Shown here: positions 1-64,000 of the stretch, one piece after another
Layout: each line of letters opens with the position of its first letter
Numbering within the stretch: position 1 is the stretch's first letter
DNA from: a virus
UHGV virus genome: UHGV-0101699
Direction: 5' to 3' (one strand)
Length of the DNA: 64,000 bases
Notes under the pieces: generated by a model
Databases searched by the model: none
Told to the model about the DNA's origin: nothing
What the model saw: the letters and a program-made list of their open reading frames with translations, nothing else
Position numbers and translations under genes: made by a program

Positions 1-1045
1 ACACAAGGCATTCAGTTTGGTCAGGTCAAATCCACCGTCTGTGTCATGAACGATTTTGCAGTAAGCAGAAACAGACTCGCCAAGGCTGTCGATTTTGCTG
101 GTCTCTGAGGTGCTGGCAGTACCCTCCATCATTGAGCCCTTGCGGATGAAGTTGCATACAACACCTTTCGCTCCCATGGACTTCAGGACGTTCTGCAGCT
201 TGATGCCTTCCTCATCGTTTTCGACGACGGCCCGGAAGCGCACGTAATTGCCGCGTATCTGCTTGTCATCCACATCGTCTTCCAGGTTTACGAATTTCGG
301 CGCCGAGGTTTCGAAATGACTGAACGAGCCGTCAGGGTTCACAATCATGTATCCCGCCAGCGAACCTACGTCCCCCCAGTTTTGGTGCGTCAGCGCGCCG
401 ACACTGATAACTCCGGGGATCACCTCCTTGTGGTTGTGGTAATGGCCGGACAGTACCAGGCGAAAGCCTATGTCTTTCAGCTCCTGCGCATCGATGCCAA
501 CATCAGGCATTGTGGGGATAGCTTTGTTGATGGCGGTATGAATCACGACGTCGTGCAGATCCCCGTCAAGCCGCGCACGAAGTGCTTTCAGGTCGCTAAT
601 TAACTCGGCATGGTTGTTTCGCCAGCTCACCATATGGACTGTGACATCACCCAATTTGATGCTGTGTGGCTTACGGCCGCAGACGATCTGTACACCAATC
701 GACTTCAGCGCCGCTGCGGCGTTAGCGCTGTAGACAGAGTCGTTTGTTTCCAGGTCATGGTTGCCGGCCAGCATAGCAACGCTGAGCCCCAGATCTTTGA
801 CGATCCACTCATAGGCATCGGAGACGTAGTTGAGTACGGTAGGGGATACGGTTCCGCGGACGTGGAATGTGTCGCCGGCCACCAGCATGTGGCTGCAGCC
901 CGCTTTTTTCATAGCTATGGCCGCTTCTTTTGTGGCCTCCAGCTGAATGGCTAGCCGAGAATTGAGACCATCTGCATCGGTCGTCGAGAATGAATCCCAT
1001 TTGTGGTAATGGGGATCGGAGATCACCCCATATGGCAACGTCATG
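1..1045 (-). CDS. SbcD/Mre11-like metallophosphoesterase nuclease, 5' part only (continues beyond window start)
   Basis: Manual minus-strand translation from the ATG at 1045 gives MTLPYGVISDPHYHKW...MLVAGDTFH...MLAGNHDLE, the calcineurin-like phosphoesterase motifs (DxH, GDxxD, GNHD) of SbcD/Mre11. The frame has no stop before position 1. Confidence 0.7.
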
Positions 1046-1157
1046 TGTATTTTCCTTTGTGGTTATTTTGATATAGATTATAAGCATGTAAAACAGGCCA
1101 ACAACCAAGTAAACACGGCACATTAGAAAATCTACAGGCTGGATATTATGGCAAAAT

Positions 1158-1178
1158 AGATAAGTAAGTACATACCTA
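1158..1178 (-). promoter_or_regulatory. copy of dispersed box (AGATAAGTAAGTACATACC) upstream of sbcD-like gene
   Basis: Motif family GTAAGTACTTAC, followed on the coding strand by a TATTTT -10-like hexamer. Confidence 0.45.
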
Positions 1179-1231
1179 TTTTATAAGGTAGAGCTAGACA
1201 CTTAAGTAAGATCTAGACTCTGGGTGTGGTC

Positions 1232-1726
1232 TCAGCGTGGGTTGCGGAAAAGCAGTTGTGTGCCAGTGGGGCTGGTATCAACAAGATGAAAGCCACGGCG
1301 CTTAAGCATTTCAGCCATTTTTGTCGATTTGACGTAACACTTTGCCATCATTGGTAGTGGTGCGTTTGAGTCAATCATATCCGACAGGAACATCGAACCA
1401 TATCCTTTACCCTGCATAGATTTGGTGATACAGAAGGTACGGAGTTCAAGACGTTGATATCCAGCCGGATCAATCTCAGGAGTAAACCAGATCAGGCCAA
1501 TTTTTTTATCGTCTGAACGACGAAGCAGGATGAAGATGAAATGGCCTGACTCACCATTAGCGTCGCGAATCTTAATGGCTTCACGCATTTGTTTTTCAAA
1601 CTTCTTCCCACCGGCTTGCGTGATGATCTCATTTGTAAAGTGACCAAGACGTGCTCCTTCCTCGAATTCATGCATCAGAAAGGGCATATCAGCCAGAGTA
1701 ATCTCTCTTGAGTAAAAATCGTCCAT
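1232..1726 (-). CDS. GNAT-family N-acetyltransferase (putative)
   Basis: 164 aa. QGKGYGS matches the Q/RxxGxG/A acetyl-CoA motif. Size and beta-alpha pattern are typical of GNAT. Confidence 0.5.
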   Translation of the reverse strand: MDDFYSREITLADMPFLMHEFEEGARLGHFTNEIITQAGGKKFEKQMREAIKIRDANGESGHFIFILLRRSDDKKIGLIWFTPEIDPAGYQRLELRTFCITKSMQGKGYGSMFLSDMIDSNAPLPMMAKCYVKSTKMAEMLKRRGFHLVDTSPTGTQLLFRNPR

Positions 1727-1801
1727 ATATCACTCCCTTGGCTTCTCAGATGCATTCTAAGCTACGCTATTTTGTATTCGCGTAAAGACCCCTTTGTTCG
1801 C

Positions 1802-2446
1802 TTAGGGTTCGTCAGAGAGCTTCTGACGCGCATTTGCGATGCTAAAAACTTCTGCTTTTGGCCGAGGGTCGACTAAATCGAGTTCTGCTTCGCTGTGATA
1901 CTCGATATCAAAGTCCCGTTTGATGTGTCTGATGTAAATCGCTGTGAGCAGGCTGTCTTCTTTCAGGAAGTGGCCATAGGATCGGCGGATCACTTCACCT
2001 ACTTTTTCGATCTTCTCTCCGCCCATACAGAGGTGATTGAATCGACTGTGCTTTCTCAGCATTTCATCAACTGGCCCAGAGTAAACCTTATCCACGACAC
2101 CGAATCGAAGGATCTTCGCAGTATCAGCTTCAACCAGGCAGACAATCTTCCCCTCGGTCAATCTGTCACGCCAGGTAACGCCTGAACGCATAGTGTTGAA
2201 GTAGGGGGTATCCAGACCGATGATCGGTTTTCGAAATGCCAGCAGCGGTACGTATCTGGCACAGCTGTTCAGGTGGAAGTTAACGCCGGCGTCACGCAAC
2301 TTGAGTCGGGTCTCGTTGATGTTGCACTTCGAGGCTATGCCACACAGGCTGCAGAGAACCTTCTCGTTGCTCAGTGTGGAGTTTGATTCTATGGTGTAGG
2401 TTCCGTCTTCCAGACGGCGTACCCAACGTGTGCGTTTTAAGTCCAT
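1802..2446 (-). CDS. hypothetical protein
   Basis: 214-aa ORF with no overlap to neighbouring genes. No motif recognised. Confidence 0.5.
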   Translation of the reverse strand: MDLKRTRWVRRLEDGTYTIESNSTLSNEKVLCSLCGIASKCNINETRLKLRDAGVNFHLNSCARYVPLLAFRKPIIGLDTPYFNTMRSGVTWRDRLTEGKIVCLVEADTAKILRFGVVDKVYSGPVDEMLRKHSRFNHLCMGGEKIEKVGEVIRRSYGHFLKEDSLLTAIYIRHIKRDFDIEYHSEAELDLVDPRPKAEVFSIANARQKLSDEP

Positions 2447-2523
2447 GTTCTCGTTTTAGTGATTGTTGACCGGAACCACGATAGCTTACTAGGCACACCT
2501 GTAATCGCAAATGCCTGTTTTAC

Positions 2524-2604
2524 TTATCCACTTATCCACTGGTTAGATCCCAATAATAAGATCCCTATACAGATCCCTATATAGATCCAAAGAGATCCCC
2601 GATC
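2524..2604. promoter_or_regulatory. origin-like region: two tandem DnaA boxes (TTATCCACT x2, 2524..2540) followed by six GATC sites in AGATCCC-type heptamers (2546..2604)
   Basis: Direct reading. Clustered Dam sites plus DnaA boxes immediately upstream of iterons and the rep gene match P1 oriR-type architecture. Confidence 0.65.
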
Positions 2605-2644
2605 GCCGCAGGCCGCGCCACGCCTGGGCTAAGGACTGATCCGT

Positions 2645-2750
2645 GTATGCTGTCAGCGGTAAACGATATGCTGTCAGCGGTACGGTATATGCTGCCAACG
2701 GTTTTGTGTATGCTATCAGCGGTAATTGACGTATGCTGTCAGCGGTTAGA
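2645..2750. repeat. 5 iterons (TATGCTGTCAGCGGT consensus, ~22 bp period) upstream of rep gene (incC-like)
   Basis: Copies at ~2646, 2667, 2687 (variant GCCAACGG), 2709 (variant GCTATCAGC) and 2733. The two-helical-turn spacing is typical of iterons. Confidence 0.8.
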
Positions 2751-2766
2751 ACCAAAAGGTATCCAC

Positions 2767-3864
2767 ATGTCCACAAGAAAGAAAAAAGAGAGCGATATCA
2801 AAGAAATACCTGAAGATAACGAAATTCTTGAGGAAGAAGCTCTCACTTTGTACACAGGTGACTTAGTTCCTAACAGCAACAATACGGTGCAGCCAATCGC
2901 TTTAATGCGTCTTGGCCTCTTTGTGCCGACACTCAAAGGAACGAAAAATAGCTCTCGCAACAAGTCCAACATGATCGACGCATCCAGAGAGCTTGTCCAG
3001 CTGGAAGTCGCGCGGTCAGAGGGTTATTCAAACATTAAAATCACCGGTCCGCGACTGGATATGGATCATGATTTCAAAACCTGGGTTGGTGTTGTTCGCT
3101 CTCTGGCTGAATACGGCGAGCCAACCGGGCGCGTAGAGCTGAGCATAACGAAGTTCGCCAAGTTCTGCGGCTACCCGTCCTCGCAGATCCGCAAAACCCT
3201 GCGAGACCGCCTGACAAACAGCCTGCTCAAGATCATGCGCACGACGCTGTCGTTCCAGCGCACTCATGAAGAGAAGAACGTCGACGACACCAACAAGATA
3301 TCCCTGTTGATGGTTCACCTCATAAACAGCGTTGATTACAACGAGAAGAAAGACTCTATTGTCTTTTATGCTGAACCTAAGCTGTCTGAGCTCTATCGCT
3401 TTGACCACAAAGTTCTGCTGCAGTTAAAGGTCATCAACAAGCTCCCGCGCAAGGAGACGGCCCAGGCGCTGTATACTTTCATCGAAAGTCTTCCTCCTAA
3501 GCCGGCACCGGTATCTCTTGCCCGGCTGCGCGCCAGGCTCAATCTGAGCACGCGCAACGTCAGCTCGCAAAACCAGACTATCAGGAACGGATTGAAGTCA
3601 CTGCAAGAGCTGGGCTATCTCGAATATAGCGAGGTTAAGCGTGGCCGTTCTGTCTACATCCAGATCCACAGTCGTAACCCAAAACTGAAAGTAACATCGA
3701 GCAAACCCGAGAAGCCAGAGGCGCCTAAGCAGGCAGAAGAAGCGAAGGGTGAAATTGATGCGAAACAGAACCTCAAAAACAAAATTTCTGAGCTGTCGCA
3801 GAACCTGACGCCAGAGAATATCAAGCTGATCGAGATACTCACCAATAGCCTCAAGTTGCTTTGA
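2767..3864 (+). CDS. repA: replication initiator protein (RepA-like, iteron-binding)
   Basis: Start moved to the ATG at 2767 (MSTRKKKESD...); the listed ORF from 2647 runs through the iterons. The 365-aa gene is flanked on both sides by iterons. Gene context identifies it rather than a motif. Confidence 0.65.
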   Translation: MSTRKKKESDIKEIPEDNEILEEEALTLYTGDLVPNSNNTVQPIALMRLGLFVPTLKGTKNSSRNKSNMIDASRELVQLEVARSEGYSNIKITGPRLDMDHDFKTWVGVVRSLAEYGEPTGRVELSITKFAKFCGYPSSQIRKTLRDRLTNSLLKIMRTTLSFQRTHEEKNVDDTNKISLLMVHLINSVDYNEKKDSIVFYAEPKLSELYRFDHKVLLQLKVINKLPRKETAQALYTFIESLPPKPAPVSLARLRARLNLSTRNVSSQNQTIRNGLKSLQELGYLEYSEVKRGRSVYIQIHSRNPKLKVTSSKPEKPEAPKQAEEAKGEIDAKQNLKNKISELSQNLTPENIKLIEILTNSLKLL

Positions 3865-4135
3865 TACGCTGTCAGCGGTTCAACATATGCTGTCAGCGGT
3901 TCTTTTGTCTCAATGTATGCTGTCAGCGGTAAAACGTATGCTGTCAGCGGTACATTTCCACTATCTGCGGTCTTTATAAATCGACATGGCTAACGTCTAA
4001 GGGCAACTGCTGCCCTATGAATGTATGCTGTCAGCGGTGAAAGATATGCTGTCAGCGGTAAAACGTATGCTGTGAACGGCACAAGGTATGCTGCCAGCGG
4101 TAATTCACTGTCAACGTATGCTGTGAGCGGTAATA
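3864..4135. repeat. 9 iterons of the same 15-mer downstream of rep gene in two groups (4+5), incA-like copy-control array
   Basis: Copies at ~3864, 3885, 3915, 3936, then 4024, 4045, 4066, 4087, 4116. Variants include TACGCTGTCAGCGGT, TATGCTGTGAACGGC and TATGCTGCCAGCGGT. Confidence 0.8.
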
Positions 4136-4315
4136 CAGCGCTGGATTAGATATCCTGAAAACGGGCGACGCAGTCGTTGCTTTGCGTCAGGCCCGTGTAG
4201 ATAACAATATGGCTTCCCCAGTGGTCACTAACCGGCTAACCCGCATGAATGCTAGGTTAGTGGTTACTAACAAATGTTATTCCATCACGCTTAAAACGCG
4301 CTGCAGAAACATCGG

Positions 4316-4528
4316 TTAGTGGATCTGCTTGAGCAAACCCCAAAGCGTTTGTGCTTTCGATGTGAGTTTCCCGGTTTCAGGATCAAACATGCGCCATTCC
4401 CTACGCTGGTGGATGATGTAACCGTCTTCGCGTTCCAGACGCTCCAGCATGTCCGGTTTTCGGAAGCCTTTCGCTCTCCAGTAGCCGCTTGTTTTCTCAA
4501 TCTCAAGACCAGTCATTGTGAGAGCCAT
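4316..4528 (-). CDS. hypothetical protein (70 aa)
   Basis: Strong SD (GTAAGGAGG, 7 nt spacer) before the ATG at 4528. The start overlaps the stop of the upstream gene as TAATG, which indicates translational coupling. Confidence 0.6.
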   Translation of the reverse strand: MALTMTGLEIEKTSGYWRAKGFRKPDMLERLEREDGYIIHQRREWRMFDPETGKLTSKAQTLWGLLKQIH

Positions 4529-4863
4529 TAACCAACCTCCTTACATCCGTCAAAAAAGAAACTTTGGTCTTTGCTATGAACGCCGTAGACGTCGTGGGAT
4601 TTGTTGTAGATAAGCTTATCCTCGCCAACGCCAACCAGTTTACCGTTTCGTTTAGCCAGATATGGAGATGAGAGAACCTCATCGCCGCGGACGACATAGA
4701 ACTGCTCTCCGCTATCAACGACCAGCGCGCCGAAGTCAGCTTTAGTAGGTCTGCTGATTTGATCATTTTTCACCTGCGATACGGTCATATCGCATTGGTA
4801 AATTCGGGTATCCGCCAGCAGAGAGAAGGAGAGGGCGGCCAGCAGTAGCGTTATTTTTCTCAT
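4528..4863 (-). CDS. secreted/periplasmic protein with N-terminal signal peptide (111 aa)
   Basis: Internal start MRKITLLLAALSFSLLADTR has n-, h- and c-regions of a Sec signal. The listed 204-aa ORF is a read-through composite. Confidence 0.5.
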   Translation of the reverse strand: MRKITLLLAALSFSLLADTRIYQCDMTVSQVKNDQISRPTKADFGALVVDSGEQFYVVRGDEVLSSPYLAKRNGKLVGVGEDKLIYNKSHDVYGVHSKDQSFFFDGCKEVG

Positions 4864-4976
4864 ACCACTATCCCTGTGTAGACCTGTGCTGTAGAGGTGA
4901 CGACCAGCACCAGTGCGAGCATGTTCACAGTGGTTCCGTTGACAGGAGACAGAGCTTTCTTGAGTGTCCCGATCAT
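4860..4976 (-). CDS. small hydrophobic peptide (38 aa, MIGTLKKALSPVNGTTVNMLALVLVVTSTAQVYTGIVV), tentative
   Basis: Own reading. Its stop overlaps the next start as ATGA. It has one predicted TM helix. It is not in the ORF track because it is short. Confidence 0.3.
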   Translation of the reverse strand: MIGTLKKALSPVNGTTVNMLALVLVVTSTAQVYTGIVV

Positions 4977-5220
4977 CAGGCAGTCCAACATAAACAGTAT
5001 TGAAAAGATGAGTAACAGGATATCTATGTATATCTTCATAATAGGTAAATACTAACTTATATATTTTGAGCTGTAAATGGCTACGGAAGAGCGCCAAGGC
5101 CTGGAATTCCCTAAGGATGGCGAGTCCAGAGCCATTCACCATAAGCAGTGGCTAAGCATCACTTTCAGTACTGGCAGATATCCAAACTAATATTCTCATG
5201 TGCTTCTCCTTTGTGGTTTA

Positions 5221-5235
5221 TGTACTTACTTATTA
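5221..5235 (-). promoter_or_regulatory. copy of dispersed box (TGTACTTACTTATTA)
   Basis: Upstream of the 4316..4976 minus-strand gene cluster. Confidence 0.4.
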
Positions 5236-5398
5236 TTCTGATCGAGAGAAGGGGAGCAATCGTCCTGTTCAGGTGATGGCTCATCTATTAGAGCAATGAC
5301 CTCGCGCAGCTGAGCGGCCCATTCAGGCTCAGGTAAGCCTTGGGCGATTTCTGCGTCGATAACATCGAGCGCGGCATTGGCCGCATCCCAGAGCCTCT

Positions 5399-6133
5399 TC
5401 ACTTTGATTCTCCCTTCTCTAGCAAACTTTTAATGTCAATCTGTAGGTTGTCTGGCCCTTCGATCACGTCGGACATCCCAGCTCTCATTGCGGCGCCAGA
5501 TACGTATGCCTCAATTTCCGCCTTGCCTGACGATACGATTTTATCCATCGACTCCTGCATCAACCTGGTGGAGAAAGAAAGATTAGATGGCAAATTGGCC
5601 GTAGCTGCGCGCAAAGATGCATACACATCCTCCAGCTCACGCTTCCCTGCTCTGCCCTTCTTAACCAGCTCTCCTAAACGAGCAACTTCGTCCATAATCC
5701 GTTCAATTTCTTTAGATGCCGTTGCCTCAATTTGAGACTCGAACTTGTCACGAATGCTCTTCTGTTCTGCAATATCAGGGAGACGTTCTGCATCTCCTGA
5801 ACTGCGGTAAGAAATTGTGCAAGGCACCCCATCGCCAACGCCGAAGCTGCTGACCATTGCTGCCCACTGGGCCTGGCTGAGTCGAATTTCTACGATCGGT
5901 CTGCGCTTATAGGTGCTTCTTCTAGGGGTCGGATGCTCACGATCCATCGTCATTTCTGCTTCGTATACACCGATCTCAATGTATTCGTGGTGTTTCAGCT
6001 CCGAATCGAATAGACGAATGCCGGTTGTATGTACCCGGCTGGTTTTGACAAGACCGAATGCCGGGTGCGACTGGATGGTTTCGCCATGTTTGTTTGTGCT
6101 AGTTATCGGATTTTCAATTCTACGATTGCTCAT
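5399..6133 (-). CDS. hypothetical protein (244 aa)
   Basis: Long ORF packed between neighbours. No motif recognised. Confidence 0.5.
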   Translation of the reverse strand: MSNRRIENPITSTNKHGETIQSHPAFGLVKTSRVHTTGIRLFDSELKHHEYIEIGVYEAEMTMDREHPTPRRSTYKRRPIVEIRLSQAQWAAMVSSFGVGDGVPCTISYRSSGDAERLPDIAEQKSIRDKFESQIEATASKEIERIMDEVARLGELVKKGRAGKRELEDVYASLRAATANLPSNLSFSTRLMQESMDKIVSSGKAEIEAYVSGAAMRAGMSDVIEGPDNLQIDIKSLLEKGESK

Positions 6134-6134
6134 A

Positions 6135-6368
6135 TCATCCTCTGTATTCGATAAACGCTAGGGGAAGCTGTTCAACGCTGTAACCGTTTTGCAGCTCGTT
6201 GGTAAAGACACGCTCAACCACTCGTCTGTCTGGGTTGAACATGTAATTTCCGGGATACTTCGTTTTGAATACATTTCCGTCTTTCACCAGCCACCAGGCG
6301 TCCACGATGGCTACCCGGTAACTACGTGGCACTGTCACATTTGACGTTGGGATTGGGATTAATTCCAT
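6135..6368 (-). CDS. hypothetical protein (77 aa from ATG at 6368; track uses upstream TTG)
   Basis: The ATG at 6368 follows a stretch of the track ORF that is better read as non-coding and contains the AACCAAGTTGTT palindrome. Confidence 0.4.
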   Translation of the reverse strand: MELIPIPTSNVTVPRSYRVAIVDAWWLVKDGNVFKTKYPGNYMFNPDRRVVERVFTNELQNGYSVEQLPLAFIEYRG

Positions 6369-6415
6369 ATTAGTAACCAAGTTGTTTTCTTATTGGTGAT
6401 AATACCCATAAAAAA

Positions 6416-6436
6416 ACGGCGTCCAATGGACGCCGT
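6416..6436 (-). terminator. rho-independent terminator hairpin ACGGCGTCC-aat-GGACGCCGT, T-run on minus strand
   Basis: 9-bp GC-rich stem followed on the minus strand by TTTTTTT. Lies downstream of the 6451..7281 gene. Confidence 0.75.
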
Positions 6437-6450
6437 AACTTTGTTGAGGG

Positions 6451-7281
6451 CTATTTAATAGTAATGAAAGGAGTGTTTGCGCCCTGTGTCATGTATTGAG
6501 GCAACTGACCATTCCACTTATTGATAGCTTCAAGTTCCATGACATTAGGGTTCTGGCGTAGTGCTTCACCGCGTAATTTAATCGCATCAGCTTCTGCTTG
6601 AGCGCGTTTGCGGATAGCATCAGCTTCACCTTCCGCTTGTTCGCGTAGCATGTTTGCTTCAGCTTTACGTTGCTCGACTTCCTGCTGGCGCTGGAGAGTC
6701 TTCTGGTTCGCGGTAACTTTGGCATTGATGGATTCAATGACAGTGTCAGGGTAGTCAGGTTTCCCTACCCACGACAGACTCAAGACTTCTATGCCTACCG
6801 GTGTCATTTCTTTCTGAATATCTTTGAGTGCATTATCGAGTAGTGCAGCTTTTCCACCGTCAATGAAAGCATCCGTGGTCATGCGGCTAGCAAGTCTGTT
6901 TAAAGAGTCGGCAATCTTCTGGCGAAGATCAGTGTCGGTAATATCATCAACACCTTTCCGATAAGTTTGGAAAACCGTGGTTACCTTGTCGCGATTGACC
7001 AGGTACGCAACACCGATTTTGTGGCCAATTGCAGTACCGTCACTCATTTGAAAAGTGAAAGGTTCATCGTATGTTTTCATCTGCTTAAATGTGGGGAATA
7101 CGTAGAGTTCGGTATTGATGCCCGTCCACTGACGGCCCACGCCAACAACCTCCCCAATTCCCTTGTCTTCGCCTAGTTTGTTGACCTTAATGCCAACGTA
7201 ACCTGGCTCTACACGATCACAACCACTAAGGCCCATCGTACAAATCGCAGCCAGTACTATCGCCAATATACCTTTCTTCAT
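6451..7281 (-). CDS. SPFH/band-7 (HflC/HflK/prohibitin-like) lipoprotein
   Basis: Lipobox LSGC after a signal peptide. The SPFH core is followed by a charged coiled-coil (EQRKAEANMLREQAEGEADAIRKRAQAEADAIKLR), typical of the family. Confidence 0.7.
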   Translation of the reverse strand: MKKGILAIVLAAICTMGLSGCDRVEPGYVGIKVNKLGEDKGIGEVVGVGRQWTGINTELYVFPTFKQMKTYDEPFTFQMSDGTAIGHKIGVAYLVNRDKVTTVFQTYRKGVDDITDTDLRQKIADSLNRLASRMTTDAFIDGGKAALLDNALKDIQKEMTPVGIEVLSLSWVGKPDYPDTVIESINAKVTANQKTLQRQQEVEQRKAEANMLREQAEGEADAIRKRAQAEADAIKLRGEALRQNPNVMELEAINKWNGQLPQYMTQGANTPFITIK

Positions 7282-7484
7282 TACTTATTCTCCTGAGATT
7301 TTTTGAGTGAGTTGATATACCGGCGTCCTGCGATGAGACCTACAACTGGGAACCCAAAAGCCATAAAAAGGCCGATTAACAGAGCCACATCGCTTTTAGC
7401 CGAAACAAGCGAAGGGACCAGCAATCCGTAAACAAAAGCGACTGATAACACAGTCAAAACCGCCATCAGATAACCTTTAATCAT
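7282..7484 (-). CDS. small 2-TM membrane protein, probable NfeD-like partner of the SPFH protein
   Basis: 67 aa with two hydrophobic helices. Its stop abuts the SPFH gene start. SPFH genes are usually paired with an NfeD-type membrane protein. Confidence 0.5.
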
Positions 7485-7514
7485 GTGTGTCCTTACGTTG
7501 TTTTGTTTTCAAAT

Positions 7515-7533
7515 GATAAGTAAGTACTTATAT
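7515..7533 (-). promoter_or_regulatory. copy of dispersed box (GATAAGTAAGTACTTATAT)
   Basis: About 30 bp upstream of the 7484 start, just after the recA terminator. Confidence 0.5.
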
Positions 7534-7551
7534 ATTTTCAAGTATCAAAAT

Positions 7552-7570
7552 AGGCGTCCAATGGACGCCT
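7552..7570 (-). terminator. terminator hairpin AGGCGTCC-aat-GGACGCCT downstream of recA
   Basis: Same stem sequence as the 6416 hairpin. Followed by TATTTTGAT on the minus strand. Confidence 0.7.
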
Positions 7571-7575
7571 TTACG

Positions 7576-9921
7576 TTACTCGATGGTTTCTGTAGTGCCA
7601 GAAGACAGGTCTTTAGCTCGACGTTCGTCGATGGCCTGTAGCGCCGCAATGATCTCAGGAAGGGGCTTATCACGATACATGTCGACTATCTGCGATTTGG
7701 TGTACTTCTTGTCGCCAATCTCTACGCGGCCGCTGGCATTCTTTGGCAGGTATCCTTCTTCGAGCATGTGCTCAACCAGTGACTCGATAACGTCCAGACC
7801 GCGGGTCGGGTCGAAGTAGAATTTCCATGAGCATTTGCCGAATGGCGGTGCCACTTTGTTTTTGATGCACTCGGCGCCAACGTCCTGACCGATCTTATCT
7901 TTGCCATCCTTCATGACAGAAGCGCCAAGACGAATACGTACTGAGGCGTAGAACTTCGGAGAATCACCACCAGGGGAGGTGGTCGGATCGCCAAACATCA
8001 CGCCGATTTTTGTACGAACCTGGTTAAGGAAAATAATGCAGGCATTGTACTTGCGCGCCCATAGCGCCAGCGTTGGAAAGTTGGCGCTCGTGGCGCGAGC
8101 CAGGGCCGTATTATCGTTCATGTTTAGCTGATCTTTATCCTTCGCTGTACCTTCCGCCATTTTGTCGAACTTCTCGGCTTTGGAGTTTGGCACCATTGAC
8201 GCAAGGGAGTCGGCTACGATGCAAATAGGGGCGTCTGCGGGGATCAGCTCTTCGTCTCGCACCAGTTTCAGGATGGTGCCGATCAGCTCAACCGATTCTT
8301 CGAATGTGTCCGGCTGCTTATAGACCCACTGGCCGTCATCCTCATCCGCATTCAGCCCGTTTGCCACCGCCAGACCAACGTCAAAGCTGTTTTCGTGGTC
8401 GAGGAATACAGCCAGACCCTCCTGTTTCTGAGCGGAGACCATGGCGGCCGTCGCCAGGAATGTGTTGTGGCTGATAATCCCGTTAGACCAGAAAGAGTGT
8501 GTTTCCGGCATCGCTACGTCGAACGTTGGTGCTTCACCTTCCTCAATAGCCACGACTTCGTCGTAGAACAAGTTAGAGTCAATTACCGCTGCCAGTTGTG
8601 CAAACAGATGCTCGTTAAAACGATTCTTTCTGCCAATGAAGGAGACATAGATTTCTCGCAGTTTGTCTATTCCGACACGATCGCCGCGGCCAATAACGTG
8701 ATCTACCAGAACGTAGTCTTTACGAGAGGTCTTGGTGAGTGACTCGTAGAGTGATTTCACTAAGCCGCTGATGTGCGGAACGTAGCCTAAATAAGTGCGG
8801 TCAAAACTAATGTCCCGTTTGGTTGCCACTGCTAAACGAGCCGGAGACTCGAACCCAATCGTTGACAGGAAAAGGTCGTAGTTAGAGCCACTGAATGACA
8901 GCCGGTAATATATGTTTTTATAACCTGCGACGTGTTTTTCAGAGATAGTTGACGTAATCCCCAGATTCAGGAGCATGAGGCGAATTTGCTGTAGCAGCAG
9001 CCCACTCGCGCTCACAACCTCAATGCAGCGACCATCATTGACGTGGCATTCCAGCTCAAAGTAGCCGCGAAGGAATGCAATTTGAGCCTCGCTATTGGCG
9101 CGACGCACACTCAACGGAACCTGCTTGCCAGCAGCTTTCTCATACTCCAGACCATATTCTTTAAAAAGCAGCGAACGCACCTCTTTGCTAAACAGCACAT
9201 GGTCTTCCGAGCCGTTATGTTTTCTCGTAACTGGCATCTTGTCTGATACCAGCGAAATGAGGCGGTAGTACTCATCCTTGATGAATGGATCTGTGTTAGA
9301 AAAATGCACAGAATTTTCAGAGGCCACGTATCCGTCAGCAATTAAATAGCCCATCAGTTTTGCGATATTGGCATCCAAGTGCTGATCGCCGAATTGATGT
9401 GTGCCAACCATTGAAGGAATCGTGTCGCCTACACTGATTTTTTCAGCATACCGCCAGACGATATTGCCTAAGTCGTCAACCACACGAATTGGGTGACGGA
9501 ACGTAGCCTCGATGTAACCCCCTGATGCCAGCTTAATGCGCTTGAATTTGCGACGGTTGTTCCATGTCAGGTGTGAGGTCTTCTCTATCACGCCATTTTC
9601 ATTGATGAGTCCAACGTTATGCTCTACATCGCGAGTAGTGCATGTTGCTTTGTGCCCCTCAATCTCAAACAGTTCTTTCACTGTTACCATTCCACGCTCC
9701 GTCAGCAGCATGGTGTCTGCGGTAACACATTTCCCCGCACTTGGCGGCCCAAAGATCTCAACGATACGTCCGCTTGGGAAACCGCCGTCATAGCGCCCGG
9801 AGATGGCTTTATTCAGCGGAGGGAAGCCGGAATCAATCCAGTGTGAAACCTTTTGGATCTCGTCATTGCTGCCGATTTTCTTTTTTAATGCCATTGCCAG
9901 TGCTGATTTTCCTTTTGCCAT
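7576..9921 (-). CDS. recA: RecA-family recombinase interrupted by a 422-aa intein at the P-loop
   Basis: Exteins align along their full length with E. coli RecA (GRIVEIFGPPSAGK|TFLA; IFLNQVRTKIGVMFGDPTTSPGGDSPKFYASVRIRLG; KNKVAPPF). The intein lies between GK and T. Confidence 0.85.
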   Translation of the reverse strand: MAKGKSALAMALKKKIGSNDEIQKVSHWIDSGFPPLNKAISGRYDGGFPSGRIVEIFGPPSAGKCVTADTMLLTERGMVTVKELFEIEGHKATCTTRDVEHNVGLINENGVIEKTSHLTWNNRRKFKRIKLASGGYIEATFRHPIRVVDDLGNIVWRYAEKISVGDTIPSMVGTHQFGDQHLDANIAKLMGYLIADGYVASENSVHFSNTDPFIKDEYYRLISLVSDKMPVTRKHNGSEDHVLFSKEVRSLLFKEYGLEYEKAAGKQVPLSVRRANSEAQIAFLRGYFELECHVNDGRCIEVVSASGLLLQQIRLMLLNLGITSTISEKHVAGYKNIYYRLSFSGSNYDLFLSTIGFESPARLAVATKRDISFDRTYLGYVPHISGLVKSLYESLTKTSRKDYVLVDHVIGRGDRVGIDKLREIYVSFIGRKNRFNEHLFAQLAAVIDSNLFYDEVVAIEEGEAPTFDVAMPETHSFWSNGIISHNTFLATAAMVSAQKQEGLAVFLDHENSFDVGLAVANGLNADEDDGQWVYKQPDTFEESVELIGTILKLVRDEELIPADAPICIVADSLASMVPNSKAEKFDKMAEGTAKDKDQLNMNDNTALARATSANFPTLALWARKYNACIIFLNQVRTKIGVMFGDPTTSPGGDSPKFYASVRIRLGASVMKDGKDKIGQDVGAECIKNKVAPPFGKCSWKFYFDPTRGLDVIESLVEHMLEEGYLPKNASGRVEIGDKKYTKSQIVDMYRDKPLPEIIAALQAIDERRAKDLSSGTTETIE
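8464..9729 (-). mobile_element. LAGLIDADG-type intein (homing endonuclease domain) inserted in recA Walker A
   Basis: It begins with Cys (GK|CVTADTML) and ends with ...IISHN|T. Two LAGLIDADG motifs are present (KLMGYLIADGYV, IAFLRGYFELECHV). The codon boundaries were checked against the nucleotide sequence. Confidence 0.8.
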
Positions 9922-9923
9922 TC

Positions 9924-10190
9924 TTAGGCTCCTTTTGTCTCGTTGATGCGTTTGGAAGCGGCGGCTTCATCAAACTTTATTGCGTCGTGGTTGAGGTGTT
10001 TGGCCATGCGGGAGAGGATCTTGACGACCTGTTCGCTAATCAGCCCGTACTCTCGTTCTGTCACGCTCATGCCGGCCGCGCCGAGAATGCGCGGTAGTGC
10101 AACAACGGCATGTTCTCCATGGAAGAAGACAATCTCCTTAGCCAGCATCGTAGGCGTGGTCGTATTGCCGTTGATGAGTGATTTCAACAT
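9924..10190 (-). CDS. hypothetical protein (88 aa)
   Basis: Packed between recA and the exonuclease gene. Confidence 0.45.
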   Translation of the reverse strand: MLKSLINGNTTTPTMLAKEIVFFHGEHAVVALPRILGAAGMSVTEREYGLISEQVVKILSRMAKHLNHDAIKFDEAAASKRINETKGA

Positions 10191-11134
10191 CAGCAGTACC
10201 TCTCAAAAGGCAAAACGAACACATCCAGATCTTCCAGGAATGACCGGAAGTTCAGCTCATGGCAGAGCAGTTCGAAGGCTTTCAAATCACGTGCGCCTTT
10301 TATCTTTTCAATTTCGCTGGGTGGGAACTTGGTATCGATGAGGTTCATCAGCGTCATGTTGCGTTTGAAGGCTTCCAGCATCCGGCAGCCGGTCTTCTCG
10401 TTGAAGGCATTTTTGGCCAGTTTGTTGAATGCCGTTTTGTATCGGCCTTTATTGATGACGATCGAGCCGTCGTTAATGCCGCGCACCATAGCGGCGACGC
10501 TTCCCCATTCGTGCAGCAGCTCCTTGGCGCCACCGTCACCAATCCCGCCTACACCTTTGATGTTGTCGGAGGTATCCCCCTGCAGAGCTTTGGCTTCGAG
10601 GAAAGCACGAGGAGTAGGCAGACCGATCAGCTCTGGGAACTGCTCAAAGTTCACCTGCTTGTGTTTGGCGTCTTCACGAAGGCTCACCCAGCTGACTTTT
10701 TCTCGAACCAGCTGCAGCCAGTCGCCGTCGCCGGTGAGCAGGTAGATATGATCGACCGTTGGTTGTGGCGCAAGACGACCAACCAGCATCCCCGCCAGGT
10801 CATCGGCCTCGGCGTCTTTGGCGATCAGCTGGTTGACGCCAAGGGCGGCCATCATTTTCAGGATATAAGGCTTCTGGACTGCAAAGCCTTCTTTCATCTT
10901 CTTCATTTCCGGATCTTCATCGCGATTTGCTTTGTATTCCGGGTAATAGTCGCGACGCTTGTCGCTAAAGCCGTCCCACAGGATCATGGGGCGAGCGTGA
11001 AGAATGGACGCATAGCGACGAACGTTTTTGACGAAGCCAAACACCGCCTGAACTTCCATTTCGCCGTTATGTAATTTGTCAGATTGCTGGTGGTAATAGC
11101 CCAGGCTGTTACCGTCCACAAAGAGATAATTCAC
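10190..11134 (-). CDS. 5'-3' exonuclease / flap endonuclease (FEN, PolI 5' nuclease family)
   Basis: Start reassigned to the GTG at 11134, preceded by GGAAGGAG. The N-terminus MNYLFVDGNSLGYYHQ and the H3TH motif IKGVGGIGDGGAKELL are typical. The track start at 11185 would place the terminator hairpin inside the coding sequence. Confidence 0.85.
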   Translation of the reverse strand: MNYLFVDGNSLGYYHQQSDKLHNGEMEVQAVFGFVKNVRRYASILHARPMILWDGFSDKRRDYYPEYKANRDEDPEMKKMKEGFAVQKPYILKMMAALGVNQLIAKDAEADDLAGMLVGRLAPQPTVDHIYLLTGDGDWLQLVREKVSWVSLREDAKHKQVNFEQFPELIGLPTPRAFLEAKALQGDTSDNIKGVGGIGDGGAKELLHEWGSVAAMVRGINDGSIVINKGRYKTAFNKLAKNAFNEKTGCRMLEAFKRNMTLMNLIDTKFPPSEIEKIKGARDLKAFELLCHELNFRSFLEDLDVFVLPFERYC

Positions 11135-11157
11135 CGGAAAACTCCTTCCAAAAAGTA

Positions 11158-11175
11158 AGGCGTCCGTAGACGCCT
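11158..11175 (-). terminator. terminator hairpin AGGCGTC-cgta-GACGCCT
   Basis: Variant of the same stem family. Followed by TTACTTTTTGG on the minus strand. Lies downstream of the SSB gene. Confidence 0.65.
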
Positions 11176-11194
11176 TAACAGTCATGGCCTGTGA

Positions 11195-12253
11195 TTAAAG
11201 CGATTCTAATTCCGCCAGCAGATCGTCAAGACCCTCATCGTCATTAGAAGTGCTGGTCGCGGCTGCAGTGGTAGTGGCGGCAGCAGCTGATGCTTTAACT
11301 TCTTCCGGCTCTGGTACGAACTCAGCTTCTGCGGCACGTAAGATCTCTTCGTCTACCAGAGATGTTTTTGCTGGTTCCGGGGTAGAGGTCGTGGCTACAG
11401 CGGCTGCACCTTCCGTATGGCCAGTGATGGTGCCAAAACCAGGCAGAGTAGCTGCGCTGGCAGCAGCTGGTGAGGAAATAGCAGCGGTGGCGGCGGCAGG
11501 TGCAGCAATACCAATGAGACGCCCCATGGTGCGAACGGTGGACAGCAGACGAGTTTCATCAGCCTGATTGGCGTAAGCGATCAGGTCATGCTGGGTCGAC
11601 CACAGTTTTTCAGGGATATCGCCCTTGTAGACTTTACGTTTTGGGGATACGTCGTACTTGGTATCGCGACCGGAGCCGGTGCGTTTGATCAGGAACGCAT
11701 AGCCTTCTTCTTTGCTTAACGGGTTGCCGATATCATCTGCGATATCCTCAGACATCACTTTGCAGATATCGTCGAACACAGTGGACGGGAGCTCAATCAG
11801 CTGACATTTTTCTGCGTCGCCAAAGTCTTCACGAGCTGAAAGTACGCCATTGACCAGGTAGCGTGGAGTAGCGCGCATTTGACCGATACGCTCTTCCATT
11901 GCCTTGTTGCCTTTGTAGCGAGCGCGACCTTCCATCACCATCTCACACAGCTGGCACGCACGATTGTGGGTGTGCTGTTCGCAGATATAGGCAGTGGTAA
12001 CTTCTTTGCCCTCCTCATTCTGATGCTTAACGTAGTGCATACCGAAAGTCTGGAAGAACACACCGTTCTGATCCTCCTTGTTGGGGAAGATGCGCAGATA
12101 GTTATTACCGTCTTTCAGACGGGTTAGGTCGACGTTGTTGCCTCGTTTGGAAGCAATATCGCCGCGGGTCTTGTTAAGCAGATCAAGTAATGACTTAGAC
12201 ATGTATTTCTCCTTGTTGTGATTATGGCCATGGGCGCTTTTCGCTTGGGGCAT
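11195..12253 (-). CDS. ssDNA-binding protein, T4 gp32-like
   Basis: LRIFPNKEDQNGVFF matches T4 gp32 IRFLPSKNDEQAPFA. A His/Cys cluster (CEQHTH...CQLC) matches the gp32 zinc site. There is an Ala/Thr-rich linker and an acidic C-tail DDEGLDDLLAELESL. Confidence 0.65.
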   Translation of the reverse strand: MPQAKSAHGHNHNKEKYMSKSLLDLLNKTRGDIASKRGNNVDLTRLKDGNNYLRIFPNKEDQNGVFFQTFGMHYVKHQNEEGKEVTTAYICEQHTHNRACQLCEMVMEGRARYKGNKAMEERIGQMRATPRYLVNGVLSAREDFGDAEKCQLIELPSTVFDDICKVMSEDIADDIGNPLSKEEGYAFLIKRTGSGRDTKYDVSPKRKVYKGDIPEKLWSTQHDLIAYANQADETRLLSTVRTMGRLIGIAAPAAATAAISSPAAASAATLPGFGTITGHTEGAAAVATTSTPEPAKTSLVDEEILRAAEAEFVPEPEEVKASAAAATTTAAATSTSNDDEGLDDLLAELESL

Positions 12254-12290
12254 TCGCTTGTTCGTGGCTCTTAAAAGCGTACATAATAAT

Positions 12291-12314
12291 AGATCAGTAC
12301 TTACTTACTATCTA
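12291..12314 (-). promoter_or_regulatory. copy of dispersed box (AGATCAGTACTTACTTACTATCTA) upstream of SSB gene
   Basis: On the coding strand the box is followed directly by TATTAT. Confidence 0.5.
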
Positions 12315-12321
12315 TCAAAAA

Positions 12322-12753
12322 TTATCGGGTGGGTGTGAAGCGTTCGGCACCCAGTCGTTCAATCTCTACGATGGCCATTTTCGAGGCCTGCACGATCATG
12401 TCTCTACGGTGAGAGAAGGCGGTGACAGCGTGCTTATAGATGTCAGCGATCAGACGTGCGTCATCCAGTTTTTGGCGCTTCGCAAGGTATTGTGGGCTTG
12501 TGCGAACCTTAGCTTCCAGTACTGATTCATTGAACTTTATTCCGTTCATACTCAAGTTCTTACGTTCAATGTCGTAAATTTTTGCCTCTATGGCATCGAG
12601 GGATAGTTTAGCATCTGCAACCTCTCGTTCCGCGCGCGCTAGTCTTGCGCCGTACTCCATCAACAGCCTCGGTTGCTGCCGCCAAACCTCTTCCAGATTG
12701 TCGCGATCGAACTCCAGATCGGTCATGATTTTTTCGTAAATTTCGGTGCTCAT
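12322..12753 (-). CDS. hypothetical protein (143 aa)
   Basis: ORF adjacent to the SSB gene. No motif recognised. Confidence 0.5.
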   Translation of the reverse strand: MSTEIYEKIMTDLEFDRDNLEEVWRQQPRLLMEYGARLARAEREVADAKLSLDAIEAKIYDIERKNLSMNGIKFNESVLEAKVRTSPQYLAKRQKLDDARLIADIYKHAVTAFSHRRDMIVQASKMAIVEIERLGAERFTPTR

Positions 12754-13102
12754 TTTGTTATGTATCCGCTTACTAATTTATATCAATAGTACCATGAAGA
12801 AATCAGCTGGTGGAGCATGTGTCGTGAAGATGAGAGGGGGTAGGTTGGGTAGAGACGTTTATGTGGCGACGCTGTGAAAAGGAAAATAAATGTTGCACAA
12901 ACAGAAAGGCCATGCGTTAATGATTGCGTCGGTTTGCAAGACAGACCTTATGAAAGCAGTTTTAGTAAAGCAGTCCGAAGTTCAGGTGTTATCCAAAGAT
13001 TACCCTTCTCCGTGAGTCTCCTCCTAAGTGCCCAAGTAAGTACCAATCTCTCAGACCAATTTCGCCGCGTTGTGTGGCTCTCAAATAATGAAGGTAATCT
13101 CT

Positions 13103-13318
13103 ATGTCTAACAAAATGACTGGTTTAGTAAAATGGTTTAACGCTGATAAAGGCTTCGGTTTTATTACCCCAGCAGACGGCAGCAAAGACGTGTTCGTACA
13201 TTTCTCTGCCATCCAGAGCAACAACTTCCGTACCCTGGAAGAAGGCCAAAAAGTTGAGTTCTCTATTGAGAACGGTGCTAAAGGCCCTGCTGCTTCAAAC
13301 GTAGTTACGTTGAGCTAA
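13103..13318 (+). CDS. cspA: cold-shock protein CspA family
   Basis: [64 protein letters not shown] is near-identical in pattern to E. coli CspA. A long untranslated leader precedes it. Confidence 0.9.
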
Positions 13319-13446
13319 TTTCATTTCGGTAATCTATCCGCTGCGATAACGATGACGGCCTGAGCCTGAGTAGTCAGTTTGGAAGGATTATTGGAAGGAG
13401 TTAAAGGTCGTTAGATCTGGACGGCTTCTCTACTAACTCCATGAGA

Positions 13447-13475
13447 AAACCCGCCATATGGCGGGGTTCTTTATG
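13447..13475 (+). terminator. rho-independent terminator (CCCGCCATATGGCGGG + T-run) after cspA
   Basis: Perfect palindromic GC stem followed by TTCTTTAT. Confidence 0.75.
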
Positions 13476-13896
13476 CTACTTTTCTACCGAAAATGTTTGA
13501 TAGAGTGACTCTGGTCTGCCTCTTAAGCCGGTATCTTCTGACGTCGCCTATCTTGCTCACCTCCATGAACTCCTTGGCCACCTTCAGGACAAGACGGGCA
13601 CGGAACGCTTTAAATGAAGCCAGCTCTTCTTCTGGTTTGTCAGATTCATAAATCTCCAGAAGATATTGGCACGCCTTTGGATCTTGCGTTTTTAAAGCCA
13701 GCGCACGCGCGCATTTCCGTAATCGACAAATAGGGTCGGCGCCATCCTGCTTTGCAAACGCCAATGCCAGATCGAGCGTGACAGGGCAGTCAATGATTTC
13801 CCAGAACTGGGATCGCAGAGTGGCTTCAATCGCCTTCTCCTGAAACTCCTGTGGTATTGCTGTGAGCTCTTGAGCAATTTTATCCGCTGCGCTCAT
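13471..13896 (-). CDS. hypothetical protein (start at second ATG, MSAADKIAQ...)
   Basis: The second ATG carries the conserved AAAGGAAAACAC-ATG context. Its start overlaps the dnaE C-part stop. Confidence 0.5.
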   Translation of the reverse strand: MSAADKIAQELTAIPQEFQEKAIEATLRSQFWEIIDCPVTLDLALAFAKQDGADPICRLRKCARALALKTQDPKACQYLLEIYESDKPEEELASFKAFRARLVLKVAKEFMEVSKIGDVRRYRLKRQTRVTLSNIFGRKVA

Positions 13897-13910
13897 GTGT
13901 TTTCCTTTAC

Positions 13911-15080
13911 TCATTTGTTAATAGTCTCCGCAACCTCTGCCAGAATGGCTTCCAGCTTTTCTCCTTCCTCTGGACGGAAGTACAAAATATTCGGGTTAAA
14001 TCCATAGAACACGGTCACGTCCAGGTCTGGCAGATATTCTTTGCGCCCAACAAGATCGGATGGCTTGCTCTTGTTATTAAACAGCGATGTCGCCCGGCTG
14101 CCGCACGTCAGCACGTAAGTTGGACGAACCAGATTTATCTCTTCCCGCATAAAGTCGATAAACTGGCCGATCTCATCTTTGGTGTAGTCTTTTTCCTTAT
14201 CCTTTACCTTTTTACACACGCCTGTGACATACAAATCACCCATACGCAGGTCACCAGAAACCAGCAACTTGGCTTTGAAGTCATCGTAGCCGTTCTCCAT
14301 GAAGTAGCCGGTACGTGCATCATTGCCATTGGCGTTGTCGAGTATGACCATAATTTTTGGCTTAATGCCGATGCTTGGTCGTATCAACTCATCGCCCAGA
14401 CCCATTTCTGCGGCCATGCGAGTCATCAGCACATTGACCTCTGCAGAGCGTTTTGGGTTCATTTCAAATGGGCGTGAAGCTTTCACCGCATCGATCACCA
14501 GATTGCCCATCAGCTCTGCCTGATCGCGCAGACGTTCCGGATCGGTCGCCGGCATACTGCCAGGTTCAATAGAGGCGAATGCACCAACCTTTTGTAGAGA
14601 CTCACGTACTCGGCTGTTACAGGCTCGCTTCTCGACCGCTTCCTCAAATTGCTCAAGTGACTCGAATTTGCCGCCAACTTTCTCACGCGCTCTCATGATG
14701 GCCTGGCAACCATTCTCAGAGCAGCCTTTCACAGCAGAGAATGGCGCATACAGAACCTGGCTGCCGTCTTCCAGCGTGCGGATCTCAATTCGGTTAGATG
14801 ACACGTTAACGTCTGGTGGCAATACGCGAATGCCATAGGTCAGCGCATCCTTAACCAGCCCCTGGTGCTTATCCTCGCCCAGAATGGTGAGAGCAGCAGC
14901 GAAGAACTCAGCAGGGTAATGTGTCTTTAACCACATAGACTGATAGCTGATCAGCGAGTAGGCAACGGAGTGTGATTTGTTGAAGGCATATCCACCGAAC
15001 TTCTCAAAGGCGTCCCATACTTCTTGGGCTTTCTCAGGGCTAAGACCTTCCTGCTCGGAAATAACTTTGGCAATTTTCAT
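13911..15080 (-). CDS. dnaE: DNA polymerase III alpha (DnaE-type), C-terminal part (fingers tip, beta-binding, OB, C-terminus)
   Basis: GYAFNKSHSVAYSLISYQSMWLKTHYPAEFFAA is the hallmark DnaE segment. Alignment with E. coli DnaE places the split between KNG and INAE. Confidence 0.8.
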   Translation of the reverse strand: MKIAKVISEQEGLSPEKAQEVWDAFEKFGGYAFNKSHSVAYSLISYQSMWLKTHYPAEFFAAALTILGEDKHQGLVKDALTYGIRVLPPDVNVSSNRIEIRTLEDGSQVLYAPFSAVKGCSENGCQAIMRAREKVGGKFESLEQFEEAVEKRACNSRVRESLQKVGAFASIEPGSMPATDPERLRDQAELMGNLVIDAVKASRPFEMNPKRSAEVNVLMTRMAAEMGLGDELIRPSIGIKPKIMVILDNANGNDARTGYFMENGYDDFKAKLLVSGDLRMGDLYVTGVCKKVKDKEKDYTKDEIGQFIDFMREEINLVRPTYVLTCGSRATSLFNNKSKPSDLVGRKEYLPDLDVTVFYGFNPNILYFRPEEGEKLEAILAEVAETINK

Positions 15081-15796
15081 GTGTTTTTCCCGTCATTAGC
15101 TTCAAACGCTAGCTTTTTTAAGATATTTGCGATTTGAGTGTTAGAGATGCCGAATTTTTCTCGCAACTTTTCATAGGTTGCGCCAGCCTTGCGCAAGGCG
15201 ACCACCTCAGCTCTTGCTTCAGCATCCAGTTTTTTGGATGCTCTTGAGACAACGATCGGCCCACCAACTCGTGCCCATTTCTTCCCGGTGACGATATGGT
15301 GAATGTAAAGCTCAGTTAAACCATATTCGGCCGCGAGGTCTTTGTTCAGAGCGCCTTCTGACTTTTTAATGCGAATAGCAATGACGACTTCGTTGGTTAG
15401 CTTGGCGTTGTAGCGCCTCTCACCAAACTCAACGGTATCGTGTGCAATGGCGTCAGCCATGTTGTCGACTTGAGTGCCATACGCGAGATTGGAGGGCGCA
15501 TTGTTTGATGGTCTTCCGTCAAGATGACGAATAAGTAAGCCTTCTGGTCGTTCTCCGTGGAATGCAGTTGCTACCAGATAATGGACTGTGCGGTCGCATT
15601 TGACGCCGTTGACGCTTAGTTTCACGCCCAGATGTCCAAAATCATTGATTACGCGAGGTTTGAGGATTTGCCCCTTCTTCACCCATTCGCCCCCATTGGG
15701 GGCTGTTCGTATAACATCTAAAGAGCGAATGCGACCTAAACTGGATGCTTCGTAATAACCTTCAAACTCAGGAATGGATTTCCAAATTTCTTCCAC
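15077..15796 (-). mobile_element. free-standing HNH homing endonuclease gene inserted within dnaE (NUMOD4 + HNH_3 type)
   Basis: EEIWKSIPEFEGYYEASSLGRIRS (NUMOD4-like) and HYLVATAFHGERPEGLLIRHLDGRPSNN (HNH). It sits exactly between the two dnaE parts with ATGA/TGA overlaps. The probable start is a GTG with a GGAG SD. Confidence 0.8.
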
Positions 15797-15798
15797 CG

Positions 15799-18162
15799 TC
15801 AAACTCCAAAATCAACAATATCAGCGTTATCACCAATCGCTTCGTCATAGGTTCTGCGTTTGCCGTCAGAGCACATCAGCTTGGCCTTTTTGTGGACTTC
15901 TACTGTGCTTCCGTTTTCAAGTGACAGTGTCACCCAACCTGCTTGCGCTCGTTCTACAAAATCGCTGCCGATCGCTTTCATCTTATCCATGTTCTTTTTA
16001 CCGATAGCGGAACGCAGAGCGTCAGCCTCAGCCATAGAGAATCCAGCGAGTACGCGAGAGCTTTTCATGATCTGCTCTTGATAGAGTAAAACGCCGTTGG
16101 TTTCTTTAGTTGCTTCCTCAAGACGCGGATGAATTGAATGTGGAGCCATAAAACCTTTTGCCACGGAGACATAGTCGTCCAACATGCCTGACTGAATTGG
16201 ACCTGGTCTGAAAAGCGCAGTTGTGGCCACAATGGTTTTGAAGCTCATTGGCTCGATACCACCACCCAGATCTTTGAGTAGCTTCCTCATGGGGCCGGAC
16301 TCAAGCTGGAACACACCTTGCGTATACCCCGCGGCGAATCCATCAAGTACTTTGCGATCATCCAGTGGGATGGCATCGAGGTTGACGTCCTTACCGGTGC
16401 TCTCTTTGATGTAACGTTTTGCGCTATCCAGCAGATCGAGAGTGGCCAGGCCCAGAACGTCCAGTTTGATCAGCCCCATGGCCTCGCAGTATCGTTTATC
16501 GAATGCGATGCAACGCGCGTCTCCACGTCGCTCTACAGGGGTACGTTCCGTCAGAGGTACGCCAGCAACAATCATCCCTGCAGCATGGCGGCCGAAGCCA
16601 CGCATCAGGTTTTGCAACTTGCTCGCCGCCTTAAATGCGTCCGGATGTTTGGTGGCGTACTTGTCCAGGCTGGCCAGCTGCTCGCGCAGCTCCGACAGAG
16701 ATAAACTGTCATCCTCCAGGGTCTTTAGCTCCTTGGAAACAGCCATATCCGCCGCATCAACTCCATAAATACGCGCTGTGTCGCGCAGTGCGGAAGCGGC
16801 GCCCAGATAAGTGAAGTTCGGAATGCCTGCAACATACTCTTCGCCATATCGGGCATTCAGATACTCGATCACCTCATGGCGCCGCGCCTGGCTAAAGTCC
16901 AAATCCGCATCCGGCAAGTCGAGACGTTCAGGGTTAATGAAACGTTCGAACAGAAGACCATGACGGATTGGGTCAACGTTAGTAATGCCGATGCACCATG
17001 CCACCAGAGAGCCGGCGGATGAACCACGACCTGGCCCGACAGGAATACCAGTCTCGCGACTATGATTCATCAGATCGCGAACCATCAGGAAATAACCGCA
17101 GAATCCCAGGCGAGTGAGCGTTTCCATTTCATACTTGAGGCGATCGACGTAAATGCGGTGCTCGGAAGCTGGTGGCGTGTAGCCAAATTCTTTGTTGCTG
17201 AGACGTTTTCGAAGCCCTGCGACAGCCAGTTTCATCAACGTTGCAGGCTCATCGTCTGCCATTTTTGGCAGCGCCGGCGCCATCTCGTGCCAGCGCCATT
17301 CGCACGCCTTAACAATGGAGTCCTGCGTTGTAGAAGCCATGGCGGCAGACACAGATACGCCCATCCGGACAGAAAACTCTTTCAGAGCCTGCAGCAGATG
17401 ACGGCGACCATTTATTGCATTGTCGCGCTGGTGGGGGATACGCAGCCGGTGTGGCTGATCGACTTTGATATTGTTCATCACCATGTGGGCGATGTCTTTG
17501 ATGTCAGCGTCATCAACCCCTTCGTAATAAGCTGGGTAAAACGCAACGGGCTCGATTTTCAGTGCGCTTGCCACTTTCATGGCTCGCACGTTGATCTGGT
17601 CATAGAATGGCGTAGGGTGTGGATATACGACGCTGTAGAAATTATCGCGTCCACCGGCAGTAATCAGCGCACTAATAATTTTAGCGAAGTCCGGGCGCTG
17701 GAATACGCTGCCGATATCCGAAGTCAGTAACAGTATATTGCCTTTAGCGTATGTAGCCGCCAACTGGTCGAGCGCCAGGCGTGGCACGAAGTAAAACTGC
17801 TCGCGGGTATTGGCTAAAGTCATTAGTTCGCAAATGTCGCGATAACCTTGCTCGTTTTTAATCAGTGCGGTGAAGCAGTAGTTACGTCCACGCTCCAATG
17901 ATTCCATACATCCATTAGACTCTTTAGCCAGTTTAGCCCGGTACTCGTATGTTGGATCGTCGACAACATTCAGCTTAACACCACAGATCACCGCCATCTC
18001 ATCGCCAGCTGCTCGTTGCAGGGGGATAACGCTGGCGATATTCATCGTGTCAGCAGAGATAACCGCGGTATAGCCAGCCTCCTTTGCCACCTTTACTGCG
18101 TGCTCTGCTTTCAGTGCTGATTCTCCCAGGGAAAAATCAGTCCTGACCATCAGTGCTTTCAT
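15799..18162 (-). CDS. dnaE: DNA polymerase III alpha (DnaE-type), N-terminal part (PHP, palm, thumb, fingers)
   Basis: PHP-domain N-terminus. The last ~45 aa (WVTLSLENG...DFGV) have no DnaE counterpart, so they are read-through after the split point. Confidence 0.8.
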   Translation of the reverse strand: MKALMVRTDFSLGESALKAEHAVKVAKEAGYTAVISADTMNIASVIPLQRAAGDEMAVICGVKLNVVDDPTYEYRAKLAKESNGCMESLERGRNYCFTALIKNEQGYRDICELMTLANTREQFYFVPRLALDQLAATYAKGNILLLTSDIGSVFQRPDFAKIISALITAGGRDNFYSVVYPHPTPFYDQINVRAMKVASALKIEPVAFYPAYYEGVDDADIKDIAHMVMNNIKVDQPHRLRIPHQRDNAINGRRHLLQALKEFSVRMGVSVSAAMASTTQDSIVKACEWRWHEMAPALPKMADDEPATLMKLAVAGLRKRLSNKEFGYTPPASEHRIYVDRLKYEMETLTRLGFCGYFLMVRDLMNHSRETGIPVGPGRGSSAGSLVAWCIGITNVDPIRHGLLFERFINPERLDLPDADLDFSQARRHEVIEYLNARYGEEYVAGIPNFTYLGAASALRDTARIYGVDAADMAVSKELKTLEDDSLSLSELREQLASLDKYATKHPDAFKAASKLQNLMRGFGRHAAGMIVAGVPLTERTPVERRGDARCIAFDKRYCEAMGLIKLDVLGLATLDLLDSAKRYIKESTGKDVNLDAIPLDDRKVLDGFAAGYTQGVFQLESGPMRKLLKDLGGGIEPMSFKTIVATTALFRPGPIQSGMLDDYVSVAKGFMAPHSIHPRLEEATKETNGVLLYQEQIMKSSRVLAGFSMAEADALRSAIGKKNMDKMKAIGSDFVERAQAGWVTLSLENGSTVEVHKKAKLMCSDGKRRTYDEAIGDNADIVDFGV

Positions 18163-18340
18163 GTGTTTTTACCTTCTGTTTTTTCTTAATTTTGTCGTTG
18201 GGGAAGCCGACGAACTTCCCGTATATCGAAATCGCAACTCCTTTGGCTGCCTGGTGGCAGTCAGGCCTGTGAGCGCATGACAAACAGGCCGCGCCAGTTT
18301 CAGAAGCTGCGATAAGAGATCCAAAACAACCTTTACGCAC
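18137..18340 (-). CDS. small Cys-rich protein (67 aa), tentative
   Basis: Possible Zn ribbon (CLSCAHRPDC). Overlaps the dnaE start by 26 nt. Confidence 0.3.
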   Translation of the reverse strand: MRKGCFGSLIAASETGAACLSCAHRPDCHQAAKGVAISIYGKFVGFPNDKIKKKQKVKTHESTDGQD

Positions 18341-18342
18341 GA

Positions 18343-19575
18343 TTAACCGAAGATTTTCTGAACCACTTCACGCGCCGCTTGCGCAGAGGTGGAGGGGAGT
18401 TTATTGATGAATGACTTCTCGATGCCGGCTGCGAAATCACCTCGCATCATTCCGATTTTTGCGGACAGAAGCAGCTCACGCGGGCCGATTGGTTGGCTGA
18501 TCAGGTGTTGCTCATACCCGTCTCGTACCAGATTGGCGAACTTAACCATTTTTTCGGCGTATTCACGGATGATTCCCGCTTCAACCAGCATGTTCACCTC
18601 AGCACCAGGCTTCATGTACTTGACGTGAGATACGATGCCAAAGCGAGAGAAGTTAGCCGCGTTCTGGATGTTCGTTCCTTGATAAAGCCCCGTTTCATCC
18701 CCTGAACCATTAGTGTTGCCTGTACCGATGAAGGCGAAGCGCTTATGCGGCGCCACGCGACGCCAGTCAGGTGTCGCTTCTTTGATTACGAGTGGTTCGC
18801 CTTCCAGAACTGGCTGGTAGATCCCCAGAATCTGCGGGAATGCAAAATCGTATTCGTCTGCCAGATAGACCCAACCGTTCTTCATCGCCAGCGACAGAAG
18901 CCCAGGTTCAAAGTAGGTTGTGCCTTCTCGCGCCAGAATCTGGCCCGTAATATGGGCTTCCTCAGTTGATGCCGTATGCTGTGAGCGGATAACCGGGCGA
19001 TTCAGGAGCGCGCAAAGCTGGGTTGGCAGAGAGGTTTTCCCCGTACCAGCATGACCCCACAGATAACCAGGAATGCCGATCTCCAGCATCATGAAGATGT
19101 CTTTAATCAGATCGAAGTCGCCGTATACATAGCCGGCTTTCACTTCTGGCACGAACTCCGGATATGGCGTGTTGATGTTGACCGTCACCTGAAGGGGTTT
19201 GCCTCGGGGCGTGCCAAGTTCCTTGATAGTCAGGCCAAGCAGCTCGTGCGCGGCGACAAGCTCAGTTTTGTATTCGACTGTCCCTGCATAGCCAGGGTGG
19301 GAACTGATATCCGCGATTTTGCCGTCTGCGCCAGCCTTCTCAGAGCGTTTATTCTTTAACGCTTCAATGGCCTTTGGAGACAGCGTTGGTTCCCCGGGGA
19401 ATGCTGTGGTGTACATTTTCACTACGTCATCCACACCAAGCCCTTTGGCTTCTTCCGGAATTCCTTCGCACCGACCCATCGAAATGTGGGATTTGAGGTG
19501 ATGGAAGGATTTTCCGCACCATTTGCAGGTGACGGCATCAGAGTGGGCGTTTTGTGGTAGCGCAGTCGCGGTCAT
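18343..19575 (-). CDS. AAA+ ATPase, MoxR/CobS-like
   Basis: Walker A GHAGTGKTSL. N-terminal CxxC...C zinc motif. Paired with a downstream vWA protein in the CobS/CobT arrangement. Confidence 0.7.
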   Translation of the reverse strand: MTATALPQNAHSDAVTCKWCGKSFHHLKSHISMGRCEGIPEEAKGLGVDDVVKMYTTAFPGEPTLSPKAIEALKNKRSEKAGADGKIADISSHPGYAGTVEYKTELVAAHELLGLTIKELGTPRGKPLQVTVNINTPYPEFVPEVKAGYVYGDFDLIKDIFMMLEIGIPGYLWGHAGTGKTSLPTQLCALLNRPVIRSQHTASTEEAHITGQILAREGTTYFEPGLLSLAMKNGWVYLADEYDFAFPQILGIYQPVLEGEPLVIKEATPDWRRVAPHKRFAFIGTGNTNGSGDETGLYQGTNIQNAANFSRFGIVSHVKYMKPGAEVNMLVEAGIIREYAEKMVKFANLVRDGYEQHLISQPIGPRELLLSAKIGMMRGDFAAGIEKSFINKLPSTSAQAAREVVQKIFG

Positions 19576-19637
19576 GTGTTTTTCCTTACTTGTTGTCGTT
19601 TCTGGGCTCTATTCTATACAAATGTATCAGGCTTTAT

Positions 19638-19655
19638 AGTAACTAGTTACTTATT
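19638..19655 (-). promoter_or_regulatory. variant box (AGTAACTAGTTACTTATT) upstream of AAA+ ATPase gene
   Basis: Palindromic variant GTAACTAGTTAC. Confidence 0.4.
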
Positions 19656-19671
19656 TTATAGGGCGCAAGGT

Positions 19672-21952
19672 TTACTCTAAAATGATACGAGATAACTCGC
19701 TGACAACTGACGTACCCAACTCTTCGACCTTATTCACTAGCGCATAGTTTTTGTAATACCGGCGCGGCGCGTCCGTAAGAATGCCAATGGCCAACAGGTT
19801 GATGTCACTTGTGTTTTCGATGTCATTCGTTACAGAGCGCAGATGGTTACTAAAGCCATCCCCCGCAGCGCATGGGGCGCCGTCGCTCTGCACAATCATG
19901 ATCTTCTTGTCTTCCATACGCCCTGCAAACAGAGAAGCCAGCTGTGCGATGCTCTCGCCATCCACGTTGTTTAGCAGGGGGAAAGTCTCCGCCACACAGC
20001 CCATACGAGCACGTATCTCTGGGGAGTTCGCTTTTTCATGCCAGTTTTTAATAATCGGCAGCATAAGCGCTTCAAAGCGGCTAAACCCACGTTTCGACAT
20101 AGTTGCTACATCCGGATTGCCATACGTAGTGAAGCCGGTAATGACGTTCGGAACGTGGATACGATCTAGGGCGTCAGCCAGTGTGTATGCGGATGCCAGC
20201 GCGAGCTCGATTTTTCGGCCGCCCATTGAACCTGACAAATCGATGACCTGTTGAACGCACGCGTTCACGGCCTTGTGGTCTTCTTTTCTCCGGAATACCC
20301 GATCGTCATTCATCGACAGTCGGTAAAGACTCGCCCCATGTACGCGTCCACGACGCTGGCCAGGGATGAACTGAACACGGTTACGACTGGCGATCGCGCG
20401 CTCCAGGTCTTTGGCCAAGGTAGATGACACCGAGGAAGACAGATGTCTCTCCACCTTCATCACAAACAGTTTTCTGCCCTCTGGAACAATGCGGTAGCGA
20501 TCTACGGGAGAATACATAGGGATTGCGCCAAAAGCTTTTCTGGCGCGCTTAATATGCTCTTCTGCCTCGTCAATTGGCCCCAGAAAGTCGTAGGAGCGAT
20601 TGTATGGCCGGTAATCAGATAGTGACGCGCTGGCCAGCTCCGACTTGATCGCCGACGCCAGCGCATCTTCGGTTGAAGAACCTATCTCTTCATCGACGTT
20701 TTCTAATGCCTTGAGAGCATCATCAAGAGACATATCGTCAGCGTGTGGGGCAAAGCCGGCATCGCTTTCATCCGAGGTGTCCCGACCCCCTTCATCCTTC
20801 TCCTTGCCACCGTCTTTATCTGCCTTGCCTTCACCGTCTTCGACAGCTTCGCTGTCATCAGAGGAGCTGCCATGCCTGTCCTCTGAGCCATCATCCGTGG
20901 ACGGACTGTAATCCCCTTCATCATCTACTTCTTCCCCTACATCCGAGCCCAGAGATGTAACAGGATCATCAGCTGTCGTTTCTTCGCTGTCAGGCAAGTC
21001 GTCAACATTTTCATGGCCTAAATCGCCATCTTCAGGTTTACTTTCTGTATCATTTATTACTTCATCACTGTTAGGTATGTGCTTACTTATCGATTTGTCT
21101 GATTTTTCATCATCTTCATCGTCAGAGCTAAACCCATCAGGAGTGCTTTCGAGCCCCTCTTCGTCACAAACCTCAGTATCGTCTCCAGCAGCCGGCTCAT
21201 CCGAACTGTCTTCTTCTGGTTCGGTCTTTTTGGTTACAGAGGATTCAAGCTCAGGTAACGGGCCTTCTGGCATCTCAGTCATTTCACGCAGGATCTTCGC
21301 CATTGCTGCAGCAACCTTGACGCAATCCTCAGTGCTATCCATACGACGAACAGCTTCATCGACGCCAAACTCTTTCAGTACGGCAATAGGTTTATCGATG
21401 AGGTGCCAGTGCTCCTCCATGAAATCAACAAAAGTTGGTTGGCCATCCCACGCCCGTAGAACCGGACAGAGGAAGAACTTTAGAAACAACTCGCGTTGAT
21501 CCCCGCGGCACATCGCTACCGCCTTTTTAATGTGGGGATTAAAATATTTATCAATCATTAGGTTACGTGTGGACAATAGGTTCCGCCGGCTGCCGGTGAA
21601 CACTTCACTCATGCGACGTTCGATGTAGACGTCTTCCAGGGCGTTCCAGAGTCCGAATGCCTTTGTGTTGCGCATTTTCTTGACGACTTTTTCGTCTGTG
21701 AAAAGGAGATGGCCAACCTCGTGATCAAGGAATCCACGTATGGCATTCATAAGCGCAGGGCTTGCGTCATCTGGTATGGATGGGATGTTAACCATGACTG
21801 GCTCACCCTTTTTATTGTAGCGAACGTATGCTGTGTCTCCGCATTCAGCTACAGGAATATTCTTGCCCGAAAGAAGACCAACGACGCGTTTTACGGAATC
21901 GCGGAAGTCCTGTACCTCTTTGAGTACAGTTTTGCTGGGTTTGGTTGCCATG
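19672..21952 (-). CDS. von Willebrand factor A domain protein, CobT-like, with ~190-aa Asp/Glu/Ser-rich low-complexity region
   Basis: Start reassigned to MATKPSK at 21952, which has the conserved TAAGGAAAAACAC-ATG context. C-terminal vWA MIDAS motif VIDLSGSMGG. Confidence 0.7.
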
Positions 21953-22068
21953 TGTTTTTCCTTATCGAGTAAACAAATTGTTTTCAGATATAAGAAAATA
22001 ACACTGCGCGAACAGGGGAGGAAGCAATTCGCGCAGGGGATCAATGAGTTATAGGCGGGTTATAAATT

Positions 22069-22281
22069 TTAGTTGATTCGAACCGCGAAAGAGAGGTCGC
22101 CAGTATTGATCAGCGTGAAAGAGCCATTTTCCAGGGAAAACCGGAAAACAGTAGCGTCGCGCGCTCTAACGTTTACCTGGTGATTTGGTAACTCAGATAG
22201 TACTTCTGCAGCCTCCAGGTGTGTCAGCGCGAAAACATTGCCTACATTCAGAGCAAGTAAATTAGATGACAATTTTTCCAT
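22069..22281 (-). CDS. hypothetical protein (~70 aa)
   Basis: The track start is a TTG. An internal ATG with an AGGA SD is more plausible. Confidence 0.35.
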   Translation of the reverse strand: MEKLSSNLLALNVGNVFALTHLEAAEVLSELPNHQVNVRARDATVFRFSLENGSFTLINTGDLSFAVRIN

Positions 22282-22507
22282 TAATAGCATCCTAATCAAC
22301 AGGTTTCATTTGGAGGTGATGGTACTACCTATTGATATAAAAGTTAATAAAAATGTATCGTAATGTCTTAAACAAAAATAATCAAAAAAATCAACAGAAG
22401 TACCGGATTTTACTAATTTATACCTTATTTCGTGTGATTTATGTGCGATAATTGCCTACAAATAGCCGGATGTAAGACTTTACAATAATAACCGTTGCTG
22501 TAATATC

Positions 22508-22528
22508 GGTAAGTACTTACCATACAAT
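22508..22528 (+). promoter_or_regulatory. perfect palindrome GGTAAGTACTTACC abutting -10 TACAAT, putative operator/promoter of the regulator gene
   Basis: Best copy of the dispersed box. It lies 27 bp upstream of the ATG at 22555, with SD AGGA. Confidence 0.6.
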
Positions 22529-22554
22529 AAGATCACACGAGGATAGTAACTACA

Positions 22555-22935
22555 ATGACAATGGCCGATGAGAAGACCGCTCGTTACGTCGCCTACATCG
22601 ATTCTTTAATCACTGTTTCGCCGAAAAGTCAGTCGGCGATCTCCCGTGAGATTGGTTACAAGAATCCCAACATTTTGTCCCTGATAAAAAAGGGAAGAAT
22701 TCCGCTGCCGGTAGAGAAAGTGCTACCACTGGCAGAAGCACTGAATGCAGACCCAGTACGTCTCATGATGATGGTTCTTGAAGACCGTCAGCCTGAGCTG
22801 GCAGATTTTTTACGAGACCAGGGCATAGCGCCGCTGACTCCGGAAGAACGTGAGGTTCTCGCAGCTTTCCGCAACCGCTTTCCGGCTCAAACTGATGGTG
22901 TTGAGCAGGTTGTGGAAGCAATTAAAAAGCTATGA
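22555..22935 (+). CDS. HTH (XRE/Cro-CI-like) transcriptional regulator, putative
   Basis: The SQSAISREIGYKNPNILSLIKKGR helix-turn-helix pattern is the only + strand gene in this block. It converges on the recombinase gene. Confidence 0.5.
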   Translation: MTMADEKTARYVAYIDSLITVSPKSQSAISREIGYKNPNILSLIKKGRIPLPVEKVLPLAEALNADPVRLMMMVLEDRQPELADFLRDQGIAPLTPEEREVLAAFRNRFPAQTDGVEQVVEAIKKL

Positions 22936-24030
22936 GAAGTTTACTCTGATCAGCTCGGTGGATAGGCGATCTCCCTTCATTTTGTGGTCAATTTCTTCTA
23001 AATCTGGTTGCTCAACAATCGACGAGATGTACGATGAGAAGCTCTCAAGGGCTTCTCGCATCTGATCCATGTAGTCATATCGGTCGTATACACGGTCGAT
23101 ACCTTCCAGACTATGATTCATGATCTTACGTGATACTTCCTGAGAAATATTAAGGGCTGGAAAGTAGCTGCGTGCCGTTCTACGCAGATCACGTGGGGTA
23201 AACGACTCCACTTCCCCAAGCTCTGGTCGCTCTAGAATCCGCCTCAACGCCTGGGCTATTGCAACCTTTGACATTGGCGTATCAGCTTTCTTTTTGTTCG
23301 ACGGGACGAGCCACTGGCTGCCGGCGCCATAAGCAATCAATTCTTCTACGCACTTCCGCATCAGTGAGCTCATCGGAAGGGTGTGCGACCGGGCCGATTT
23401 GTTGCGAGACCCTTGATTCCATACATTTAGCTTAAGGTCGAACTCGCTTACTCTGGCCCGCAGCACTTCATCTGGACGTCTGGCAGCTACGAGGCAAAGC
23501 CTTGCCGCCCATTTCGTGCCTGGACATACGTCGAAATAGTCCCAGACATTCCAGAATACCCAAACCTCTGCGTCCGTCAGGCATCGTTCCCGCGGGGCCG
23601 TCTTCGCGCCGCCGGCAACTTTGTTCAGCGACATATCATTCAGGGGCGATGTTTCGATAATTCCCTGGAAGGCACACCATCCCAGGAACTGCTTCATGAT
23701 GGAAAAAACACGGCGACCCATCACGATCTTCCCTTCAAGGATCAGCGGGTTGACCAGCTGATTCACCATTATTCTATTCAGGTTACTTACTTTTTCCTGA
23801 GCGATATGCGGGAGAACATGTATCAAAACACAATGGACAGCTATCTCGGGCCGGCGGCGAGTTATCAATAATGATAAGCGAGTGAATAACATGAATGCGT
23901 CGGCGAAAGTCAGATCGGCTCCCTGCATCGAGACCGATCTGGCATCCATCTGCGATGCCCGATCCAGATAGGTGATCGCTTCCTGTGACGTGTTTTCCGC
24001 TGCGCGTGCTCTGTCAAACGTGTTTTTCAT
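22930..24030 (-). CDS. tyrosine recombinase / integrase family protein
   Basis: C-terminal catalytic signature HTLPMSSLMRKC...FTPRDLRRTARSY...HSLEGIDRVYDRYDY (R, H-x-x-R, Y). Confidence 0.85.
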   Translation of the reverse strand: MKNTFDRARAAENTSQEAITYLDRASQMDARSVSMQGADLTFADAFMLFTRLSLLITRRRPEIAVHCVLIHVLPHIAQEKVSNLNRIMVNQLVNPLILEGKIVMGRRVFSIMKQFLGWCAFQGIIETSPLNDMSLNKVAGGAKTAPRERCLTDAEVWVFWNVWDYFDVCPGTKWAARLCLVAARRPDEVLRARVSEFDLKLNVWNQGSRNKSARSHTLPMSSLMRKCVEELIAYGAGSQWLVPSNKKKADTPMSKVAIAQALRRILERPELGEVESFTPRDLRRTARSYFPALNISQEVSRKIMNHSLEGIDRVYDRYDYMDQMREALESFSSYISSIVEQPDLEEIDHKMKGDRLSTELIRVNFS

Positions 24031-24052
24031 AATCTGGCCACTGTATGACGCT

Positions 24053-24083
24053 TTTTATACTGTGTTTATATACAGTATATTAG
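24053..24083. promoter_or_regulatory. candidate recombination core site: inverted arms TATACTGT / ACAGTATA around an 8-bp spacer
   Basis: Direct reading (CTTTTTATACTGT-GTTTATAT-ACAGTATATTAGG), immediately upstream of the recombinase start. The lox/dif-like geometry is my interpretation. Confidence 0.35.
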
Positions 24084-24379
24084 GCATTGTTTTTATTGAG
24101 ATCAACCTAAAATACCCTCTTTTGTCTAATGATTCCATACCTACCAAGTATGGAATCATAGAAAGGCCTTTTTTTGAAAATTAGTCATCAGGGCCGTGCA
24201 TTTCCCGCTTGTTTGTTTGCGACATCACCCTTGTCTTTGCGTTATGTCCCATCGTTGTCCGGTGCCAGTTTAGTCATGTTTGCGTCTATGGCTGTCTCGA
24301 TGCCGCCTGGTCTCGAAGGGGGGACTTCGTCAATTCATGATATGATAGCTTTAATGGTATAGCTATGAAGGAATCATAG

Positions 24380-24739
24380 ATGATGACCTTAAAATATTAT
24401 TTACGGCACTGCTTATGGGGATGGTGTGGTTATGGCTATCTGATCTATTTTATAGTGCGCGATATGAATGACGGACTAATTTTTCCTGCCTATGTTCCTT
24501 ATATGCCATTTGTGGTTACATATCTTGTTTTAAGCGCCGTCCTGTACCCATTCTCATATTATACTTCGGAGAAACTAGCCCTTAAGATAATGACCAAACC
24601 CTTTTGGGATCGTCACATTGGCGTGAATAGCGGTGTGTATGGCATGTTCATTATTTTGTGGTTATTTTGCCTGCCGCTTTCGGTACCGTTATTTCTCGTA
24701 TATTTATGCATACGCGCAAAGACTAGATTAAGTGCCTAA
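24380..24739 (+). CDS. small polytopic membrane protein (119 aa, 3-4 TM)
   Basis: Hydrophobicity pattern. Convergent with the toxin-like gene. Confidence 0.45.
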   Translation: MMTLKYYLRHCLWGWCGYGYLIYFIVRDMNDGLIFPAYVPYMPFVVTYLVLSAVLYPFSYYTSEKLALKIMTKPFWDRHIGVNSGVYGMFIILWLFCLPLSVPLFLVYLCIRAKTRLSA

Positions 24740-24803
24740 AAAATATGAAAATTATCGCAATATAACCACGCTACGAATGAGAAAGGCATGGAGCTGCAGG
24801 TAA

Positions 24804-25214
24804 CTACGGGTTTGTTAATTTCTGGAAGGCTGCCGCGTATTTGGCGATGTCGCTCATTTTGGCTGGATCACTGGCTGTTTTGTGTGCCTCTTTCGGGAAG
24901 ATGGCCAGCAGACTATACACGTCCTGAAACTTGGCGTGCTGGGTATAAACGAGGGCGCGGTCGCTTGTACAGTTGAACCTGTTTCGGTGACTATTTCGTT
25001 CTTGCTTGGTGAATAAGAGATGAACGTGGTAAACACGAGAGGAAACTACAGAACCAGGTTCGGTATAGGGGCCATCTTTGCCAAAAACGGCCGGATAAAA
25101 GCCGTTTTTAAAACTCACAAAGTCAGCAAGTAAGGAGGTCTTCAGATCAGGCATTACTCTGAAGACCGGCTCCAAAAATTGGGCGTAACTATCACTGTTC
25201 CATGTGACTTTCAT
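24804..25214 (-). CDS. YafO-like toxin (type II TA mRNA-interferase family), putative
   Basis: Aligns with E. coli YafO as I recall it: ADFVSFKNG/ADFISYKRDG, VYHVHL/VAHIHL, LVYTQHAKFQDVYSLLAIFPKEAHK/LVYCQGAFDEQAWLLIAILKPEPHK, and the AAF tail. Confidence 0.55.
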   Translation of the reverse strand: MKVTWNSDSYAQFLEPVFRVMPDLKTSLLADFVSFKNGFYPAVFGKDGPYTEPGSVVSSRVYHVHLLFTKQERNSHRNRFNCTSDRALVYTQHAKFQDVYSLLAIFPKEAHKTASDPAKMSDIAKYAAAFQKLTNP

Positions 25215-25223
25215 CGATCAGCC

Positions 25224-25841
25224 TTAATGGAAGGAGAAGTTTGCGAAGACGTCCTCATCAATGAGACCTGTCTGCGATTCGATAACCTCAACTTCGTTAA
25301 AGCACTGATTTAAAATCATCAGGAGGTCAGAAACCGCCAGACGGTACTCAGTGATAGCATCACTCAAACGTTTCAGGTACGGATGTGGCAGTTCGGCGTC
25401 ACGGATGAACTTGTTAACGAAGCCTTCTAAACCGCGTATGGACAGGTCAACGTTCTTCAAGTCCTCGTAACGGCTTTCACCGAAAGTATCGCGGATCTGT
25501 TCCGCACTGTAACCTGAAATGTTATGGGTCAACTGGACGTGTTTCGCCGTCAGCTCTGCGAGCCTTTGTTCAATATCCGCAAGTTGAGCTGCGGTGTCAC
25601 TCTCAGCAACCGGAATACCTTCCGTTTGCGGCAGTCTGAACTCATGGGAATCTGCAAAACCGGGCCTCGTCGACCTTGTGATGCCGCCGAAACGAGGACG
25701 CATCTTAAATTTTGTGTGTACACGCTTCGGGAATGCTTTCGGAGTGCTATTTGCATTCGAAAAGCGTGAAGCGTTAGAAGTCACGGTAGCAAGAGCATTG
25801 CTAATGACATTCATATCTTCCAAGCAATTTTCTAAATGCAT
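25224..25841 (-). CDS. hypothetical protein (205 aa) immediately upstream of, and co-oriented with, the YafO-like gene
   Basis: 10-bp gap to the toxin gene. It does not resemble the 97-aa YafN antitoxin. Confidence 0.45.
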   Translation of the reverse strand: MHLENCLEDMNVISNALATVTSNASRFSNANSTPKAFPKRVHTKFKMRPRFGGITRSTRPGFADSHEFRLPQTEGIPVAESDTAAQLADIEQRLAELTAKHVQLTHNISGYSAEQIRDTFGESRYEDLKNVDLSIRGLEGFVNKFIRDAELPHPYLKRLSDAITEYRLAVSDLLMILNQCFNEVEVIESQTGLIDEDVFANFSFH

Positions 25842-25935
25842 AAAACCTCTTTACAGCTAAATGGCTCGTACCTAAGTGTACGCTCTGTTATCAAAAGCGA
25901 CAAATCAAAACGGCCCCAAACGGAGCCGTATTGTA

Positions 25936-26181
25936 TTACAGAGTGCTTGCGAAAGCAGCAAATTCTGTGTAACCGCCGATTGGAACATCGTCCAAAAACA
26001 CCTGGGGAATGGTTTCTACCGGCTTCCCAACCATGCCACTCAGCTTTTGCTTATCGATCCCGGCAGCGACAATATCGATGTACTGATATTCGCCATATCC
26101 ATGCCCCTGCAGCTGCTTCGCCAGCTCAACTGCCCGCTTACAGAAGGAGCAATTATCTCGGCCATAAATCACACACTTCAT
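25936..26181 (-). CDS. glutaredoxin / T4 NrdC-like thioredoxin
   Basis: CSFC active site in a VIYGRDNCSFCKRA context. IPQVFLDDVPIGGYTEFAAF matches T4 nrdC MPQVFAPDGSHIGGFDQLREYF. Confidence 0.7.
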   Translation of the reverse strand: MKCVIYGRDNCSFCKRAVELAKQLQGHGYGEYQYIDIVAAGIDKQKLSGMVGKPVETIPQVFLDDVPIGGYTEFAAFASTL

Positions 26182-26564
26182 TGTTTTGCCTCGTTAAATC
26201 TTTGTTTTAAGAGATATCCTTCAAGTGGCCAGATTTTAGCGACTGCGTTCTGGCGCGCAATCTTACGACCGATCTCCGGATCAAAGTTTTCCGGGCTTGC
26301 ACAAGCTGATTCACCGGTAACGATGAATCCGTTCTCCAACACCAGTACACAAAACGTCAGTAATTTAAGCGACTCAAGATCAGCGTCGCCAGCAACTGGC
26401 ACCTCTTTGCCGGCATAGGTCCCACTTGCCAGGGCGCCAGATCTGCCATCAAAGGCCGTAAAATAATGTTCGGCGCGGATAACGCTTTGGATACGTTCTG
26501 GGGTTACTCGCGCGGCCGTTTTTCCCTTGGCCACGATTTCTTTTTCGATTTCCATGTCAGTCAT
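26178..26564 (-). CDS. hypothetical protein (128 aa)
   Basis: Overlaps the glutaredoxin start by 4 nt. Confidence 0.5.
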   Translation of the reverse strand: MTDMEIEKEIVAKGKTAARVTPERIQSVIRAEHYFTAFDGRSGALASGTYAGKEVPVAGDADLESLKLLTFCVLVLENGFIVTGESACASPENFDPEIGRKIARQNAVAKIWPLEGYLLKQRFNEAKQ

Positions 26565-26573
26565 TTTGTTTCC

Positions 26574-27350
26574 TTACAGATAAGCTTGAAGCGCCACTTT
26601 GCATAGCTCAGAGCGCACGCAATCTTCGGCCGTGAACTCAATGAGCCCTACTTGGCGAGATGGCTGGAACCGCTGCAGGGCGTCCTCAAGACCAGATTTA
26701 ACATTACCCGGCAGGTCGCATTGCGTTACATCACCATTCACGATGACTGTTACGTTCTCACCCATCCGAGTTAGGAACATCTTCATTTGTGACGCCGTCA
26801 CGTTCTGGGCCTCATCGAGGATGACCACAGCATTTTCGAACGTGCGACCGCGCATATATGCGAAAGGTGCGATCTCGACTTTGGCCACTTCTGGTTTGAG
26901 GCAGTATTCGAGAAATGAAGCGCCCAGGCGCTTCTGGAGCACATCGTAGACGGGACGAAAGAACGGAGCGAACTTCTCGGCCATATCGCCAGGCAGGAAG
27001 CCCAAATCCTCCTCTGCCTGCAGTACGGGGCGCGTAACGATAATTCGCTCTACTTCCTTATCGAGTAATCGCTGTGCCGCGACTGCCGTCGCCAGGAAGG
27101 TTTTACCGCAGCCGGCTTCGCCAGTGGCGAACGTCAGTGCTTTGCTATCAAGGGAGATAAGATAGTGGGCCTGGGCCTCATTGCGTGCCTCTATGGGGGA
27201 AGTGTCACGCTTCGGTTTTGGGGGCAGAGCAGGGGCGGCGGTGGCCAGCTCGTCTACGATAATAGTGTCGATCTCGTATCCGAGAATACGCGATTTTGAC
27301 TTAAGCGCCTGGCGAGCTGCACGTCGCGCCTGTTTACGTTTGTTTCCCAT
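26574..27350 (-). CDS. phoH: PhoH-like ATPase
   Basis: Walker A GEAGCGKTFLA. Start reassigned to MGNKRKQ, preceded by AAAGGA. Confidence 0.8.
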   Translation of the reverse strand: MGNKRKQARRAARQALKSKSRILGYEIDTIIVDELATAAPALPPKPKRDTSPIEARNEAQAHYLISLDSKALTFATGEAGCGKTFLATAVAAQRLLDKEVERIIVTRPVLQAEEDLGFLPGDMAEKFAPFFRPVYDVLQKRLGASFLEYCLKPEVAKVEIAPFAYMRGRTFENAVVILDEAQNVTASQMKMFLTRMGENVTVIVNGDVTQCDLPGNVKSGLEDALQRFQPSRQVGLIEFTAEDCVRSELCKVALQAYL

Positions 27351-27404
27351 ATTGAGTCCTTTCAAGTGAGTAACCAGACGAACTATACCTAAAAGAGAAC
27401 GCAA

Positions 27405-27427
27405 AAGTAAGTAAGTAGTTACATAAC
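27405..27427 (-). promoter_or_regulatory. copy of dispersed box (AAGTAAGTAAGTAGTTACATAAC) upstream of phoH
   Basis: Lies between the phoH start and the tRNA-Ser gene. Confidence 0.45.
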
Positions 27428-27622
27428 AACAAGAGCGCTTATGCAAGAAAAGGGGCCGAAGCCCCTTTGGATTTTGCGCTGAAAAAGTGTTGCTAAGATG
27501 CTAGAAGCTATGGTTAAAGAACGTCTGCCGTAATGTCTATCACAGCGTTGAGCGGTCTGGCCATGGTGACAGGCGGAGTCTTTTCGATAAGAAAAACAAA
27601 ACCAAACCGCTCAACGCTGTGT

Positions 27623-27710
27623 TGGCGGAGGATAATGGAATCGAACCATCATCGCTTTCGCAATGGGACGGTTTTCAAGACCGCTTGGGCGCCATGCCCT
27701 CTATCCTCCG
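27623..27710 (-). tRNA. tRNA-Ser (anticodon UGA), long variable arm, CCA encoded
   Basis: Folded by hand: 7-bp acceptor CGGAGGA/TCCTCCG, T-arm GGTTCGATTCC, anticodon loop CUUGAAA. Confidence 0.75.
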
Positions 27711-27856
27711 TTCGTTGTGACGCCAGATGCTTATCTTCTGGTTGCTTCAACGAGCTGCAATTCATCACAACGGTAAGGGCATTCAGGGAATCAGATCCGT
27801 CGCGAACAGCCAAAGAGCGCGCCTTCCTTGCTGTCGTCCAAATACCCTTACCGTTG

Positions 27857-27931
27857 TGGCGATGGTGGGTGGATTCGAACCACCGACCAGTTGATTAACA
27901 GTCAACCGCTCTACCACTGAGCTACACCATC
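27857..27931 (-). tRNA. tRNA-Asn (anticodon GUU), CCA encoded
   Basis: GATGGTGTAGCTCAGTGGTAGAGC...CTGTTAATC...GGTTCGAATCCACCCACCATCGCCA. Its acceptor stem differs from that of the host asn tRNA, so it is the phage's own tRNA. Confidence 0.8.
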
Positions 27932-28668
27932 TAAGGTTGACACCGTCAGCCTCTGTCGATTCACGGACTTGTGGGGCTGTATCGCCGATTCACCGGTGTC
28001 GTTCGCAGCAGTCCTACCGCTTTCTGCCACTTGTGCTTTACGTATTCACCAAACGCTTACAAGCCAAGATCTTCAAATACTCTCCGAGGGTTGAGGAGGG
28101 CTTTCTTTCAGATCTAATTGGATGTATGGAATCATTTAATCGTTGTGGCCACGGGGCAGTGACAACAATGGCTATAACCAGAAGGATAATGAATCCGTGA
28201 CCACAACGTTGAGACCACTGGACGGATTAATGTACTTGGCCCTACATGTCTGCCGGTTCTGCCTCTGTGATGCAAAAACCAGTGGTCTCAACGTTGCGTG
28301 CTGGCTCACCTAACCAGCCGGGTTACGTCGCCATTTTTAACCCAAAACTAAACGACATAAGTAACAGAAATGACGTAACAGGATAGACGGTCGGGCCTTT
28401 GGGAGCCGGGATGTGTTGGACATAAAACCCAACCGCCCATTCTGTTACCTCATCGGTAAGGGCACTGGTTAACCAGATGCCCTACCTGCGTTTTGCAATC
28501 ACACTCGCTTAGTGTGTCCCATTTCGGTGACGAGGCTGGAAACTGACCTCGCTGGTGTTTAGCTTTTTAGGCTACTGCCAGGTACTGATTGTCGTTTGCA
28601 GTTATCTTTAAACGTTCAAACAGTCGCGTTTCAACGAAAACAAGCCAATCATAGTTGTATCAATTTAA

Positions 28669-28684
28669 TAAGTAAATACTTACC
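28669..28684 (-). promoter_or_regulatory. copy of dispersed box (TAAGTAAATACTTACC) upstream of the ORF-free structured region and tRNA genes
   Basis: It is the only candidate promoter element reading into 27.9..28.65 kb on the minus strand. Confidence 0.4.
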
Positions 28685-28860
28685 TATTATTTCATACGTC
28701 AGTTTGATCATTTTTTGATCAGTACTGGCTTCTCATCCTGCGTCCGTTGGATTGTGGCCGTTAAACGTTTGACTCTGATCAATCGCACTTTCTTAGATCT
28801 GTAGCAGTCACCTGTTCTACGTTGTTAATACATTTTGTCGTCTATGAACGTATAAGTGAT

Positions 28861-29277
28861 TCACACAATTTTACTTATCCATCCTTCGATAACATCATAG
28901 GCCACATAGCTTTTCGCGATAACAGTTGTCGCTATTACAAAGAACCATTTATGCTTTCCCACAAATCTTTTCACCTTTTCATATTTACTCAGTGATCCCT
29001 CGTAATACTCAATCAGAGTAATCCACTGCTGAATTTGCTCTTTATAATGATTACAAAGATTTTTATTTATTTGGGCTTGCTGCAACGACCGACTCCTAGA
29101 CAACCAACCACCAGTAACTGGTGGCTTAATTTCAGGCAGTTCAGTATCAAATTTAGTACGTTGTTGGTTAAGCCGATCAACAACAACACGAAGTTCATCT
29201 GCGGTGAGATCATTACGAGCATAAATATCTTTCAGTTGAGCTAGTGTCATATGAAGCACTCTTTTGGTTGATGACAT
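28861..29277 (-). CDS. hypothetical protein with C-terminal TM helix (138 aa), AT-rich gene
   Basis: WFFVIATTVIAKSYVAY is a C-terminal hydrophobic helix. GC is low compared with the flanks. Confidence 0.45.
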   Translation of the reverse strand: MSSTKRVLHMTLAQLKDIYARNDLTADELRVVVDRLNQQRTKFDTELPEIKPPVTGGWLSRSRSLQQAQINKNLCNHYKEQIQQWITLIEYYEGSLSKYEKVKRFVGKHKWFFVIATTVIAKSYVAYDVIEGWISKIV

Positions 29278-29428
29278 TAATTATACCATCTTCAGATATG
29301 CTCTGTAGGAGTCGCCCCGTGGAGCTACAGAAATGTAAGTTACGGGCAAACTTCTTAATCAAGTCATGACAGATGATGAAGCCAAGGGCGACGCCTCCAA
29401 AAAAAGACAATACGATGTATGGAATCAT
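29213..29428 (-). CDS. small membrane protein (71 aa), AT-rich
   Basis: N-terminal TM helix IVLSFFGGVALGFIIC. Overlaps the next gene by ~65 nt, so one of the two starts is uncertain. Confidence 0.35.
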   Translation of the reverse strand: MIPYIVLSFFGGVALGFIICHDLIKKFARNLHFCSSTGRLLQSISEDGIINVINQKSASYDTSSTERYLCS

Positions 29429-29640
29429 GAGTATTCTCCTGCTTCAATCAGTTGCTCAAGCAGCTCTCGCCCCTTATTCGTTAACTGGTAGTTCTCTGCC
29501 TTTCCTTCCGGTTCGACATTGGCCACCAGGTTCATCTGTTCGAGCTTGGCTCGTGTCTTGGGTTTCCAGTTAGCGTAGAAACATGACCATTGGCTGATTT
29601 CACGCAGGGTTTCCTTCTCTCGCTTACTCAGGACGATCAT
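29425..29640 (-). CDS. small winged-helix (PadR/MarR-like) DNA-binding protein, putative
   Basis: YQLTNKGRELLEQL is a recognition-helix/wing pattern. Confidence 0.4.
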   Translation of the reverse strand: MIVLSKREKETLREISQWSCFYANWKPKTRAKLEQMNLVANVEPEGKAENYQLTNKGRELLEQLIEAGEYS

Positions 29641-29742
29641 CGCCAGTCTCCTTTAGCGTGTCAGTAATGTCGATGATGCGGTATACGCGGCCACGTCTTT
29701 CCATCAGCCCGCGCTTCACGTAATCGTTGATGCAGCTGAGCA

Positions 29743-31065
29743 TCATTCTTTATCTCCGACACGTTCTTCGGTATCGCGAAGGCATTTGGGCCACTTAAGC
29801 CGCGGATGACGCAGACTGCCATCTGGCGTGTACTCGTGAAAATTCACCTTAACAATACGGCCCATGTACTTGTCCTGGTTATGCCAGATCTCATCGAGGT
29901 AGCGATGTTTGATTCCAGAAGCGCGAACCTCGGTTCCATCTTCGAGGCGAATAACGATTTTGCCGAGCGTATGAGCAAAGCCGGCATCCGGATCTCCGGG
30001 TAGAAAGCCGATAATCTCCCCATCAGCTTCGTTTTCATCTTTTAGTTTCCACCAGCTGCGGGTGCGCTTGAACTCGTATACAGAATCCGGGTCTTTGCCC
30101 ATCTCTCCTTCTTCGTTATCGTCCAGACGCTTCATAAACCGCTCTACAAAGTCTTCATGGCTATAGATGATGTAGAAGGGGTGCATATGAATGTCAGTCG
30201 CGTAATCCTGGCCGCGTGTATTTCTGAACCAGGCCACCAACAGTGAAAGGCGCTGTTTCAGCTTCATACCGTTCTTCTGGTATTCGACTGTTTTAGCCTG
30301 TACGCGCCACTCTGGTAGGAAGAAATCGAAGATATGATAGGTTGCGCCAACCGCCTTCACGTTCTTCTTGCGTAGCGCTGAGACTGAATTGTTAAAAGAA
30401 CCTGCAGTACCTTCACCATCGAAAAAGATGTGTTTGTAGCCGGAGAGTTTGCCCAGCTCCAGCATGGCAGGTTTCAGGTGATCGAGAGATGTAATCGGGT
30501 TTCCGGTACGCGACAGAAAGTTAACCTCTTCCTCGTCCACGATCACTTCACAAATAACCCGAAGACCATCCAGTTTGAGGCTGCCTATCATTGGCCATCT
30601 GGCTTTGGGATTCGCCTTAAATGGGTACTTGTCGCCTTTTTCTTTATAGGCGGTGGACAGCTGCACCTCAAACTTTGGGATCGGGTTGGCGAATACCTTA
30701 TTGCATAGACTTATGCCGACGCCGGCTTTCGGGTCTTTCAGCAGGAACCGGCGAAATACGTCCTGACCGTCTGCACACATCGAAGCAACCAAAGACTCGA
30801 CCGCAGTAATGGCTGCGTTCCCCGTAAGCTCCCGGGCAGCCAGTTTCTCCAGCAGCTCTATCGCTTTCTGATCACTGGGTACGGACTTGCTAAGTGGATC
30901 GGCCACTTTGTATTTCTTCACCCCGAAACGAACAAATGGGTTCAGCATGAGTGACACCATTCTTTGTTCGAAGTCATCCATACTGGCCAACGCCTCTTTC
31001 TTGGCGTTCGTTCCCATTGTTTTAATGGCGTCCAGCTTATGTTTAAGCGCGATCAGCTTCTCCAT
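29743..31065 (-). CDS. ATP-dependent DNA ligase
   Basis: Adenylation motif I KLDGLR (KxDGxR). 440 aa, the size of T4-type ligases. Confidence 0.85.
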   Translation of the reverse strand: MEKLIALKHKLDAIKTMGTNAKKEALASMDDFEQRMVSLMLNPFVRFGVKKYKVADPLSKSVPSDQKAIELLEKLAARELTGNAAITAVESLVASMCADGQDVFRRFLLKDPKAGVGISLCNKVFANPIPKFEVQLSTAYKEKGDKYPFKANPKARWPMIGSLKLDGLRVICEVIVDEEEVNFLSRTGNPITSLDHLKPAMLELGKLSGYKHIFFDGEGTAGSFNNSVSALRKKNVKAVGATYHIFDFFLPEWRVQAKTVEYQKNGMKLKQRLSLLVAWFRNTRGQDYATDIHMHPFYIIYSHEDFVERFMKRLDDNEEGEMGKDPDSVYEFKRTRSWWKLKDENEADGEIIGFLPGDPDAGFAHTLGKIVIRLEDGTEVRASGIKHRYLDEIWHNQDKYMGRIVKVNFHEYTPDGSLRHPRLKWPKCLRDTEERVGDKE

Positions 31066-31532
31066 TAGTCGGTCTTCTCCTTTAAGGTTTCTTTGATAAG
31101 TTCTGAATAAATCTCGCTGGCATCCGGCAGTCTGCCAGTTTCAGCAACGGTCGAAGATTGGCGCTTCCCTTTAATTCCACTGTAGATAGATGCACTGCCT
31201 CTCTTCGGCTGCAGAGTTCTTGCTGTTCGGTTTCTTTCCTCCACCTCTTCAATGAGCGCCGGCATATCGACGAAATACAGCGACTCACCTTGCCGGATTT
31301 CCTCCACCATCATTTTCAGCGCCTGGCATTTTCCGGCCGAAATGGCGTTCGCACAGGAGGTGAACGATGACGCCGGCAGTCGCTTCTCTTTGAAGGCAAG
31401 GATCGTGTGCTGACAGACGGTGTAGCTGCAGTACGAGGCATGTCCGTTAAGCTTCACTTCCGGGCAACGCAGCGAGTAGCCGTTGAGTCCAGAGATCGAA
31501 GGGATTTTTGATAAGTCAGTTTTGGTAGCCAT
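31065..31532 (-). CDS. hypothetical Cys-rich protein (155 aa)
   Basis: Multiple Cys/His (CPEVKLNGHASYCSYTVCQH), so possibly zinc-binding. Confidence 0.45.
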   Translation of the reverse strand: MATKTDLSKIPSISGLNGYSLRCPEVKLNGHASYCSYTVCQHTILAFKEKRLPASSFTSCANAISAGKCQALKMMVEEIRQGESLYFVDMPALIEEVEERNRTARTLQPKRGSASIYSGIKGKRQSSTVAETGRLPDASEIYSELIKETLKEKTD

Positions 31533-31549
31533 TTCTCTAAACGATAATC

Positions 31550-31566
31550 TTGTACTTACTAATCAG
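31550..31566 (-). promoter_or_regulatory. copy of dispersed box (TTGTACTTACTAATCAG), 18 bp from the start codon of 31065..31532
   Basis: Followed by GATTAT, which would leave a very short leader. Confidence 0.4.
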
Positions 31567-31607
31567 TTTAAATAACTCTGTACGGGGACACAGTACATAG
31601 TCACGGC

Positions 31608-32396
31608 TTACCAGGTGGCCCAGCCGGTCATCTTGTCACTTGCGGCTTCGTATCGATAAGGGGTTAGCAGGTCGTTTGCAGCATGAACGGCGTGGGATTT
31701 TGCTTCCTGAATCAGCATAGGCATTTCATTGGCCAAACGACTGATCTTACTTGCGTATTGCGCTAAAACCCCATCACAGACGCGGCCAGCCTCAACGATC
31801 ACGTTGATTAAATCCAGATCACTACGACACAAGTCGCAGATACGCCCATAGTCCAGCTCACGAACACGCGCTATAGCCTTGTTATAATCTCCAGACATAA
31901 TCATTTCCAACAAGCCTGGTGGTGCCACCAGATCTACATGGCGCTTTTCAACATCGGGAGAGGTCATGACGCTGACGAAAGCCTCTCCTACTGTTTCGCA
32001 TTTGCTTTCTATGGCTCTTAGAGTCCCGTCCACGCTATTCTCAAGCATTTCCCTGCTTTCCATCTGGTAGCAGTTTGAGAAGATGATTTTGTCGTCATAC
32101 CAGGCGCCAAAACGCGCGACTGGCCCAATGCCAGCCTCAAGCGACGGGACGATGAACGCAACCAGAGCTACACGCTTTTGAACAGTACCAGGCATTTCAG
32201 GCGTCTTTGCGTACCACACCACCACTGACGTATGTGTCGCCCCTTCTTTGAGAGGAATGCAGGATAGCGCATTCGATATATGCTCTGATGCCGTGTTGAA
32301 TGAGGCATCGATGATGCTCTCCAGTTCGCTCACGCCAAGCTCTACGCCTGACTTCTTGATCATCTCTAAAACTGCCTGTTCGATATCTTCTTTCAT
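31608..32396 (-). CDS. hypothetical protein (262 aa)
   Basis: Long ORF with its own upstream box. Confidence 0.5.
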   Translation of the reverse strand: MKEDIEQAVLEMIKKSGVELGVSELESIIDASFNTASEHISNALSCIPLKEGATHTSVVVWYAKTPEMPGTVQKRVALVAFIVPSLEAGIGPVARFGAWYDDKIIFSNCYQMESREMLENSVDGTLRAIESKCETVGEAFVSVMTSPDVEKRHVDLVAPPGLLEMIMSGDYNKAIARVRELDYGRICDLCRSDLDLINVIVEAGRVCDGVLAQYASKISRLANEMPMLIQEAKSHAVHAANDLLTPYRYEAASDKMTGWATW

Positions 32397-32439
32397 GTGA
32401 TGTCCTCCACAACCAGAAATAAAATTATTACATGAAAAT

Positions 32440-32460
32440 ATGTAAGTAGCTACTTATCAA
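32440..32460. promoter_or_regulatory. palindromic variant (ATGTAAGTAGCTACTTATCAA) in divergent region
   Basis: TAAGTAGCTACTTA is a perfect palindrome. Confidence 0.45.
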
Positions 32461-32684
32461 AAGACAGCGAAGAGGGACATAATGGCACCAACCCAACACA
32501 GCAGTGCATAGGCCACAAGAGCGTTTAGCTCGGAGCGAAGCTATCTATCAAGACTTAACCTTACTAATGCTGTTCGTACTCTGCTAACATCTTAAAGCGC
32601 ACAGCAATGTGTCAGGGTATTGACCACCCTGATTGATAACAAACGCCATAAAATCAGAATGCGTTTTGCATAGAAGAGGAAGGT

Positions 32685-33851
32685 ATGACTTTGTGGACTG
32701 ACTCATATCAAAGTTCAATTGACTCAATCAGTAATTTTATCGACAATAATTTCACACATTATAATGAAATTCCCGAAAATTTATCTCGCCTAGATGATTC
32801 AGTGTTAGCGGATTGTATAATTGTAGTTGCATGGCGATACTTTAAAAACTTATACATTCATCGCCGAGACTCGCTTAACAAATACACTTCATATAATCAG
32901 AAATTTTTACACCAAGGCAACACCCCTAGCTTACAAGAACTAAAAGATGATAAATTTTACTTCCTAAATAAAATTCTAAGAATATTATTTGAGTACAACT
33001 TTTGGGCTTCTGATGATTTTGGCCCGCCCATGTTCTTAAGCCCTGAAATTCTAGAAAAACTGGACAAGCTAAAACCACCATCAGATTTCCAGGTTAATTT
33101 CATTTGGATCGAGCGATCTATGCCTGCGGCTTTGACAAAAGATTTATTGCTATCCGATAAATTTTCATACTTAACCAAAATTGCAGTTGACGTAGAAAAC
33201 TTCGAAAGCACCATATCTCAAAACATTGAAAATGGGCTTAAAGATGTCGAAAATAAAACGAATGAATTAAGAGAGCAAATCAATGAACTTATACAATCTT
33301 CCAACTCGTCAATACAATCCTTAGACGAATATGATTCCAAACTAAAAGAATATAAAAGTGATTATAATTTTGTTCTGTTGAGCAAAGCATTCTCAAGCTT
33401 ACGAGAAAAAAAAAGAAGAGAATTCATGTTTAATAATTTTATCGTCTTGGTTTTTTCGCTATTTCTAACTTGTATCCCCCTGATTGCCTTAGCGAATCAC
33501 ATAAAAGGCTGGTATATTGTCGAATTAAACTTGAATTCGCTTGCTTATTACTTGCCGCTACTTTCACTAGAGTTGTTAATGTTCTATTTCATGCGCCTTT
33601 ATTATATTGAAGGGAAGGCTATTAAAGCTCAATTGCTTCAGATAGATCAACGCCTTAGTCTGTGTGAGTTTATACATGATTATGTTGAGACCAAAAAGAA
33701 CTCTGGTGCTGAAAAGGAATCCTGGTCGCTTTTTGAGAAGTTGATTTTCAGCCCAATACAGGTTACCTCTGAAAATATACCGTCTTTACTGGATGGTGCA
33801 TCATCTATTGCCGAGTTAGCAGGAAAAGTATTGTCCAAAGATTCTAAATAG
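32685..33851 (+). CDS. AT-rich cargo gene: 388-aa protein with N-terminal soluble domain, coiled coil and two TM helices
   Basis: Opposite strand to its neighbours. GC is markedly lower. Own SD GAGGAAGG and own terminator. TM helices FIVLVFSLFLTCIPLIALA and LAYYLPLLSLELLMFYFM. Confidence 0.6.
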   Translation: MTLWTDSYQSSIDSISNFIDNNFTHYNEIPENLSRLDDSVLADCIIVVAWRYFKNLYIHRRDSLNKYTSYNQKFLHQGNTPSLQELKDDKFYFLNKILRILFEYNFWASDDFGPPMFLSPEILEKLDKLKPPSDFQVNFIWIERSMPAALTKDLLLSDKFSYLTKIAVDVENFESTISQNIENGLKDVENKTNELREQINELIQSSNSSIQSLDEYDSKLKEYKSDYNFVLLSKAFSSLREKKRREFMFNNFIVLVFSLFLTCIPLIALANHIKGWYIVELNLNSLAYYLPLLSLELLMFYFMRLYYIEGKAIKAQLLQIDQRLSLCEFIHDYVETKKNSGAEKESWSLFEKLIFSPIQVTSENIPSLLDGASSIAELAGKVLSKDSK

Positions 33852-33855
33852 CCAT

Positions 33856-33882
33856 GTTGGCTGCCCAAAGAGGGCAGCCAAC
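33856..33882. terminator. bidirectional hairpin GTTGGCTGCCC-aaaga-GGGCAGCCAAC
   Basis: 11-bp perfect stem between convergent genes. Confidence 0.6.
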
Positions 33883-33890
33883 AATACACT

Positions 33891-35015
33891 TCACGAATTA
33901 AACACTTTTATACCGAGAACCTTGCTCTGGAGCTCCAGCTGCTTAGAGTAGGGTTTTGCACGATAGTAGGCTTTGAGAATTTGTTCCTGGGTGGCCTCCC
34001 CGGGATCTAGCCCTTCTTCTCCAAGACAGGCTATTTTCACATTTAACCCTATACTGGCTAATCGTCTGGCGGCCGCCATTGTGTTTCGGATCGCTTGCTT
34101 CTCGCTATCCCACATCATGATGACGTTTCGCAGACCATCAGCCTTTAACGACAGAAACGCGCCCAGTTGGTCTTCTGCGTCTACAGTCGTGTTTCCGGAC
34201 AGATGCATCCCGAACGTGCCAATGGGCTCTACGTAGTCCCGGAGCGTCTCTTCGTCGAATATGGCGCGCTTAACCCCCATGACATCGAAAGCCCCTTCAC
34301 AGACGACGACGGTCTGTTTACCAACTGCGTTATGACCGTTATAGAGAAACCTCCCGGATGCCGGCAGCTGCATAGGGAAGAGATATCGGCGTTCTGCTGC
34401 GCCGGTGACGTCACGCCCCTGGAATGTCTTCATCACCCCATTCAGATCGTAAATCGGTATCAGGATGCGCATATCGAATGCCTGCCCTTTTACCTGATCG
34501 GTATATGGGTCGACATAAGCATGTTTTCCCTCGACGCAGTAACGCAGGTCAAAATATTTGGCCAGCTCCGGGGTAATGTTCCGCTCAACAAGATAGTCCG
34601 GCAGCCGACCGTCAATTGGCAGTTCATAATGCCGCGGTAAAGCCACCGGGCCTTCAAGTTCCACAGCACTGGCCAGCACAACCTCTTCTTTTTTTGGCGC
34701 CCAACCTTGAGACAAGAGTGCGTTATGTACGTACTCCTCAAAGGCACGACGAGACTTACCGCTGTAGTGTTTGAGGAAAACCAGCTTGTTAAATTGAATT
34801 TCTTCTGGGTGATCGCCGGCGAAGCATTTCCCGACGTTGTTGGTCAGGTTGAAATAGACCTTCCAGTTTGTGCTTCCGCATACCGGACATTCTTTGATAT
34901 TCACTTCGCGGCCGCGGGCGCTTACACCGCCGCGACGATAGATGATGCCTTCCATATCCAGCCATTGTTCGAAATCCAGCTCGGACAGTAACTCTTTGAG
35001 GTCACTCATTGTCAT
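33891..35015 (-). CDS. DNA primase (DnaG-like: zinc finger + TOPRIM)
   Basis: CPVCGSTNWKVYF...C zinc ribbon and TOPRIM VVCEGAFDV. A 21-codon upstream ORF (35018..35080) carries the conserved SD and overlaps the primase start as ATGA. Confidence 0.75.
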   Translation of the reverse strand: MTMSDLKELLSELDFEQWLDMEGIIYRRGGVSARGREVNIKECPVCGSTNWKVYFNLTNNVGKCFAGDHPEEIQFNKLVFLKHYSGKSRRAFEEYVHNALLSQGWAPKKEEVVLASAVELEGPVALPRHYELPIDGRLPDYLVERNITPELAKYFDLRYCVEGKHAYVDPYTDQVKGQAFDMRILIPIYDLNGVMKTFQGRDVTGAAERRYLFPMQLPASGRFLYNGHNAVGKQTVVVCEGAFDVMGVKRAIFDEETLRDYVEPIGTFGMHLSGNTTVDAEDQLGAFLSLKADGLRNVIMMWDSEKQAIRNTMAAARRLASIGLNVKIACLGEEGLDPGEATQEQILKAYYRAKPYSKQLELQSKVLGIKVFNS

Positions 35016-35161
35016 TCACCGCAGTTTTTAAAAGGCAATATCTTGATAAGCCTCGGTTTTTGAATACCATAGAGGCTCATGTGTTTTTCCTTTTGTGATT
35101 AAACAAAAGGTAATTTGGAAGGGCGTGGGGCTGTTATCCGTCTTTGCCCAACGCCTATTTT

Positions 35162-36502
35162 TTAAAGAACTTCCATGATCCGCTCGATGAAGCGCATCTG
35201 TTCGAGGTTCTGCTTAACGCGAATACTCACCCCGCCCTTCTGGTTACGAGAACCAGCAAAATAGAGTCGTGCTTCACCTTTGGCTTCTTCCTCCTCAGTC
35301 TTGTTGATAGTGATGACTAAGTCGGCAATACGGACTTTTTCGATATTGTCCGCGGCGTGCATCATAGTGGCCACTTCGGATGAGCCACCTTCACGGTTGG
35401 TCTGGGATGCCGTGATTCCTGCAACGTTGTGCTTATCGTAGAGAGCACGCAGATCGGTGTAGATAGAACGGATGTTCGCCCGGTCGTCACGGAGGTCGTA
35501 ACTGGCACGCATCAAGTCCGCATAGTCGACCACCACCATATCCGGGATCATGCCATTCGCTTTCATGCTATTGAGCATACGATCCAAATCTGCAGGCGAC
35601 ATGCTTCCTGACGGGCGCTCAACCACCCAGAGATTCCCCACCCCTTTCGTCGCGCCAATCTCCGCGAGTTTCCGGTGAACGTCGTCACGCTGCTCTACCA
35701 GCTTTGACATCTCCGTTTCAGACAGCCGCGCATCGAAGCGATCGGAGAGAATCGAGGTATGCACTTCGAGAGAAAGATACAAAACGTTGTAGCCGGCCAG
35801 CGTTGCGTTAATGGAAAACTCCCCCATCGCTGTCGATTTACCTGATTTCGCAAAACCCATGAAGAGCACCATCTCACGTTTCGCCCACCCTTTTTGATAG
35901 AGCATACGATCCAGCAGCGGAAGACCGGTGGTGATGCTGTTCGGCACGTAATCATCAGAGGCTTCATATTCACGGGCCTTGTAACGTTCCGCTGCAGAGG
36001 CGAAATAGTCATAAATGCCCGTCGCTTCGTTAGAACCGATCTGCTGCACTTTGGCCATGATGGCCATCGCTCCCTGGAAGTCGCCCTTCTCCTTCATCTC
36101 GGCCGCTTTAATCAACGCATCGTCGAACGCTACACTTTTAGCGAACGTCGCGACCTGGTCGACCATGTAAGCCGTATCAGAGAGTTTTTCCGAGAGCACT
36201 CGCTTAAACGCCGCCACAACGTCCGGGAACATCTCTTCTCTGATCGTCTTATCGCGTTTAGCACGCTTCAACATATCGAGGATGGCCGCCGATGAAGGCG
36301 CGCTCTTATACATTCTGAAATAGCCAGATACCATGTTCACCAGTATGGCGTTCGCCGCATTGGAGAATTGGTTGGGGGCAACCAGATCGCCGGCACGAGT
36401 CAGAAACTCATGATCGCGGCAAAAATACGCCGCCAGACGATTCTGGAAGTCGTCGTCGAACTCTTCAGACAACCCTCGTCCCGTGTGGCAAAGTTCGGTC
36501 AT
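35162..36502 (-). CDS. replicative DNA helicase (DnaB family)
   Basis: Walker A GFAKSGKST, ASQTNREG and RecA-like C-terminal domain motifs. The N-terminal helical domain is present. Confidence 0.8.
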   Translation of the reverse strand: MTELCHTGRGLSEEFDDDFQNRLAAYFCRDHEFLTRAGDLVAPNQFSNAANAILVNMVSGYFRMYKSAPSSAAILDMLKRAKRDKTIREEMFPDVVAAFKRVLSEKLSDTAYMVDQVATFAKSVAFDDALIKAAEMKEKGDFQGAMAIMAKVQQIGSNEATGIYDYFASAAERYKAREYEASDDYVPNSITTGLPLLDRMLYQKGWAKREMVLFMGFAKSGKSTAMGEFSINATLAGYNVLYLSLEVHTSILSDRFDARLSETEMSKLVEQRDDVHRKLAEIGATKGVGNLWVVERPSGSMSPADLDRMLNSMKANGMIPDMVVVDYADLMRASYDLRDDRANIRSIYTDLRALYDKHNVAGITASQTNREGGSSEVATMMHAADNIEKVRIADLVITINKTEEEEAKGEARLYFAGSRNQKGGVSIRVKQNLEQMRFIERIMEVL

Positions 36503-36566
36503 GTGTTTGTTATCCTTTGGTGCTTAAACAAGTTGTTTTCTAATCGTAAAAATATGGAGAAGGCAA

Positions 36567-37292
36567 TCAACACAGTCGCCGTGCTTCTTCCAGTTCTTCC
36601 GGGTAATGGGCATAGATAACGCGCTCAGGCACCAGCTCCATCAACCAGACAGCAGAGAAGATGGTGCGGATACGCTTATCACGGGTGATGTGCTTCAAAC
36701 GCTCCAGAACCCATTCAAAGTAACGTTCCTGAATTGGGTCATGCTGCATGTCTCCTAAGTGCTTAAAACTCACTACAGAGTCATCCAGACGCGTTCCCGC
36801 ACGATTGGCGAGTTTGCTTTCGAAGATCTCAATCAGTTCTGGCTGCCAAAGATGCTGAGGGCGAGGTAATTTGTCCCAGAGCCGGCGCGCAGCTGCAGAG
36901 AGAACAGTTGATATAAAATAGTCATAAGAGCAGCAATACCGATCTGCAAACTGGCGAGCTTTCCAGAGAGATGTTTTGTTCACCGCCGAAAGCTCTTGGT
37001 AAGGCAGGCGTTTCAGACCAGTGCTGAATGGCGCCGTCTCGAAATGCTCGCGGCCATGAGACAGCATGATCTGTGAGTATGCGCGCTTATAGGCTTCGGT
37101 GAACAGACAGGTTGCCATCAGCGGGTGCATGTCGCGATAGTCAAACCACTTTGTATCAAAGAGCTCAGCCTCTCCCTGGCATCGTGAAAGACCGATGTTT
37201 TCCGCAACCCACTTGTCCATAGCGACCGTGTCCCACTCTGTCATGAAGTCGTACTGGCCGTTGTTTATGGTATCAAAAAAGATCTGGCTCAT
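36567..37292 (-). CDS. hypothetical protein (241 aa)
   Basis: ORF between the helicase gene and the divergent intergenic region. Confidence 0.5.
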   Translation of the reverse strand: MSQIFFDTINNGQYDFMTEWDTVAMDKWVAENIGLSRCQGEAELFDTKWFDYRDMHPLMATCLFTEAYKRAYSQIMLSHGREHFETAPFSTGLKRLPYQELSAVNKTSLWKARQFADRYCCSYDYFISTVLSAAARRLWDKLPRPQHLWQPELIEIFESKLANRAGTRLDDSVVSFKHLGDMQHDPIQERYFEWVLERLKHITRDKRIRTIFSAVWLMELVPERVIYAHYPEELEEARRLC

Positions 37293-37302
37293 GCCCCCAC
37301 CG

Positions 37303-37324
37303 ATAGGTAACTACTTACTTAACA
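37303..37324. promoter_or_regulatory. copy of dispersed box (GATAGGTAACTACTTACTTAAC) in divergent region
   Basis: Upstream of the 36567..37292 gene. Divergent from the 37571 gene. Confidence 0.45.
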
Positions 37325-37570
37325 TTTGGCTGATCATATCGACTAGTTACTGTTTTTGGAAGTGGAAACGGAAGGGAATGTGTCTGGGAATTTGGTATAA
37401 AAAGCCTGTCTCCATATAAATAATATGTAGCTTAGTATTTATATACAAAAGCAGGCTACAAAACAGATGCCCAGAATCACATAATTTGATTTAATTCCCA
37501 GATGCTATGTTACTGACAGAACTGACTGATTAACCAAGGCTGACCATGTTAAAATCAGCGCTTTATCCTC

Positions 37571-38644
37571 GTGAGTATTATCAATATGCGCATGAACAAA
37601 CTTCCCGGATATGGTCTTCCCGAGCTGGCTTTCTGGCCTCAGCCTAAATACGAACGAAATAATTGGTCTATGTTCTGTCTGAAACTTCGTGATGATGGAA
37701 CTCTGGCTTGGTATAGGCGATATGTTGATCGAGGTATGCCAAACCTCGCCTTTGATGACGTCTACGATAGCTATCTTGATGCAAGAAAAGCGGCGGAAGA
37801 ACTAAATAAAAACATAGCTTTCAATATAGATGATCTATCTTTAACTCAGCAGCAAAGAGAATCACTACGCTTAAAAATTGATAAGGCGCTCATCTCAAAA
37901 TCGCGACTGATGGATGAGGAGCATATGATGCTAAATGAGGCCATTAGAAGACACACGAACGATCGACGTTTGTCATCAGATGAGCTAATTATCAAACCTG
38001 AAGGGTTAATCGTACGTCCCTATCTGCTAGACATACTACACGAGATGCCTTACTTGCATTGGATTTTCCTACCCACCTTCCAGACATGTTTCAGACTAAC
38101 AGAACCTAACACCTGGGAGCAAGTGCATAGCCCCAGAGCAAAATCATCCAAAATTTGCTACCAGGAACGTATCGCCAGAGGGTTTGGTTTATCAGGCACT
38201 GCACATTGGGGCAAAACAAAAGCGACTATTCGCTCAATGCTTCTGCCACGTGCCAACCAGCTACTACAACTCGCCAGCGTAAAAAGAATGCTGGATGAGG
38301 CTCTCCGGAATGGACGAAAAGTAATCGTCGTTGGCAGCTTTGTTTTCTGGTTCGAAGACATAAATCAGATAGGTTGGAGTGTTAAAGAAGCAAATGACAG
38401 CGAAATTACCTCAAGAGGCAATACGCTCTGGAAAGAAGGTACTATCATTTCAAAAAATCACGGTCGAATAGTCGTTCTACCGTATACAAAGGAAAACGGT
38501 GAGCATGTAAAAGGCTACACCAAGAACGCCCCCAACGACGGCAAAGCGATTCCGAGGCATAAGGATGAGTATGTTGAGCTGCCATTTGAAATTCTGGATG
38601 GTGACTTGATGTTCAGCCTGTTCGGTGAACTTAACTACGAATAA
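37571..38644 (+). CDS. hypothetical protein (357 aa), + strand cargo gene
   Basis: Opposite strand with its own long AT-rich leader and a terminator. No motif recognised. Confidence 0.5.
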   Translation: MSIINMRMNKLPGYGLPELAFWPQPKYERNNWSMFCLKLRDDGTLAWYRRYVDRGMPNLAFDDVYDSYLDARKAAEELNKNIAFNIDDLSLTQQQRESLRLKIDKALISKSRLMDEEHMMLNEAIRRHTNDRRLSSDELIIKPEGLIVRPYLLDILHEMPYLHWIFLPTFQTCFRLTEPNTWEQVHSPRAKSSKICYQERIARGFGLSGTAHWGKTKATIRSMLLPRANQLLQLASVKRMLDEALRNGRKVIVVGSFVFWFEDINQIGWSVKEANDSEITSRGNTLWKEGTIISKNHGRIVVLPYTKENGEHVKGYTKNAPNDGKAIPRHKDEYVELPFEILDGDLMFSLFGELNYE

Positions 38645-38661
38645 CTGTCATAGAACGTTGT

Positions 38662-38698
38662 ATTTCTAAGGCTGGCCTGCATAGACAGCCTTAGAAAT
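38662..38698. terminator. bidirectional hairpin TTTCTAAGGCTG-(11)-CAGCCTTAGAAA
   Basis: 12-bp perfect inverted repeat between convergent genes. Confidence 0.6.
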
Positions 38699-38703
38699 TT
38701 ATA

Positions 38704-39066
38704 TCAGCCTTTCTTCATCAACTCGCGCTTTATTTCGTCAGTACGCATCGTCACATCAGCAGCGGTGATCGCCTCGTTCATCTTTACGATGTCCTCTATT
38801 TCCTGCGGGGACTTCTCTGCCAGATGGAAAATGGCTGCACGTATCACATCAGAACGGGTGAACTTCTCGAAGCGAGGGATGAACTTCATCATCTCCAGTA
38901 ATTCGAAATACTCGTCTTCAAGAGACATCGTGCGGCTTTTGATTTTCTCTTTGCCACGTGTTGGACGGCCTTGTGGACGGACAGGCTGGCGCATCGGGGT
39001 GCTGCTTTTAGGTGCAGCAGCTTCCGCAGCCGGACGTTTTGCCAGATCACCCATTTTCATGGACAT
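38704..39066 (-). CDS. ribbon-helix-helix protein, ParG/CopG-like centromere-binding partner (putative)
   Basis: Disordered basic N-terminus, then an RHH pattern (RTMSLEDEYFELLEMM...RSDVIRAAIFHL). Sits directly downstream of parA with an ATGA overlap. Confidence 0.45.
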   Translation of the reverse strand: MSMKMGDLAKRPAAEAAAPKSSTPMRQPVRPQGRPTRGKEKIKSRTMSLEDEYFELLEMMKFIPRFEKFTRSDVIRAAIFHLAEKSPQEIEDIVKMNEAITAADVTMRTDEIKRELMKKG

Positions 39067-39731
39067 TATTCACCCTCCAAGGTCATTACGTATTCTACTA
39101 ATGCTTCAATCTCGGCCTCAGCCTTTTTGTCGCGCTCGGCTCCAGTCATCTCAAATATGGAACGACCCGCCTCTTCGGCATCGTCATAGACGTTGCGGTT
39201 GTAAAGATTCACCGGTACCGCCTCAATGCCAAAGGTTTCGACAATTTCTTTTGCAGCGATAATGCGCGCAGCCTGGGAAGGCAGAGACGGGCACTGGTTC
39301 ATTACAGCACGGATTTTGATTTGGTCATTCACGCTGCTAACGCTGTCGACGATGGGGTCGATGTCACGTAAGGATTTCAGATCGCGGCGTTTCGGGCGAA
39401 GCGGGATAAGGATCACGTTGGCCATCAGCATAGCCTGGCGCTGAATTTCGGAGTCGAAACCACCAGCGTCAACGACGACGTAATCGAAACGGCCGCGAAG
39501 CGAAGTGATGTGTTTGATGATGTCATCCTGGACATAGGCGAACGGGATCAGCTCCAGTTCTTCATTGTGCCGGCGGTCTTCACACCACCCTGTCGTGGTG
39601 CGCTGGATGTCGATATCAGTGATCTGGACTTTCTTTTTCTTTTTGATTTTCAGACAGGCTGCAATTTGCTGAGCAACAGTCGATTTGCCTGGGCCACCCT
39701 TGGTGCCGCCCACCACAATGATCTGAGTCAT
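39066..39731 (-). CDS. parA: ParA-family partition ATPase (small type Ib-like)
   Basis: Deviant Walker A TKGGPGKST (KGGxGKS/T) and DYVVVDAGG. 221 aa with no N-terminal HTH extension. Confidence 0.7.
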   Translation of the reverse strand: MTQIIVVGGTKGGPGKSTVAQQIAACLKIKKKKKVQITDIDIQRTTTGWCEDRRHNEELELIPFAYVQDDIIKHITSLRGRFDYVVVDAGGFDSEIQRQAMLMANVILIPLRPKRRDLKSLRDIDPIVDSVSSVNDQIKIRAVMNQCPSLPSQAARIIAAKEIVETFGIEAVPVNLYNRNVYDDAEEAGRSIFEMTGAERDKKAEAEIEALVEYVMTLEGE

Positions 39732-39915
39732 TCGTGATATCCCTACGTGTGATTTATCGTCGTATGAAACAACTTGTTTTCTTATATGCGATATAGCCTA
39801 AATGCCTACGGCTTCGGTGTAAAGGTGAAATGGTAGGTTATGTAGATACAGATAAATAAAAAATGGAGAGATTGAAAAGCTGTGGCGAGGAGGCGGCACA
39901 AAGCCGCCTGTCGAT

Positions 39916-40665
39916 TTACTGTTCGAACCAGCCGACTGGTGTTCTTGAAGAGCGCGAGATGATTAGAACAATGAACTTTTGTACATTGATCTGCACTTTA
40001 TTGGGCAACCATGAGCTCAGTTCGGGGTCGAGCAGTAGGCCACGGTTCCATGGTAAAAAACCAGTGTTCTTACCCATACCATATTCACCCAGCACGTCCT
40101 CGAACTTTTCTGTTTTGGCGTTGTAAATACGGACATCGCCGGTACGCATCAGAGGGCCAGCCCAGATCTTGGCGCCGGGAATGGTTTGGTTGTCATCGCA
40201 AACCAAATGCTCGTACCAATGAAGAAGGAAAAGATAGGTACTGTGGCACAGTCCTCGCTGACGAAGCGCTCTGACAGTTTCAACTCCAGCTACCTGATAA
40301 CTTTCAACTTCAGTGTCATTTTCAACAAAGCTATATTCACGCAGAGCTATTCTGCCTGCGATCGAATTTTTGCTATCGTCCAAAAGCCCTGAGCGGAGCA
40401 ACTCTTTGATGATTTCTTCTTCAGTAGCACCTTCATCGGCTCGATCTAGGATAAACTCGCTCAGCTGACTCTGGTCATACGCACCTACTCGCTCCATAGA
40501 GACATAAAGGCAAATGTCGTCTTCTGGGTCGATGATTTGGATTTCGGAGATTTTATAGAGAGAGGCTTCGTTGATAAGAAAGCCGAAACGAGCAACGCGA
40601 GTCTCCCCAGGGTGAGGAAACTCGCTTAGGTCTTTTGAGTATGCGCTATCTAGTGTAGGAGCCAT
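39916..40665 (-). CDS. hypothetical protein (249 aa)
   Basis: ORF with no motif recognised. Confidence 0.5.
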   Translation of the reverse strand: MAPTLDSAYSKDLSEFPHPGETRVARFGFLINEASLYKISEIQIIDPEDDICLYVSMERVGAYDQSQLSEFILDRADEGATEEEIIKELLRSGLLDDSKNSIAGRIALREYSFVENDTEVESYQVAGVETVRALRQRGLCHSTYLFLLHWYEHLVCDDNQTIPGAKIWAGPLMRTGDVRIYNAKTEKFEDVLGEYGMGKNTGFLPWNRGLLLDPELSSWLPNKVQINVQKFIVLIISRSSRTPVGWFEQ

Positions 40666-41042
40666 TTGGTAGCAGATCTATCAGCCTTTACATGACTGTC
40701 AATGCTACCATGTCCTAATACAAAGCGGCGAATAGAATGTTCGATGACCTCAGAAAATTCTTTTAAATCGCGCAACAGTTCCGGGTACTGCTTATCAGGT
40801 TTTACGACAAAACGAACACGGCCGTTCAGGAAGATAGCTTCCGCTAACGGTTTTACGCTGGCACGCGCCATCTCAACGTCGTCCTTAAAGGTAACGATGA
40901 AGCGTGTGTCTTTGAGCTCAACCGCGTCATTGTTGAGTTTACGGACTTCAATCTTGTGCTTAGCAAGCACGTGAGTCTCAATAACACTCGTACAATCACG
41001 GATTGTCTGTATAGAACGAGAAGCGTTCAGTGCGTTGTGCAT
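40650..41042 (-). CDS. hypothetical protein (130 aa)
   Basis: ORF overlapping the next gene's start by 16 nt. Confidence 0.5.
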   Translation of the reverse strand: MHNALNASRSIQTIRDCTSVIETHVLAKHKIEVRKLNNDAVELKDTRFIVTFKDDVEMARASVKPLAEAIFLNGRVRFVVKPDKQYPELLRDLKEFSEVIEHSIRRFVLGHGSIDSHVKADRSATKWLLH

Positions 41043-41258
41043 GTTTCCACCTTAGCCGTTAACAACCTAATGTCAGTGCGGCGACCCCCTGTGGGGTTTA
41101 GAGGCTACGAGTATGCGTAGCTTGAATGTGACTACACGTTATGACTGTAGTCATATCAAATCTACATCATTAAGCAGGATCATTCAACATGAGGTTGAAT
41201 GAAGCACAGTTAGATGCCGTGAATATCAAGCTCTGACGACAGATGTGAAGAAAAGAGG

Positions 41259-41335
41259 ATACGCCATAGTTTAGGTAGTGTAACGCAGCGTATCCTCTGA
41301 GGCGGGGCATAAAATGCTACCGCCCCCAATCACAA
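41259..41335 (-). terminator. tandem hairpins (GGGGCGG..CCGCCCC; GAGGATACGC..GCGTATCCTC + TTTTCTTC) downstream of lysis genes
   Basis: Read on the minus strand, two stems are followed by a T-run. Confidence 0.5.
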
Positions 41336-41538
41336 ATTCTTTCACCCAGCGTGTTGTGGATCAGGATTTCCCTCTCAGTTTCTTCTGTCAGGGCGTCGTC
41401 CTTGCTGATGTAGATAGGGTTTGCCCCATCGCAGAATTGTACGCCCACGGTCTGGGGTTTAATCACGCATCCACTTATCGCGAAGCTCGCGATGAACGGC
41501 AGAAGCATCCTTAGTCCTGACTTCATTAATCGTCTCAT
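41317..41538 (-). CDS. o-spanin (outer-membrane lipoprotein, Rz1-like)
   Basis: Signal peptide plus lipobox ISGC in a 73-aa protein with two further Cys. It overlaps the 3' end of the i-spanin gene. Confidence 0.6.
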   Translation of the reverse strand: MRRLMKSGLRMLLPFIASFAISGCVIKPQTVGVQFCDGANPIYISKDDALTEETEREILIHNTLGERICDWGR

Positions 41539-41710
41539 TTTTCACATCCACTGTGCCTTGAAGCCGTTTGTTGTTTTCTCTCTGCGCCTTTTCTTCTATG
41601 GCCCGCCGGGCAGCGCGTCCACCCCAGGTGTACGCCCCAACGAGCACAAAGAAGACGGCAGCCAAAGTCATGATGGTCGATTTGACCTTTGAAAGCAGGC
41701 TGCCGTTCAT
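41459..41710 (-). CDS. i-spanin (Rz-like: N-terminal TM, periplasmic coiled coil)
   Basis: TM helix IMTLAAVFFVLVGAY, then a charged helical region. Overlapped arrangement with the o-spanin gene. Confidence 0.55.
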   Translation of the reverse strand: MNGSLLSKVKSTIMTLAAVFFVLVGAYTWGGRAARRAIEEKAQRENNKRLQGTVDVKNETINEVRTKDASAVHRELRDKWMRD

Positions 41711-41712
41711 GG

Positions 41713-42432
41713 TTACACCACTCCTGCCTGATGCTTACGAACTTGCGACCAGGCAATAAAGCCGGCGACAACAATGGTCGCAATACCGAAGATAATGCGA
41801 ACGGTATCCCCGCTGGTGATATGTCCCTGGGCCTTATCCATCGCAACGGAGATCTGCGGCATTACGTCCGCCAGCTGCGCAATACCGATACCTGCAGTCA
41901 CCGTTGCGCCGGCTGTTTCTTTCGTGACGGGTACGGCTTTCACTGAAGTTACCGGTTTAACGACGCCGGCGCGACGCATACCTTCGTCAATAACTTCGGC
42001 CGAATACCAGCTATTGAGTGTTTTCAACGGGCCACGACCGTTCTCATGACGAATAATCGCCTCCACCAGCGGCCGCATAGTATTGTAATCATGCAGATCG
42101 ATGATCATGTCCGGCGTCACGCCTACGGCTTTAGATACCTCATTGATATAGGCGGCCGTGTTGTTTTCATGTGGCGGCGCCCAACGCTCGATGACTTCGC
42201 GGATCGTATCGATGCTGGAACCGTCTTTTGCGCGGCGCTTATCATGGTAGGTGATGAGCGTTACTGTCAGTGCTCGAATCCCCCATACGGGGTCTTTAAA
42301 AGTGCAGAACCGCGGTTCCGCCGGGTTGTTTACTAACCCTTGCCACGGCGACCCCTTATCCAGGTTACCAGGGTTATTGTTACGAATGCCTCTTGGAGTA
42401 CTCATCCTTGTTCTCCTGTTATTGCAGTCCAT
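41713..42432 (-). CDS. putative peptidoglycan hydrolase (endolysin) with C-terminal TM anchor
   Basis: Sits between the holin candidate and the spanins. It has a GIRNNNPGNL motif that I associate with phage muramidase-like proteins. C-terminal TM helix IIFGIATIVVAGFIAW. Confidence 0.4.
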   Translation of the reverse strand: MDCNNRRTRMSTPRGIRNNNPGNLDKGSPWQGLVNNPAEPRFCTFKDPVWGIRALTVTLITYHDKRRAKDGSSIDTIREVIERWAPPHENNTAAYINEVSKAVGVTPDMIIDLHDYNTMRPLVEAIIRHENGRGPLKTLNSWYSAEVIDEGMRRAGVVKPVTSVKAVPVTKETAGATVTAGIGIAQLADVMPQISVAMDKAQGHITSGDTVRIIFGIATIVVAGFIAWSQVRKHQAGVV

Positions 42433-42754
42433 TTTTCACGCCATAAGCGGCCAAACCCAAAAGCAGCACGGTGATCAGGAACGAGGTAATCTTGGAAATA
42501 ATGCCTCCAAAGAACCCGCTTGAAATCGTGTCGAGCCGATTAAGAAGTTTGTCCAGGTTGGAATGCTGAATGCTATGTTGCGCCGGAGTCATATCACCAA
42601 AGTAGGTTCGCAGCTGATCGTTGACTTCCTGGCCAATATCATCGCGAAGCTCCTTACTTAATTTTCCTACGACTTCGCGCGCAACAATTGCGGCAATGCG
42701 CTCCACCTGCTCTGGCGTCACGCCTGCCATCTCGTTTGACATGTCTTCCTCCAT
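42419..42754 (-). CDS. holin candidate / lysis-associated membrane protein (single C-terminal TM)
   Basis: First gene of the cassette, overlapping the endolysin start. Its topology is atypical for a holin. Confidence 0.3.
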   Translation of the reverse strand: MEEDMSNEMAGVTPEQVERIAAIVAREVVGKLSKELRDDIGQEVNDQLRTYFGDMTPAQHSIQHSNLDKLLNRLDTISSGFFGGIISKITSFLITVLLLGLAAYGVKNGLQ

Positions 42755-42804
42755 GAATAAGTCAAATCGGATGGCAGATTTATATCATAAATTAGAAACT
42801 TATT

Positions 42805-42824
42805 GTAGGTAAGTACTTACATAC
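42805..42824 (-). promoter_or_regulatory. copy of dispersed box (GTAGGTAAGTACTTACATAC) upstream of lysis cassette
   Basis: On the coding strand GTAAGTACTTACC is followed by TACAAT, the same arrangement as at 22508. Confidence 0.55.
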
Positions 42825-42832
42825 AAAATGGA

Positions 42833-44278
42833 TTAATTTAATTGCTCACTACTCATGGCCACGCCTGTATCGAAGGTATTCTGGTTTGTATTTATGGCGT
42901 CGCCCCCTTCTGATGAGTTAATTTTATTCTCCAGCGCTTCAACTCGTTTAATCAGGACCTTCACCGCCGCCAGCGTGTCCATCATTATCACGTTGTTGTC
43001 GAGCTGAAGGCGTTCACTGTTAACCTGCTTATTACCATCCAGGTACGAAATATTAACGTGTTTCACGTATTGCTCGTCTACTTCCTCGGCCTGCTGCGCG
43101 ATGATCCCCCGGCGGACGCGGTTCTGTTCGTCGTCGTTATAGACGAACGTCACCAGCTCCAGCGCCTTTATGCGGTCTACTGACTGCTGCCCATCAGTAG
43201 GCGTGATATCGTGCTTCAGGCGAGCGTCAGACGTCCCCAGAAACTGCACGCTACCGCGCTGGCTTCCGTAGATATTGCCGTCGGCCAGGAATTGCCAATA
43301 CTGTATTGGTTGCGAAAATCCACCAACAGAAAGAATTAGTCGGTGGTTTGTCCCTACCTGCTCTTCGAACCACATAGCCGCCTGTCCACCATCAACGTTG
43401 CCATCACTACCGCGCGTACTAAATCTTGACGTAAAACGTGGCGCTTGTAACACGGTGCCATTTGCTATGTTTCCAGGGTCAGTGTTTAATCTGGCAATGA
43501 AGGCTTGCCCGTACAGATCGCCGTACTGCGTAGCAATGCCATAAACCCCGAGACCGCCACGGACTCGCAGCCCCGGATAAACCGCTAAAGCCCCGTCTTC
43601 GGTGATAATTCGATGCGTATAATCTGCAGAGCTACCTTTGTGGTGAAAATCAATGTACGGCGTTGTGTCGCTGCTGATTTCCAGGTTTCCGGCGTCGATG
43701 GCAGTGAACTGTGTATTGCTATTCTTCCTGAGAATTTGCCCTGCAGCCGTTATAGTGGCACTGAAAGTAACCCCCTTACTGAATATCTGCGTCTGTGTGA
43801 ACGTGTTTGCTGCGCTCGTCTTCGCTGAATCTTTCAGTGAGTTCCTGAGTTCCGCGAGGTCAGATGCTTTCGCCATCCCAGATACAGCAGGAACAGTCAC
43901 AGACGTACCTGTTATAGGGTCTGTCATCGTAATGTCGCCGCTTCCGGTCAGGGCTGTAGACCATCCTTGGACAACGTTACGCCAAAGAGTAAATGCACTG
44001 GCTAGTTGGTTCGCAAAAGACGATGTGCTGGCAGTTTCTGACGTGATAATTCCATATTTCGCACCAGAAAAAGCAGTTGTTATGTTTCTCGTCAGGGTCA
44101 GTTGAGTGTCATTATTTACTGATTTGATGGCATACAGATCAGCACTTCCATTGCGATAAATGACTAAAATTGAACCCTCTTGAATACCAAGTGCGGGCTC
44201 CGACCACTTTGTTGAAATACCAGTAACCTTTGCCTGGTTTGCTGCACCCGTTACGGTGCCAACTTCATACATTGCCAT
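42833..44278 (-). CDS. side tail fiber protein with C-terminal intramolecular chaperone (peptidase S74) domain
   Basis: SDARLKHDITPTDGQQSVDRIKALELVTFVYNDDEQNRVRRGIIAQQAEEV is the autoproteolytic chaperone signature found in T5 pb1 and K1F endosialidase tails. Confidence 0.7.
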   Translation of the reverse strand: MAMYEVGTVTGAANQAKVTGISTKWSEPALGIQEGSILVIYRNGSADLYAIKSVNNDTQLTLTRNITTAFSGAKYGIITSETASTSSFANQLASAFTLWRNVVQGWSTALTGSGDITMTDPITGTSVTVPAVSGMAKASDLAELRNSLKDSAKTSAANTFTQTQIFSKGVTFSATITAAGQILRKNSNTQFTAIDAGNLEISSDTTPYIDFHHKGSSADYTHRIITEDGALAVYPGLRVRGGLGVYGIATQYGDLYGQAFIARLNTDPGNIANGTVLQAPRFTSRFSTRGSDGNVDGGQAAMWFEEQVGTNHRLILSVGGFSQPIQYWQFLADGNIYGSQRGSVQFLGTSDARLKHDITPTDGQQSVDRIKALELVTFVYNDDEQNRVRRGIIAQQAEEVDEQYVKHVNISYLDGNKQVNSERLQLDNNVIMMDTLAAVKVLIKRVEALENKINSSEGGDAINTNQNTFDTGVAMSSEQLN

Positions 44279-44330
44279 AATTACATTCCTTGTAATTTTA
44301 ATGAGCGGCTCTCAAAGAGCCGCCTGAAAC

Positions 44331-47300
44331 TTAAGCCAGAGAGATGGAGCCAGTAGTTCTGTACATCGAGACAACCCCTGTAAACCGGAACTGACCGCTA
44401 TCGCCACGATTCGGCCACTGAATGGTAATCTGGTGACGTTGACCGAAGTTTGACGCCGGGATACGGATTGAGAAGATTGATGTTTCAAAGTCCTTGCCAT
44501 CGTTTCCAGAGTCAAAAGTCCAAACGGTCGTTTCATCAACGCGAATTGTTACGTTCTGACGCCATACCTGAACAATCGCAACGGAACCATTGAACACCAT
44601 ACGCCGTTCAAAGGGCATACCGTCAATCGTTGCAATCAGGTAGCGCGTGCCGGATGAGGTATTCCCGGAAGCTGGCCAGTTTTTAACAACACGGTCGGTC
44701 ATTGTCACAACGTCACCAACAATTTTATTGGCCTGAACAGTGCCAAGCACAGTGCAGTTCTCGTTAATAGTCACGTTATTAAGCACACCAGTATTTGCGT
44801 GAACTTCACCACGAATAACTACGTTGTTGAACTGTGAACTACCGTCTTTTCCAATTCTCCAGCCACTTGAACCGTTAACGAAATTGTCAGATCGGATTTC
44901 ACCGCCAATTTTTGCATTGGTGATGGAGCCATCCTTAATCACAGCGGCATTCATGTAGGCAACGCCATTTTCCACAACAAATGGTGTGGTCGTGTTTCCG
45001 TTAGAGGTATTGATTAAGCCGAAGCGATCAGCCTGAACCAGAAACTGGCTCTGCAAATTTTTGCCATCGATACCTAAAGCGATACCAGCAGCATACTTTT
45101 TACCGTTGCTGTTGGTTTCCATTTTGACCATCCAGGTACTGTTAACGTTGCCGTTTTCGACAACCGTTTTCTTCAGCTCCTGCAGCTCGGCTGACTGGCC
45201 TCCTACCTGAGCTGTCAAATTCGTCTGCTGCTGAGACAGTGCGCTTATCGTTGTGGCCTGGGTCTGCTGAGTTGACTTAATTGCCGCCAGAGAGGTGGTG
45301 GCGTTATTCAACTCCGTCTGGTTTTTGATGTTTGCCGATGCCTGCGCGTCAATTTGCGACTGCAAGCTGGTATTCAGCGACGACTGCGTTTTCTCGTTGT
45401 TGGTGATGGTCTGCGCCATCTGATCAACCTTCGAAGACGCATCATTCACCTGGGACGTCAAAGAGGACAGCTGAGACGCCTGGGATGTCACCTGCCCTTC
45501 TACATAGGTAACACGTGAGGTAAGGCTGGTGAGCGCGGATGCGTTCGCATTAGCCGAATCCTGTGCCTCTTTTGCGTCCGTGATATCGGTGACAACAACG
45601 TCATCGATATATAGATCATACCCCGGTGTACCAGTGCCAGTTGTGCCGCGGGTAGATACCCAAAATGCGCCGCGAGTGTGGCCAGCGGCTACACGGAGCG
45701 TACCGGTGAATTTCTTCCATGCGCCTCTTGCACCCAATGCGGCTTCATTGATAGTGATTGCCGTCGGCCAGTTATTGTTGTTGGCAGCGTTTTGGGTCTG
45801 CAAACCAACGAGCGTTGACCACCCAGAGGATGGCGACTGATCTGCCGGCATCATCGCCCAGAGTTCAATGCGGAATACCGCATTTTCACGCAGAGCAATC
45901 CACTTACCGATGGTTTTATCGCTGTTTCCGCCCTCACCGGCGCTGCGGGAAACACGCAACGACTTCGTTCCGCTTCGTTTCTGAGAGCTGACGACGACCG
46001 CACGCGAGCCGCTGATCTGCTGGTTTTCGGAGTACGTCTCCAGAGAACCATCAAACCACGGGTTGCTCCCCATCGCCTGAACAGTGCTCAAAGAGTTTTT
46101 GAGCGAAGTTGTCTGGCTGCTCTGGGTTTCAATTTCTTTCTCGTTCTGCGTGACGCGGTTCGTTAATGCCGTTAACGCAGCTGCATCCGCTTTCTTCGAA
46201 ACATTTGTGTTTGTGGTCGCAAGGTCATTCTTAAGTTGCGTAACCTGGCTGCCCTGGCTGGTGATGTCATTCTCTGTCTTGGTCACACGACTATCGAGTT
46301 TAGTGATCGCGCTCGAGTTCGCCTGAGTTTCAACAGAGTCGGTCACATCGACGACATAAAAATCATCAAAGTACATCGCGCCTGCGGACAAGAAAGCAGT
46401 GAACTGAACGTCAGCAACGACATCCTTTGTCGCCTTCCAGGTCCAGGACACTTCCTGCCAGTTCGAAGTGAACGGGCCATAAGCCTTACTTGCGATTAGA
46501 CCGTTACCTTCTGCCACACGGAATTTTGTGTTGTCAGTCGACTGAATGGTGGTATTAGGGTCCTGCTTTGCCCAGATGCCAATTTTGTACGACCGATCCT
46601 TTTTGAAGGAGATCTTCTGGCCCACGCCTGCAGAACCACCCGCCGCCAGTTTGGCGGCTTTGGTGCCAAGATGTGGAACCTGCAGCGTTACCACCGTGGC
46701 AATCCCGCTCCAGCCTGTATAGCCCTCCGTACCACGCTCAAAAGACGGGTTTACGATCAGGTTCCCGGGGATCTGGCTTGCTGCATCCACGCTGGCGTTA
46801 CTGGACGCAAGGCTGTTTTCCAGTGCCGTTGTCGAGGAGCTCAGGGAGTCAATATTATCCCCCTGGGTCTTCACTGTGTTCTGGAGCGTGGTAATTGCCG
46901 ACGCGTTCGCATCAGCCTTCATCATCACACCGCCGGCGGCGCCCAGTCCCATCATTACCCCGTTCACAAACTCGACTGAGGTCGAGATGTGGGCGGTGCC
47001 GTCGCCACCGGTTGGCGCACGCAGTTCCAGACCATCGCCAGGCTTCATGCCTTTGCGGCCAAGGAGAATGTAGGCACCACGATACGGTAGAGAGTTGACG
47101 ACTTCGGATGTGCCACCAAGAGATTCCAGGGCAGACAATACTTTACCTCGGTTGCCAGTTGGCTCATCGAATGTCAGGACACAAACGTAAGTCCCACTGG
47201 CCAGTGCCTCGATATCAGCCGACATCGTGGCACCATTATTCGCGCTGCCAAAGACATCGTATGTTTTGGATGTCGCAATCACCGTTGATCCGTCGCTGTG

Positions 47301-50300
47301 TTTTGCAAAAGTGACCAGCGCCCAGCTGCGACCAGGGGTAAACAGGTTTTTGCCGCTTTCATCAAAAACCCCAGGAGTTACGCTGTTGCCATTCCCCCGT
47401 GCAGTGACAGTAAACACAGTGCGACGGTTCATCGAGGCCTGCAGGCTGGTAATGCTACTGTTCGCCGCGGTTAAATCGCCCCCCTGAGATGTCACCGTGT
47501 TCCGGAGATCCTGCAATGCAGAAGCATCAGCTTTCTTGGCAATATTGTTCTGAGCTGTCGACAGCCCGTTCTCCAACGATGTGGTGCGATTTCCGATAGA
47601 GCTAATGGAAGTGCCTTGCTGATTCACTTTCGTTGTCAGCGAATCCACAGCCGACGCACTGGCGCTATCAGACGGAGACTCGTTCCAGTCGGAAACAACG
47701 TTACCTACCTCAAACTTCGGACTGTTGATGTACACCGTCTGGTCTTTGGAGGTATTGCTCTCGATACGGCACAGAATCAGGCGCTTGGTGCCCGTGGTAG
47801 GTGTCTGTTTCCACTTAACCCAATAGCGGGCCCATGAAGTGGTCAGCGTGAACTGCGCACGACCATCAGTGTTGTTACCTTTCGCACCCTGGCTGGTCTC
47901 GATAGACGTTGTGGTGTTCGGATTGTAGAAGAACGCCGTCATCGTCTGGCCAGTAACGCCGCCTTTCGCATAGAAGCTGTAAACGTACTCACCTGCATCG
48001 ACCGGCGACTCAAGCGTGATTTCCCGCAGATCCTTGTAACCGGAGCCGGCTTTTACAGTTGCGCCAATTACCGCATTACCACGATACGTATCGCTGACAA
48101 CGTTCGACCAGCCGGTCATATCGCCGGAGTTCTTGATCAGGTTTGTACCGCCGACAGAAATTGCATCAACCTTGTTGTTCAGATTCGTGACAGAAGAACT
48201 CGTTGAGTTAATGTCTTTTTCGGTCTGGGTAACACGGTTGGTCAGTGCCGTCAGAGCATTTGCGTCCGCTTTTTGAGCAACGTTTGCATTTGTTGTTCTC
48301 AAATTGTTCTCAAGATTGGTAGTGCGTGTACCAATACTTAAGATGTTCTCCCCCTGCTGATTTACCGTAGAGGTCAGCGAATCAACCGCTTTCGCCGTGG
48401 CGTCGAGGGAATCCTGGACTTTGGAGGAGTCGGTTACGTTCCGCAGATGCCAGTCAGTCACATACCAGACGGTGCCGAATGGGCTGGACTGGTTAATTTG
48501 CAGGAATGGACGGAAGAAGCCGCGATCGACAATCCCCTGAGTAATTTTGAATCGCCAGGTTACTCGCTGCCATGTGGCCGACGCCTTGCGGTTGCCGCCG
48601 GATGACAGAGGCGCGCCCACGCTGCCGCTTGGCCTTGTTGCGGTTCCGAGATACAGGTTGAAATCAGCGGAGCCGGTACCACACGCGACGAGAGCAGACA
48701 TTTCATAGACATCCCCCAATGTCGCCGGAATAGCAGCAAAATTTGGGTGATGGTCGCGAGCCGCAATGCGTGCGACATAAGCGTATGGGCAATTGGCTGG
48801 CACGCCCTCAGACGAGCTGGAAACCACAGTGAAGCCCATCTGACTAAACTCTGGGTCAAATGTCGGGTTGCTAATCAAATCGCCACTTGTCGCATTCCCT
48901 GCGCGTACAGATGAATTAAGCGCAGTGATACTGCTATTCGCAGAGGATAAGCCCGACTCTGTTTGATCGACGCGCCCGGACAACACGCTTAAAGCGCTCT
49001 GATCCGCTTTTTTACTGACGTTGTTATTGGTCGTTGCCAGGTCATTTGTCAGTTTGGTGATGCTGTTACCCTGACTGGTGATCTGGTCACCCTGTTGGGA
49101 GACGGTCGAGTCCAGTGTCGAAATCGCATTGGCGTTAGCATCTGCTGTACTTTGCGCATTGTAGGCATCAGTTACTTCGGTAATGACCAGGTCATCAATG
49201 AGGAATGAGTTTCCCGCCTTAACGCTGCTAACGTTAGGAATAGAAATCCTCACCATTGCCTGCTTAATACCGCTCTTCGTTGATTTCAGGTAACCAGAAA
49301 CCTTCGTCCATTGAGTTGAAGAGAGATCCTTTGCCGCTTTGGTAACTGCCGGCCACTGCCAGGAGTTGTCCTGATACTGGAGCGACAAACCGATAGAGAT
49401 CTGTGCATTCTCGGCCATAGCGGTACTCTTGGCATCCCGCTTAACCCAGCATTCCATATAGAAGACTGCGTTATCGCGTACCTGGAAACCGCTGAAAATG
49501 TGATTATCGCTGTTATCAGTTGCGTTAGCGTTGTAATCATTCGGACGCGTCACACGGATGCACTTATTACCGCCATGCGAGTCATCAGTGGTCACGATAA
49601 CGCGATTATTTGATAGATTGTGGCCAACCGCGTAGCTTTCAAAAGTGCCATCAGGAAGCAGATTAGCGCCGCGTTTGGATTGCTGGTTCAGAGAGCTGCT
49701 GAGCGACGTAATGTTGCTGTTCGCCGCCGTCAGACCGGACTCCGTCTTCTCTACCCGACCTGTCAGCGTAGTGACTGCCGACTGATCGGCCTTTTTCGCG
49801 ATGTTTGCGTCAGCGGCTTCGAGGTCATTGGTCAACTTAGTGATGCTGTTGCCCTGGCTGGTGATTTTGTCACCCTGCTGTGTCACCGTGCTCGACAACG
49901 TAGACAGCGCATCGCTATTAGCCTTGATCTTCACCTCATCCGTGATATCAAAGACCTTAAATGTATCAACCCAGATTTCGGCATTAGCCGGGTGCGCGTA
50001 AAGCTTAAAGTTCTGGCCATCAGCGTTAGAGGCAGTAAGTCCAGTCTCCCAGGTAATGGTCTGCCACTCACTGGTTAGTGTGACGTTTTTATCTTCATAA
50101 TTGCTGTCGGTCTGGCCGATTTTATTCTGGCGCCGGATCAACATGTTCATCGCCCCGGACACGCCCTTGGCTTTAACCACAACACGATATTTGCGCTGAC
50201 CATTAAGCGGCAGCGGCTTGTTGTTGTTGGAGAAGATGCCTGGGCTGGTAGTGGTCGTCCGGTTCAGCTTAACCCCAGCCTTACCATCACCGAAGTTGCC

Positions 50301-53300
50301 GAAAGTGACGCCTGCCGGATACTGGGTATCCCACGCAGTTGCACCCTGCAGGAAATCGTAGTTCGGGATCAGGTTGTCACCGGCGTTTCTGGCAGCGGTC
50401 AGGGTGTTATTCAGGTTCGTGATGCTGTTACCCTGGCTGGAAATCGTATCCCCCTGCTTGGAGACCGTATTTTGCAGCGTAGACAGCGCCTGTGCATCTG
50501 CCTTATTCGCCAGATTAGCGTTGGTCTGTTCGAGGCTATTTCGCAGGTCAGTAACGCTCTGTGAGGTGCTCGTGACGCGATCACCTACGGTGCTGACGTT
50601 TGAGGTGACGGCGCTAATGGCATTCGAAAGCGCGTTCATCCCAAGAGCAGAATTCAGCTGGGCTACCTTCTCGGACAGTTTAAAACCGAGGTTAATGTAA
50701 GCCTGACCAGTCCATTGGTTCACCAGGAACTCAACCGTGCTCCAGCCAGCTTTCAGATCAAAGCTAACCGTATTCCAGCTCGCATTACCAAAGGCAACCC
50801 TAACACCGTTCACGTACACGGCGCCCGTATCATCAAAAACACGAGAACCTGGTGCCATAGTGATGGTGGTATCAGCATTGACTTTCACGAAGGCTTTGTA
50901 ATGCGCGATCACGTAACTGCCGGCGCTCGCAAAGTCCAGTTTTGCCGCGTCAGGAACCTCATCGATCGAGATTGGCGCCTTACCGTTGATATCGCTAAAG
51001 GTCGGCTCAGTGGTATTGTTCGCCAGTTGTACGTTGTATACGCTACGCACCCACATGTTCTGGCGGCCGTTAACCATCTGGTTTGACAGCGAAGTGATGC
51101 TGTTGGAGTTCGACGTAATGTCTTTTCCCTGCTGGGTCACGGTGCTGTTGAGGGTTGATAACGCATTGGACGTCGCATCAATCGCTTTCTCATTGCTCAC
51201 GTCAACGCAGAAGACGTCATCGAGATACATATAGCCGGAAGCGACACTTGCGCGCAGAGACACAACCACGCTGGCGGTTTTGGCTGGCGTATACTCGCCG
51301 CTAATAAGTGCCCAGTTAGTCGACAGCCCGGCGCCGGTGATCGGGATATCCTTTAACGGCGTCAGATCTGCGTTTCGAAGGCTAATCTTGTTGTTGCCGG
51401 CATTATTGATCGCGAAGTCAGCGGATTTGCGAACCCATGCGCCGATACGATAAGTCTTGCCAGCCTGCAGCTCGACCGTTTGATTGCAGCCTGAGTCACC
51501 GCCAGAGGCCAGTTTACCCGCCTGGATGATGTATTTCCCCGATTTGGGGTTTTGGGCCTCCAGCAGAGTCCAACCAACATACTCCCAACCTTCGAAACCA
51601 CGTTCAAAAGAGTTGTTTTTGAGCATGTTGCCGATGATCGCTTTCGAGGCATCCGCATCAGCATTGGCGTTATCCAGCGAGTTTGACAGGCTGGTGATGC
51701 TCTGGGACTGGCTGGAGATCTGATTTTCGGCAGCAGTTACGCGGTTTGTCAGATTAGTCACAGCTGAGGCGTCGGCTTTGTTCTTGATGCTGTTCTGCAT
51801 CGAAGTGATCTGCTGCCCTTGGCTGGTAATGGTGCCCTCAACAGACGATACCCGAGAGGTCAGAGCATTGGTGGCACTGGCGTTCGCCTCAATCGCCAGG
51901 GCATCAGTGACGTCAACAAAACCAACATCATCGAAGTACTGGGAACCGGTTTTGAGAGAAGACATGATCGATACGTCAACTTTACCGGTCAGCGTCGCCT
52001 TCCAGGTATCAGAGACCTCTTTCCATGTTTCATCTTTGGGCAGATTCTCCGGACGGATCGGAATCTCTTTGAGCAACGTGGCTGCGCCAATACGCAGTTT
52101 GTTGTTGCCAGGGCTGCTGATTACCGCATCCGTGGTGCAGCGCACAAAAGAGGACAGCTTGTATGTCCGCCCTTCGACGACGCTTACAGATTGCGTGATT
52201 TGCACCGTGCCAGCGGCGCAAACAAGAATTTTACTACCAGAATGGGGCGCACTCGCCTTGATAATACTGGATACGCTGTTCCCTGCAGACCACCCTGCCA
52301 GGTCACGCTCAAAGGAGGCGTTAACCAGCAAATTGCTCGGATTGCTTTTGGCAGTATCGGTATCGCTCTGGATATCGCTCAGCGAGTTATTCAGGGTGGT
52401 GATGCTTTCACTCTGGCTGCTAAGGGTTTTATCCTGCTGGGTTACGGTCGACTGCAGACCCGTGATCGCCTTGCTATTCGCAGACACACCAGACTCAACA
52501 CTTCCTACGCGATTGTCCAGCGTAGACAATGCCGCACCTTGTGATTTAAGGGTGTTGCCCTGCTCTTCAACCTTCTGGGAAATTGTCTGTACTGCACTGG
52601 CATCGGCCTTCTGGCCAAGGCTTGTTTGCAACCCGGTAATCTTGCTTGCCTGGGAAGCTTGTTCAGTGGACAGCGTATGCAGCTCTTCTGCAACAGAGGC
52701 TTTGTTTCTGTTGAATTCAGTCTGCAGGGATTCACGCGCACTCGCTTCCGCAGCATCGGCAGTGATACGAGCATTTTTCTCCTGATAGATCAGACCGGAG
52801 CGAATGTCGTCCAGATTTCCGCTTTCAGATGAACCGCGGATTTGTGCAGCCAATGTGCTGCGCGCCTGCGCTTCGGCGGTATCTGCATTCGCACGAGCCT
52901 GCTGCTCTTCCTGTAACGCGGCCATGCCTGCGCCCGGCGTCGGTCGACCAACGGCGATCCAGTCGAATAACAGGTAATTGTCCGCATCCTGACCCGAAGT
53001 GAAATCGAAGCGGAAACGACGAATCGTTGTCGAATCCCGCCACTCAATGTCGTGCAGGGTCAGAATCGCAATACCCTTGTCGTCGTATTCCGGCTCATTG
53101 ATAACCACGGAGCGACCAGCATTCCAGCCAGTTTCATCAGCGCCGATCCAGAACATTCTGGCGTTCCAGGTTGGGTTGCCAACCTTTTTAACGCGCATCT
53201 TAATGAAACGATAAGCATGGGCATCGATCGTCAATCCGTTAGGGGAACGACAGGTTGAGGTCGGATTGTTCGCTTTCAGCCAGCCATCGCTGGTGACGCT

Positions 53301-56300
53301 CATTGGCGTGTAGCCATTATCATCTTCCGTCCAGCCTTCGGCGTCCTGGTCGAAATACCAGATTTTCAGAGAGTCAAACTGTTCCCCTGTGCCAGCGGCA
53401 ATCTGCGAGATCTGTCGCGCGAGGTTTTCGTCACCGGAGGTCACAACCTCAGACAAGCTATCGATAGAGGTTTTCAGCTCATTCTTCGCGCTCAGCAGTT
53501 GGTCGGCCGCTTGCTTGGCTGCATCATTAACATCTGCAATACGGTCATTCGTCTCTTTCTGAATGGCCGCAGTCAAATCTTTGCTGGTCTGGGACAGCGA
53601 CGTTGTCAGTGATGACTGCGCTTTCTTAATCTCCTGCGACAGAGCAGCGTCGCCGTCTTTAATCGACTGTTTTGCAGCTTCAATTTGGCTGTTTACATTG
53701 GAGATGTTGGTATTGATCGTCTGGTTGACCGTATCGATATTGTCGACAATTGTCTGATTGACGGTATCAATGTCCTCTTTCAGCGACTGATTGACAGAGT
53801 CAACCTGCGCCTTAATTTCGGAGGAGGTTTGCGCAAGGTCGTTTTCAACTTGCTGAATAGACTCGTTGACTGAGTTCTGAACCTCGCCAATGGCGTTGTC
53901 TACCGCCTCCTGAGTGGCTTTGCTGTCGATTTCGTCGAGCAGCTCTTTGCCGAGTTCAGAAGATGTGATCTTGTCTTTCAGGAAAGACAATACGTCGCGA
54001 GTGGTGGCCTCTGTACCGAGGTTCGAGTTCGGCTGGCCTACCATCCCACGTTTGTTTACCGCACGAATCCAGTAATACCAGGTCTCGTTGTCACCCAGCC
54101 CAGCGTGAGTGAAAGTCGTTGTGGCGGCCTGAGCAATGAGTGTCGCGGTGTCCAGCTTATTTGTTTTGGACGCATACACGTTGATCTGCGCGAGGTCGAC
54201 TGAATCAGGGTTAACCCAATTCAATACCACGTTACGATAATCCCCCACCGCGGTCAGTGATGTGGGCGCCCCTGGCGGCGTCATCGTGCCTTTTACCTGA
54301 TAGACAGCAGTAATAATCTCGGATTTTTTGCCGCCGAAGGAAACGGAATACAGCTGGAAGTCATATCGCCCATTTTCGGCAACATTGACGATTTCATATT
54401 GTTCTTCCGTGGCGCGGGCAGATTGCCAGTTGGAGACGTTGCCCTCGTCGGAGCGGCGCCAGCTGACCCAGTATTCTGGTGATTTACCTTCCCAGGCAAG
54501 CATCAGCTTCACGGACAAGTTGCCCGGACTGGACAGATAGGTGCCTTCTGAGATGACCAGATTGCTCGGTTTGGAATATGTGGGATCAAGAACCGTCGTA
54601 TTTTCTGGAACGAGCGCGGCCCCGTTATCAATCGCCTGGTACTTAGATGCATTGTTCTGCACCACCGTGATATCAAACGACCCCGGGGTTTCACCTTGCG
54701 CGATAGCGACAACGCGCGCCCGCATTGGAACCAGGTCTGGTTCGGTGATCGTCCAGACGCCATTCGCTACTGGTTGATCGGCTGTGGCCAACGCCGTCTT
54801 GAAGGTAACTTTAGTGATGTTGTCGCCGGTCTCGTTGATGTCTCGCTCAACGATTTTGCCTTCCTGATTGATGATGCGGATGAAGCTACCGCTCTTTTTC
54901 AGAGAGACAGGTGCATCGAGGGTGATGCTGTTTTTGGTGAAAGAGACAATGCGACCGGAATTGCGTTTGCCGGCACGATATTTGTTCTGAATCAGAACGG
55001 TTTCGCCCGGCATCAGGAACGAGGCGTCCAGGCCCGCGGTAAAGGTGATCATGTCTGACTCCATACGCGCGGTATAGAGCAGCCACAAACCTACACGATG
55101 AGCCTGACCACGGCTGGTGCATCCGAACGCAACGGCCTCGGTCTTGCGCTCCCCGTATCGGGCCATCGCTTCCTGATCTTCAACATACTCAACGTTCTGC
55201 TTATAGCCGTCTTGTTTGTTGTTATAAGTGATCAGCGCTACGGACGGCCGGTCTTTTCGAGCAGAGCCTTTATAGGTAAACAGGCCATCTTTTACGTTTG
55301 CGTTGGTAAACAGCATGACAGGGTCAGACGGGCTGTCCTGCATGATATTCACCATGCCACCAGCCCAGAAAACCATGCCACGGAAAGCGCCGGCAATATC
55401 CTGAATCAGACGATAAGCGTCCTGACGACTGGTGATCTGGGTGTTGATTGCAAAGCGTTTTTCTTTGCCGCCAAAGCCATCATCAACCTCTTCGTCGCAG
55501 TAGCGACCGATCTGATAAAGCTGGCCAAGGTCAATCATTGACTCCGAAACAAATTTGCCGAGGCCATAACGAGCATTGGTCAGCAGATCGAACAGAATCC
55601 AGGCAGGGTTGGAAGACGACAGAAGCTTAAATGTTCCATCCCAAACGCCGTTATAAGTGTTCGTATTTTCATCATAATTCGAAGGCACACGGATTTTGAG
55701 GCCACGGATAAGATACGAACGTGACGGCATAGAGCTACCAAACTGCTCAGAGTTAACCTTAAGGCCAACCAGAACGGAGTTCGGGTAGTTCATTGGGGTA
55801 TCAACGATCTCACCGATAGAGTCGACCCAGGTATCGTTAAAGAGATACTGATCGTTGCTGTCGGCGGAGAGACGAAGCACGCGCACTTTATAGGCACGCC
55901 CAGGCTTTGGAAGCTGGATTTCGTAACTGCGGTAGTAGACACCAGTCTTTTTCGCAGTCAGCGTCACGTCAGAGCTGCTCTCACCTGTAGCAATCACGTC
56001 ATAGAAAGAGCCATTGCCATTGGCCAGCTGGAACTTAAACTGGACAGAAGTACCGTTTGTGTCCCCTGTTTTCTTGTCAATGCTACGCAGCGACGGGAAC
56101 TTCATGATCACTCGGACACGATCAGCGTCGTCGTTATCGATGGCGACCGTAACCGCGTTTGTGGTTTTCAGCTGTGTGTTAACGGCCTTTGGCGTTTCGA
56201 CAAAATCGAAACCAGGCATCGGGCTTTGGTCTTGCGAACCATCCCGGAAATCCCAGGTTACACCGGAATAGTTGAATGATCCGTCTTCGTTCTCCAGCGC

Positions 56301-56507
56301 CACGCCATCGATGAAGATAGATTTAGCGCCGTTAATCAACCCGCCAACAACACCTTCCCCGAGCAGATCGAGGATAGACGCCATGGCCCGCGAATTAACG
56401 GTATCATCCGCTTCAACTGGTGTACGGCTTGAGCCTGAGCTCTTTTTGCCGCCCGCTCCCGCAATCAGGAGGGGCAATCTCTTTTTCTTGAACTGATCCA
56501 TGTTCAA
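44331..56507 (-). CDS. J: central tail fiber / host-specificity protein J homolog, 4058 aa, with ~11 inserted cassette modules
   Basis: The N-terminal ~1100 aa and C-terminal ~330 aa align with lambda J (NSVLVGLKVNSEQFGSSMPSRSYLIRGLKIRVPSNY...GVWDGTFK; QFLVQADRFGLINTSNGN...NVTINENCTVLGTVQANKIVGDV). Between them are repeated units headed by A(L/I)STLxSTVTQQGDxITSQGNSITxLxNDL-type linkers. Confidence 0.9.
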   Translation of the reverse strand: MNMDQFKKKRLPLLIAGAGGKKSSGSSRTPVEADDTVNSRAMASILDLLGEGVVGGLINGAKSIFIDGVALENEDGSFNYSGVTWDFRDGSQDQSPMPGFDFVETPKAVNTQLKTTNAVTVAIDNDDADRVRVIMKFPSLRSIDKKTGDTNGTSVQFKFQLANGNGSFYDVIATGESSSDVTLTAKKTGVYYRSYEIQLPKPGRAYKVRVLRLSADSNDQYLFNDTWVDSIGEIVDTPMNYPNSVLVGLKVNSEQFGSSMPSRSYLIRGLKIRVPSNYDENTNTYNGVWDGTFKLLSSSNPAWILFDLLTNARYGLGKFVSESMIDLGQLYQIGRYCDEEVDDGFGGKEKRFAINTQITSRQDAYRLIQDIAGAFRGMVFWAGGMVNIMQDSPSDPVMLFTNANVKDGLFTYKGSARKDRPSVALITYNNKQDGYKQNVEYVEDQEAMARYGERKTEAVAFGCTSRGQAHRVGLWLLYTARMESDMITFTAGLDASFLMPGETVLIQNKYRAGKRNSGRIVSFTKNSITLDAPVSLKKSGSFIRIINQEGKIVERDINETGDNITKVTFKTALATADQPVANGVWTITEPDLVPMRARVVAIAQGETPGSFDITVVQNNASKYQAIDNGAALVPENTTVLDPTYSKPSNLVISEGTYLSSPGNLSVKLMLAWEGKSPEYWVSWRRSDEGNVSNWQSARATEEQYEIVNVAENGRYDFQLYSVSFGGKKSEIITAVYQVKGTMTPPGAPTSLTAVGDYRNVVLNWVNPDSVDLAQINVYASKTNKLDTATLIAQAATTTFTHAGLGDNETWYYWIRAVNKRGMVGQPNSNLGTEATTRDVLSFLKDKITSSELGKELLDEIDSKATQEAVDNAIGEVQNSVNESIQQVENDLAQTSSEIKAQVDSVNQSLKEDIDTVNQTIVDNIDTVNQTINTNISNVNSQIEAAKQSIKDGDAALSQEIKKAQSSLTTSLSQTSKDLTAAIQKETNDRIADVNDAAKQAADQLLSAKNELKTSIDSLSEVVTSGDENLARQISQIAAGTGEQFDSLKIWYFDQDAEGWTEDDNGYTPMSVTSDGWLKANNPTSTCRSPNGLTIDAHAYRFIKMRVKKVGNPTWNARMFWIGADETGWNAGRSVVINEPEYDDKGIAILTLHDIEWRDSTTIRRFRFDFTSGQDADNYLLFDWIAVGRPTPGAGMAALQEEQQARANADTAEAQARSTLAAQIRGSSESGNLDDIRSGLIYQEKNARITADAAEASARESLQTEFNRNKASVAEELHTLSTEQASQASKITGLQTSLGQKADASAVQTISQKVEEQGNTLKSQGAALSTLDNRVGSVESGVSANSKAITGLQSTVTQQDKTLSSQSESITTLNNSLSDIQSDTDTAKSNPSNLLVNASFERDLAGWSAGNSVSSIIKASAPHSGSKILVCAAGTVQITQSVSVVEGRTYKLSSFVRCTTDAVISSPGNNKLRIGAATLLKEIPIRPENLPKDETWKEVSDTWKATLTGKVDVSIMSSLKTGSQYFDDVGFVDVTDALAIEANASATNALTSRVSSVEGTITSQGQQITSMQNSIKNKADASAVTNLTNRVTAAENQISSQSQSITSLSNSLDNANADADASKAIIGNMLKNNSFERGFEGWEYVGWTLLEAQNPKSGKYIIQAGKLASGGDSGCNQTVELQAGKTYRIGAWVRKSADFAINNAGNNKISLRNADLTPLKDIPITGAGLSTNWALISGEYTPAKTASVVVSLRASVASGYMYLDDVFCVDVSNEKAIDATSNALSTLNSTVTQQGKDITSNSNSITSLSNQMVNGRQNMWVRSVYNVQLANNTTEPTFSDINGKAPISIDEVPDAAKLDFASAGSYVIAHYKAFVKVNADTTITMAPGSRVFDDTGAVYVNGVRVAFGNASWNTVSFDLKAGWSTVEFLVNQWTGQAYINLGFKLSEKVAQLNSALGMNALSNAISAVTSNVSTVGDRVTSTSQSVTDLRNSLEQTNANLANKADAQALSTLQNTVSKQGDTISSQGNSITNLNNTLTAARNAGDNLIPNYDFLQGATAWDTQYPAGVTFGNFGDGKAGVKLNRTTTTSPGIFSNNNKPLPLNGQRKYRVVVKAKGVSGAMNMLIRRQNKIGQTDSNYEDKNVTLTSEWQTITWETGLTASNADGQNFKLYAHPANAEIWVDTFKVFDITDEVKIKANSDALSTLSSTVTQQGDKITSQGNSITKLTNDLEAADANIAKKADQSAVTTLTGRVEKTESGLTAANSNITSLSSSLNQQSKRGANLLPDGTFESYAVGHNLSNNRVIVTTDDSHGGNKCIRVTRPNDYNANATDNSDNHIFSGFQVRDNAVFYMECWVKRDAKSTAMAENAQISIGLSLQYQDNSWQWPAVTKAAKDLSSTQWTKVSGYLKSTKSGIKQAMVRISIPNVSSVKAGNSFLIDDLVITEVTDAYNAQSTADANANAISTLDSTVSQQGDQITSQGNSITKLTNDLATTNNNVSKKADQSALSVLSGRVDQTESGLSSANSSITALNSSVRAGNATSGDLISNPTFDPEFSQMGFTVVSSSSEGVPANCPYAYVARIAARDHHPNFAAIPATLGDVYEMSALVACGTGSADFNLYLGTATRPSGSVGAPLSSGGNRKASATWQRVTWRFKITQGIVDRGFFRPFLQINQSSPFGTVWYVTDWHLRNVTDSSKVQDSLDATAKAVDSLTSTVNQQGENILSIGTRTTNLENNLRTTNANVAQKADANALTALTNRVTQTEKDINSTSSSVTNLNNKVDAISVGGTNLIKNSGDMTGWSNVVSDTYRGNAVIGATVKAGSGYKDLREITLESPVDAGEYVYSFYAKGGVTGQTMTAFFYNPNTTTSIETSQGAKGNNTDGRAQFTLTTSWARYWVKWKQTPTTGTKRLILCRIESNTSKDQTVYINSPKFEVGNVVSDWNESPSDSASASAVDSLTTKVNQQGTSISSIGNRTTSLENGLSTAQNNIAKKADASALQDLRNTVTSQGGDLTAANSSITSLQASMNRRTVFTVTARGNGNSVTPGVFDESGKNLFTPGRSWALVTFAKHSDGSTVIATSKTYDVFGSANNGATMSADIEALASGTYVCVLTFDEPTGNRGKVLSALESLGGTSEVVNSLPYRGAYILLGRKGMKPGDGLELRAPTGGDGTAHISTSVEFVNGVMMGLGAAGGVMMKADANASAITTLQNTVKTQGDNIDSLSSSTTALENSLASSNASVDAASQIPGNLIVNPSFERGTEGYTGWSGIATVVTLQVPHLGTKAAKLAAGGSAGVGQKISFKKDRSYKIGIWAKQDPNTTIQSTDNTKFRVAEGNGLIASKAYGPFTSNWQEVSWTWKATKDVVADVQFTAFLSAGAMYFDDFYVVDVTDSVETQANSSAITKLDSRVTKTENDITSQGSQVTQLKNDLATTNTNVSKKADAAALTALTNRVTQNEKEIETQSSQTTSLKNSLSTVQAMGSNPWFDGSLETYSENQQISGSRAVVVSSQKRSGTKSLRVSRSAGEGGNSDKTIGKWIALRENAVFRIELWAMMPADQSPSSGWSTLVGLQTQNAANNNNWPTAITINEAALGARGAWKKFTGTLRVAAGHTRGAFWVSTRGTTGTGTPGYDLYIDDVVVTDITDAKEAQDSANANASALTSLTSRVTYVEGQVTSQASQLSSLTSQVNDASSKVDQMAQTITNNEKTQSSLNTSLQSQIDAQASANIKNQTELNNATTSLAAIKSTQQTQATTISALSQQQTNLTAQVGGQSAELQELKKTVVENGNVNSTWMVKMETNSNGKKYAAGIALGIDGKNLQSQFLVQADRFGLINTSNGNTTTPFVVENGVAYMNAAVIKDGSITNAKIGGEIRSDNFVNGSSGWRIGKDGSSQFNNVVIRGEVHANTGVLNNVTINENCTVLGTVQANKIVGDVVTMTDRVVKNWPASGNTSSGTRYLIATIDGMPFERRMVFNGSVAIVQVWRQNVTIRVDETTVWTFDSGNDGKDFETSIFSIRIPASNFGQRHQITIQWPNRGDSGQFRFTGVVSMYRTTGSISLA

Positions 56508-56517
56508 AAAACTTCCC

Positions 56518-57129
56518 TTACAGTTGGTCTATGGTGATTGAAGAACTCACAATCTGTGAGCCAACTAAAATTTCCTCGCCGTAATTAAGCTGAACCGGGT
56601 TTCCCTGGTTGCTGGTGTTTTGAGGCCCATCGAAATAAAACGAATCCGTGTTATCAGCCTGTCTGACAGACGCATTTGATGCCTGCGGCGAAATCAGCAT
56701 GGACACACCGCCCATCATCAATGACATCCCTCCCATCATCAGCGCAGATGACGCACCCGCGGTAAGACCAAAGCCAATCGCACCGACAGCGATCATCGCG
56801 GCGCCTACGAAAGTCTGGAACCACCCAAACGCCTTACCACCGCTGCCACGTGGTACGGGAGTAATGCGGATTTTTGCGATATTTTCCGACTCGCCCATCA
56901 TCTGGTATTCGGTGTCGTCCATTGACCACTTGTGGCCCTGCTTATTTGTGACCTGGATGTGGTACTTATCGAAGTGGTTACGGTTACGCTTAATCCAGGC
57001 TTTAAAGCCCGGGCGATTCGCCTCAATCAAATCGATGGCTTGTTTGGTGTTGCGCACCTTCAATTTCCAATGGCGGCCAAAGTTCTTTGCCATCGCACCG
57101 CCGAGCTGAACATGAACTAATTCAGACAC
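56518..57129 (-). CDS. I: tail assembly protein I homolog
   Basis: Position between K and J. Gly/Ala-rich hydrophobic C-terminal half as in lambda gpI. Confidence 0.65.
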   Translation of the reverse strand: MSELVHVQLGGAMAKNFGRHWKLKVRNTKQAIDLIEANRPGFKAWIKRNRNHFDKYHIQVTNKQGHKWSMDDTEYQMMGESENIAKIRITPVPRGSGGKAFGWFQTFVGAAMIAVGAIGFGLTAGASSALMMGGMSLMMGGVSMLISPQASNASVRQADNTDSFYFDGPQNTSNQGNPVQLNYGEEILVGSQIVSSSITIDQL

Positions 57130-57914
57130 GTCTCGTCTCCCTTGAGTAAATCCCTGTGACGCAGGTGATGCGTCGTGTGCTTCTGATACATCCCACCGTA
57201 ATAAGCCCGACAGCTGAGACGGTCGATCTGGTGATGCATGATCATGCCGTCGCCGATGTATACCGCGCAGTGATCTGGCATTTTCCCGTACTGGATGAAG
57301 AAGATGTCGCCGCGCTGGGGTTCCGTCCCCGGCGCCATGCGGACAAGTCCTTCATTTCGGTAGTTCTGGTCGAGGATGTCGTTGTCCCCCGTGTACCAGG
57401 AAGGAATATGCAGGTGGGCGTTTGCATTCAGCTCAACGTCAAATTCACGCTTTAGGTAATCGCGGCACAGCATCCAGCAATCAAACACACCGAATACGTA
57501 TGGGCGCCCGAGGTAGGGCATCTCAAAACCACACGGATAAATGACGTTCATTTCGCTAAAGTGGAATGGCATATCGCTTTCCACATTTTTGCGAATTGCC
57601 AGAATCATCCACGGTAGTTCCGTCGCCTCGCACCCGGAGCGATCCGGGTCTGACGCCTCTGCGCTGCGCTCAACGTGAGAGTGCCAAATAGCGATCACTT
57701 CCCCAGCATCTTCGGCCGCAATAATGTCGCTGGCACGCATGACAAAATCCTCACGTGGCGTTTCAGAGACATTCATCGCTTCCATAAAGCGATATTTCTC
57801 ACCCTGTGTGCGCACCAGAAAGCCACACGCTTCATTCGGGTAACGTTGGATAGCGCAGCGGTAGATATCCTGCATGACTTCTGAGCCCAGCTCAGGTAAC
57901 GTCTGGTTACTCAT
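57117..57914 (-). CDS. K: tail tip assembly protein K homolog (JAB/MPN + NlpC/P60 domains)
   Basis: JAMM motif AIWHSHVERSAEASDPD. NlpC/P60 Cys-His-His (DCWMLCRDYL...H..H). Start reassigned to MSNQTL, which overlaps the gpL stop as ATGAGTAA. The listed N-terminal extension is non-coding. Confidence 0.75.
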   Translation of the reverse strand: MSNQTLPELGSEVMQDIYRCAIQRYPNEACGFLVRTQGEKYRFMEAMNVSETPREDFVMRASDIIAAEDAGEVIAIWHSHVERSAEASDPDRSGCEATELPWMILAIRKNVESDMPFHFSEMNVIYPCGFEMPYLGRPYVFGVFDCWMLCRDYLKREFDVELNANAHLHIPSWYTGDNDILDQNYRNEGLVRMAPGTEPQRGDIFFIQYGKMPDHCAVYIGDGMIMHHQIDRLSCRAYYGGMYQKHTTHHLRHRDLLKGDETCLN

Positions 57915-58608
57915 ATCGTGTCGCCCCAATAAATCCGCCAAAATGAATAACGCCATTCGCGAAGTAGTTGCGACGAGCATTACAGGCGTCGTAACGCTTG
58001 GTGCAGTAGTCGGCGCCGGCCAAAGAGGTTTGCTGGTTGTTTTTGTCGAAATATGGGCCGGTGTAGCCACACTCTGTTCCGCGATATTTCCACGGGCAGC
58101 TGTTTTTGATGATCTGACGATACGGCAGTTGAACACCCATCAGATCTAAGACGCTGGACAGCTCGAATTCGACATACTGGTGTGTCTCCAGGGTCTTCTG
58201 TTCGACGAACCACATTTCATCAGCAAAATGCTGACTTGGGTCTGCGGTCGGGTTTCCATCCGGAAAGTTCACCGCGTCCAGAAAACGTGCCAGCGTCATC
58301 TTGCGAATGATTTTGCAGCCAATCAGATCGTCATTGGCCTGCAGCTCGGCAGAAATTACACCGTCGTAGTTGGAAACCTGAATCTTTGGACGAGGAAGTG
58401 TTCCCTGACCGCTTTTATCAAAGCCAGACGCTTTAATTGGCCACGGCTCATAGGAAACTCCCTGCCAGACAATTGGCTGGCTAAGCCCGTTGGTGCCGGC
58501 ATGGAAATACAACTTGCCGCCGGAGGTTGTCACCGACATATCCAGCTCGAACAACTCAATGAGCGCAGAAGGCGATAAACTCTGAATATCAGCTCTAATA
58601 CCCATCAC
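57907..58608 (-). CDS. L: minor tail protein L homolog
   Basis: RFLDAVNF and the four-Cys cluster (C..C......C...C) match lambda gpL. Confidence 0.85.
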   Translation of the reverse strand: MMGIRADIQSLSPSALIELFELDMSVTTSGGKLYFHAGTNGLSQPIVWQGVSYEPWPIKASGFDKSGQGTLPRPKIQVSNYDGVISAELQANDDLIGCKIIRKMTLARFLDAVNFPDGNPTADPSQHFADEMWFVEQKTLETHQYVEFELSSVLDLMGVQLPYRQIIKNSCPWKYRGTECGYTGPYFDKNNQQTSLAGADYCTKRYDACNARRNYFANGVIHFGGFIGATRYE

Positions 58609-58659
58609 TTCATCCTTGAAAAACTCAACGTCACATCCTGTGACGTTGATATATAATAA

Positions 58660-58680
58660 TAGATAAGTACTTACTTATCT
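58660..58680 (-). promoter_or_regulatory. copy of dispersed box (AGATAAGTACTTACTTATCTA) between gpM and gpL genes
   Basis: Extended palindrome AGATAAGTA/TACTTATCT. Followed on the coding strand by TATTAT, then a GTCACA..TGTGAC hairpin before the ATG. Confidence 0.5.
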
Positions 58681-58691
58681 ATAGTCGCAAA

Positions 58692-59027
58692 TTAAGACTC
58701 AAAAACCTGTCTAAATGTTGCCGTAAGCACTTGATAACCTGGGTAACGTTTTACCGTATGGCTATCACAAACCACGATAATTGCTTTGCCTCTTGGGTTA
58801 GTCCAAACGAATGACTCCACCCCTGCGCGGGCAGTCAAAAAATCATCAACGTCGTTTACCACGTCATGGCTGCGGGTGAACGTGAGAGACCACTCTTCTT
58901 TAATCCGATTGAGCCCCTGCGACTGGCGCTGCTCGTAATCATCGCCGTAGTTCAGCACGGTCACGTTAGGCTTTACCGTTTTCTCAGACTCATAATCTGG
59001 ATACCAATTAAATACTTTCCTCGACAT
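58692..59027 (-). CDS. M: minor tail protein M homolog (111 aa)
   Basis: Start reassigned to MSRKVF, preceded by GGAAGTG. NVTVLNYGDDYEQRQ...FVWTNP aligns with lambda gpM VRFGDGYSQRA...FLWTPP. Confidence 0.7.
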   Translation of the reverse strand: MSRKVFNWYPDYESEKTVKPNVTVLNYGDDYEQRQSQGLNRIKEEWSLTFTRSHDVVNDVDDFLTARAGVESFVWTNPRGKAIIVVCDSHTVKRYPGYQVLTATFRQVFES

Positions 59028-59070
59028 ATCACTTCCTTGTGATGGCCGCCCGCTAAGGCGGCCGGCTTTA

Positions 59071-62000
59071 TTACCCTCTGGTGGTATGCGGATTAAGTGA
59101 ACCACCAGAACGTTTCTCTTCGGCAATCGTCTCAAGCACAATCGACTTAATTTGCCGCGCTGCACCGTTCCAGAGATTGCTCTCACTTCCACTGCTGCTC
59201 TCGCTGGTTCGTCCATCCTTGGTCACATTGATTTGAATTGAGACAGGGGACACCGCGTTACCCGTACTCTTTCCAGCCGACTCTGCAGAAAGTGTGACTG
59301 GAATGGTTCGACCATCTGGTAACGGGACGTAAGCCTCGTTCATTGAGCCCTCGCCAAACATCGCCAACTGTGGTGAGGTGGCAATTCCGCCTTTCTGATA
59401 AGCTCTCAGAGGCACAACCCCTTCCCTGCCAAAGATGCCGCCATTGGCGTGTTTCTTCACATTTGGCTTTGAGCCTGATGGCGTCGAAGACCCAGCCCAA
59501 GCGGACACTGCGGTACTGGCCAGTGACAGACCGAAATTCAGCCAACGGCTGGACGAACTCGACGACGAAGCACCTACCATGGCGAATGTAGCTGCCAGCG
59601 CCCCAGCCGCGGTAGACAGATTCCCCATACTGAGGATGCTGCTGTTAACCGCTTTGGTTTGATCTTTCGTAGCGTCAGTACCGGTGAACAATGACTTAGT
59701 CCAGTCCCAGACGCCATTCACCGCCTGGCTTAAACCGCTGGCCGCATTCTGAGACGCTTGCCCCATAGAATTTATGCCGGAGGCTGTCTCCTTAGTGGCC
59801 TCGCCGACAGATTTATCCCCATTGGCCACCGCCCCACCAGAATTACCGAGCTGAACCCCTTGATTAGCGATCGCAGACGCTACGCCATTCATGAGATTTC
59901 CACTTTGTGCATTGCCGGCGTTTGTCGTTCCCATTCCCAACATATTCATGAGAGGCAGAGTGATCTGGGTCTTCACGACCATGTTGGTGATGTCTTTAAG
60001 GATCGATGTGGCCAGACTGGAGAAGCTCATCTTCCCGTTAACAACAAAGTCAGTAAGCGTGTCGGTTAAGCCGCTAAACAGATCTGTCCAGGTGCCCTCA
60101 ATCTGCTCAGCCAGGTTCTCATACTCCAGAGCCAACTGCTGGGTCGCTGTACCTGTTTGCTTAATCAGCGCATTGTTGCCAGCGGCCACCAGCTGATTAA
60201 GCTGCTTGTTGTAAAGCGAGATGATTTTCGGGTCAGTCGCTTTATCACGCAGCTCAATCAGCGCCTTAAGATTGCGGTTGTAGGTATCCGAAAACTCGGC
60301 AGCCTTCTCCTCATGGCTTTGCATCAAGCCTGCGCTGATAATCGAATCCGATTCCGGCGCCCAAGCGCTGATCATTTGCTCGACGTTGCGGCGATTAAAC
60401 ATTTCACGGTATTCGGGGGTAGCGTTCCTCAAATCCGCGAGACGTTTTTTGGCCTGGTCAACCATCTCCTGCGAGATAAACTCGTTAGGCGTGGCGTTTG
60501 CAAGATCGGTTAGTGACTTAGTGACATCACGCAGCGACTGATCAAACGACACAGTAGCCTTTGAACTTTCGCCCATTTGCCCCATGAGCTGATCAGCTTT
60601 ATCCAGAGCCTTCTGGTAGCCGGCAGCCAGCTTCTGTTGCGCACTTTCCTCCCTCTTCGCGGCGCGTTCCGAGGCATTCGCGGTACGCTTCCCTGCCCTC
60701 TCGGCGGCAGCGGCATCCTGTTCACGAGCTTTGGTTAGTGCGGCTATGGCGGCTGCACGCTCCTTCTCACTCATCTTTTCCAGAGACGATGCAGTGGAGG
60801 CTTTCTGCAGGTTAAGCTGAGTTTTAAGCTGCTTCGGCCCAATGATAGGTTTTCCTTCAAAATCCATCATTGGTGTGCCATCAGGCAGCGTGCGCTGGTA
60901 AACCGCAGAGTCCATCTGGTTGCGCATGTACTGCGCGAGCGCTTTATCAGCAGCTTTATCTCCAGACAAACCTCCAATCCGTTTGCCATCAACGGAAAGA
61001 AGCTCTTTGCCAGTTTCTGCTGCATTGTTTCGTTCAAACTCGGCCTGTTTTAGCTCCTGAGCAATTGTCTCAAGATTCTCCTGATAACCACGAATACTGC
61101 CTTGCAGTTTACGCGCCTGCTCTGAGTTGCCCTCTTTCTTCGCTTTTTCTAGGGAATCATTAAGATTCGCTATTTGCATTTCTACAGCGTTCTTACGTGA
61201 GGACAAGGCATCAACAAGTTGCTGTGCAGGTTCCAGATAAGATTTATTTACAATCTCACTTATTGGTTTAAGTGCTTTAATTTTCTCATCATCAGACAAC
61301 GAATTATCCGACAGAATTTTTTGTCTTTTTTCCAGTGCCTCTTGACGAGCTTTCGCAAAAGTTGCTGCAAAATCTTTATTTTCATCTCTGATTTTCTCGA
61401 GTTGGGATTCAGTCGCTTCTTTTGCTAAACGTTTAGCTACAGAAATGTCTCCACGACCAATAGCCACACTAGTTTTATCGCGTTCAGTGCGCAGATCATT
61501 CAGTTCAGCCTCAATCTTCTTACGTTCAGTCTGATTAATCTTGATAGTGGTTCCGGCCATCCCTGGTCCGTAGACCATTTTTTCACCAGAATTTAGCTCC
61601 TGCTCCTTCTGAGCTATTTGGCGATCAAGACGTTCCTTGTAATCCGCCATCTGTGCCCGCTTGGCGGCTGTCATCGCCTCGGGGATTTTGCGGATCTCAT
61701 CAACGACTTTTGACGTTTCGCTGCGGAGCATAGTCATGTAAGTGATCAGCCCCGCCACTGCTGTCATTGCGGCAGTAAACACAAAGCCAATCGGGTTTGC
61801 TGCGATAAACGCAGTCAGCCCAGCGAATGCCCCTTTCAGCCCCGTAATCGCGCCACGAATGGCAAAAATGAGCGATGGGATTGGTGCCAGTCCCATGCGT
61901 GCAGCACGATTGAAACGAGTGACCGCCGTCGCTCCCAGCGTGAATGGTGTCTGGATTACAGTGGACATTTTCATGAAGGTGGAAAGCATCTGGCCGCCGG

Positions 62001-63630
62001 CGCCGACAACACCTAAAATGCCCGCTCTGAGCATTTTAAATGCCACCATTCCGGCGACAATTTTGCCCAGCGTAATAACCAACTCCTGATTCTTAGCCAA
62101 CCATTGCGCCAGCTCGCGCAGGCCATCAATCGCGGTGGTAAGCCCCTCTCCCAGTGAATTAGCGAACGAAATGCCTTCAGCGCTGTTCATTACGGCCGCC
62201 AGCTCTTTCATCCCCTTGGTCAGAGAATCAAGATATCCAGCCTGCCCCACTCGATCGGCAAACAGAGTGAAAGAGGTTTGCAGCTGCGCCAACGCACCGG
62301 TGTAGGTTTGCATCATATCTTTGGCGGCATTTTCGTTTTCCGCACGCAAACCAACAAACATCAATGAAAGAGCATGTTTCGCTTCAACGGTCCCACTGGA
62401 GACGGCTTTGGTTAGCTCACCCATCGTGATACCGGCCGCATCTGCCATGGCCTTCATCGCATTTGGAACCGCTTCACCCAATTGCTGGCGGAGCTCTTCC
62501 ATCGACACAACGCCTTTACCAGACATCTGTTGGACAGCCACCGCCGCTCGTTTAAGCAACTCACTATCGCCACCAAAACGTGCGACTGAGTCCACCAGGG
62601 CCTTTAACGAGCCATCAGTGGGATCGAGCCCAGCAGAGCGGAACTTCACAAATGAGTCGGTTAAAGACTGCATCGCAAATGGGGCGTTTTTCGCCATGTT
62701 CACGATATACTGCATGTCTTGAGCAGCGGCTTCTCCAGGATTGACTTTATCCTTGTTCAAGCCACGCAACATGACACGCATACGCTGCATTTCGGCCGCA
62801 GCCTCTACGATCGGCTTCTGCCAACCAAACAGGATGTCAGTGACCGTTCTGGCCGCATCCCCAATTTCTCCCAGAAGGAAAATATTGCCGCGTAATCCTG
62901 AGAAGACGCCATTTTCACGACCACCACCGCGATGGGGCGCAGCGGTAAATCGATCAGCGCCACCTCCGCTGCCTCCCCCGCCCGTTGTGGTTGTTCTGAC
63001 CCTGACCGGACGGCTGATCAGCTGCTGGCTTCGAATAACGCCATCCATCTGATCTTTGACTTTTTTTAACCCCTCGGCCGCCTGGCTTGTCGTTGTCCCC
63101 CAATTGCTCAGACGCTTGCTGGTCGCATTTAGTCTGGTGTTCATCCCACCAAGAGAAGTAGTGGCACCCTTGATCTCAGTGTTGAATTTACCGGCATGGT
63201 CTCCTGCGTATTTAACCCAATCAGAAAACTCATTGAGTTCCGACTGAACCTTCCGCAATGAGGCCAGGAACTTGTGCGTAGACGATGTGGCCGAATCAAC
63301 GCGATCTGTGAATGTCCGCAAATCAGTGCTGATAGCGGACAGTTCACGTTGTGCCTTTCGAGAGGTGTTGGAAACGAGCTCAAAACCGGCAGCTACGTCC
63401 TGCAGTTTGTCTGCCGTAGAATTGAGTCGTGTTTCAAGAGCGCCAAGAATGCTGGAGACCGAACCCAGAGAGCGCTCGAGGTTTTTAATTTTTTGAGCCG
63501 GTTTGGTAGCCCGCTCGCCAAATTTGGTAAGTAATTTACCCGCCCGGTCGATTGACGCCGTAAACTGTTTGTCTTCCAGCGACAGGATAAACTCTACGTT
63601 TTGTGACATTCCCTTGTCATCCTCTGCCAA
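59071..63630 (-). CDS. tail tape measure protein (1519 aa)
   Basis: Position upstream of M-L-K-I-J. Long helical N-terminal half with a Gly-rich segment and a hydrophobic core region typical of TMPs. Confidence 0.85.
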   Translation of the reverse strand: MAEDDKGMSQNVEFILSLEDKQFTASIDRAGKLLTKFGERATKPAQKIKNLERSLGSVSSILGALETRLNSTADKLQDVAAGFELVSNTSRKAQRELSAISTDLRTFTDRVDSATSSTHKFLASLRKVQSELNEFSDWVKYAGDHAGKFNTEIKGATTSLGGMNTRLNATSKRLSNWGTTTSQAAEGLKKVKDQMDGVIRSQQLISRPVRVRTTTTGGGGSGGGADRFTAAPHRGGGRENGVFSGLRGNIFLLGEIGDAARTVTDILFGWQKPIVEAAAEMQRMRVMLRGLNKDKVNPGEAAAQDMQYIVNMAKNAPFAMQSLTDSFVKFRSAGLDPTDGSLKALVDSVARFGGDSELLKRAAVAVQQMSGKGVVSMEELRQQLGEAVPNAMKAMADAAGITMGELTKAVSSGTVEAKHALSLMFVGLRAENENAAKDMMQTYTGALAQLQTSFTLFADRVGQAGYLDSLTKGMKELAAVMNSAEGISFANSLGEGLTTAIDGLRELAQWLAKNQELVITLGKIVAGMVAFKMLRAGILGVVGAGGQMLSTFMKMSTVIQTPFTLGATAVTRFNRAARMGLAPIPSLIFAIRGAITGLKGAFAGLTAFIAANPIGFVFTAAMTAVAGLITYMTMLRSETSKVVDEIRKIPEAMTAAKRAQMADYKERLDRQIAQKEQELNSGEKMVYGPGMAGTTIKINQTERKKIEAELNDLRTERDKTSVAIGRGDISVAKRLAKEATESQLEKIRDENKDFAATFAKARQEALEKRQKILSDNSLSDDEKIKALKPISEIVNKSYLEPAQQLVDALSSRKNAVEMQIANLNDSLEKAKKEGNSEQARKLQGSIRGYQENLETIAQELKQAEFERNNAAETGKELLSVDGKRIGGLSGDKAADKALAQYMRNQMDSAVYQRTLPDGTPMMDFEGKPIIGPKQLKTQLNLQKASTASSLEKMSEKERAAAIAALTKAREQDAAAAERAGKRTANASERAAKREESAQQKLAAGYQKALDKADQLMGQMGESSKATVSFDQSLRDVTKSLTDLANATPNEFISQEMVDQAKKRLADLRNATPEYREMFNRRNVEQMISAWAPESDSIISAGLMQSHEEKAAEFSDTYNRNLKALIELRDKATDPKIISLYNKQLNQLVAAGNNALIKQTGTATQQLALEYENLAEQIEGTWTDLFSGLTDTLTDFVVNGKMSFSSLATSILKDITNMVVKTQITLPLMNMLGMGTTNAGNAQSGNLMNGVASAIANQGVQLGNSGGAVANGDKSVGEATKETASGINSMGQASQNAASGLSQAVNGVWDWTKSLFTGTDATKDQTKAVNSSILSMGNLSTAAGALAATFAMVGASSSSSSSRWLNFGLSLASTAVSAWAGSSTPSGSKPNVKKHANGGIFGREGVVPLRAYQKGGIATSPQLAMFGEGSMNEAYVPLPDGRTIPVTLSAESAGKSTGNAVSPVSIQINVTKDGRTSESSSGSESNLWNGAARQIKSIVLETIAEEKRSGGSLNPHTTRG

Positions 63631-64000
63631 AAATTTGCATCAGCTGCTCTTTGGCGTCGGGGTCTGCCTTATCCATATGCGGACGGTAGACTTTATCAGT
63701 AACGACTGGCCTTCCAATCCTGAGTTGCAACCCCTCCATGAACGCCTTAACGCCATCGCCATCCGCTTGGGCGACGCGGGCGACCTGCAGATTGCGGACA
63801 TCCTCTTCCGCTCGCAGACGATCGATATTGCGGCTGAGCATCCAGAACATGGTCAACGGGACACTCAGTAGCTCTATTGGCGATACGGCGTAGTGAGCAA
63901 CTACACGACTGAAATAGAATCCGAGATCTATCGAAACGGTCTTTACCCCGGATTCATCGCGGGATATTACTTTGCCCCTTCGCCAGCCGCTTTTTCGTTC
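63617..64000 (-). CDS. tail assembly chaperone (G/GT-like), 3' part; ORF continues beyond the window end
   Basis: The frame is open from 64000 down to the stop at 63617, so the 79-aa track ORF is only the tail of it. It overlaps the TMP start. Confidence 0.4.
   Translation of the reverse strand, partial: ERKSGWRRGKVISRDESGVKTVSIDLGFYFSRVVAHYAVSPIELLSVPLTMFWMLSRNIDRLRAEEDVRNLQVARVAQADGDGVKAFMEGLQLRIGRPVVTDKVYRPHMDKADPDAKEQLMQIFGRG

Follow-up and report, generated by a model that had tools for sequence, protein, structure and literature searches.

The window analysed here, a stretch of 64,000 nucleotides from an SSU5-like Klebsiella phage-plasmid that also bears an IncFIB plasmid replicon, carries its C-family (DnaE-type) polymerase gene in two pieces around a homing-endonuclease gene. 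We consider it fairly likely that the polymerase is made as two polypeptides that assemble non-covalently, and that the locus is a degenerate "fractured gene" with a dead split-intein remnant. It is the apparent homology of the tail and leader at the break to split-intein halves that would make the locus a degenerate fractured-gene derivative and not a plain insertion.

Layout of the split dnaE locus

The ORF list places dnaE-N, an I-HmuI-like NUMOD4/HNH endonuclease gene and dnaE-C next to one another on the minus strand; with the Pfam results this bears out the original prediction of a dnaE split in 787-aa and 389-aa ORFs around a 239-aa HNH gene. dnaE-N (15799..18162; 787 aa and stop) covers the PHP domain, the palm and thumb and most of the fingers, with Pfam matches to PHP, DNA_pol3_alpha (E=1e-73) and DNA_pol3_finger (E=3e-46), and over residues 1 to ~785 it runs colinear with the intact 1172-aa DnaE found in pJN2-26 and SSU5. 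dnaE-C (13911..15080; 389 aa and stop) contains the remaining fingers with FNKSH, the HhH/beta-binding region and, at its C-terminus, a UDG-like domain (Pfam HHH_6, plus a weak UDG match). The alignment of dnaE-C to E. coli DnaE covers 731-896. Because S8..H37 aligned to A731..H760, with K35 equivalent to E. coli K758, the gene break is placed by alignment at about E. coli N734|G735 in the fingers domain, in agreement with the mapping proposed earlier. As claimed earlier, a 45-aa C-terminal tail of dnaE-N (W743-V787, 15802..15936, minus strand) and an 11-12-aa N-terminal leader of dnaE-C (MKIAKVISEQEG, 15045..15080, minus strand) have no counterpart in canonical DnaE: GKK and FNKSH are 96 aa apart in the window but 40-41 aa apart in DnaE of the E. 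coli type and of most phages. Across 14700-16400 the window matches NZ_CP092338.1 with 100% identity, and the same split arrangement occurs in 243 of 769 related PLSDB plasmids and in three phage records; the arrangement is thus neither a one-off nor an assembly artefact. The exact protein cluster of dnaE-C (P0006) has 1459 member sequences.

The free-standing endonuclease gene (15077..15796, minus strand) shows NUMOD4 and HNH_3 in Pfam and a C-terminal helix-turn-helix, and its product matched I-HmuI (1u3e) over residues 5-171 with a phmmer E of 7.5e-10. The ORF can be read as 241 aa from TTG 15802 or as 239 aa from GTG 15796. The GTG has GGAG 7 nt upstream, was chosen by PGAP and corresponds by homology to the start ATG in a decayed copy, and by these sequence features it is the likely start. 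With this start, the dnaE-N stop (15799-15801) lies 2 nt upstream and does not overlap, so that of the overlapping stop and start codons claimed for both sides only the 3′ one is kept. The latter, an ATGA shared by the endonuclease gene and dnaE-C at 15077-15080, exists only because the window has a run of six A (A6; 15114..15119, minus strand) where most relatives have A7, according to the junction comparison with L004, L005 and L006. The 1-nt deletion lengthens the endonuclease ORF by 8 codons, and its TGA then overlaps the dnaE-C ATG; in the A7 relatives L004, L005, L105 and L106 the endonuclease is 231/233 aa long and ends 19-21 nt short of that ATG. Match lengths across relatives (711 versus 712 nt) are as expected for A6 and A7. 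Compared with intact alleles, the insert measures 733 nt, of which 720-726 nt belong to the endonuclease ORF.

Selection and mobility among relatives

Purifying selection acts strongly on both DnaE halves (dN/dS 0.01-0.05), with values of 0.034-0.051 for dnaE-N against other endonuclease-bearing lineages and 0.014-0.025 for dnaE-C; an intact dnaE pair gave 0.032 for comparison. The dN/dS was 0.10-0.17 for the endonuclease gene, and 0.014-0.10 for the co-converted region of the tail and leader, which diverged after the split. Plasmids of Klebsiella, Enterobacter and E. albertii, as well as phage vB_KpnS_p4727, have both dnaE ORFs uninterrupted. In 14 of 15 split lineages, the dnaE-C ATG is preceded by a purine-rich Shine-Dalgarno-like motif 8-14 nt upstream. 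Fusion of the halves by read-through or frameshift was ruled out by their frame offset, which is 0, 1 or 2 depending on the lineage. The intact ORFs, the low dN/dS and the persistent break support the earlier proposal of two polypeptides encoded around a free-standing HNH gene, a layout like that of split nrdA/mobE or gp39/gp60.

The endonuclease gene was found in 243 plasmids from six genera. Compared with the endonuclease-free pJN2-26, the window is 96-100% identical outside 14631..16173 (minus strand) and only 33-90% identical inside, where it shares 86-100% identity with endonuclease-bearing E. hormaechei and E. albertii plasmids whose backbones are only ~80% identical. This imported segment spans the endonuclease gene with ~370 nt upstream and ~450 nt downstream. 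The comparison shows that the window's endonuclease arrived by gene conversion together with ~0.8 kb of donor dnaE flanks, and the enzyme is mobile or was so until recently. Among relatives, the gap between the halves holds either of two endonuclease architectures, decayed copies or a bare spacer, and in L008, L011, L012, L037 and L042 the halves are separated at the same break by only 49-84 nt. Family-wide, the gap cycles through these states. The intact 1172-aa DnaE (SSU5, pJN2-26 and others) keeps a homologous tail/leader segment in frame; in such lineages, the halves form one reading frame with the remnant as an internal insertion. The intact relatives sought for comparison exist, and the tail and leader occur outside the split form as well. 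Directly after the tail is where at least 20 divergent DnaE-N clusters (50% identity representatives, 745-791 aa) end, and a split at N734|G735 without the remnant was not seen in the lineages compared, L079 left aside. For some split, remnant-bearing genes the nearest relatives (67-79% identical) are contiguous and have no remnant.

A putative split-intein remnant and the alternatives

The tail corresponds to residues of about 58-102 of the Npu DnaE intein and the leader to C-intein residues 1-5 or more. With a profile of 16 fused tail and leader sequences (A2), the top 13 matches in PDB were all DnaE split inteins (E=9e-8 to 1.6e-5), and the alignment covered Npu residues 62-108, crossing the end of the N-intein to reach 'IKIA' in the C-intein of Npu. 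A largely independent tail profile of 32 sequences also placed DnaE inteins at the top (E=2e-7 to 2e-4); the profiles behind these PDB matches were A2 and A5, and the database held 177,635 sequences. The next unrelated profile match had an E of at least 1.4e-4 and spanned 12-16 residues. Moreover, the 32-sequence profile matched the complete N-inteins of P0193 and P0225 (metagenomic DnaE) with 31 bits up to their C-termini. No Hint family was detected in the 57-aa element by Pfam scan of single sequences, and no complete intein was found at the N734|G735 insertion point, the matching complete inteins being located 20-24 residues downstream. The AlphaFold model reached pLDDT 91 and pTM 0.82, with 94-96 for the tail segment and about 95 for the leader, which forms a long beta-strand (residues 169-178) in the fused model. 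After DnaE itself, the structure matches were mainly inteins (2keq, prob 1.0, 63 columns), and the fit to the Npu DnaE intein chains 4qfq/4lx3 was 1.4-1.5 A over 41 residues with 32% identity, although the model may echo intein similarity in its training data and the alignment is shallow over the remnant.

Judged from these profiles and the model, the tail and leader appear to be homologues of both halves of a DnaE-type split intein, truncated and catalytically dead, with the tail as a putative remnant of the C-terminal half of the N-intein and the leader of the first beta-strand of the C-intein. Approximately 57 of ~137 intein residues are left. The element lacks Cys1 and block A, the block-B His, blocks F/G, the terminal Asn and the +1 nucleophile: W/F/Y/V stands at position 1, block B has His in place of its Thr and variable residues in place of its His, and the next residue after the element is Gly. 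The gene is broken at the natural split point of the intein. The statement that the locus is not a split intein thus holds in that nothing can splice, but it missed the likely descent of the tail and leader from such an intein. The leader consensus M-x-K-I-(A/V)-S is kept in all split lineages, and the tail motif xVEVxLxDG...H...DG..T.EE and the element length are conserved across at least 20 clusters (<=50% identity). The net charge is -1 to -5 over the last 20 tail residues in 11 of 11 lineages and 0 to +3 over the first 8 leader residues, which fits the capture-and-collapse account summarised in PMC11766414. The remnant probably now only holds the two DnaE halves together.

We hypothesize that dnaE-N, the endonuclease gene and dnaE-C are probably co-transcribed and that each would be translated from its own start codon, with neither RNA splicing nor protein splicing linking the DnaE halves. 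The ~57-aa element at N734|G735 appears to be a truncated, dead DnaE-type split intein, with the endonuclease gene exactly at its natural split/endonuclease-insertion point. DnaE-N and DnaE-C may then form an active polymerase by non-covalent association, the acidic tail pairing with the basic leader as in the 'capture' step of split inteins and the native fingers-domain interface acting alongside.

It is possible, if doubtful, that the tail and leader have become inert relics and that the halves assemble via the ordinary DnaE fingers interface alone. A large helical domain rich in native contacts surrounds the break, contiguous dnaE forms accept junctions of 88, 92 and 96 aa, and the Aeh1 NrdA tails are reported as not required for heterodimer formation itself (PMC3045599). 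On the other hand, the element is trimmed in none of the clusters that keep its length and motif, its dN/dS is low, the charge complementarity is conserved and, L079 aside, every split seen at the site has the remnant. An ordinary lineage-specific phage DnaE insertion of ~57 aa, resembling an intein by chance or convergence, is unlikely. The Pfam result, the missing catalytic motifs and a DnaE position differing from that of every complete intein found would suit it, whereas the two profiles reach E of about 1e-7 with DnaE inteins on top, their alignment stops at the intein split point that is also the gene break, the modelled structures match, and the patchy presence among close relatives resembles a mobile element.

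Very little probability attaches to the split dnaE being a decaying pseudogene, its fragments functionless while the host Pol III replicates the element. What the original prediction called an essential replicase may not be needed to maintain the plasmid, given that the IncFIB replicon is present, and an SSU5-like Klebsiella plasmid, its dnaE state not established, gave no phage particles after mitomycin C (PMC8969562). However, both ORFs are uninterrupted in every good-quality relative examined and evolve with the same dN/dS as intact dnaE, the split form recurs in at least 20 divergent clusters and in a phage isolate, and Enterobacter SSU5-like elements, again of dnaE state not established, are inducible and packaged (PMC9600943). 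Joining of the halves by unconventional protein trans-splicing is extremely unlikely: the homology to split-intein halves invites it, yet most of the intein including its catalytic residues is gone, and complete inteins elsewhere in related DnaE genes retain canonical ...HN|S/C junctions. The group I intron that the original prediction had allowed, or a group II intron, with the endonuclease ORF spliced out of the mRNA, has a vanishingly small probability. I-HmuI, the closest solved endonuclease relative, is intron-encoded, and the frame offset of the window's halves is compatible with loss of a 3n+1 insert; against this, Rfam cmscan with permissive filters gave no intron family at E<=10, the ORF fills the insert and leaves no space for a non-coding ribozyme core, relatives have the short spacers at the same break, and dnaE-C has its conserved ATG and Shine-Dalgarno-like motif.

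Comparison with known systems

The preferred reading, two non-covalently assembled polypeptides with a dead intein remnant, has partial counterparts in several systems. Like I-HmuI of the SPO1 DNA polymerase gene (PDB 1u3e), the window's endonuclease combines a NUMOD4-like N-terminus with an HNH core and DNA-binding helices at the C-terminus, and its target is likewise the gene of a phage DNA polymerase, but I-HmuI is encoded by a group I intron within a family-A polymerase gene, whereas here the gene is free-standing within dnaE. In cyanobacteria, DnaE is likewise divided in the fingers near FNKSH by a split intein (Ssp/Npu; PDB 1zd7, 2keq, 4kl5), reportedly described by Wu et al. in 1998; the window's tail and leader appear homologous to its N-intein residues of about 60-102 and C-intein residues 1-5 or more. 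Those halves are encoded at separate loci, without an endonuclease, and joined covalently by trans-splicing, and the window differs in all three respects. The cyanobacterial insertion is 20 residues downstream of the window's break, at what we take to be Y754|C, the AEY|CFN junction.

A further counterpart is NrdA-a/MobE/NrdA-b of Aeromonas phage Aeh1, reportedly described by Friedrich et al. in 2007 and studied by Crona et al. in 2011. There too, a free-standing HNH-type endonuclease splits the gene of an essential nucleotide-metabolism enzyme, whose halves reassemble without splicing and whose insertion-born C- and N-terminal tails are needed for activity (Crona et al., 2011, PMC3045599). 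The Aeh1 tails are unique sequences without a known homologue (PMC3045599), while those of the window are recognisably intein-derived, are shared by many lineages and outlast endonuclease loss, and the enzyme is a C-family polymerase. Replicative enzymes made from two cistrons are also represented by split PolB gp43A/gp43B of the T4-related Aeromonas phages 25 and 44RR and by T4 gp39/gp60 with mobA; an endonuclease gene lies between the cistrons in one relative and an untranslated spacer in another, and the fragments co-purify and are active (PMC2988022). The polymerase family is different here, and no intein-related break sequences were reported there (PMC2988022).

The 'fractured genes' of Dassa et al. 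(2009), with a split intein and a free-standing endonuclease gene between adjacent halves, include three metagenomic DnaE loci (PMC2677866). They share with the window a phage-type DNA-synthesis gene in two adjacent ORFs around the endonuclease gene, intein-derived sequence that closes the first product and opens the second, and a break at the canonical intein split/endonuclease-insertion point (PMC2677866). However, they contain complete inteins, in which the N-part measures 88-105 aa, all five catalytic residues are present and trans-splicing is predicted, as against ~45+12 aa and no catalytic residue in the window, and their endonucleases are GIY-YIG or Vsr-like and not HNH; that HNH enzymes could fracture genes as well was predicted in the same study (PMC2677866).

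Organization of the dnaE locus

Three adjacent ORFs occupy the minus strand. dnaE-N (15799-18162) encodes 787 aa with the Pfam domains PHP, DNA_pol3_alpha (E=1e-73), and DNA_pol3_finger (E=3e-46), and dnaE-C (13911-15080) encodes 389 aa with HHH_6 and a weak match to the UDG superfamily. Between them lies an endonuclease ORF (stop end at 15077, likely start GTG at 15796), whose product carries NUMOD4, HNH_3, and a C-terminal helix-turn-helix in Pfam. The two dnaE products together present the order of a DnaE-type (C-family) alpha subunit, i.e., PHP, palm (DNA_pol3_alpha), fingers with FNKSH, and HhH. The C-terminus of dnaE-C is unlike that of bacterial DnaE, as a UDG-like domain replaces the OB/tau-binding region. 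This C-terminal end (13911-14260, ~115 aa) resembles the UDG superfamily (PF03167, E=0.0024, aa 275-342); the same PF03167 call was obtained on a distant relative (protein cluster P0095), and the C-part is named 'uracil-DNA glycosylase' in one GenBank record. Residues S8-H37 of dnaE-C align with A731-H760 of E. coli DnaE, so the break falls within the fingers domain at approximately N734|G735, with K758 of FNKSH following 24 residues later.

The GTG at 15796 is preceded by GGAG at a distance of 7 nt; PGAP places the start there in relatives, and a decayed copy has its ATG at the homologous position. With this start the product has 239 aa, the length given in the original prediction, and the dnaE-N stop lies 2 nt upstream with no overlap. 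Overlapping stop and start codons had been described on both sides of the endonuclease gene; they are found on the 3′ side only, as an ATGA shared with dnaE-C. The overlap is due to a 1-nt deletion that shortens an A-run (15114-15119) from A7, the length in most relatives, to A6 in the window, and the frameshift replaces the last 2 endonuclease residues by 10 others. In the A7 relatives sequenced here, the endonuclease stop stands 19-21 nt before the dnaE-C ATG. The overlap with the dnaE-C start could alter translational coupling. A scan for promoters and terminators between the dnaE halves found none, which speaks weakly for their co-transcription. Directly upstream of dnaE, and overlapping its start, is a small Cys-rich ORF (…GCFGS…C..C…C; 18137-18340, minus strand); very distant relatives have longer versions that share its motif (L043 802-1380, L058 1254-1856, L077 861-1343). 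A gene for a CspA-family cold-shock protein adjoins the replication module (window 13070-13318, plus strand; related locus L001 1104-1319), and pJN2-26 lists its homologue, apparently in error, as 'putative portal protein'.

The dnaE region is 98-99% identical to SSU5-group Klebsiella phage-plasmids, and window 14700-16400 is 100% identical to the K. pneumoniae plasmid NZ_CP092338.1. The endonuclease-free relatives pJN2-26, ST13-OXA48phi12.3, and SSU5 have a single dnaE of 3519 nt (1172 aa). By comparing the locus with these intact genes, as had been advised, the concatenated N and C products were found to be colinear with the 1172-aa DnaE, with 4 additional residues at the junction and a length difference of 733 nt. 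Contiguous homologues are thus present in related genomes, and the endonuclease gene lies exactly at the discontinuity, as in genes-in-pieces. It occurs in 243 of the 769 matching PLSDB plasmids (Klebsiella 181, Enterobacter 44, Citrobacter 8, Escherichia 7, Salmonella 2, Kluyvera 1) and also in three phage records. All three ORFs are intact in vB_KpnS_p4727, a phage record of lake origin that is marked unverified, and in one E. cloacae plasmid. K. variicola p_AC125 (L006), a low-quality sequence with frameshifts throughout, was left out. In the plasmid gene tables examined, dnaE-C is unlisted or is called 'hypothetical protein' or 'uracil-DNA glycosylase'. The split explains this disarray, which touches a family that includes clinical Klebsiella and Enterobacter phage-plasmids.

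Intein homology of the segment at the break

The 45-aa tail of dnaE-N and the 12-aa leader of dnaE-C, for which the original prediction saw no E. coli counterpart, were borne out in a survey of 100 related loci. The spacing from GKK to FNKSH was 40-41 aa in canonical and most phage DnaE; all split genes and the SSU5 group had 88-96 aa, owing to an extra segment of ~57 aa that separates 'G(A/C)xxG' from 'G(L/M)S'. Intact SSU5-type DnaE carries the tail segment as well; canonical DnaE does not. In all split genes the break comes directly before a conserved 'M-x-K-I-(A/V)-S'. When 1.84 billion representative proteins (clustered at 50% identity) were searched for DnaE-N with the tail, at least 20 full-length DnaE-N clusters (745-791 aa) ended just after it. 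Only two contiguous forms with the segment were seen, the SSU5 type and the cluster P0212, so the split is its predominant state.

An HMM of 16 fused tail and leader sequences was compared with all PDB sequences, and the 13 best matches were all cyanobacterial DnaE split inteins (7qil, E=9e-8; Npu 2keq, 4kl5, 4lx3, and 4qfq; Ssp 1zd7, 1zde, and 3nzm); the next, unrelated match spans 16 residues (E=1.4e-4). The alignment covers Npu residues 62-108, from the block-B region past the final N-intein residue and into the C-intein ('IKIA'), and thus the dnaE break corresponds to the natural split point of the intein. A second profile of 32, mostly different, tails gave the same PDB matches (E=2e-7 to 2e-4). 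It also matched, at 31 bits, the C-terminal 40 residues of the complete N-inteins (Cys1, C-T-x-N-H) that terminate the metagenomic DnaE proteins P0193 and P0225 at GFNK|C. Pfam searches with single 57-aa sequences gave chance matches and no Hint family. The AlphaFold model of the fused junction region reached pLDDT 91 and pTM 0.82 (89-96 over the segment, the leader being a long beta-strand) from a 129-row alignment that is shallow over the remnant, and the single-sequence model had a pLDDT of 36. Foldseek with this model retrieved DnaE structures first and then mainly inteins (Npu, Ssp, DnaB, RecA, gp41-1), with 2keq at probability 1.0 and 4qfq/4lx3 at 1.4-1.5 Å (41 residues, 32% identity). 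Both sequence and fold are homologous to the Hint domain, of which only ~40% is present.

All 32 tails lack the N-terminal stretch of ~58 intein residues with Cys1, leaving no block A Cys/Ser, and the element begins with W, F, Y, Q, or V directly after the 'G(A/C)xxG' motif of DnaE. The TxxH of block B is not preserved either, Npu Thr69 corresponding to a conserved His and His72 to a variable residue (Ala in the window). The leader has 11-13 aa and ends in E, D, N, Q, or P followed by an invariant Gly, in place of a terminal (H)N and Cys/Ser/Thr at +1. With the C-intein cut to this length, blocks F/G and the terminal Asn are missing. Judged by the profiles and the model, the tail and leader are a catalytically empty remnant of a split intein, which, from the residues it retains, cannot splice. 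The original prediction that this is not a split intein was right about splicing, as the catalytic residues are gone, and it missed the homology of tail and leader to the DnaE split intein. A search for homologous proteins, which returned mostly short fragments, found no complete intein at N734|G735; the matching complete inteins are located 20-24 residues downstream.

Genuine inteins elsewhere in related DnaE genes keep their canonical '...HN|S/C' junctions, and by them some genes are in three pieces (L075, P0050, P0193, P0212). In the three-piece genes (L075 628-4271; P0050, P0193, P0212, P0225), a split intein breaks the palm or fingers besides the remnant break, with the Hint N-half on piece 1 and the '...HN|S' C-half on piece 2. 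An ORF without Pfam match lies between these intein halves.

Mobility of the endonuclease and probable spread of the segment

Residues 5-171 of the endonuclease align with I-HmuI (1u3e, E=7.5e-10), an HNH homing endonuclease of phage SPO1 whose structure has been solved. Together with HNH_3 (E=4e-11) and NUMOD4 (E=3e-10), this homology to a characterised member places it in the I-HmuI-like HNH class. Its gene has a dN/dS of 0.10-0.17. Outside the central segment, the window dnaE is 96-100% identical to endonuclease-free pJN2-26, and identity drops to 33-90% from ~370 nt upstream to ~450 nt downstream of the endonuclease. Plasmids of E. hormaechei and E. albertii that carry the endonuclease share 86-100% identity with the window in this segment, and their backbones share only ~80%. 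By its identity pattern, this mosaic tract is the classic co-conversion signature of homing, and the endonuclease has moved. Sporadic distribution (243/769 plasmids) and co-converted flanks are both those of a homing gene.

Two endonuclease architectures occupy the gap between the dnaE halves. NUMOD4-HNH_3(-HTH) is found in the window and L077, with relics in L010, L019, and L075, and HTH-NUMOD3-HNH_3 is found in L014, L031, and L043. The 72-aa relic in L010 and in Xenorhabdus hominickii L019 has lost the HNH core and joins the NUMOD4 start directly to the C-terminal helix-turn-helix. L010 is a relative of the Xenorhabdus type, and its remnant matches that of X. hominickii. Upstream of its dnaE (L010 1-2232) is a CobS-like AAA_5 gene with a LAGLIDADG_3 domain, which suggests an intein there. 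In another split locus, L011 (GCA_900130115.1), a variable region just 3′ of dnaE-C (6078-8255) holds DpnII/MboI-like and PycTM (Pycsar-type) genes, a set that suggests an anti-phage defence islet.

Four distant split genes (L043, L077, L075, L058), only 35-52% identical to the window, have contiguous, remnant-free nearest relatives in the sample. For three of them this was confirmed by pairwise identity (L043-L044 70%; L077-L080 79%/67%; L075-L061 67%/53%), and for L058 the nearest match is weaker (~62%/44% to L072). Bacterial DnaE has no such segment, which makes it simpler to assume that tail, endonuclease, and leader were gained horizontally more than once, although an NJ tree on long branches is not proof. 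Regional identities between distant lineages gave no sign of stronger conservation in the remnant than in the flanking fingers, so horizontal spread rests on the tree and the pairwise identities. The contiguous forms have three different junctions (88, 92, and 96 aa), which suggest independent in-frame re-fusions if the direction of change was, as we infer, from split to contiguous. The SSU5 type keeps a Met at the dnaE-C start position, and in L035 the window's own haplotype occurs as an uninterrupted allele that lacks 'FGV*...MKIAK'. The natural alleles include split genes with and without endonuclease, a decayed endonuclease, and re-fused genes. This range makes a tractable system, in which the endonuclease life cycle and the assembly of a polymerase from fragments are open to study.

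Expression and proposed assembly of the two halves

The group I intron with an endonuclease ORF that the original prediction offered as an alternative was rejected. An Rfam search of 13500-18500 (E≤10, permissive filters) gave no intron family and only two chance matches, no ribozyme core was found, and the insert is filled by the endonuclease ORF, with no non-coding sequence around it. Moreover, in relatives the identical break has only 49-84 nt between the halves (L008/L009, L011, L012/L013, L037, L038, L042). Read-through joining the halves was rejected as well, the frame offset being 0, 1, or 2 depending on the lineage; a purine-rich motif lies 8-14 nt before the dnaE-C ATG in 14 of 15 lineages. 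A pseudogene was rejected by the intact ORFs and the low dN/dS: when lineages with the endonuclease are compared, dnaE-N has 0.034-0.051 and dnaE-C 0.014-0.025 (intact pair 0.032). By these ratios both halves are under strong purifying selection. The co-converted tail and leader segment diverged after the split, and its dN/dS is 0.014-0.10.

The endonuclease-free spacers hold conserved inverted repeats, e.g., GAAAACAAGTTGTTTT…AAAACAACTTGTTT (L037/L042 4431-4500, L011/L012 4429-4500, L008 4917-5000), and in the L008 spacer GTAAACAA is repeated three times. Such repeats may be regulatory hairpins or operator sites.

The two dnaE ORFs have a start codon each and flank an I-HmuI-like mobile endonuclease gene, and we hypothesize that each is translated from its own start. 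DnaE-N (~88 kDa) and DnaE-C (~43 kDa) would then assemble non-covalently, and the acidic end of the tail and the basic start of the leader would pair like the corresponding strands when split-intein halves come together, in the electrostatic 'capture' step (see the summary in PMC11766414). The last part of the tail has a net charge of -1 to -5 in 11 of 11 lineages, and the leader start has 0 to +3. The dN/dS of 0.01-0.05, the intact ORFs, and the wide distribution point indirectly to two functional fragments that probably form an active polymerase. An IncFIB replicon is present, so the polymerase may matter for lytic replication only. One SSU5-like Klebsiella plasmid (dnaE state not given) yielded no virions (PMC8969562); SSU5-like Enterobacter elements, which mitomycin induces and which were not tied to the endonuclease-bearing records, yield virions (PMC9600943).

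In phage Aeh1 the tails created by mobE insertion are essential for split NrdA (PMC3045599), which is a precedent for element-derived tails in a split enzyme. Alternatively, the remnant may be an inert scar. We tentatively propose, with slightly less than even confidence, that tail and leader are an exapted split-intein fragment, i.e., the electrostatic 'capture' strands kept solely as a non-covalent clasp. Clasp and HNH endonuclease genes would form a splicing-free gene-breaking cassette, able to invade naive dnaE, to be lost, or to be sealed contiguous as in SSU5. Homing elements would then have, beside RNA and protein splicing, a third means of offsetting their own damage that is stable in evolution, and there would be direct evidence for the decay of split inteins into heterodimerisation domains. 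A non-splicing intein-derived element conserved at the break of an important gene is a missing case in mobile-element biology. The ~45+12 aa are furthermore a possible compact natural dimerisation tag from the best-studied split intein, with potential use in protein engineering.

In the open-access literature, no description of a split dnaE in the SSU5 group or of an intein remnant at a gene break was found. The locus joins two phenomena that have been handled apart, fractured genes with working split inteins and genes-in-pieces with element-derived tails. In its architecture it resembles the 'fractured genes' described by Dassa et al. (2009; PMC2677866), among them three DnaE loci with complete split inteins and GIY-YIG or Vsr-like endonucleases, and one of the features quoted for that class was found here. 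However, its intein halves are truncated and all five catalytic residues are gone, so it lacks the splicing-competent split intein that defines the class. In its working, the dnaE locus is like the genes-in-pieces nrdA/mobE, gp43A/B, and gp39/gp60 (PMC2988022).

What the first reader, a model, noticed from the sequence alone, without database searches (positions are those of the whole stretch)
22555..24083. Tyrosine recombinase with adjacent lox/dif-like core site, converging with the putative master regulator gene
Immediately upstream of the recombinase start lies CTTTTTATACTGT-GTTTATAT-ACAGTATATTAGG. Its 8-9 bp inverted arms around an 8-bp spacer give the geometry of Cre/Xer-type core sites. 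In a phage-plasmid, a recombinase next to its own site is more likely a multimer-resolution system, like P1 Cre-loxP, than an integration system. No host-tRNA 3' fragment is present, and the two tRNAs here are not host-like. The XRE-like HTH gene, with the best palindromic box on its promoter, overlaps the recombinase 3' end.
Basis: inference. Interest (0 to 1): 0.55.

Follow-up and report, generated by a model that had tools for sequence, protein, structure and literature searches.

The report
SOS-controlled plasmid recombinase; real site nearby
The gene is a genuine tyrosine recombinase of a Klebsiella phage-plasmid that is never found integrated, but the palindrome flagged next to it is a LexA (SOS) operator on its promoter, and the likely recombination site is a longer, conserved palindrome 51 bp further out.

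Summary
The sequence facts hold. A 366-aa tyrosine recombinase (22930-24030, minus strand) converges on a 126-aa HTH gene (22555-22935) and overlaps it by 6 bp. The palindrome TATACTGT-N8-ACAGTATA lies at 24056-24079. That palindrome is not a lox/dif-like core. It is a near-consensus LexA box (TACTGTGTTTATATACAGTA, 26 bits) abutting the -10 of the int promoter. It is one of only two such boxes in the ~108-kb element. In relatives only CTG...CAG stays fixed, and whole lineages lack the box yet keep int. The better candidate site is ATGATTCCATAC-CTACCAA-GTATGGAATCAT (24129-24159, 12-7-12). A palindrome of this geometry lies upstream of int in 56 of 63 species-representative relatives. Its arms switch to TGACTCCAGAC in both halves where Int drops to 43-50% identity. 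It also occurs on non-phage megaplasmids, where int is the only conserved neighbour. The protein lacks an arm-binding domain. In 5,426 complete E. coli genomes the module occurs 254 times, always on plasmids. SOS control of such a recombinase is a moderately interesting twist. The site also marks the edge of a cargo hotspot, which holds caf1 in Y. pestis pMT1.

The parts
22930..24030 (-). int: 366-aa two-domain tyrosine recombinase (core-binding plus catalytic) with no arm-binding domain
   Evidence: Pfam PF00589 at 1.7e-9 and PHROG integrase at 6e-43. AF2 model has pLDDT 86.8 and an all-helical N-terminus. Foldseek matches lambda Int, Tn1549 Int, XerH, IntI and Cre. R185, R283 and Y315 are invariant, and K211 and H306 >=90% conserved, in a 40-sequence alignment that includes the P4-type outgroup.
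24058..24077 (.). LexA (SOS) operator TACTGTGTTTATATACAGTA.
   Evidence: 26.2 bits on a LexA matrix whose training boxes score 13.5-27.3; shuffles reach at most 18.7. One of only 2 boxes above 12 bits in the ~108-kb element. CTG/CAG are invariant and the spacer varies in 17 variants at a fixed 51-53 bp from the palindrome.
24077..24105 (-). P_int, read by hand: -35 TTGATC (24105->24100), 17-nt spacer, -10 TAATAT (24082->24077). The -10 shares its last base with the LexA box.
   Evidence: Read. Both hexamers are conserved blocks in a 10-lineage alignment of DNA that is about 72-74% identical. The tool's stricter consensus scan (9 of 12 required) did not list it, because it matches 8 of 12.
24129..24159 (.). 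Candidate recombination core site ATGATTCCATAC-CTACCAA-GTATGGAATCAT: 12-bp inverted arms and a 7-bp asymmetric spacer
   Evidence: Unique in the window, with 0.00 expected. Exact arms occur in 101 viral contigs with variable spacers. A perfect palindrome with >=11-bp arms and a 7-bp spacer lies upstream of int in 56 of 63 species-representative relatives. Arm type co-varies with Int clade.
22555..22935 (+). HTH regulator gene (126 aa, no peptidase domain), convergent with int and overlapping it by 6 bp. The homologue in phage-plasmid Cyrano (CYRAN_45) is called the putative master repressor.
   Evidence: The convergent arrangement is kept in all phage-plasmid lineages and is absent from megaplasmids.
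22479..22521 (+). HTH promoter (-35 TTTACA, -10 TAATAT) followed by its own operator GGTAAGTACTTACC (22508-22521)
   Evidence: Promoter scan. The operator occurs 3 times exactly and 14 times with <=2 mismatches across the element. It is conserved upstream of the HTH gene in Cyrano, pHCM2 and pMT1, and no copy lies near P_int.
24160..25900 (.). Variable cargo block starting at the outer arm of the site. Here it holds a colicin-E1-immunity-like gene (24380-24739 +), a YafO toxin gene (24804-25214 -) and a 205-aa ORF (25224-25841 -).
   Evidence: Pfam. 44 different right flanks were seen among relatives. Similarity is lost 0-6 bp after the arm in 408 of 683 pairs that diverge there. In Y. pestis pMT1 this position holds caf1.

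Best explanation
Int is a simple tyrosine recombinase with a core-binding and a catalytic domain and no arm-binding domain. It belongs to a clade found only on plasmids: SSU5/pHCM2/pMT1/pKpn-type phage-plasmids and Erwiniaceae/Yersiniaceae megaplasmids. Its cognate site is inferred to be the 31-bp palindrome at 24129-24159. One Int monomer would bind each 12-bp arm, and strand exchange would occur across the 7-bp asymmetric spacer. With one site per replicon, the reaction would be Cre/loxP-like: two directly repeated sites in a plasmid multimer recombine to give monomers. A by-product would be reciprocal crossovers at the site between co-resident relatives, which would explain why the variable cargo starts at the edge of the site. 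It overlaps the end of the -10 and the start region of P_int, so int is held low in the lysogen and de-repressed by DNA damage. Basis of each step: the recombinase identity and fold come from tool results. The LexA-box match, its position and its conservation, the Int-site association and co-variation, and the exclusively plasmid location also come from tool results. LexA binding, Int binding and cleavage at the 31-bp site, and multimer resolution as the biological role are inferred.
For: LexA operator. The box scores 26.2 bits, and only one other box in the ~108-kb element scores above 12 bits: 26.8 bits, overlapping the -10 of an unrelated 87-aa gene. The alignment shows only CTG...CAG, the -10, the -35 and the palindrome arms as conserved blocks. 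97 relatives carry the box at a fixed 51-53 bp from the palindrome, in 17 sequence variants. In E. coli LF82 the orthologous int rises about 19-25-fold inside macrophages, a condition the authors describe as SOS-inducing. Most Cyrano lytic genes stay at background there, and the lambda-type Gally int does not change (PMC9928086 S1 Table and text). Core site. The 12-7-12 palindrome is unique in the window. A perfect palindrome with >=11-bp arms and a 7-bp spacer lies upstream of int in 56 of 63 species-representative loci. Arm TGATTCCATAC goes with Int >=56% identical, and TGACTCCAGAC with Int 43-50%; both substitutions are mirrored in both arms. The site stays beside int in lineages without a LexA box. 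It also stays beside int on megaplasmids, where int is the only conserved neighbour. The spacer varies and occurs in both orientations relative to int. Non-integrative, simple system. All 254 places in 5,426 complete E. coli genomes are on plasmids. 834 plasmids carry the locus. The clade lacks the PF13356 arm-binding domain present in its nearest outgroup. The N-terminus is all helical. The fold matches lambda Int core/catalytic, XerH, IntI and Cre.
Against: No experiment shows Int acting on the 31-bp site, and no LexA binding has been measured. A near-consensus LexA box implies tight repression, which fits poorly with a housekeeping dimer-resolution role needed every generation. However, LF82 data show int at about 5 times local background in LB. 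The expression rise in macrophages is not specific to SOS, because toxin-antitoxin genes and some other Cyrano genes also rise. The breakpoint clustering rests on non-independent pairs. It could simply reflect purifying selection on an essential site next to dispensable DNA. Three further exact copies of the 12-bp half-site (17898, 28124, 29417) are not explained by a resolution model. The LexA matrix was built from E. coli boxes recalled from memory.
Confidence: 0.65

Rival explanations
1. TATACTGT-GTTTATAT-ACAGTATA (24056-24079) is the lox/dif-like core site on which the recombinase acts.
For: It is a perfect 8-8-8 inverted repeat 26 bp from the int start. It is conserved in position in the closest lineages.
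Against: It matches the LexA consensus at 18 of 20 positions (26.2 bits). In orthologues only CTG/CAG are invariant, and the outer arm bases are not conserved. It is absent from the 61%-identity phage-plasmid lineage and from all type-B replicons that keep int. An equivalent box sits on another promoter in the same element. Eight-bp arms are short for a tyrosine-recombinase binding element, and palindromes of this size are not rare in the window.
Confidence: 0.03
2. The 31-bp palindrome is the core of an attP. Int occasionally integrates the phage-plasmid into a chromosomal or plasmid attB, and SOS induction of int serves excision, as in integrative prophages.
For: The nearest sequence relatives outside the clade are P4/CP4-57-type integrases. 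SOS-linked int expression is typical of excision. A few carriers are unusually large plasmids of 160-324 kb and could be fusions. Their junctions were not examined.
Against: 0 of 254 places are chromosomal in complete E. coli genomes. There is no arm-binding domain. No Xis-like gene was recognised next to int. Every replicon examined has an intact symmetric site and none has split half-sites. No tRNA-derived sequence is present. The module is also kept on megaplasmids.
Confidence: 0.1
3. The main role of the LexA-controlled int promoter is regulatory. SOS-induced transcription from P_int runs head-on into the overlapping 3' end of the master-repressor (HTH) gene. It would lower repressor output by transcriptional interference or antisense RNA and so contribute to prophage induction. 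Recombination would be a secondary function.
For: The genes converge with a 6-bp overlap, so no terminator can lie between them. The arrangement is conserved in all phage-plasmid lineages and is missing from megaplasmids. The HTH protein has no recognisable autocleavage domain, yet Cyrano is induced 39-fold by ciprofloxacin. In LF82, CYRAN_46 lies on the int strand beyond the HTH gene. It tracks int expression (log2 4.3 to 10.8) although no LexA box was found before its homologue in the window.
Against: The 61%-identity lineage and the Xenorhabdus/Photorhabdus/Morganella elements keep the convergent HTH gene but have no LexA box at int. A second LexA-boxed small gene offers a conventional antirepressor route, as in N15. 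HTH transcript levels rise rather than fall in the same samples, and whether the RNA-seq was strand-specific is not stated.
Confidence: 0.15
4. The 31-bp palindrome is not a recombination site. It is a hairpin terminator/insulator or the operator of another DNA-binding protein, and Int acts elsewhere or is inactive.
For: It folds as a stable hairpin on both strands (z -3.6 and -4.7). It separates int from highly expressed cargo: CYRAN_43 runs at 723 times background. Extra half-site copies elsewhere suggest a protein that binds single arms.
Against: The arms are conserved in sequence, not merely in pairing, across DNA about 72% identical. They change only together with Int clade. No U-tract directly follows the stem on either strand. 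The site occurs on megaplasmids whose only shared neighbour is int. The HTH regulator has a different operator. The candidate catalytic residues of Int are invariant.
Confidence: 0.1

Closest known systems
P1 Cre / loxP (phage-plasmid multimer resolution)
   Same: A phage-plasmid that is maintained extrachromosomally. A tyrosine recombinase without an arm-binding domain. A single minimal site of two inverted 12-13-bp arms around an asymmetric 7-8-bp spacer, close to the gene. A predicted role in resolving multimers.
   Different: There is no sequence-level relationship. Foldseek to Cre gives E 0.016-0.08 at about 12% identity, and the closest sequence outgroup is the P4-type integrases. The spacer is 7 bp, not 8. 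The promoter carries a LexA box, which to my knowledge is not described for cre. Activity is untested.
Integron integrase IntI with its LexA-controlled promoter (SOS control of integron recombination; from my own knowledge of Guerin et al. 2009)
   Same: A tyrosine-recombinase gene whose promoter is overlapped by a LexA box. The recombination site lies just upstream of the gene. Variable cargo begins right at that site.
   Different: There is no cassette array. Each replicon has one site, and no second or degenerate site was found at the far end of the cargo. The protein has no match to any integron-integrase family model and only a general fold match to VchIntIA. The site is a simple double-stranded-type palindrome rather than attI/attC.
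XerH / difH and XerCD / dif-cer systems
   Same: Resolution of replicon multimers at a short palindromic site. XerH is among the best structural matches and the best, although weak, PDB sequence match.
   Different: The recombinase is encoded by the plasmid next to its own site rather than being a host enzyme. The geometry is 12-7-12 rather than 11-6-11. No accessory sequences or FtsK dependence are known.
LexA-controlled genes of other phage-plasmids (N15 antirepressor AntC; GIL01)
   Same: Host LexA is used as the DNA-damage sensor of a plasmid prophage (review PMC11652158). The element also has a LexA-boxed small gene elsewhere.
   Different: Here one of the two LexA-controlled genes is the recombinase itself. 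I found no description of this for SSU5/pHCM2/pMT1-type elements in the searchable literature.
P4 / CP4-57-type integrases (nearest sequence outgroup, 23-34% identity)
   Same: They share the core-binding (PF22022) and catalytic (PF00589) domains, and HMM matches reach E 1e-23 to 1e-35.
   Different: Those proteins carry the N-terminal Arm-DNA-bind_3 domain (PF13356) and integrate into chromosomes. This clade lacks that domain and is found on plasmids only.

Membership tests
Tyrosine recombinase superfamily (Pfam PF00589) | Catalytic-domain profile match above the curated threshold | tested here: met
   PF00589 at 38.1 bits against a cut-off of 27.1, E 1.7e-9. PHROG integrase at 6e-43.
Tyrosine recombinase superfamily (Pfam PF00589) | Conserved catalytic residues: Arg, Lys, His/Arg-x-x-Arg, His/Trp and the Tyr nucleophile | tested here: met
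   R185, R283 and Y315 are invariant, and K211 and H306 are >=90% conserved, in a 40-sequence alignment that includes the outgroup. R280 occupies the usual His position of the H-x-x-R motif. The residues were assigned by motif pattern, not by residue-level structural superposition.
Tyrosine recombinase superfamily (Pfam PF00589) | Two-domain fold (core-binding plus catalytic) | tested here: met
   AF2 model at pLDDT 86.8 and pTM 0.77. Foldseek gives lambda Int(75-356) at TM 0.75 on the target, plus Tn1549 Int, XerH, IntI and Cre.
Simple (Cre/loxP-like) multimer-resolution system | Recombinase without an arm-type DNA-binding domain | tested here: met
   No member of the clade has a PF13356 hit, while the outgroup does. 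Residues 1-57 are predicted to be all helical.
Simple (Cre/loxP-like) multimer-resolution system | Minimal site: two inverted 11-13-bp binding elements around a 6-8-bp asymmetric spacer, one per replicon, next to the gene | tested here: met
The 12-7-12 palindrome at 24129-24159 is the only copy in the ~108-kb element. The same geometry is found in 56 of 63 relatives.
Simple (Cre/loxP-like) multimer-resolution system | The recombinase binds, cleaves and recombines the site and converts multimers to monomers | not testable with these tools
   Only indirect support is available: site-protein co-variation and similarity breakpoints at the site edge.
Simple (Cre/loxP-like) multimer-resolution system | Sequence membership in the Cre family | tested here: not met
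   There is no PDB sequence hit to Cre. Foldseek to Cre gives E 0.016-0.08 at 10-14% identity. It works like Cre but is not a Cre homologue at family level.
LexA operator (gammaproteobacterial SOS box) | CTGT-N8-ACAG palindrome with an AT-rich spacer, scoring within the range of genuine boxes | tested here: met
   TACTGTGTTTATATACAGTA scores 26.2 bits. The training boxes score 13.5-27.3, shuffles reach at most 18.7, and the next best site in the element scores 11.2. The matrix was built from boxes recalled from memory.
LexA operator (gammaproteobacterial SOS box) | Overlaps or abuts the core promoter of the regulated gene | tested here: met
   The box shares one base with the hand-read -10 TAATAT. 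The -35 TTGATC lies 17 nt upstream. Both hexamers are conserved in 10 lineages. The transcription start has not been mapped.
LexA operator (gammaproteobacterial SOS box) | Orthologues conserve the CTG/CAG contact bases while the spacer drifts | tested here: met
   17 variants were found in 97 relatives. The degenerate forms CTGT..CCAG and CTGG..CCAG also occur.
LexA operator (gammaproteobacterial SOS box) | LexA binding and DNA-damage-inducible expression | tested here: inconclusive
   Published LF82 data show orthologous int rising about 19-25-fold in macrophages, a condition reported to induce SOS. Other stress genes rise as well. No binding data exist.
Integrative phage attP/Int system (lambda or P4 type) | Integrated copies with the site split into attL and attR | tested here: not met
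   0 of 254 places are on chromosomes in 5,426 complete E. coli genomes. The site is intact in all loci examined. Klebsiella chromosomes were not surveyed systematically.
Integrative phage attP/Int system (lambda or P4 type) | Arm-binding domain, arm-type sites and an adjacent excisionase | tested here: not met
   There is no PF13356 domain or beta-sheet N-domain. No Xis-like annotation appears among the neighbours. Arm-type repeats were not searched for exhaustively.
Integron (IntI / attI / attC cassettes) | Cassette array bounded by repeated recombination sites | tested here: not met
   Each replicon has a single site. No second site scoring above chance was found in the cargo of five lineages.
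Integron (IntI / attI / attC cassettes) | Integrase belongs to the IntI family | tested here: not met
   Pfam and NCBIfam gave only generic integrase hits. The match to VchIntIA is at fold level only, at E 1e-4.

The most novel reading that the evidence does not exclude
The Int/31-bp-site pair is more than a dimer resolvase. It would be an SOS-triggered exchange point through which phage-plasmids of the SSU5/pHCM2/pMT1/pKpn supergroup, and related megaplasmids, swap or acquire the cargo that begins exactly at the site. That cargo includes caf1 (F1 capsule) in Y. pestis pMT1, toxin-antitoxin and immunity genes here, and a very highly expressed moron in E. coli LF82. This would be functionally analogous to, but mechanistically distinct from, an integron platform. 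At the same time the SOS-driven int transcript could interfere with the convergent master-repressor gene.
Probability: 0.15. Interest if true: 0.7.

Novelty: new member of a known kind. Interest (0 to 1): 0.42.

Why it matters
This recombinase clade is carried by very common and medically relevant replicons: Y. pestis pMT1, S. Typhi pHCM2, and hundreds of ~110-kb Klebsiella and E. coli phage-plasmids, some of which carry resistance genes. It is also carried by Pantoea, Rahnella and Erwinia megaplasmids. In the literature I could search, neither its target site nor its regulation is described. A defined 31-bp candidate site with two natural specificity variants, together with a LexA operator on the promoter, gives testable hypotheses. 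They concern how these elements stay monomeric, why accessory genes pile up at one fixed position, and how DNA damage feeds into their biology. A compact new recombinase/site pair with two arm variants could also be useful as a genetic tool. For the scan itself, the practical lesson is that a CTGT-N8-ACAG palindrome beside a gene start in an enterobacterial element should first be read as an SOS box.

Tried and rejected
1. Integron-like cassette model. I searched the cargo blocks of five lineages for a second or degenerate 12-7-12 site and found nothing above shuffled expectation. Rejected.
2. The 12-7-12 palindrome as the HTH regulator's operator. The HTH promoter carries a different palindrome (GGTAAGTACTTACC) that is dispersed across the element, with no copy near P_int. 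Rejected.
3. The palindrome as a known RNA or an intrinsic terminator. There is no Rfam match, and no U-tract directly follows the stem on either strand. Judged unlikely.
4. Spacer flip as evidence of inversion. PhiR41_1 has CTACTAT where Cyrano has ATAGTAG. Spacers turn out to be near-palindromic and occur in both orientations across lineages. Canonical recombination would not flip them. Left unexplained and not used as evidence.
5. Sequence search of the PDB with the protein and with a 6-sequence profile. This gave nothing useful; XerH scored E 0.043. A fold search replaced it.
6. The dispersed exact copies of the 12-mer half-site. I checked them for a partner arm and found none. The near-copy inside int encodes the invariant VWNQG motif, so it is a coding coincidence. 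The other copies remain unexplained.
7. The consensus promoter scan did not list P_int, which matches 8 of 12 positions where 9 are required. I identified it by hand and supported it by conservation.
8. Junctions of the unusually large carrier plasmids (possible cointegrates) were not examined.
Full report
WHAT IS THERE. The window is a Klebsiella phage-plasmid of the SSU5/pHCM2/pMT1 supergroup ('pKpn' type). The region 22300-24400 is 100% identical to plasmid pKPN20-2 and 99.4% identical to Klebsiella phage pJN2-26. ORF 22930-24030 (minus strand, 366 aa) matches Pfam Phage_integrase above the curated cut-off and PHROG 'integrase' at 6e-43. ORF 22555-22935 (plus strand, 126 aa) is an HTH-type regulator. 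The two genes converge and overlap by 6 bp, CTATGA. The only tRNAs are at 27623-27931. The geometry alone is not distinctive, however. The window contains 10 perfect inverted repeats with >=8-bp arms and 6-8-bp spacers, against about 3 expected.

THE FLAGGED PALINDROME IS A LexA OPERATOR.
- Match to consensus. The 20-mer TACTGTGTTTATATACAGTA (24058-24077) matches the enterobacterial SOS-box consensus TACTGTATATATATACAGTA at 18 of 20 positions. I built a position-weight matrix from 20 E. coli LexA boxes recalled from memory, which is a limitation. On that matrix the site scores 26.2 bits. The training boxes score 13.5-27.3, and the best score in 30 shuffled genomes was 18.7.
- Only two such boxes. 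The whole ~108-kb element (window plus the rest of pKPN20-2) contains exactly two boxes above 12 bits. One is this site. The other (26.8 bits, outside the window) overlaps the -10 of a promoter with a TTGACC -35, directly in front of an 87-aa gene.
- Promoter context. Upstream of int on the minus strand I read -35 TTGATC (24105->24100), a 17-nt spacer, and -10 TAATAT (24082->24077). The box begins on the last base of the -10.
- Conservation. A 10-lineage alignment of DNA about 74% identical on average has only these conserved blocks: the int start codon, CTG...CAG, the -10, the -35, and the arms of a second palindrome.
- Variants. 97 relatives carry CTGT-N8-ACAG at a fixed 51-53 bp from the second palindrome, in 17 sequence variants. 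Most loci lacking an exact match carry CTGT..CCAG or CTGG..CCAG, the usual degeneracy of real LexA boxes.
- Experimental hint. The orthologous int of E. coli phage-plasmid Cyrano (CYRAN_44) goes from log2 5.6 in LB and 6.1 in 6-h medium to 10.3 at 6 h inside macrophages. The authors describe that condition as SOS-inducing. Most Cyrano lytic genes stay at 3-5, and the lambda-type Gally integrase does not change (PMC9928086). This is consistent with LexA control but not specific to it, because toxin-antitoxin genes also rise.

THE LIKELY RECOMBINATION SITE IS 51 bp FURTHER OUT.
- The site. ATGATTCCATAC-CTACCAA-GTATGGAATCAT (24129-24159) has 12-bp perfect arms and a 7-bp spacer. It is unique in the window, with a chance expectation of 0.00.
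- Conservation. Its arms are 100% conserved in Cyrano, pHCM2 and pMT1, although the surrounding DNA is only about 72% identical. The exact arms occur in 101 viral contigs with several different spacers.
- Independence from the SOS box. A phage-plasmid lineage whose Int is 61% identical has no LexA box but keeps the same palindrome about 45 bp from the int start.
- Systematic sample. I sampled Int relatives from one genome per species. In 56 of 63 loci a perfect palindrome with >=11-bp arms and exactly a 7-bp spacer lies just upstream of int.
- Co-variation. Arm type tracks Int phylogeny. TGATTCCATAC goes with Int >=56% identical to the window's: Klebsiella, Escherichia, Salmonella, Yersinia, Kluyvera, Buttiauxella, Chimaeribacter. 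TGACTCCAGAC goes with Int at 43-50% identity: Pantoea, Rahnella, Erwinia, Ewingella, Hafnia, Xenorhabdus, Photorhabdus, Morganella. Both substitutions are mirrored in both arms.
- Only conserved neighbour. On the Pantoea and Rahnella megaplasmids, which are not phages, the flanking genes are unrelated (siderophore receptor, pagP, ovoA). Int is the only conserved neighbour of the site.
- Not the HTH operator. The HTH regulator has a different operator, GGTAAGTACTTACC at 22508-22521. That motif recurs across the element (3 exact copies, 14 with <=2 mismatches), and no copy lies near P_int.
- Reading. Strict sequence conservation of the arms, a free spacer, fixed geometry and co-variation with the adjacent recombinase are the signature of a tyrosine-recombinase core site. 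Binding and cleavage remain untested.

THE PROTEIN.
- Clade. Database homologues form a tight clade at >=43% identity. A gap then separates them from P4/CP4-57-type integrases at <=34% identity. Those integrases carry the N-terminal arm-DNA-binding domain PF13356, and no clade member has it.
- Structure. An AlphaFold model (pLDDT 86.8, pTM 0.77) has an all-helical N-terminus followed by core-binding and catalytic domains. Foldseek finds lambda Int core/catalytic (TM 0.75 on the target), Tn1549 Int, XerH, integron IntI and Cre.
- Catalytic residues. R185, R283 and Y315 are invariant, and K211 and H306 are >=90% conserved, in a 40-sequence alignment that includes the outgroup. The protein looks catalytically competent and simple, that is, independent of arm sites.

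INTEGRATION OR RESOLUTION. In 5,426 complete E. coli genomes the Cyrano-type module occurs at 254 places in 252 genomes. All are on plasmids and none on chromosomes. 834 plasmids in PLSDB carry the locus. Every copy examined has an intact site. No excisionase is apparent, and no tRNA-derived sequence is present. The phage-plasmid literature also anticipates such recombinases in general terms (PMC7969092). The main tension is that a near-consensus LexA box implies tight repression, which suits a damage-induced role better than a housekeeping one. Basal expression does exist in LF82, at about 5 times local background. The LexA box is also a derived feature of one clade only.

THE CARGO EDGE. The DNA beyond the outer arm is hypervariable, with 44 different flanks among relatives. 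Here it holds a colicin-E1-immunity-like gene, a YafO toxin gene and a 205-aa ORF. In Y. pestis pMT1 it holds the caf1 F1-capsule operon. In Cyrano it holds a gene expressed 723-fold above background. I compared pairs whose int-side flank is >=93% identical and whose far side is unrelated. In 408 of 683 such pairs, similarity is lost 0-6 bp after the arm, and in none is it lost inside the palindrome. This fits crossovers at the site, but the pairs are not independent events. Selection on the site would give a similar picture. No second site bounds the cargo, so an integron-like cassette mechanism is not supported.

REGULATORY CONTEXT AND THE MORE SPECULATIVE READING. The convergent, overlapping HTH gene is the homologue of Cyrano's putative master repressor. 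Cyrano is induced 39-fold by ciprofloxacin, yet the HTH protein has no autocleavage domain. Two LexA-controlled promoters could supply the SOS input: the small 87-aa gene, as a conventional antirepressor route like that of N15, and P_int. Transcripts from P_int must enter the HTH gene in antisense. CYRAN_46 lies on the int strand beyond the HTH gene and tracks int expression. However, lineages without a LexA box keep the convergent arrangement. I therefore rate an interference mechanism at about 0.15.

COMPARISON AND VERDICT. Functionally the system resembles Cre/loxP and Xer/dif, and in its regulation it resembles LexA-controlled integron integrases. By sequence it belongs to none of these families. 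It is an uncharacterised plasmid-specific clade derived from P4-like integrases that has lost the arm-binding domain. I found no description of its site or of its SOS control in the searchable literature. I class it as a new member of a known kind, of moderate interest.

Noticed in passing
window 17898-17909 (-), 28124-28135 (+), 29417-29428 (+); near-copies 23413-23424 (-), 33331-33342 (-): There are three further exact copies of the 12-bp half-site GTATGGAATCAT, against about 0.01 expected. All lie within 15 kb of int, and none lies in the other ~75 kb of the element. Two share a longer context (GGATGTATGGAATCATT). The copy in dnaE is conserved in pHCM2 and pMT1, and the copy next to the tRNAs is conserved in Cyrano. 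None has a partner arm. The near-copy inside int encodes the invariant VWNQG motif. Their function is unexplained.
   Followed up: partly
window 22508-22521; also 42808 (1 mismatch) and 1163, 28671, 37306, 58662 (2 mismatches): The 14-bp palindrome GGTAAGTACTTACC lies directly after the -10 of the HTH gene promoter. It recurs across the ~108-kb element: 3 exact copies and 14 with <=2 mismatches. It is conserved upstream of the HTH gene in Cyrano, pHCM2 and pMT1. It is probably the dispersed operator of the master repressor, reminiscent of the P1 C1 operators.
   Followed up: partly
L008 about 25884-25903 (pKPN20-2, outside the window): This is the second near-consensus LexA box of the element (TACTGTATATTTAAACAGTA, 26.8 bits). 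It overlaps the -10 of a promoter for an 87-aa protein with no known domain. That protein also occurs in SSU5 and in integrated Salmonella phages. It is a candidate SOS-controlled antirepressor or moron.
   Followed up: partly
L005 about 6760-8667 (K. pneumoniae plasmid NZ_CP132620): A group II intron (ltrA reverse transcriptase/maturase) is inserted between the LexA-box palindrome and the int start codon, in the int transcription direction. The SOS-box hairpin may have served as the stem-loop that some bacterial group II introns target.
   Followed up: no
L007 6664-11694 (Y. pestis pMT1): The F1 capsule operon (caf1, caf1A, caf1M, caf1R) begins about 630 bp beyond the 31-bp site. It occupies the same variable slot that holds toxin-antitoxin and immunity genes in the window.
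   Followed up: partly
window 15077-18162 (-): dnaE is only 787 aa here, against about 1,172 aa in relatives. A NUMOD4/HNH homing-endonuclease gene (15077-15796) lies directly next to it. This suggests that a mobile endonuclease insertion has split or truncated the polymerase gene.
   Followed up: no
window 33855-33883: This is the only other long palindrome with a 7-bp spacer (TGTTGGCTGCC-CAAAGAG-GGCAGCCAACA). It is GC-rich and lies between convergent ORFs 32685-33851 (+) and 33891-35015 (-). It is most simply a bidirectional terminator.
   Followed up: no
L002 4372-4926 (Cyrano CYRAN_43) and window 24380-25841: The cargo gene next to the site in Cyrano is by far the most highly expressed gene of that phage-plasmid in the lysogen, at 723 times background (PMC9928086). 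In the window the slot holds a colicin-E1-immunity-like gene and a YafO-family toxin gene followed by a 205-aa ORF of unknown function.
   Followed up: no
phage records: The name-giving phage SSU5 itself shows no match of >=60% identity to this recombinase. Only the Klebsiella and Escherichia phage-plasmid records do. SSU5 therefore appears to lack the int module that its plasmid relatives carry.
   Followed up: no

Follow-up and report, generated by a model that had tools for sequence, protein, structure and literature searches.

The stretch analyzed here (the window; 64,000 nt) belongs to an SSU5-like phage-plasmid. Its best DNA matches in a sequence search are of that type, and its gene order is common to the window, pJN2-26, SSU5 and Cyrano. 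The region of interest contains two tRNA genes, four long inverted repeats and a structured segment without credible ORFs (Table 1). An ARAGORN run, together with the sequence itself, confirmed tRNA-Ser(UGA) and tRNA-Asn(GUU) with genomic CCA, as claimed in the first-pass annotation, and placed both on the minus strand. The tRNA-Ser was absent from the Rfam hits at gathering score, its best clan match being tRNA-Sec with 44.1 bits, below the 47-bit cut-off. That annotation had given neither the strand, nor the tmRNA-like tag frame and pseudoknots described below, nor the membership of the hairpins in a family common to many unrelated phages. Its view that no credible ORF spans 27932..28860 holds: no ORF there exceeds 87 aa, and none of five ORFs (four in 27932-28860 and a 121-aa ORF over the tRNA genes) matched Pfam. 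Small ORFs were also considered as an explanation of the region, including an alternative frame reading MQT...WQ to a stop, and were rejected, having no Pfam match; this frame is not kept, the window lacking the AUG.

Table 1 Features of the region and their positions in the window
Feature	Position	Strand	Remarks
Terminator-like hairpin	27446..27472	-	AAGGGGC-UUCG-GCCCCUU, then UUCUU; read by eye; fold -16.1 kcal/mol
Hairpin I1	27541-27560 / 27602-27621	-	20-nt arms, 95% complementary; 22-bp stem as minus-strand RNA
tRNA-Ser(UGA)	27623..27709	-	CCA encoded; ARAGORN
Hairpin I4	27766-27783 / 27841-27858 (whole 27766..27858)	-	18-nt arms, 94% complementary; 21-bp stem
tRNA-Asn(GUU)	27857..27931	-	CCA encoded; ARAGORN; Rfam tRNA 77.5 bits
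Hairpin I8	28141-28154 / 28195-28208 (whole 28141..28208)	-	14-bp stem abutting I2; -28.5 kcal/mol, z = -5.0
Hairpin I2	28204-28221 / 28279-28296 (whole 28202..28298)	-	18-nt arms, 100% complementary, 57-nt loop
Putative tmRNA-derived RNA	28300..28641	-	mRNA-like domain and pseudoknots, no tRNA-like domain; ~340 nt; 93% identical to SSU5 and Cyrano
Terminal stem-loop	28300..28318	-	GCUGG-UUAGGUGAG-CCAGC, then ACG; most lineages ACCA
Long imperfect hairpin	28367..28453	-	variable tip; -42.4 kcal/mol, z = -5.2
Internal hairpin	28455..28487	-	AGGUAGGGCAUCUGG-UUAA-CCAGUGCCCUUACC; short hairpin-family member; -20 kcal/mol, z = -4.4
Pseudoknot B	28488..28516	-	stem 1 CACACU/AGUGUG, 100% paired, CG/GC/UA exchanges; stem 2 GCG/CGC
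Pseudoknot A	28521..28552	-	stem 1 GCGAGGU/GCCUCGU; stem 2 GUUUC/GAAAU; compensatory variants
Helix 5-like hairpin	28552..28581	-	stop codon in loop; 95-96% of cells paired, 39 distinct sequences
Tag frame	28567..28599	-	GCA AAC GAC AAT CAG TAC CTG GCA GTA GCC TAA = ANDNQYLAVA-stop; 10 codons and stop
5'-terminal motif	28634..28641	-	GUUUUCGU; present in every lineage
Predicted sigma-70-type promoter	28648..28676	-	-35 TTTACT, 17-nt spacer, -10 TATGAT; predicted start ~28641
Operator-like palindrome	28669..28682		TAAGTAtttTACTTA; perfect palindrome, overlaps -35 box

Within the ~340-nt segment, a short frame opens at the resume codon GCA without a start codon and closes at a stop. It resembles the E. 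coli tag frame: ANDENYALAA in E. coli compares with ANDNQYLAVA in the window and with ANDEQFLAVA, ANEEMYLAVA and ANDDLMMVAA in relatives. The open 10-codon frame with its stop was present in 39 of 39 elements retrieved by an anchor independent of the tag; Felix O1, SunLIRen and FSL SP-058, found by BLAST, also keep it, the changes in SunLIRen being synonymous. Tag differences fall at the third codon position about twice as often as at positions 1 and 2, in a count that ignores phylogeny. When the segment was aligned piece by piece with E. coli ssrA, globally and locally, the similarity was significant only at the tag and helix 5 (tag z = 3.4). The 3' arm of I2 and 28395-28440 were tried as remnants of the ssrA 3' end and discarded (z ≤0.4; not kept in SSU5 or Cyrano).

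The stop codon lies in the loop of a helix 5-like hairpin that is followed by two pseudoknots. Over the 25 pairs of these three structures, 90.5% of cells are paired, versus 35-45% when the partners are slid; twelve pairs, in 96 cells, are changed on both sides, and 0 of 500 shuffles reached this score. Stem 1 of pseudoknot A occurs as GUGAGG/CCUCAU, GCAAGG/CCUUGU and ACGGGG/CCCCGU, and its stem 2 as CCGA/UCGG, CCAG/CUGG, CCAA/UUGG and GUCG/CGAC; stem 2 of pseudoknot B occurs as GCCC/GGGC, GCCCUGA/UCAGGGC, UCCCCG/CGGGGA and GACGGGAG/CUCCCGUC. The terminal stem covaries as well (CUGG/CCAG, CUGA/UCAG, GCCGG/CCGGC, GCAGG/CCUGC), and compensatory changes are found in five helices of this RNA. Between these structures, the third copy of GGTAAGGGC seen in the first pass proved real, forming an arm (28455-28463) of the internal hairpin, and other lineages hold a long CACAAC-AGGUAAGAGCAUUG...CAGUGCUCUUUCC-GUUGUG hairpin with a variable loop at the same position. 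The long imperfect hairpin has conserved flanks and a variable tip in SSU5 and Cyrano.

A tRNA-like domain, with a 7-bp acceptor stem containing G3:U70, a T-arm and a 3' CCA, was not found in the window. The 9-nt loop of the terminal stem-loop has no T-loop motif, and the predicted start, 0-1 nt ahead of the 5' motif, leaves no room for a 5' acceptor strand. In other lineages, pairing of the 5' flank AGUGCUC with the 3' end CAGCACC was considered as an acceptor helix and dropped: 5-6 bp are possible in some groups, and copies led by a promoter, the window's among them, lack the 5' strand. With its default settings, ARAGORN called no tmRNA in the window, nor did it call one in P1, SSU5, Cyrano, Vi01, DP01 or at the Felix O1 locus. 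Less stringent thresholds bring back the tags, among so many false tRNA and tmRNA calls that a tRNA-like domain cannot be located in this way. The best Rfam tmRNA scores were 13-22 bits against gathering scores of 47-84, with sub-threshold matches to alpha_tmRNA (E = 0.005), beta_tmRNA (E = 0.0014) and tmRNA_permuted (E = 0.04); the other sub-threshold matches were weak and of hairpin type, such as microRNA precursors. The Rfam search suggested in the first pass (gathering score and E ≤10) yielded tRNAs and weak tmRNA-family matches only, and no DicF, Y RNA, GOLLD/ROOL, ribozyme or riboswitch in the region. Judged by its sequence, the RNA of 28300-28641 is descended from tmRNA and has lost the whole tRNA-like domain.

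The long stems flanking these genes were examined as RNA. Three of them had been noticed before, as a 15-bp perfect core at 27541..27621, an 18-bp perfect stem at 28201..28296 with a ~57-nt loop and a 13-bp inverted repeat at 27766/27845; all three are correct and correspond to I1, I2 and I4. I8 had not been listed. Folding of each hairpin, recommended at the same time, gave stems far beyond chance (z = -7.7, -6.2, -6.3 and -5.0; 0 of 200 shuffles as stable). All four fold more stably as minus-strand RNA: I1 reaches -45.1 kcal/mol (z = -7.7), I2 has -46.2 kcal/mol on the minus versus -41.5 on the plus strand, and I4 has -47.1 versus -35.8 kcal/mol. With its G.U pairs I2 extends to 20 bp on the minus strand; across 13 sequences it is 98.4% paired, three pairs are altered on both sides, and all ten cells with one-sided changes are G.U in the minus sense. 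Among 46 distinct long stems, 61 positions are G.U versus 24 A.C. Since the stems covary and their wobble pairs fit the tRNA strand only, we take them to act as RNA.

All stems belong to one sequence family, CACAAC...GUUGUG, with loops of 4 to >180 nt of unrelated content, and they begin 0-10 nt past tRNA 3' ends. I1 begins 1 nt past the CCA of tRNA-Ser, and I4 at the CCA of tRNA-Asn. The hairpin type is tied to the tRNA, the GGUAAGGGC type following Thr or Asn and the CGUUGAGCGG type following Ser; Cyrano and IMG/VR relatives also have the I1 hairpin behind tRNA-Ser, with CGUUGAGCGG/CGCUGAACGG variants. The homologue of I4 in P1 and D6 comes after tRNA-Thr and has a T-arm (GGGUUCGAAUCCC) that is degenerate in I4. 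The CGTTGAG core, by which the hairpins had been linked in the first place, is weak alone (18 occurrences versus 9.5 expected in the window) and was rejected as a stand-alone dispersed motif, being enriched only ~2-fold. What carries the signal is the arm terminus of 12 nt, CACARCGKTRAG, which five of the six arms match exactly and the sixth with one mismatch; the remainder of the 64 kb has no exact copy and four 1-mismatch hits only, versus ~2 expected.

The minimum-free-energy folds have 22, 21, 20 and 14 bp, in keeping with the ~20-bp, mostly Watson-Crick duplex of an RNase III site. On these folds the stems are probably double-strand processing stalks of the RNase III type, and RNase III would be the most likely nuclease because the three longest stems measure about two helical turns. 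RNase III has no strict sequence requirement; it therefore does not explain the conserved arm sequences, as pairing alone would suffice. I1, I2 and I4 have no U-tract after the 3' arm, as an intrinsic terminator would.

Homologues of the element were found in 775 of 50,697 phage records (~1.5%), among others in Kuttervirus, Felix O1-like, Schitoviridae, P1-like and SSU5-like phages, and it is kept in at least six unrelated phage groups. P1 holds its own copy, with the tag ANDDLMMVAA. In E. coli, there were 256 matching places on plasmids, and 258 of 5,426 genomes carried a match; on phage-plasmids, the element is thus present in ~5% of complete E. coli genomes. At every examined locus with nearby tRNAs, the element lies in or beside a tRNA array, which it sits within or ends in Felix O1, SunLIRen, Moogle and FSL SP-058; about half the lineages have tRNA genes on its strand. 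In DP01, Moogle, Felix O1 and SunLIRen, the RNA has a promoter to itself, 0-13 nt ahead of the 5' motif. Between SSU5-like phages, the spacer core is 93% identical, versus 77-79% for the neighbouring ligase gene. The possibility, raised at the outset, that the region is non-functional spacer is refuted.

A consensus scan of 27300-29000 found one promoter-like site only, the predicted minus-strand promoter of Table 1. The dispersed box at 28669 had been described as pointing into the region, and it does so by overlapping the -35 element of this inward-directed promoter. In the window, TAAGTAtttTACTTA has 20 matches (~13 sites) at ≤2 mismatches versus 0.29 expected, and the box and its position are kept in pJN2-26, SSU5 and Cyrano. 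At the promoter, TAAGTAtttTACTTA is analogous to the C1 operator of Pban, the promoter behind the tRNA operon of P1. The terminator-like hairpin at the other end was not called as a terminator by the consensus scan.

Read along the minus strand, the predicted promoter is followed by the tmRNA-derived RNA, the 20-bp and 14-bp stems (I2, I8), tRNA-Asn, the 21-bp stem, tRNA-Ser, the 22-bp stem and the putative terminator at ~27450. We consider it likely, on balance, that the region is one repressor-controlled minus-strand RNA operon, composed of a tmRNA-derived RNA acting on host trans-translation, two tRNAs, processing stems and a terminator. Transcription would start at ~28641 from a promoter overlapped by the dispersed operator palindrome of the phage; the first ~340 nt would form the tmRNA-descended RNA, and tRNA-Asn and tRNA-Ser would come after it. 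Each tRNA-like 3' end would then be followed directly by a 14- to 22-bp RNA stem, cutting of the stems would release the tmRNA-like RNA, the tRNAs and loop segments from the precursor, and the unit would stop at the putative intrinsic terminator near 27450. The promoter, co-transcription, RNA ends and any cleavage in this model are predictions; the parts, their conservation, the helix covariation, the constraint of coding type that acts on the tag, and the working strand of the stems are directly supported. The interval of 210 nt between I8 and tRNA-Asn (27932-28140) is not covered by the model.

The first-pass annotation had offered four readings of the region. The core identity and the covarying helices favor two of them, a processed polycistronic tRNA/ncRNA precursor and a structured RNA. 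"Decayed tRNA genes" applies in a limited sense only: the alignment with related genomes that had been called for shows that relatives hold a tRNA-Thr and a T-arm-bearing hairpin between the two tRNAs, and the inter-tRNA hairpin of the window occupies the place of these two. The fourth, a recombination site, is disfavored by the strand-specific G.U pairs.

What the tmRNA-like RNA might do is suggested by its 5' end. GUUUUCGU is complementary to E. coli ssrA nt 97-104, over only 8 nt in the window. In other lineages, 8-12 nt of this seed are complementary to ssrA nt 96-108 in a post hoc exact-match scan, the exception being L070, whose motif has U for G. The seed is not complementary to the tag of the phage itself because the phage and host tag nucleotides differ at exactly those codons; as a peptide, the phage tag retains the character of its host counterpart. 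Homology of the motif to tmRNA nt 14-21 offers another possible reason for its conservation, and some lineages contain a possible intramolecular partner of the 5' motif (CGAAAA). With RNAduplex, full-length duplexes between whole phage RNAs and host ssrA were no better than shuffles. A tag frame under selection and a 5' end complementary to the host tag codons together point to a role on host SsrA tagging, and from these sequence features the RNA most likely would interfere with or redirect host SsrA tagging during phage growth, rather than serve as a stand-alone tmRNA. The route of trans-translation known so far cannot decode a tag without a tRNA-like domain, and the selection on the template is therefore in tension with the lack of an acceptor. 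One doubtful suggestion is a "tag-swap" or anti-tmRNA device, in which the mRNA-like domain would dock by the seed (UA)GUUUUCGU(C) on the host tag codons D-E-N-Y (ssrA nt 96-108) and block tagging or swap the tag. If so, ...LAVA would replace ...ALAA and rescued proteins would escape degradation during phage growth, ...LAVA being a poor ClpX signal.

Other explanations of the hairpins and the tag RNA have to be weighed against the operon model. The stems may remain uncut, as 3' stabilizers against exonucleases after each tRNA or as attenuators setting the ratio of upstream to downstream RNA. They start right at the CCA ends, are highly stable (-28 to -47 kcal/mol), and U-runs follow the minus-strand 5' arms of I1 and I2; however, an uncut stem right after the CCA would block the exonucleolytic trimming that exposes it, the 3' arms lack a U-tract, and downstream tRNAs and a separate putative terminator are present. 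The length of 20-22 bp also fits substrates of double-strand-specific nucleases, and we regard uncut stems as rather unlikely. It is distinctly unlikely that the hairpins are DNA-level elements, either miniature palindromic mobile elements or recombination sites at tRNA 3' ends that shuffle tRNA modules, with the RNA structure incidental. Conservation of the arm termini beyond mere pairing would fit such elements, as would the variable, unrelated loops and the different module orders: Asn-hairpin-Ser-hairpin in the window, Asn-Thr-Ser-hairpin in Cyrano, Asn-Thr-hairpin in P1 and Asn-Thr-hairpin...hairpin-Ser in D6, with tRNA-Thr lost from the window exactly at a hairpin boundary. Against them, the one-sided changes give G.U on the tRNA strand and would be A.C in a cruciform or on the opposite strand, the family is restricted to the RNA operon, the rest of the 64 kb being free of exact copies, each type of hairpin keeps to its own tRNA, and neither a transposase nor a target-site duplication was seen.

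For the tag RNA, the alternative is a complete split tmRNA of two pieces, with the tRNA-like half in one hairpin and the pieces joined by shared arm pairing. In P1, L018, L035 and L066, a family hairpin does enclose a mini-tRNA, in which an acceptor-like stem of 7 bp is combined with a small hairpin and a canonical T-arm (GGGUUCGAAUCCC or, with covariation, AUGGGUUCGAGUCCCAU). This hairpin either immediately precedes the tag RNA or follows tRNA-Thr, its arms are nearly identical to those of the tag-RNA hairpin so that strand exchange is possible, and the permuted Rfam model beta_tmRNA aligns end to end over such a locus (E = 0.0014). In the window, however, the T-arm of I4 is degenerate, the loops of I1 and I2 have none, and 27400-28900 contains no separate acceptor piece (T-arm, 3' acceptor strand, CCA). 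The promoter-led copies of DP01, Moogle, Felix O1 and SunLIRen have no such hairpin alongside, no mini-tRNA has G3:U70 or an encoded CCA, and ARAGORN calls no tmRNA at any of the loci named above. The T-arm hairpins have the topology of a normal closed tRNA instead of a permuted acceptor piece, on which ground a circular permutation was also rejected, and we judge a split tmRNA highly improbable. Still less credence is due to the view that the tag segment is a defunct remnant of an ssrA gene captured from the host and the rest spacer hitch-hiking with the tRNA genes. The tRNA-like domain is gone, significant ssrA similarity is left at the tag and helix 5 only, and the RNA falls below Rfam gathering scores and is missed by ARAGORN, all as expected of a relic. 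Yet the core is conserved beyond the neighbouring protein genes, five helices show compensatory changes, the frame is intact in all 39 independent retrievals and in distant families, and the element persists across unrelated phage groups; a dead relic is already strongly disfavored.

tmRNA is viewed as an indivisible hybrid of tRNA and mRNA. Here, the mRNA half alone is kept under selection, with its tag frame intact, in ~1.5% of sequenced phages, whose hosts include major enterobacterial pathogens, and standard annotation misses the element. If the RNA still feeds or blocks trans-translation, it would be a new phage handle on ribosome rescue and SsrA-directed proteolysis. The hairpin family offers a testable model for the division of phage tRNA arrays into units, and a covariance model would annotate hundreds of "empty" regions in therapeutic phages (Kuttervirus, Felix O1-like and Klebsiella phages).

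Among known systems, the stems are closest to RNase III stalks such as those of rRNA operons, the intervening sequences of 23S rRNA and the early mRNA sites of phage T7. Both are near-perfect stems of about two turns that separate the functional RNAs of a single precursor and vary in their loops, but the window's arm sequences are conserved as a cross-phage family and its cleavage is predicted only. The P1 ban operon leader is similar in its repressor-controlled (C1) Pban, non-coding RNAs, tRNA-Asn and family hairpin. Under Pban, P1 has a DicF-like RNA, its own copy of the element and tRNAs (trnA, trnT); unlike the window, which has no DicF match, P1 is annotated with the DicF-like segment only. 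GOLLD, ROOL and the T4 species 1 and 2 RNAs are conserved non-coding RNAs within phage tRNA clusters; the window RNA has no sequence or Rfam relationship to them and is of recognizable tmRNA ancestry.

With tmRNA (SsrA; RF00023 and its clan), the phage RNA shares a GCA resume codon after an A-rich stretch, a 10-codon tag starting AND with a small hydrophobic tail, a stop in the helix 5 loop (doubled in the Felix O1-like and SunLIRen copies), H-type pseudoknots that covary and come after the tag, and a 5' segment UUUUCG...GCGACUUUGCGG resembling ssrA nt 14-33. It differs in that the window RNA lacks the acceptor stem, G3:U70, D-loop, canonical T-arm and CCA, in that its promoter lies just a few nt ahead of the 5' motif and its scores stay below the Rfam gathering and ARAGORN thresholds, and in that phage tags end in LAVA, MVAA or LMAA, not ALAA. 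The two-piece (permuted) tmRNAs of alpha- and betaproteobacteria and cyanobacteria also have the coding part as a separate RNA, give the best sub-threshold Rfam matches, and have in betaproteobacteria a tag consensus, AUAAAUGCcAAcGAUGAgcauUUC, very near the phage sequence. Their coding piece, in contrast, opens with a 5' acceptor strand and pairs with a T-arm/CCA piece, and the window has neither. Literature searches turned up no description of the structure of this RNA, of its missing tRNA-like domain or of its presence in P1-like, SSU5-like, Kuttervirus or Schitoviridae phages, and a 2014 census found no tmRNA in enterobacterial phages. Prior knowledge of the family consists of bare one-line ARAGORN "ssrA" calls in Felix O1-like phages only, in the genome announcements of Felix O1 and Moogle (PMC4319497, PMC4392139). 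These calls fall on the same tag as that of the window's RNA family; in Moogle, what was called is a "permuted" model of 749 nt that spans three genuine tRNA genes, which leaves the tag as its only real part. Phage tmRNA cases comprise the complete ssrA of mycobacteriophage Bxz1 type, Bacillus phage G and the "tRNA-like domain only" molecule of DS6A (PMC4131195), of which the last is the mirror image of the mRNA-like domain described here.

On sequence grounds, the spacer upstream of tRNA-Asn would encode a tmRNA-derived RNA (28641-28300, minus strand), the main product of a structured-RNA operon. Its conserved centre, GCA AAC GAC AAT CAG TAC CTG GCA GTA GCC TAA, reads ANDNQYLAVA plus a stop, against ANDENYALAA plus two stops for the SsrA tag of E. 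coli. The tags of other lineages are ANDNTFLAVA (Vi01), ANEEMYLAVA (DP01), ANDEQFLAVA, ANDDLMMVAA (P1 and D6), ANDDVVLMAA (FSL SP-058), ANDNVFLAVA with two stops (Felix O1 and Moogle) and ANDAQFLAVA with two stops (SunLIRen), the last with synonymous AAU, GUG and GCG codons. When elements were fetched by the pattern of the first pseudoknot, as a guard against ascertainment bias, and nine unrelated chance matches were discarded, all 39 distinct elements retained a 10-codon frame that was open up to a stop, and tag differences were about twice as frequent at third codon positions. The stop codon of the tag sits in the loop of a helix-5-like hairpin, followed by two H-type pseudoknots. In a 40-sequence alignment, 90.5% of the cells are paired (35-45% with the partners slid), 12 pairs and 96 cells are changed on both sides, and the covariation score was reached by none of 500 shuffles; stem 2 of the first pseudoknot varies as GUUUC/GAAAU, CCGA/UCGG, CCAG/CUGG, CCAA/UUGG and GUCG/CGAC. 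In the minus-strand alignment upstream of tRNA-Asn (window, pJN2-26, SSU5 and Cyrano), 28430-28640 forms a nearly invariant block, with a core identity of 93% vs 77-79% in the adjacent ligase gene. Conservation and covariation contradict the reading of this RNA as a dead relic. The RNA did not reach the Rfam gathering score; below it, every match that stood out was to a tmRNA family (alpha, beta or permuted; E between 0.0014 and 0.04), and the others came from hairpins weakly resembling microRNA and snoRNA models.

This tmRNA-derived RNA without a tRNA-like domain is widespread and essentially unannotated. A sensitive BLAST search with the block 28430-28640 matched unannotated DNA in >400 phage genomes, and a more central query matched 775 of 50,697 phage records. 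The matched groups include Kuttervirus (Vi01), Felixounavirus and other Ounavirinae including Erwinia phages, Schitoviridae (FSL SP-058), Klebsiella phages of 46-60 kb, P1-like phages and SSU5-like phages; E. coli plasmids gave 256 matching places, in 258 of 5,426 complete genomes. Our literature searches turned up no account of how the RNA is structured, of its lack of a tRNA half, or of copies carried by P1-like and SSU5-like elements. The phage entries of the 2014 tmRNA census are mycobacteriophages and Bacillus phage G alone (PMC4131195), a Kuttervirus announcement gives zero tmRNAs, and the Moogle and Felix O1 announcements state "ssrA" by ARAGORN in one line (PMC4319497, PMC4392139). Rerun with default settings on the Moogle locus (L132, 1386-2134), ARAGORN returned a 749-nt permuted tmRNA across three genuine tRNA genes (Lys, Met and Ile). 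We rejected this call as an artefact, its real part being the tag alone, and ascribe the published statements to it. The P1 annotation names only a neighbouring "dicF-like region", just downstream of which P1 and D6 carry their own tmRNA-like element. At the FSL SP-058 locus (L131, 297-969), GenBank has four tRNA genes, one within a CDS, and default ARAGORN reports none.

ARAGORN with default settings found no tmRNA in the window, P1, SSU5, Cyrano, Vi01, DP01 or the Felix O1 locus. Since the predicted start in the window coincides with the GUUUUCGU motif, and promoters of other lineages lie 7-13 nt upstream of it, no 5' acceptor strand would be transcribed; the RNA is a tmRNA-like RNA without a tRNA-like domain. 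Significant sequence similarity to E. coli ssrA is confined to the tag and helix 5, and in Moogle the entire unit from promoter to next tRNA is ~225 nt. The 3' end in most lineages is a covarying 5-bp stem-loop followed by C-ACCA; in the window it is GCUGG-UUAGGUGAG-CCAGC followed by ACG. A complete two-piece tmRNA would fit some lineages but not this window. Some of the hairpins described below hold a mini-tRNA (relative loci L035, ~1040-1130, minus strand, L018 and L066; P1 locus L003, ~2565-2640, minus strand). Leader-trailer pairing prolongs its 7-bp acceptor-like stem; it also has a canonical T-arm, covarying between lineages, and a small hairpin GGCGA-CGUCGGAGA-UCGCC, but neither an anticodon arm nor CCA, and resembles a "tRNA-like-domain-only" molecule. 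I4 of the window is a degenerate homologue of this T-arm-bearing hairpin. The annotated P1 'plp' lipoprotein ORF (L003, 2293-2670, plus strand), antisense to tRNA-Thr and the conserved T-arm hairpin that follows it, may be a mis-annotation.

Features of the proposed RNA operon and palindrome sites (window coordinates)
Feature	Position	Strand	Source and remarks
I1	27541-27560/27602-27621	minus as RNA	repeat finder; 20-nt arms, 95%
I2	28204-28221/28279-28296	minus as RNA	repeat finder; 18 nt, 100%
I4	27766-27783/27841-27858	minus as RNA	repeat finder; 18 nt, 94%
I8	28141-28154/28195-28208	minus as RNA	repeat finder; 14-bp hairpin; new here
Internal hairpin (palindrome)	28455-28486	minus as RNA	repeat finder; contains third GGTAAGGGC
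tRNA-Ser(UGA)	27623-27709	minus	ARAGORN; CCA encoded
tRNA-Asn(GUU)	27857-27931	minus	ARAGORN; CCA encoded
-10 box	28653-28648	minus	predicted start at ~28641, G of conserved motif GUUUUCGU
Terminator-like hairpin	27446-27472	minus	fold
TAAGTAnnTACTTA, example sites	1161-1178, 5042-5055, 7517-7530, 27408-27425, 28669-28682
TAAGTAnnTACTTA, further example sites	32443-32456, 37304-37321, 42806-42823, 58664-58677

Everything described in the first-pass annotation was found in the sequence. ARAGORN recovered its two CCA-ended tRNAs and supplied their strand, which it had not given; the flanking phoH-like and ligase genes also lie on the minus strand. The stretch 27932-28860, thought to be free of credible ORFs, contains none >87 aa, and five ORFs (four there, one across the tRNA genes) had no Pfam match. 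The tRNA-Ser is called by ARAGORN, yet falls below the Rfam gathering score (top clan match tRNA-Sec, 44.1 bits vs a 47-bit cut-off); its D-loop is short and its variable arm long, and in the D6 GenBank record tRNAscan-SE assigns its homologue no amino acid. The region shares 97-99% identity with the Klebsiella phage-plasmids vB_Kpn_1825-KPC53 and pJN2-26, and 75-85% with Salmonella phage SSU5 and Escherichia phage Cyrano. The ~210 nt from I8 to tRNA-Asn (27932-28140, minus strand) are conserved in the closest relatives only and partly replaced in SSU5 and Cyrano. tRNA genes vary as modules between relatives: Cyrano has a tightly packed Asn-Thr-Ser, P1 Asn-Thr, and D6 Asn-Thr...Ser; the window has Asn and Ser, and the proposed comparison of this slot among relatives revealed a hairpin where tRNA-Thr is expected. 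Elsewhere, the Rfam model of the cspA thermoregulator 5'UTR (RF01766) matched over its full length at 12928-13351 (plus strand; 188.6 bits, E = 4e-50), so that the phage-plasmid apparently has a gene of the cold-shock type together with a predicted RNA thermosensor.

The repeat finder returned the three large inverted repeats noticed earlier and the third GGTAAGGGC copy. The 12-nt terminus CACARCGKTRAG marks all arms of I1, I2 and I4, being exact in five and one mismatch away in the sixth. Together with I8 and the internal hairpin, these three hairpins form one family, present throughout these phage RNA clusters, with two arm types (GGUAAGRGCAUU.../...AGUGCUCUUACC and CACARCGUUGAG.../...CUCAACGYUGUG), stems of 12-24 bp and loops of 4 to >180 nt. 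The hairpins start 0-10 nt past a tRNA-like 3' end (tRNA-Asn CCA|CAACGG, tRNA-Ser CCA-A|CACAGCG), likewise after P1 tRNA-Thr, with I2 after the end of the tmRNA-like RNA, and each type keeps to its tRNA. Upon folding, the stems were far stabler than shuffles (z = -7.7, -6.2, -6.3 and -5.0). I2 is 98.4% paired in 13 relatives, with three pairs altered on both sides and all one-sided changes giving G.U in the minus sense; 46 distinct long stems contain 61 G.U vs 24 A.C positions, and the minus-strand RNA of the four window stems is stabler by 3-11 kcal/mol. We conclude that the stems act as RNA, on the same strand as the tRNAs. Mobile DNA palindromes or recombination sites fit in part, agreeing with the modular rearrangements but disagreeing with the strand-specific wobble pairs. 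Of the first-pass readings, the structured RNA and the polycistronic precursor were supported; the interpretation was partly right overall, the region being read as a tmRNA-derivative operon. In our model, a nuclease specific for double strands, probably RNase III, would cut the stems, of which the three longest span about two helical turns, separating the tmRNA-like RNA, tRNAs and loop segments and giving exonucleases access to the CCA ends. Uncut stems with a protective or attenuating role are compatible with most data, and this reading differs from the processing model solely in whether the stems are cut.

The weakest step of the model is the role of the tmRNA-like RNA, whose function is directly testable. 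The tag resembles a translated template, yet the RNA lacks the tmRNA route into the ribosome. Its 5'-terminal motif GUUUUCGU (28634-28641, minus strand) shows Watson-Crick complementarity to E. coli ssrA nt 96-108 (GACGAAAACUACG, tag codons D-E-N-Y); 8 nt match in the window and 9-12 nt in the other lineages, with the extension side differing by lineage. The motif, (UA)GUUUUCGU(C), is also present in the relative loci L006, L007, L129, L130, L131, L132 and L003, and the complementarity is shared by all lineages except L070, whose motif has a single U-for-G change. The phage's own tag, with similar residues encoded by different nucleotides, lacks complementarity to the motif. With shuffled motifs, 0.5% of trials gave a match of at least 9 nt to the tag region. 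The complementarity to host ssrA, a post hoc observation that may be due to something else, suggests that the tmRNA-like RNA meets host tmRNA directly. The best reading is that the RNA interferes with host SsrA tagging or redirects it, with a split tmRNA, a protein decoy or another role as alternatives.

The conserved RNA elements share one orientation; a predicted promoter overlapped by an operator-like palindrome lies at one end of the set and a terminator-like hairpin at the other. Independent promoters also lie 7-13 nt upstream of the GUUUUCGU motif in DP01, Moogle and SunLIRen. The palindrome TAAGTAnnTACTTA, with ~13 sites in the window (20 strand-matches vs 0.29 expected), looks like the operator of a phage repressor. 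The phoH-like gene that comes directly after the operon has a copy in front of it. Another overlaps the -35 box of the operon promoter, and the unit would be repressed in the plasmid prophage and produced on induction. This arrangement parallels P1 Pban, where a C1 operator lies on the promoter driving the homologous P1 unit.
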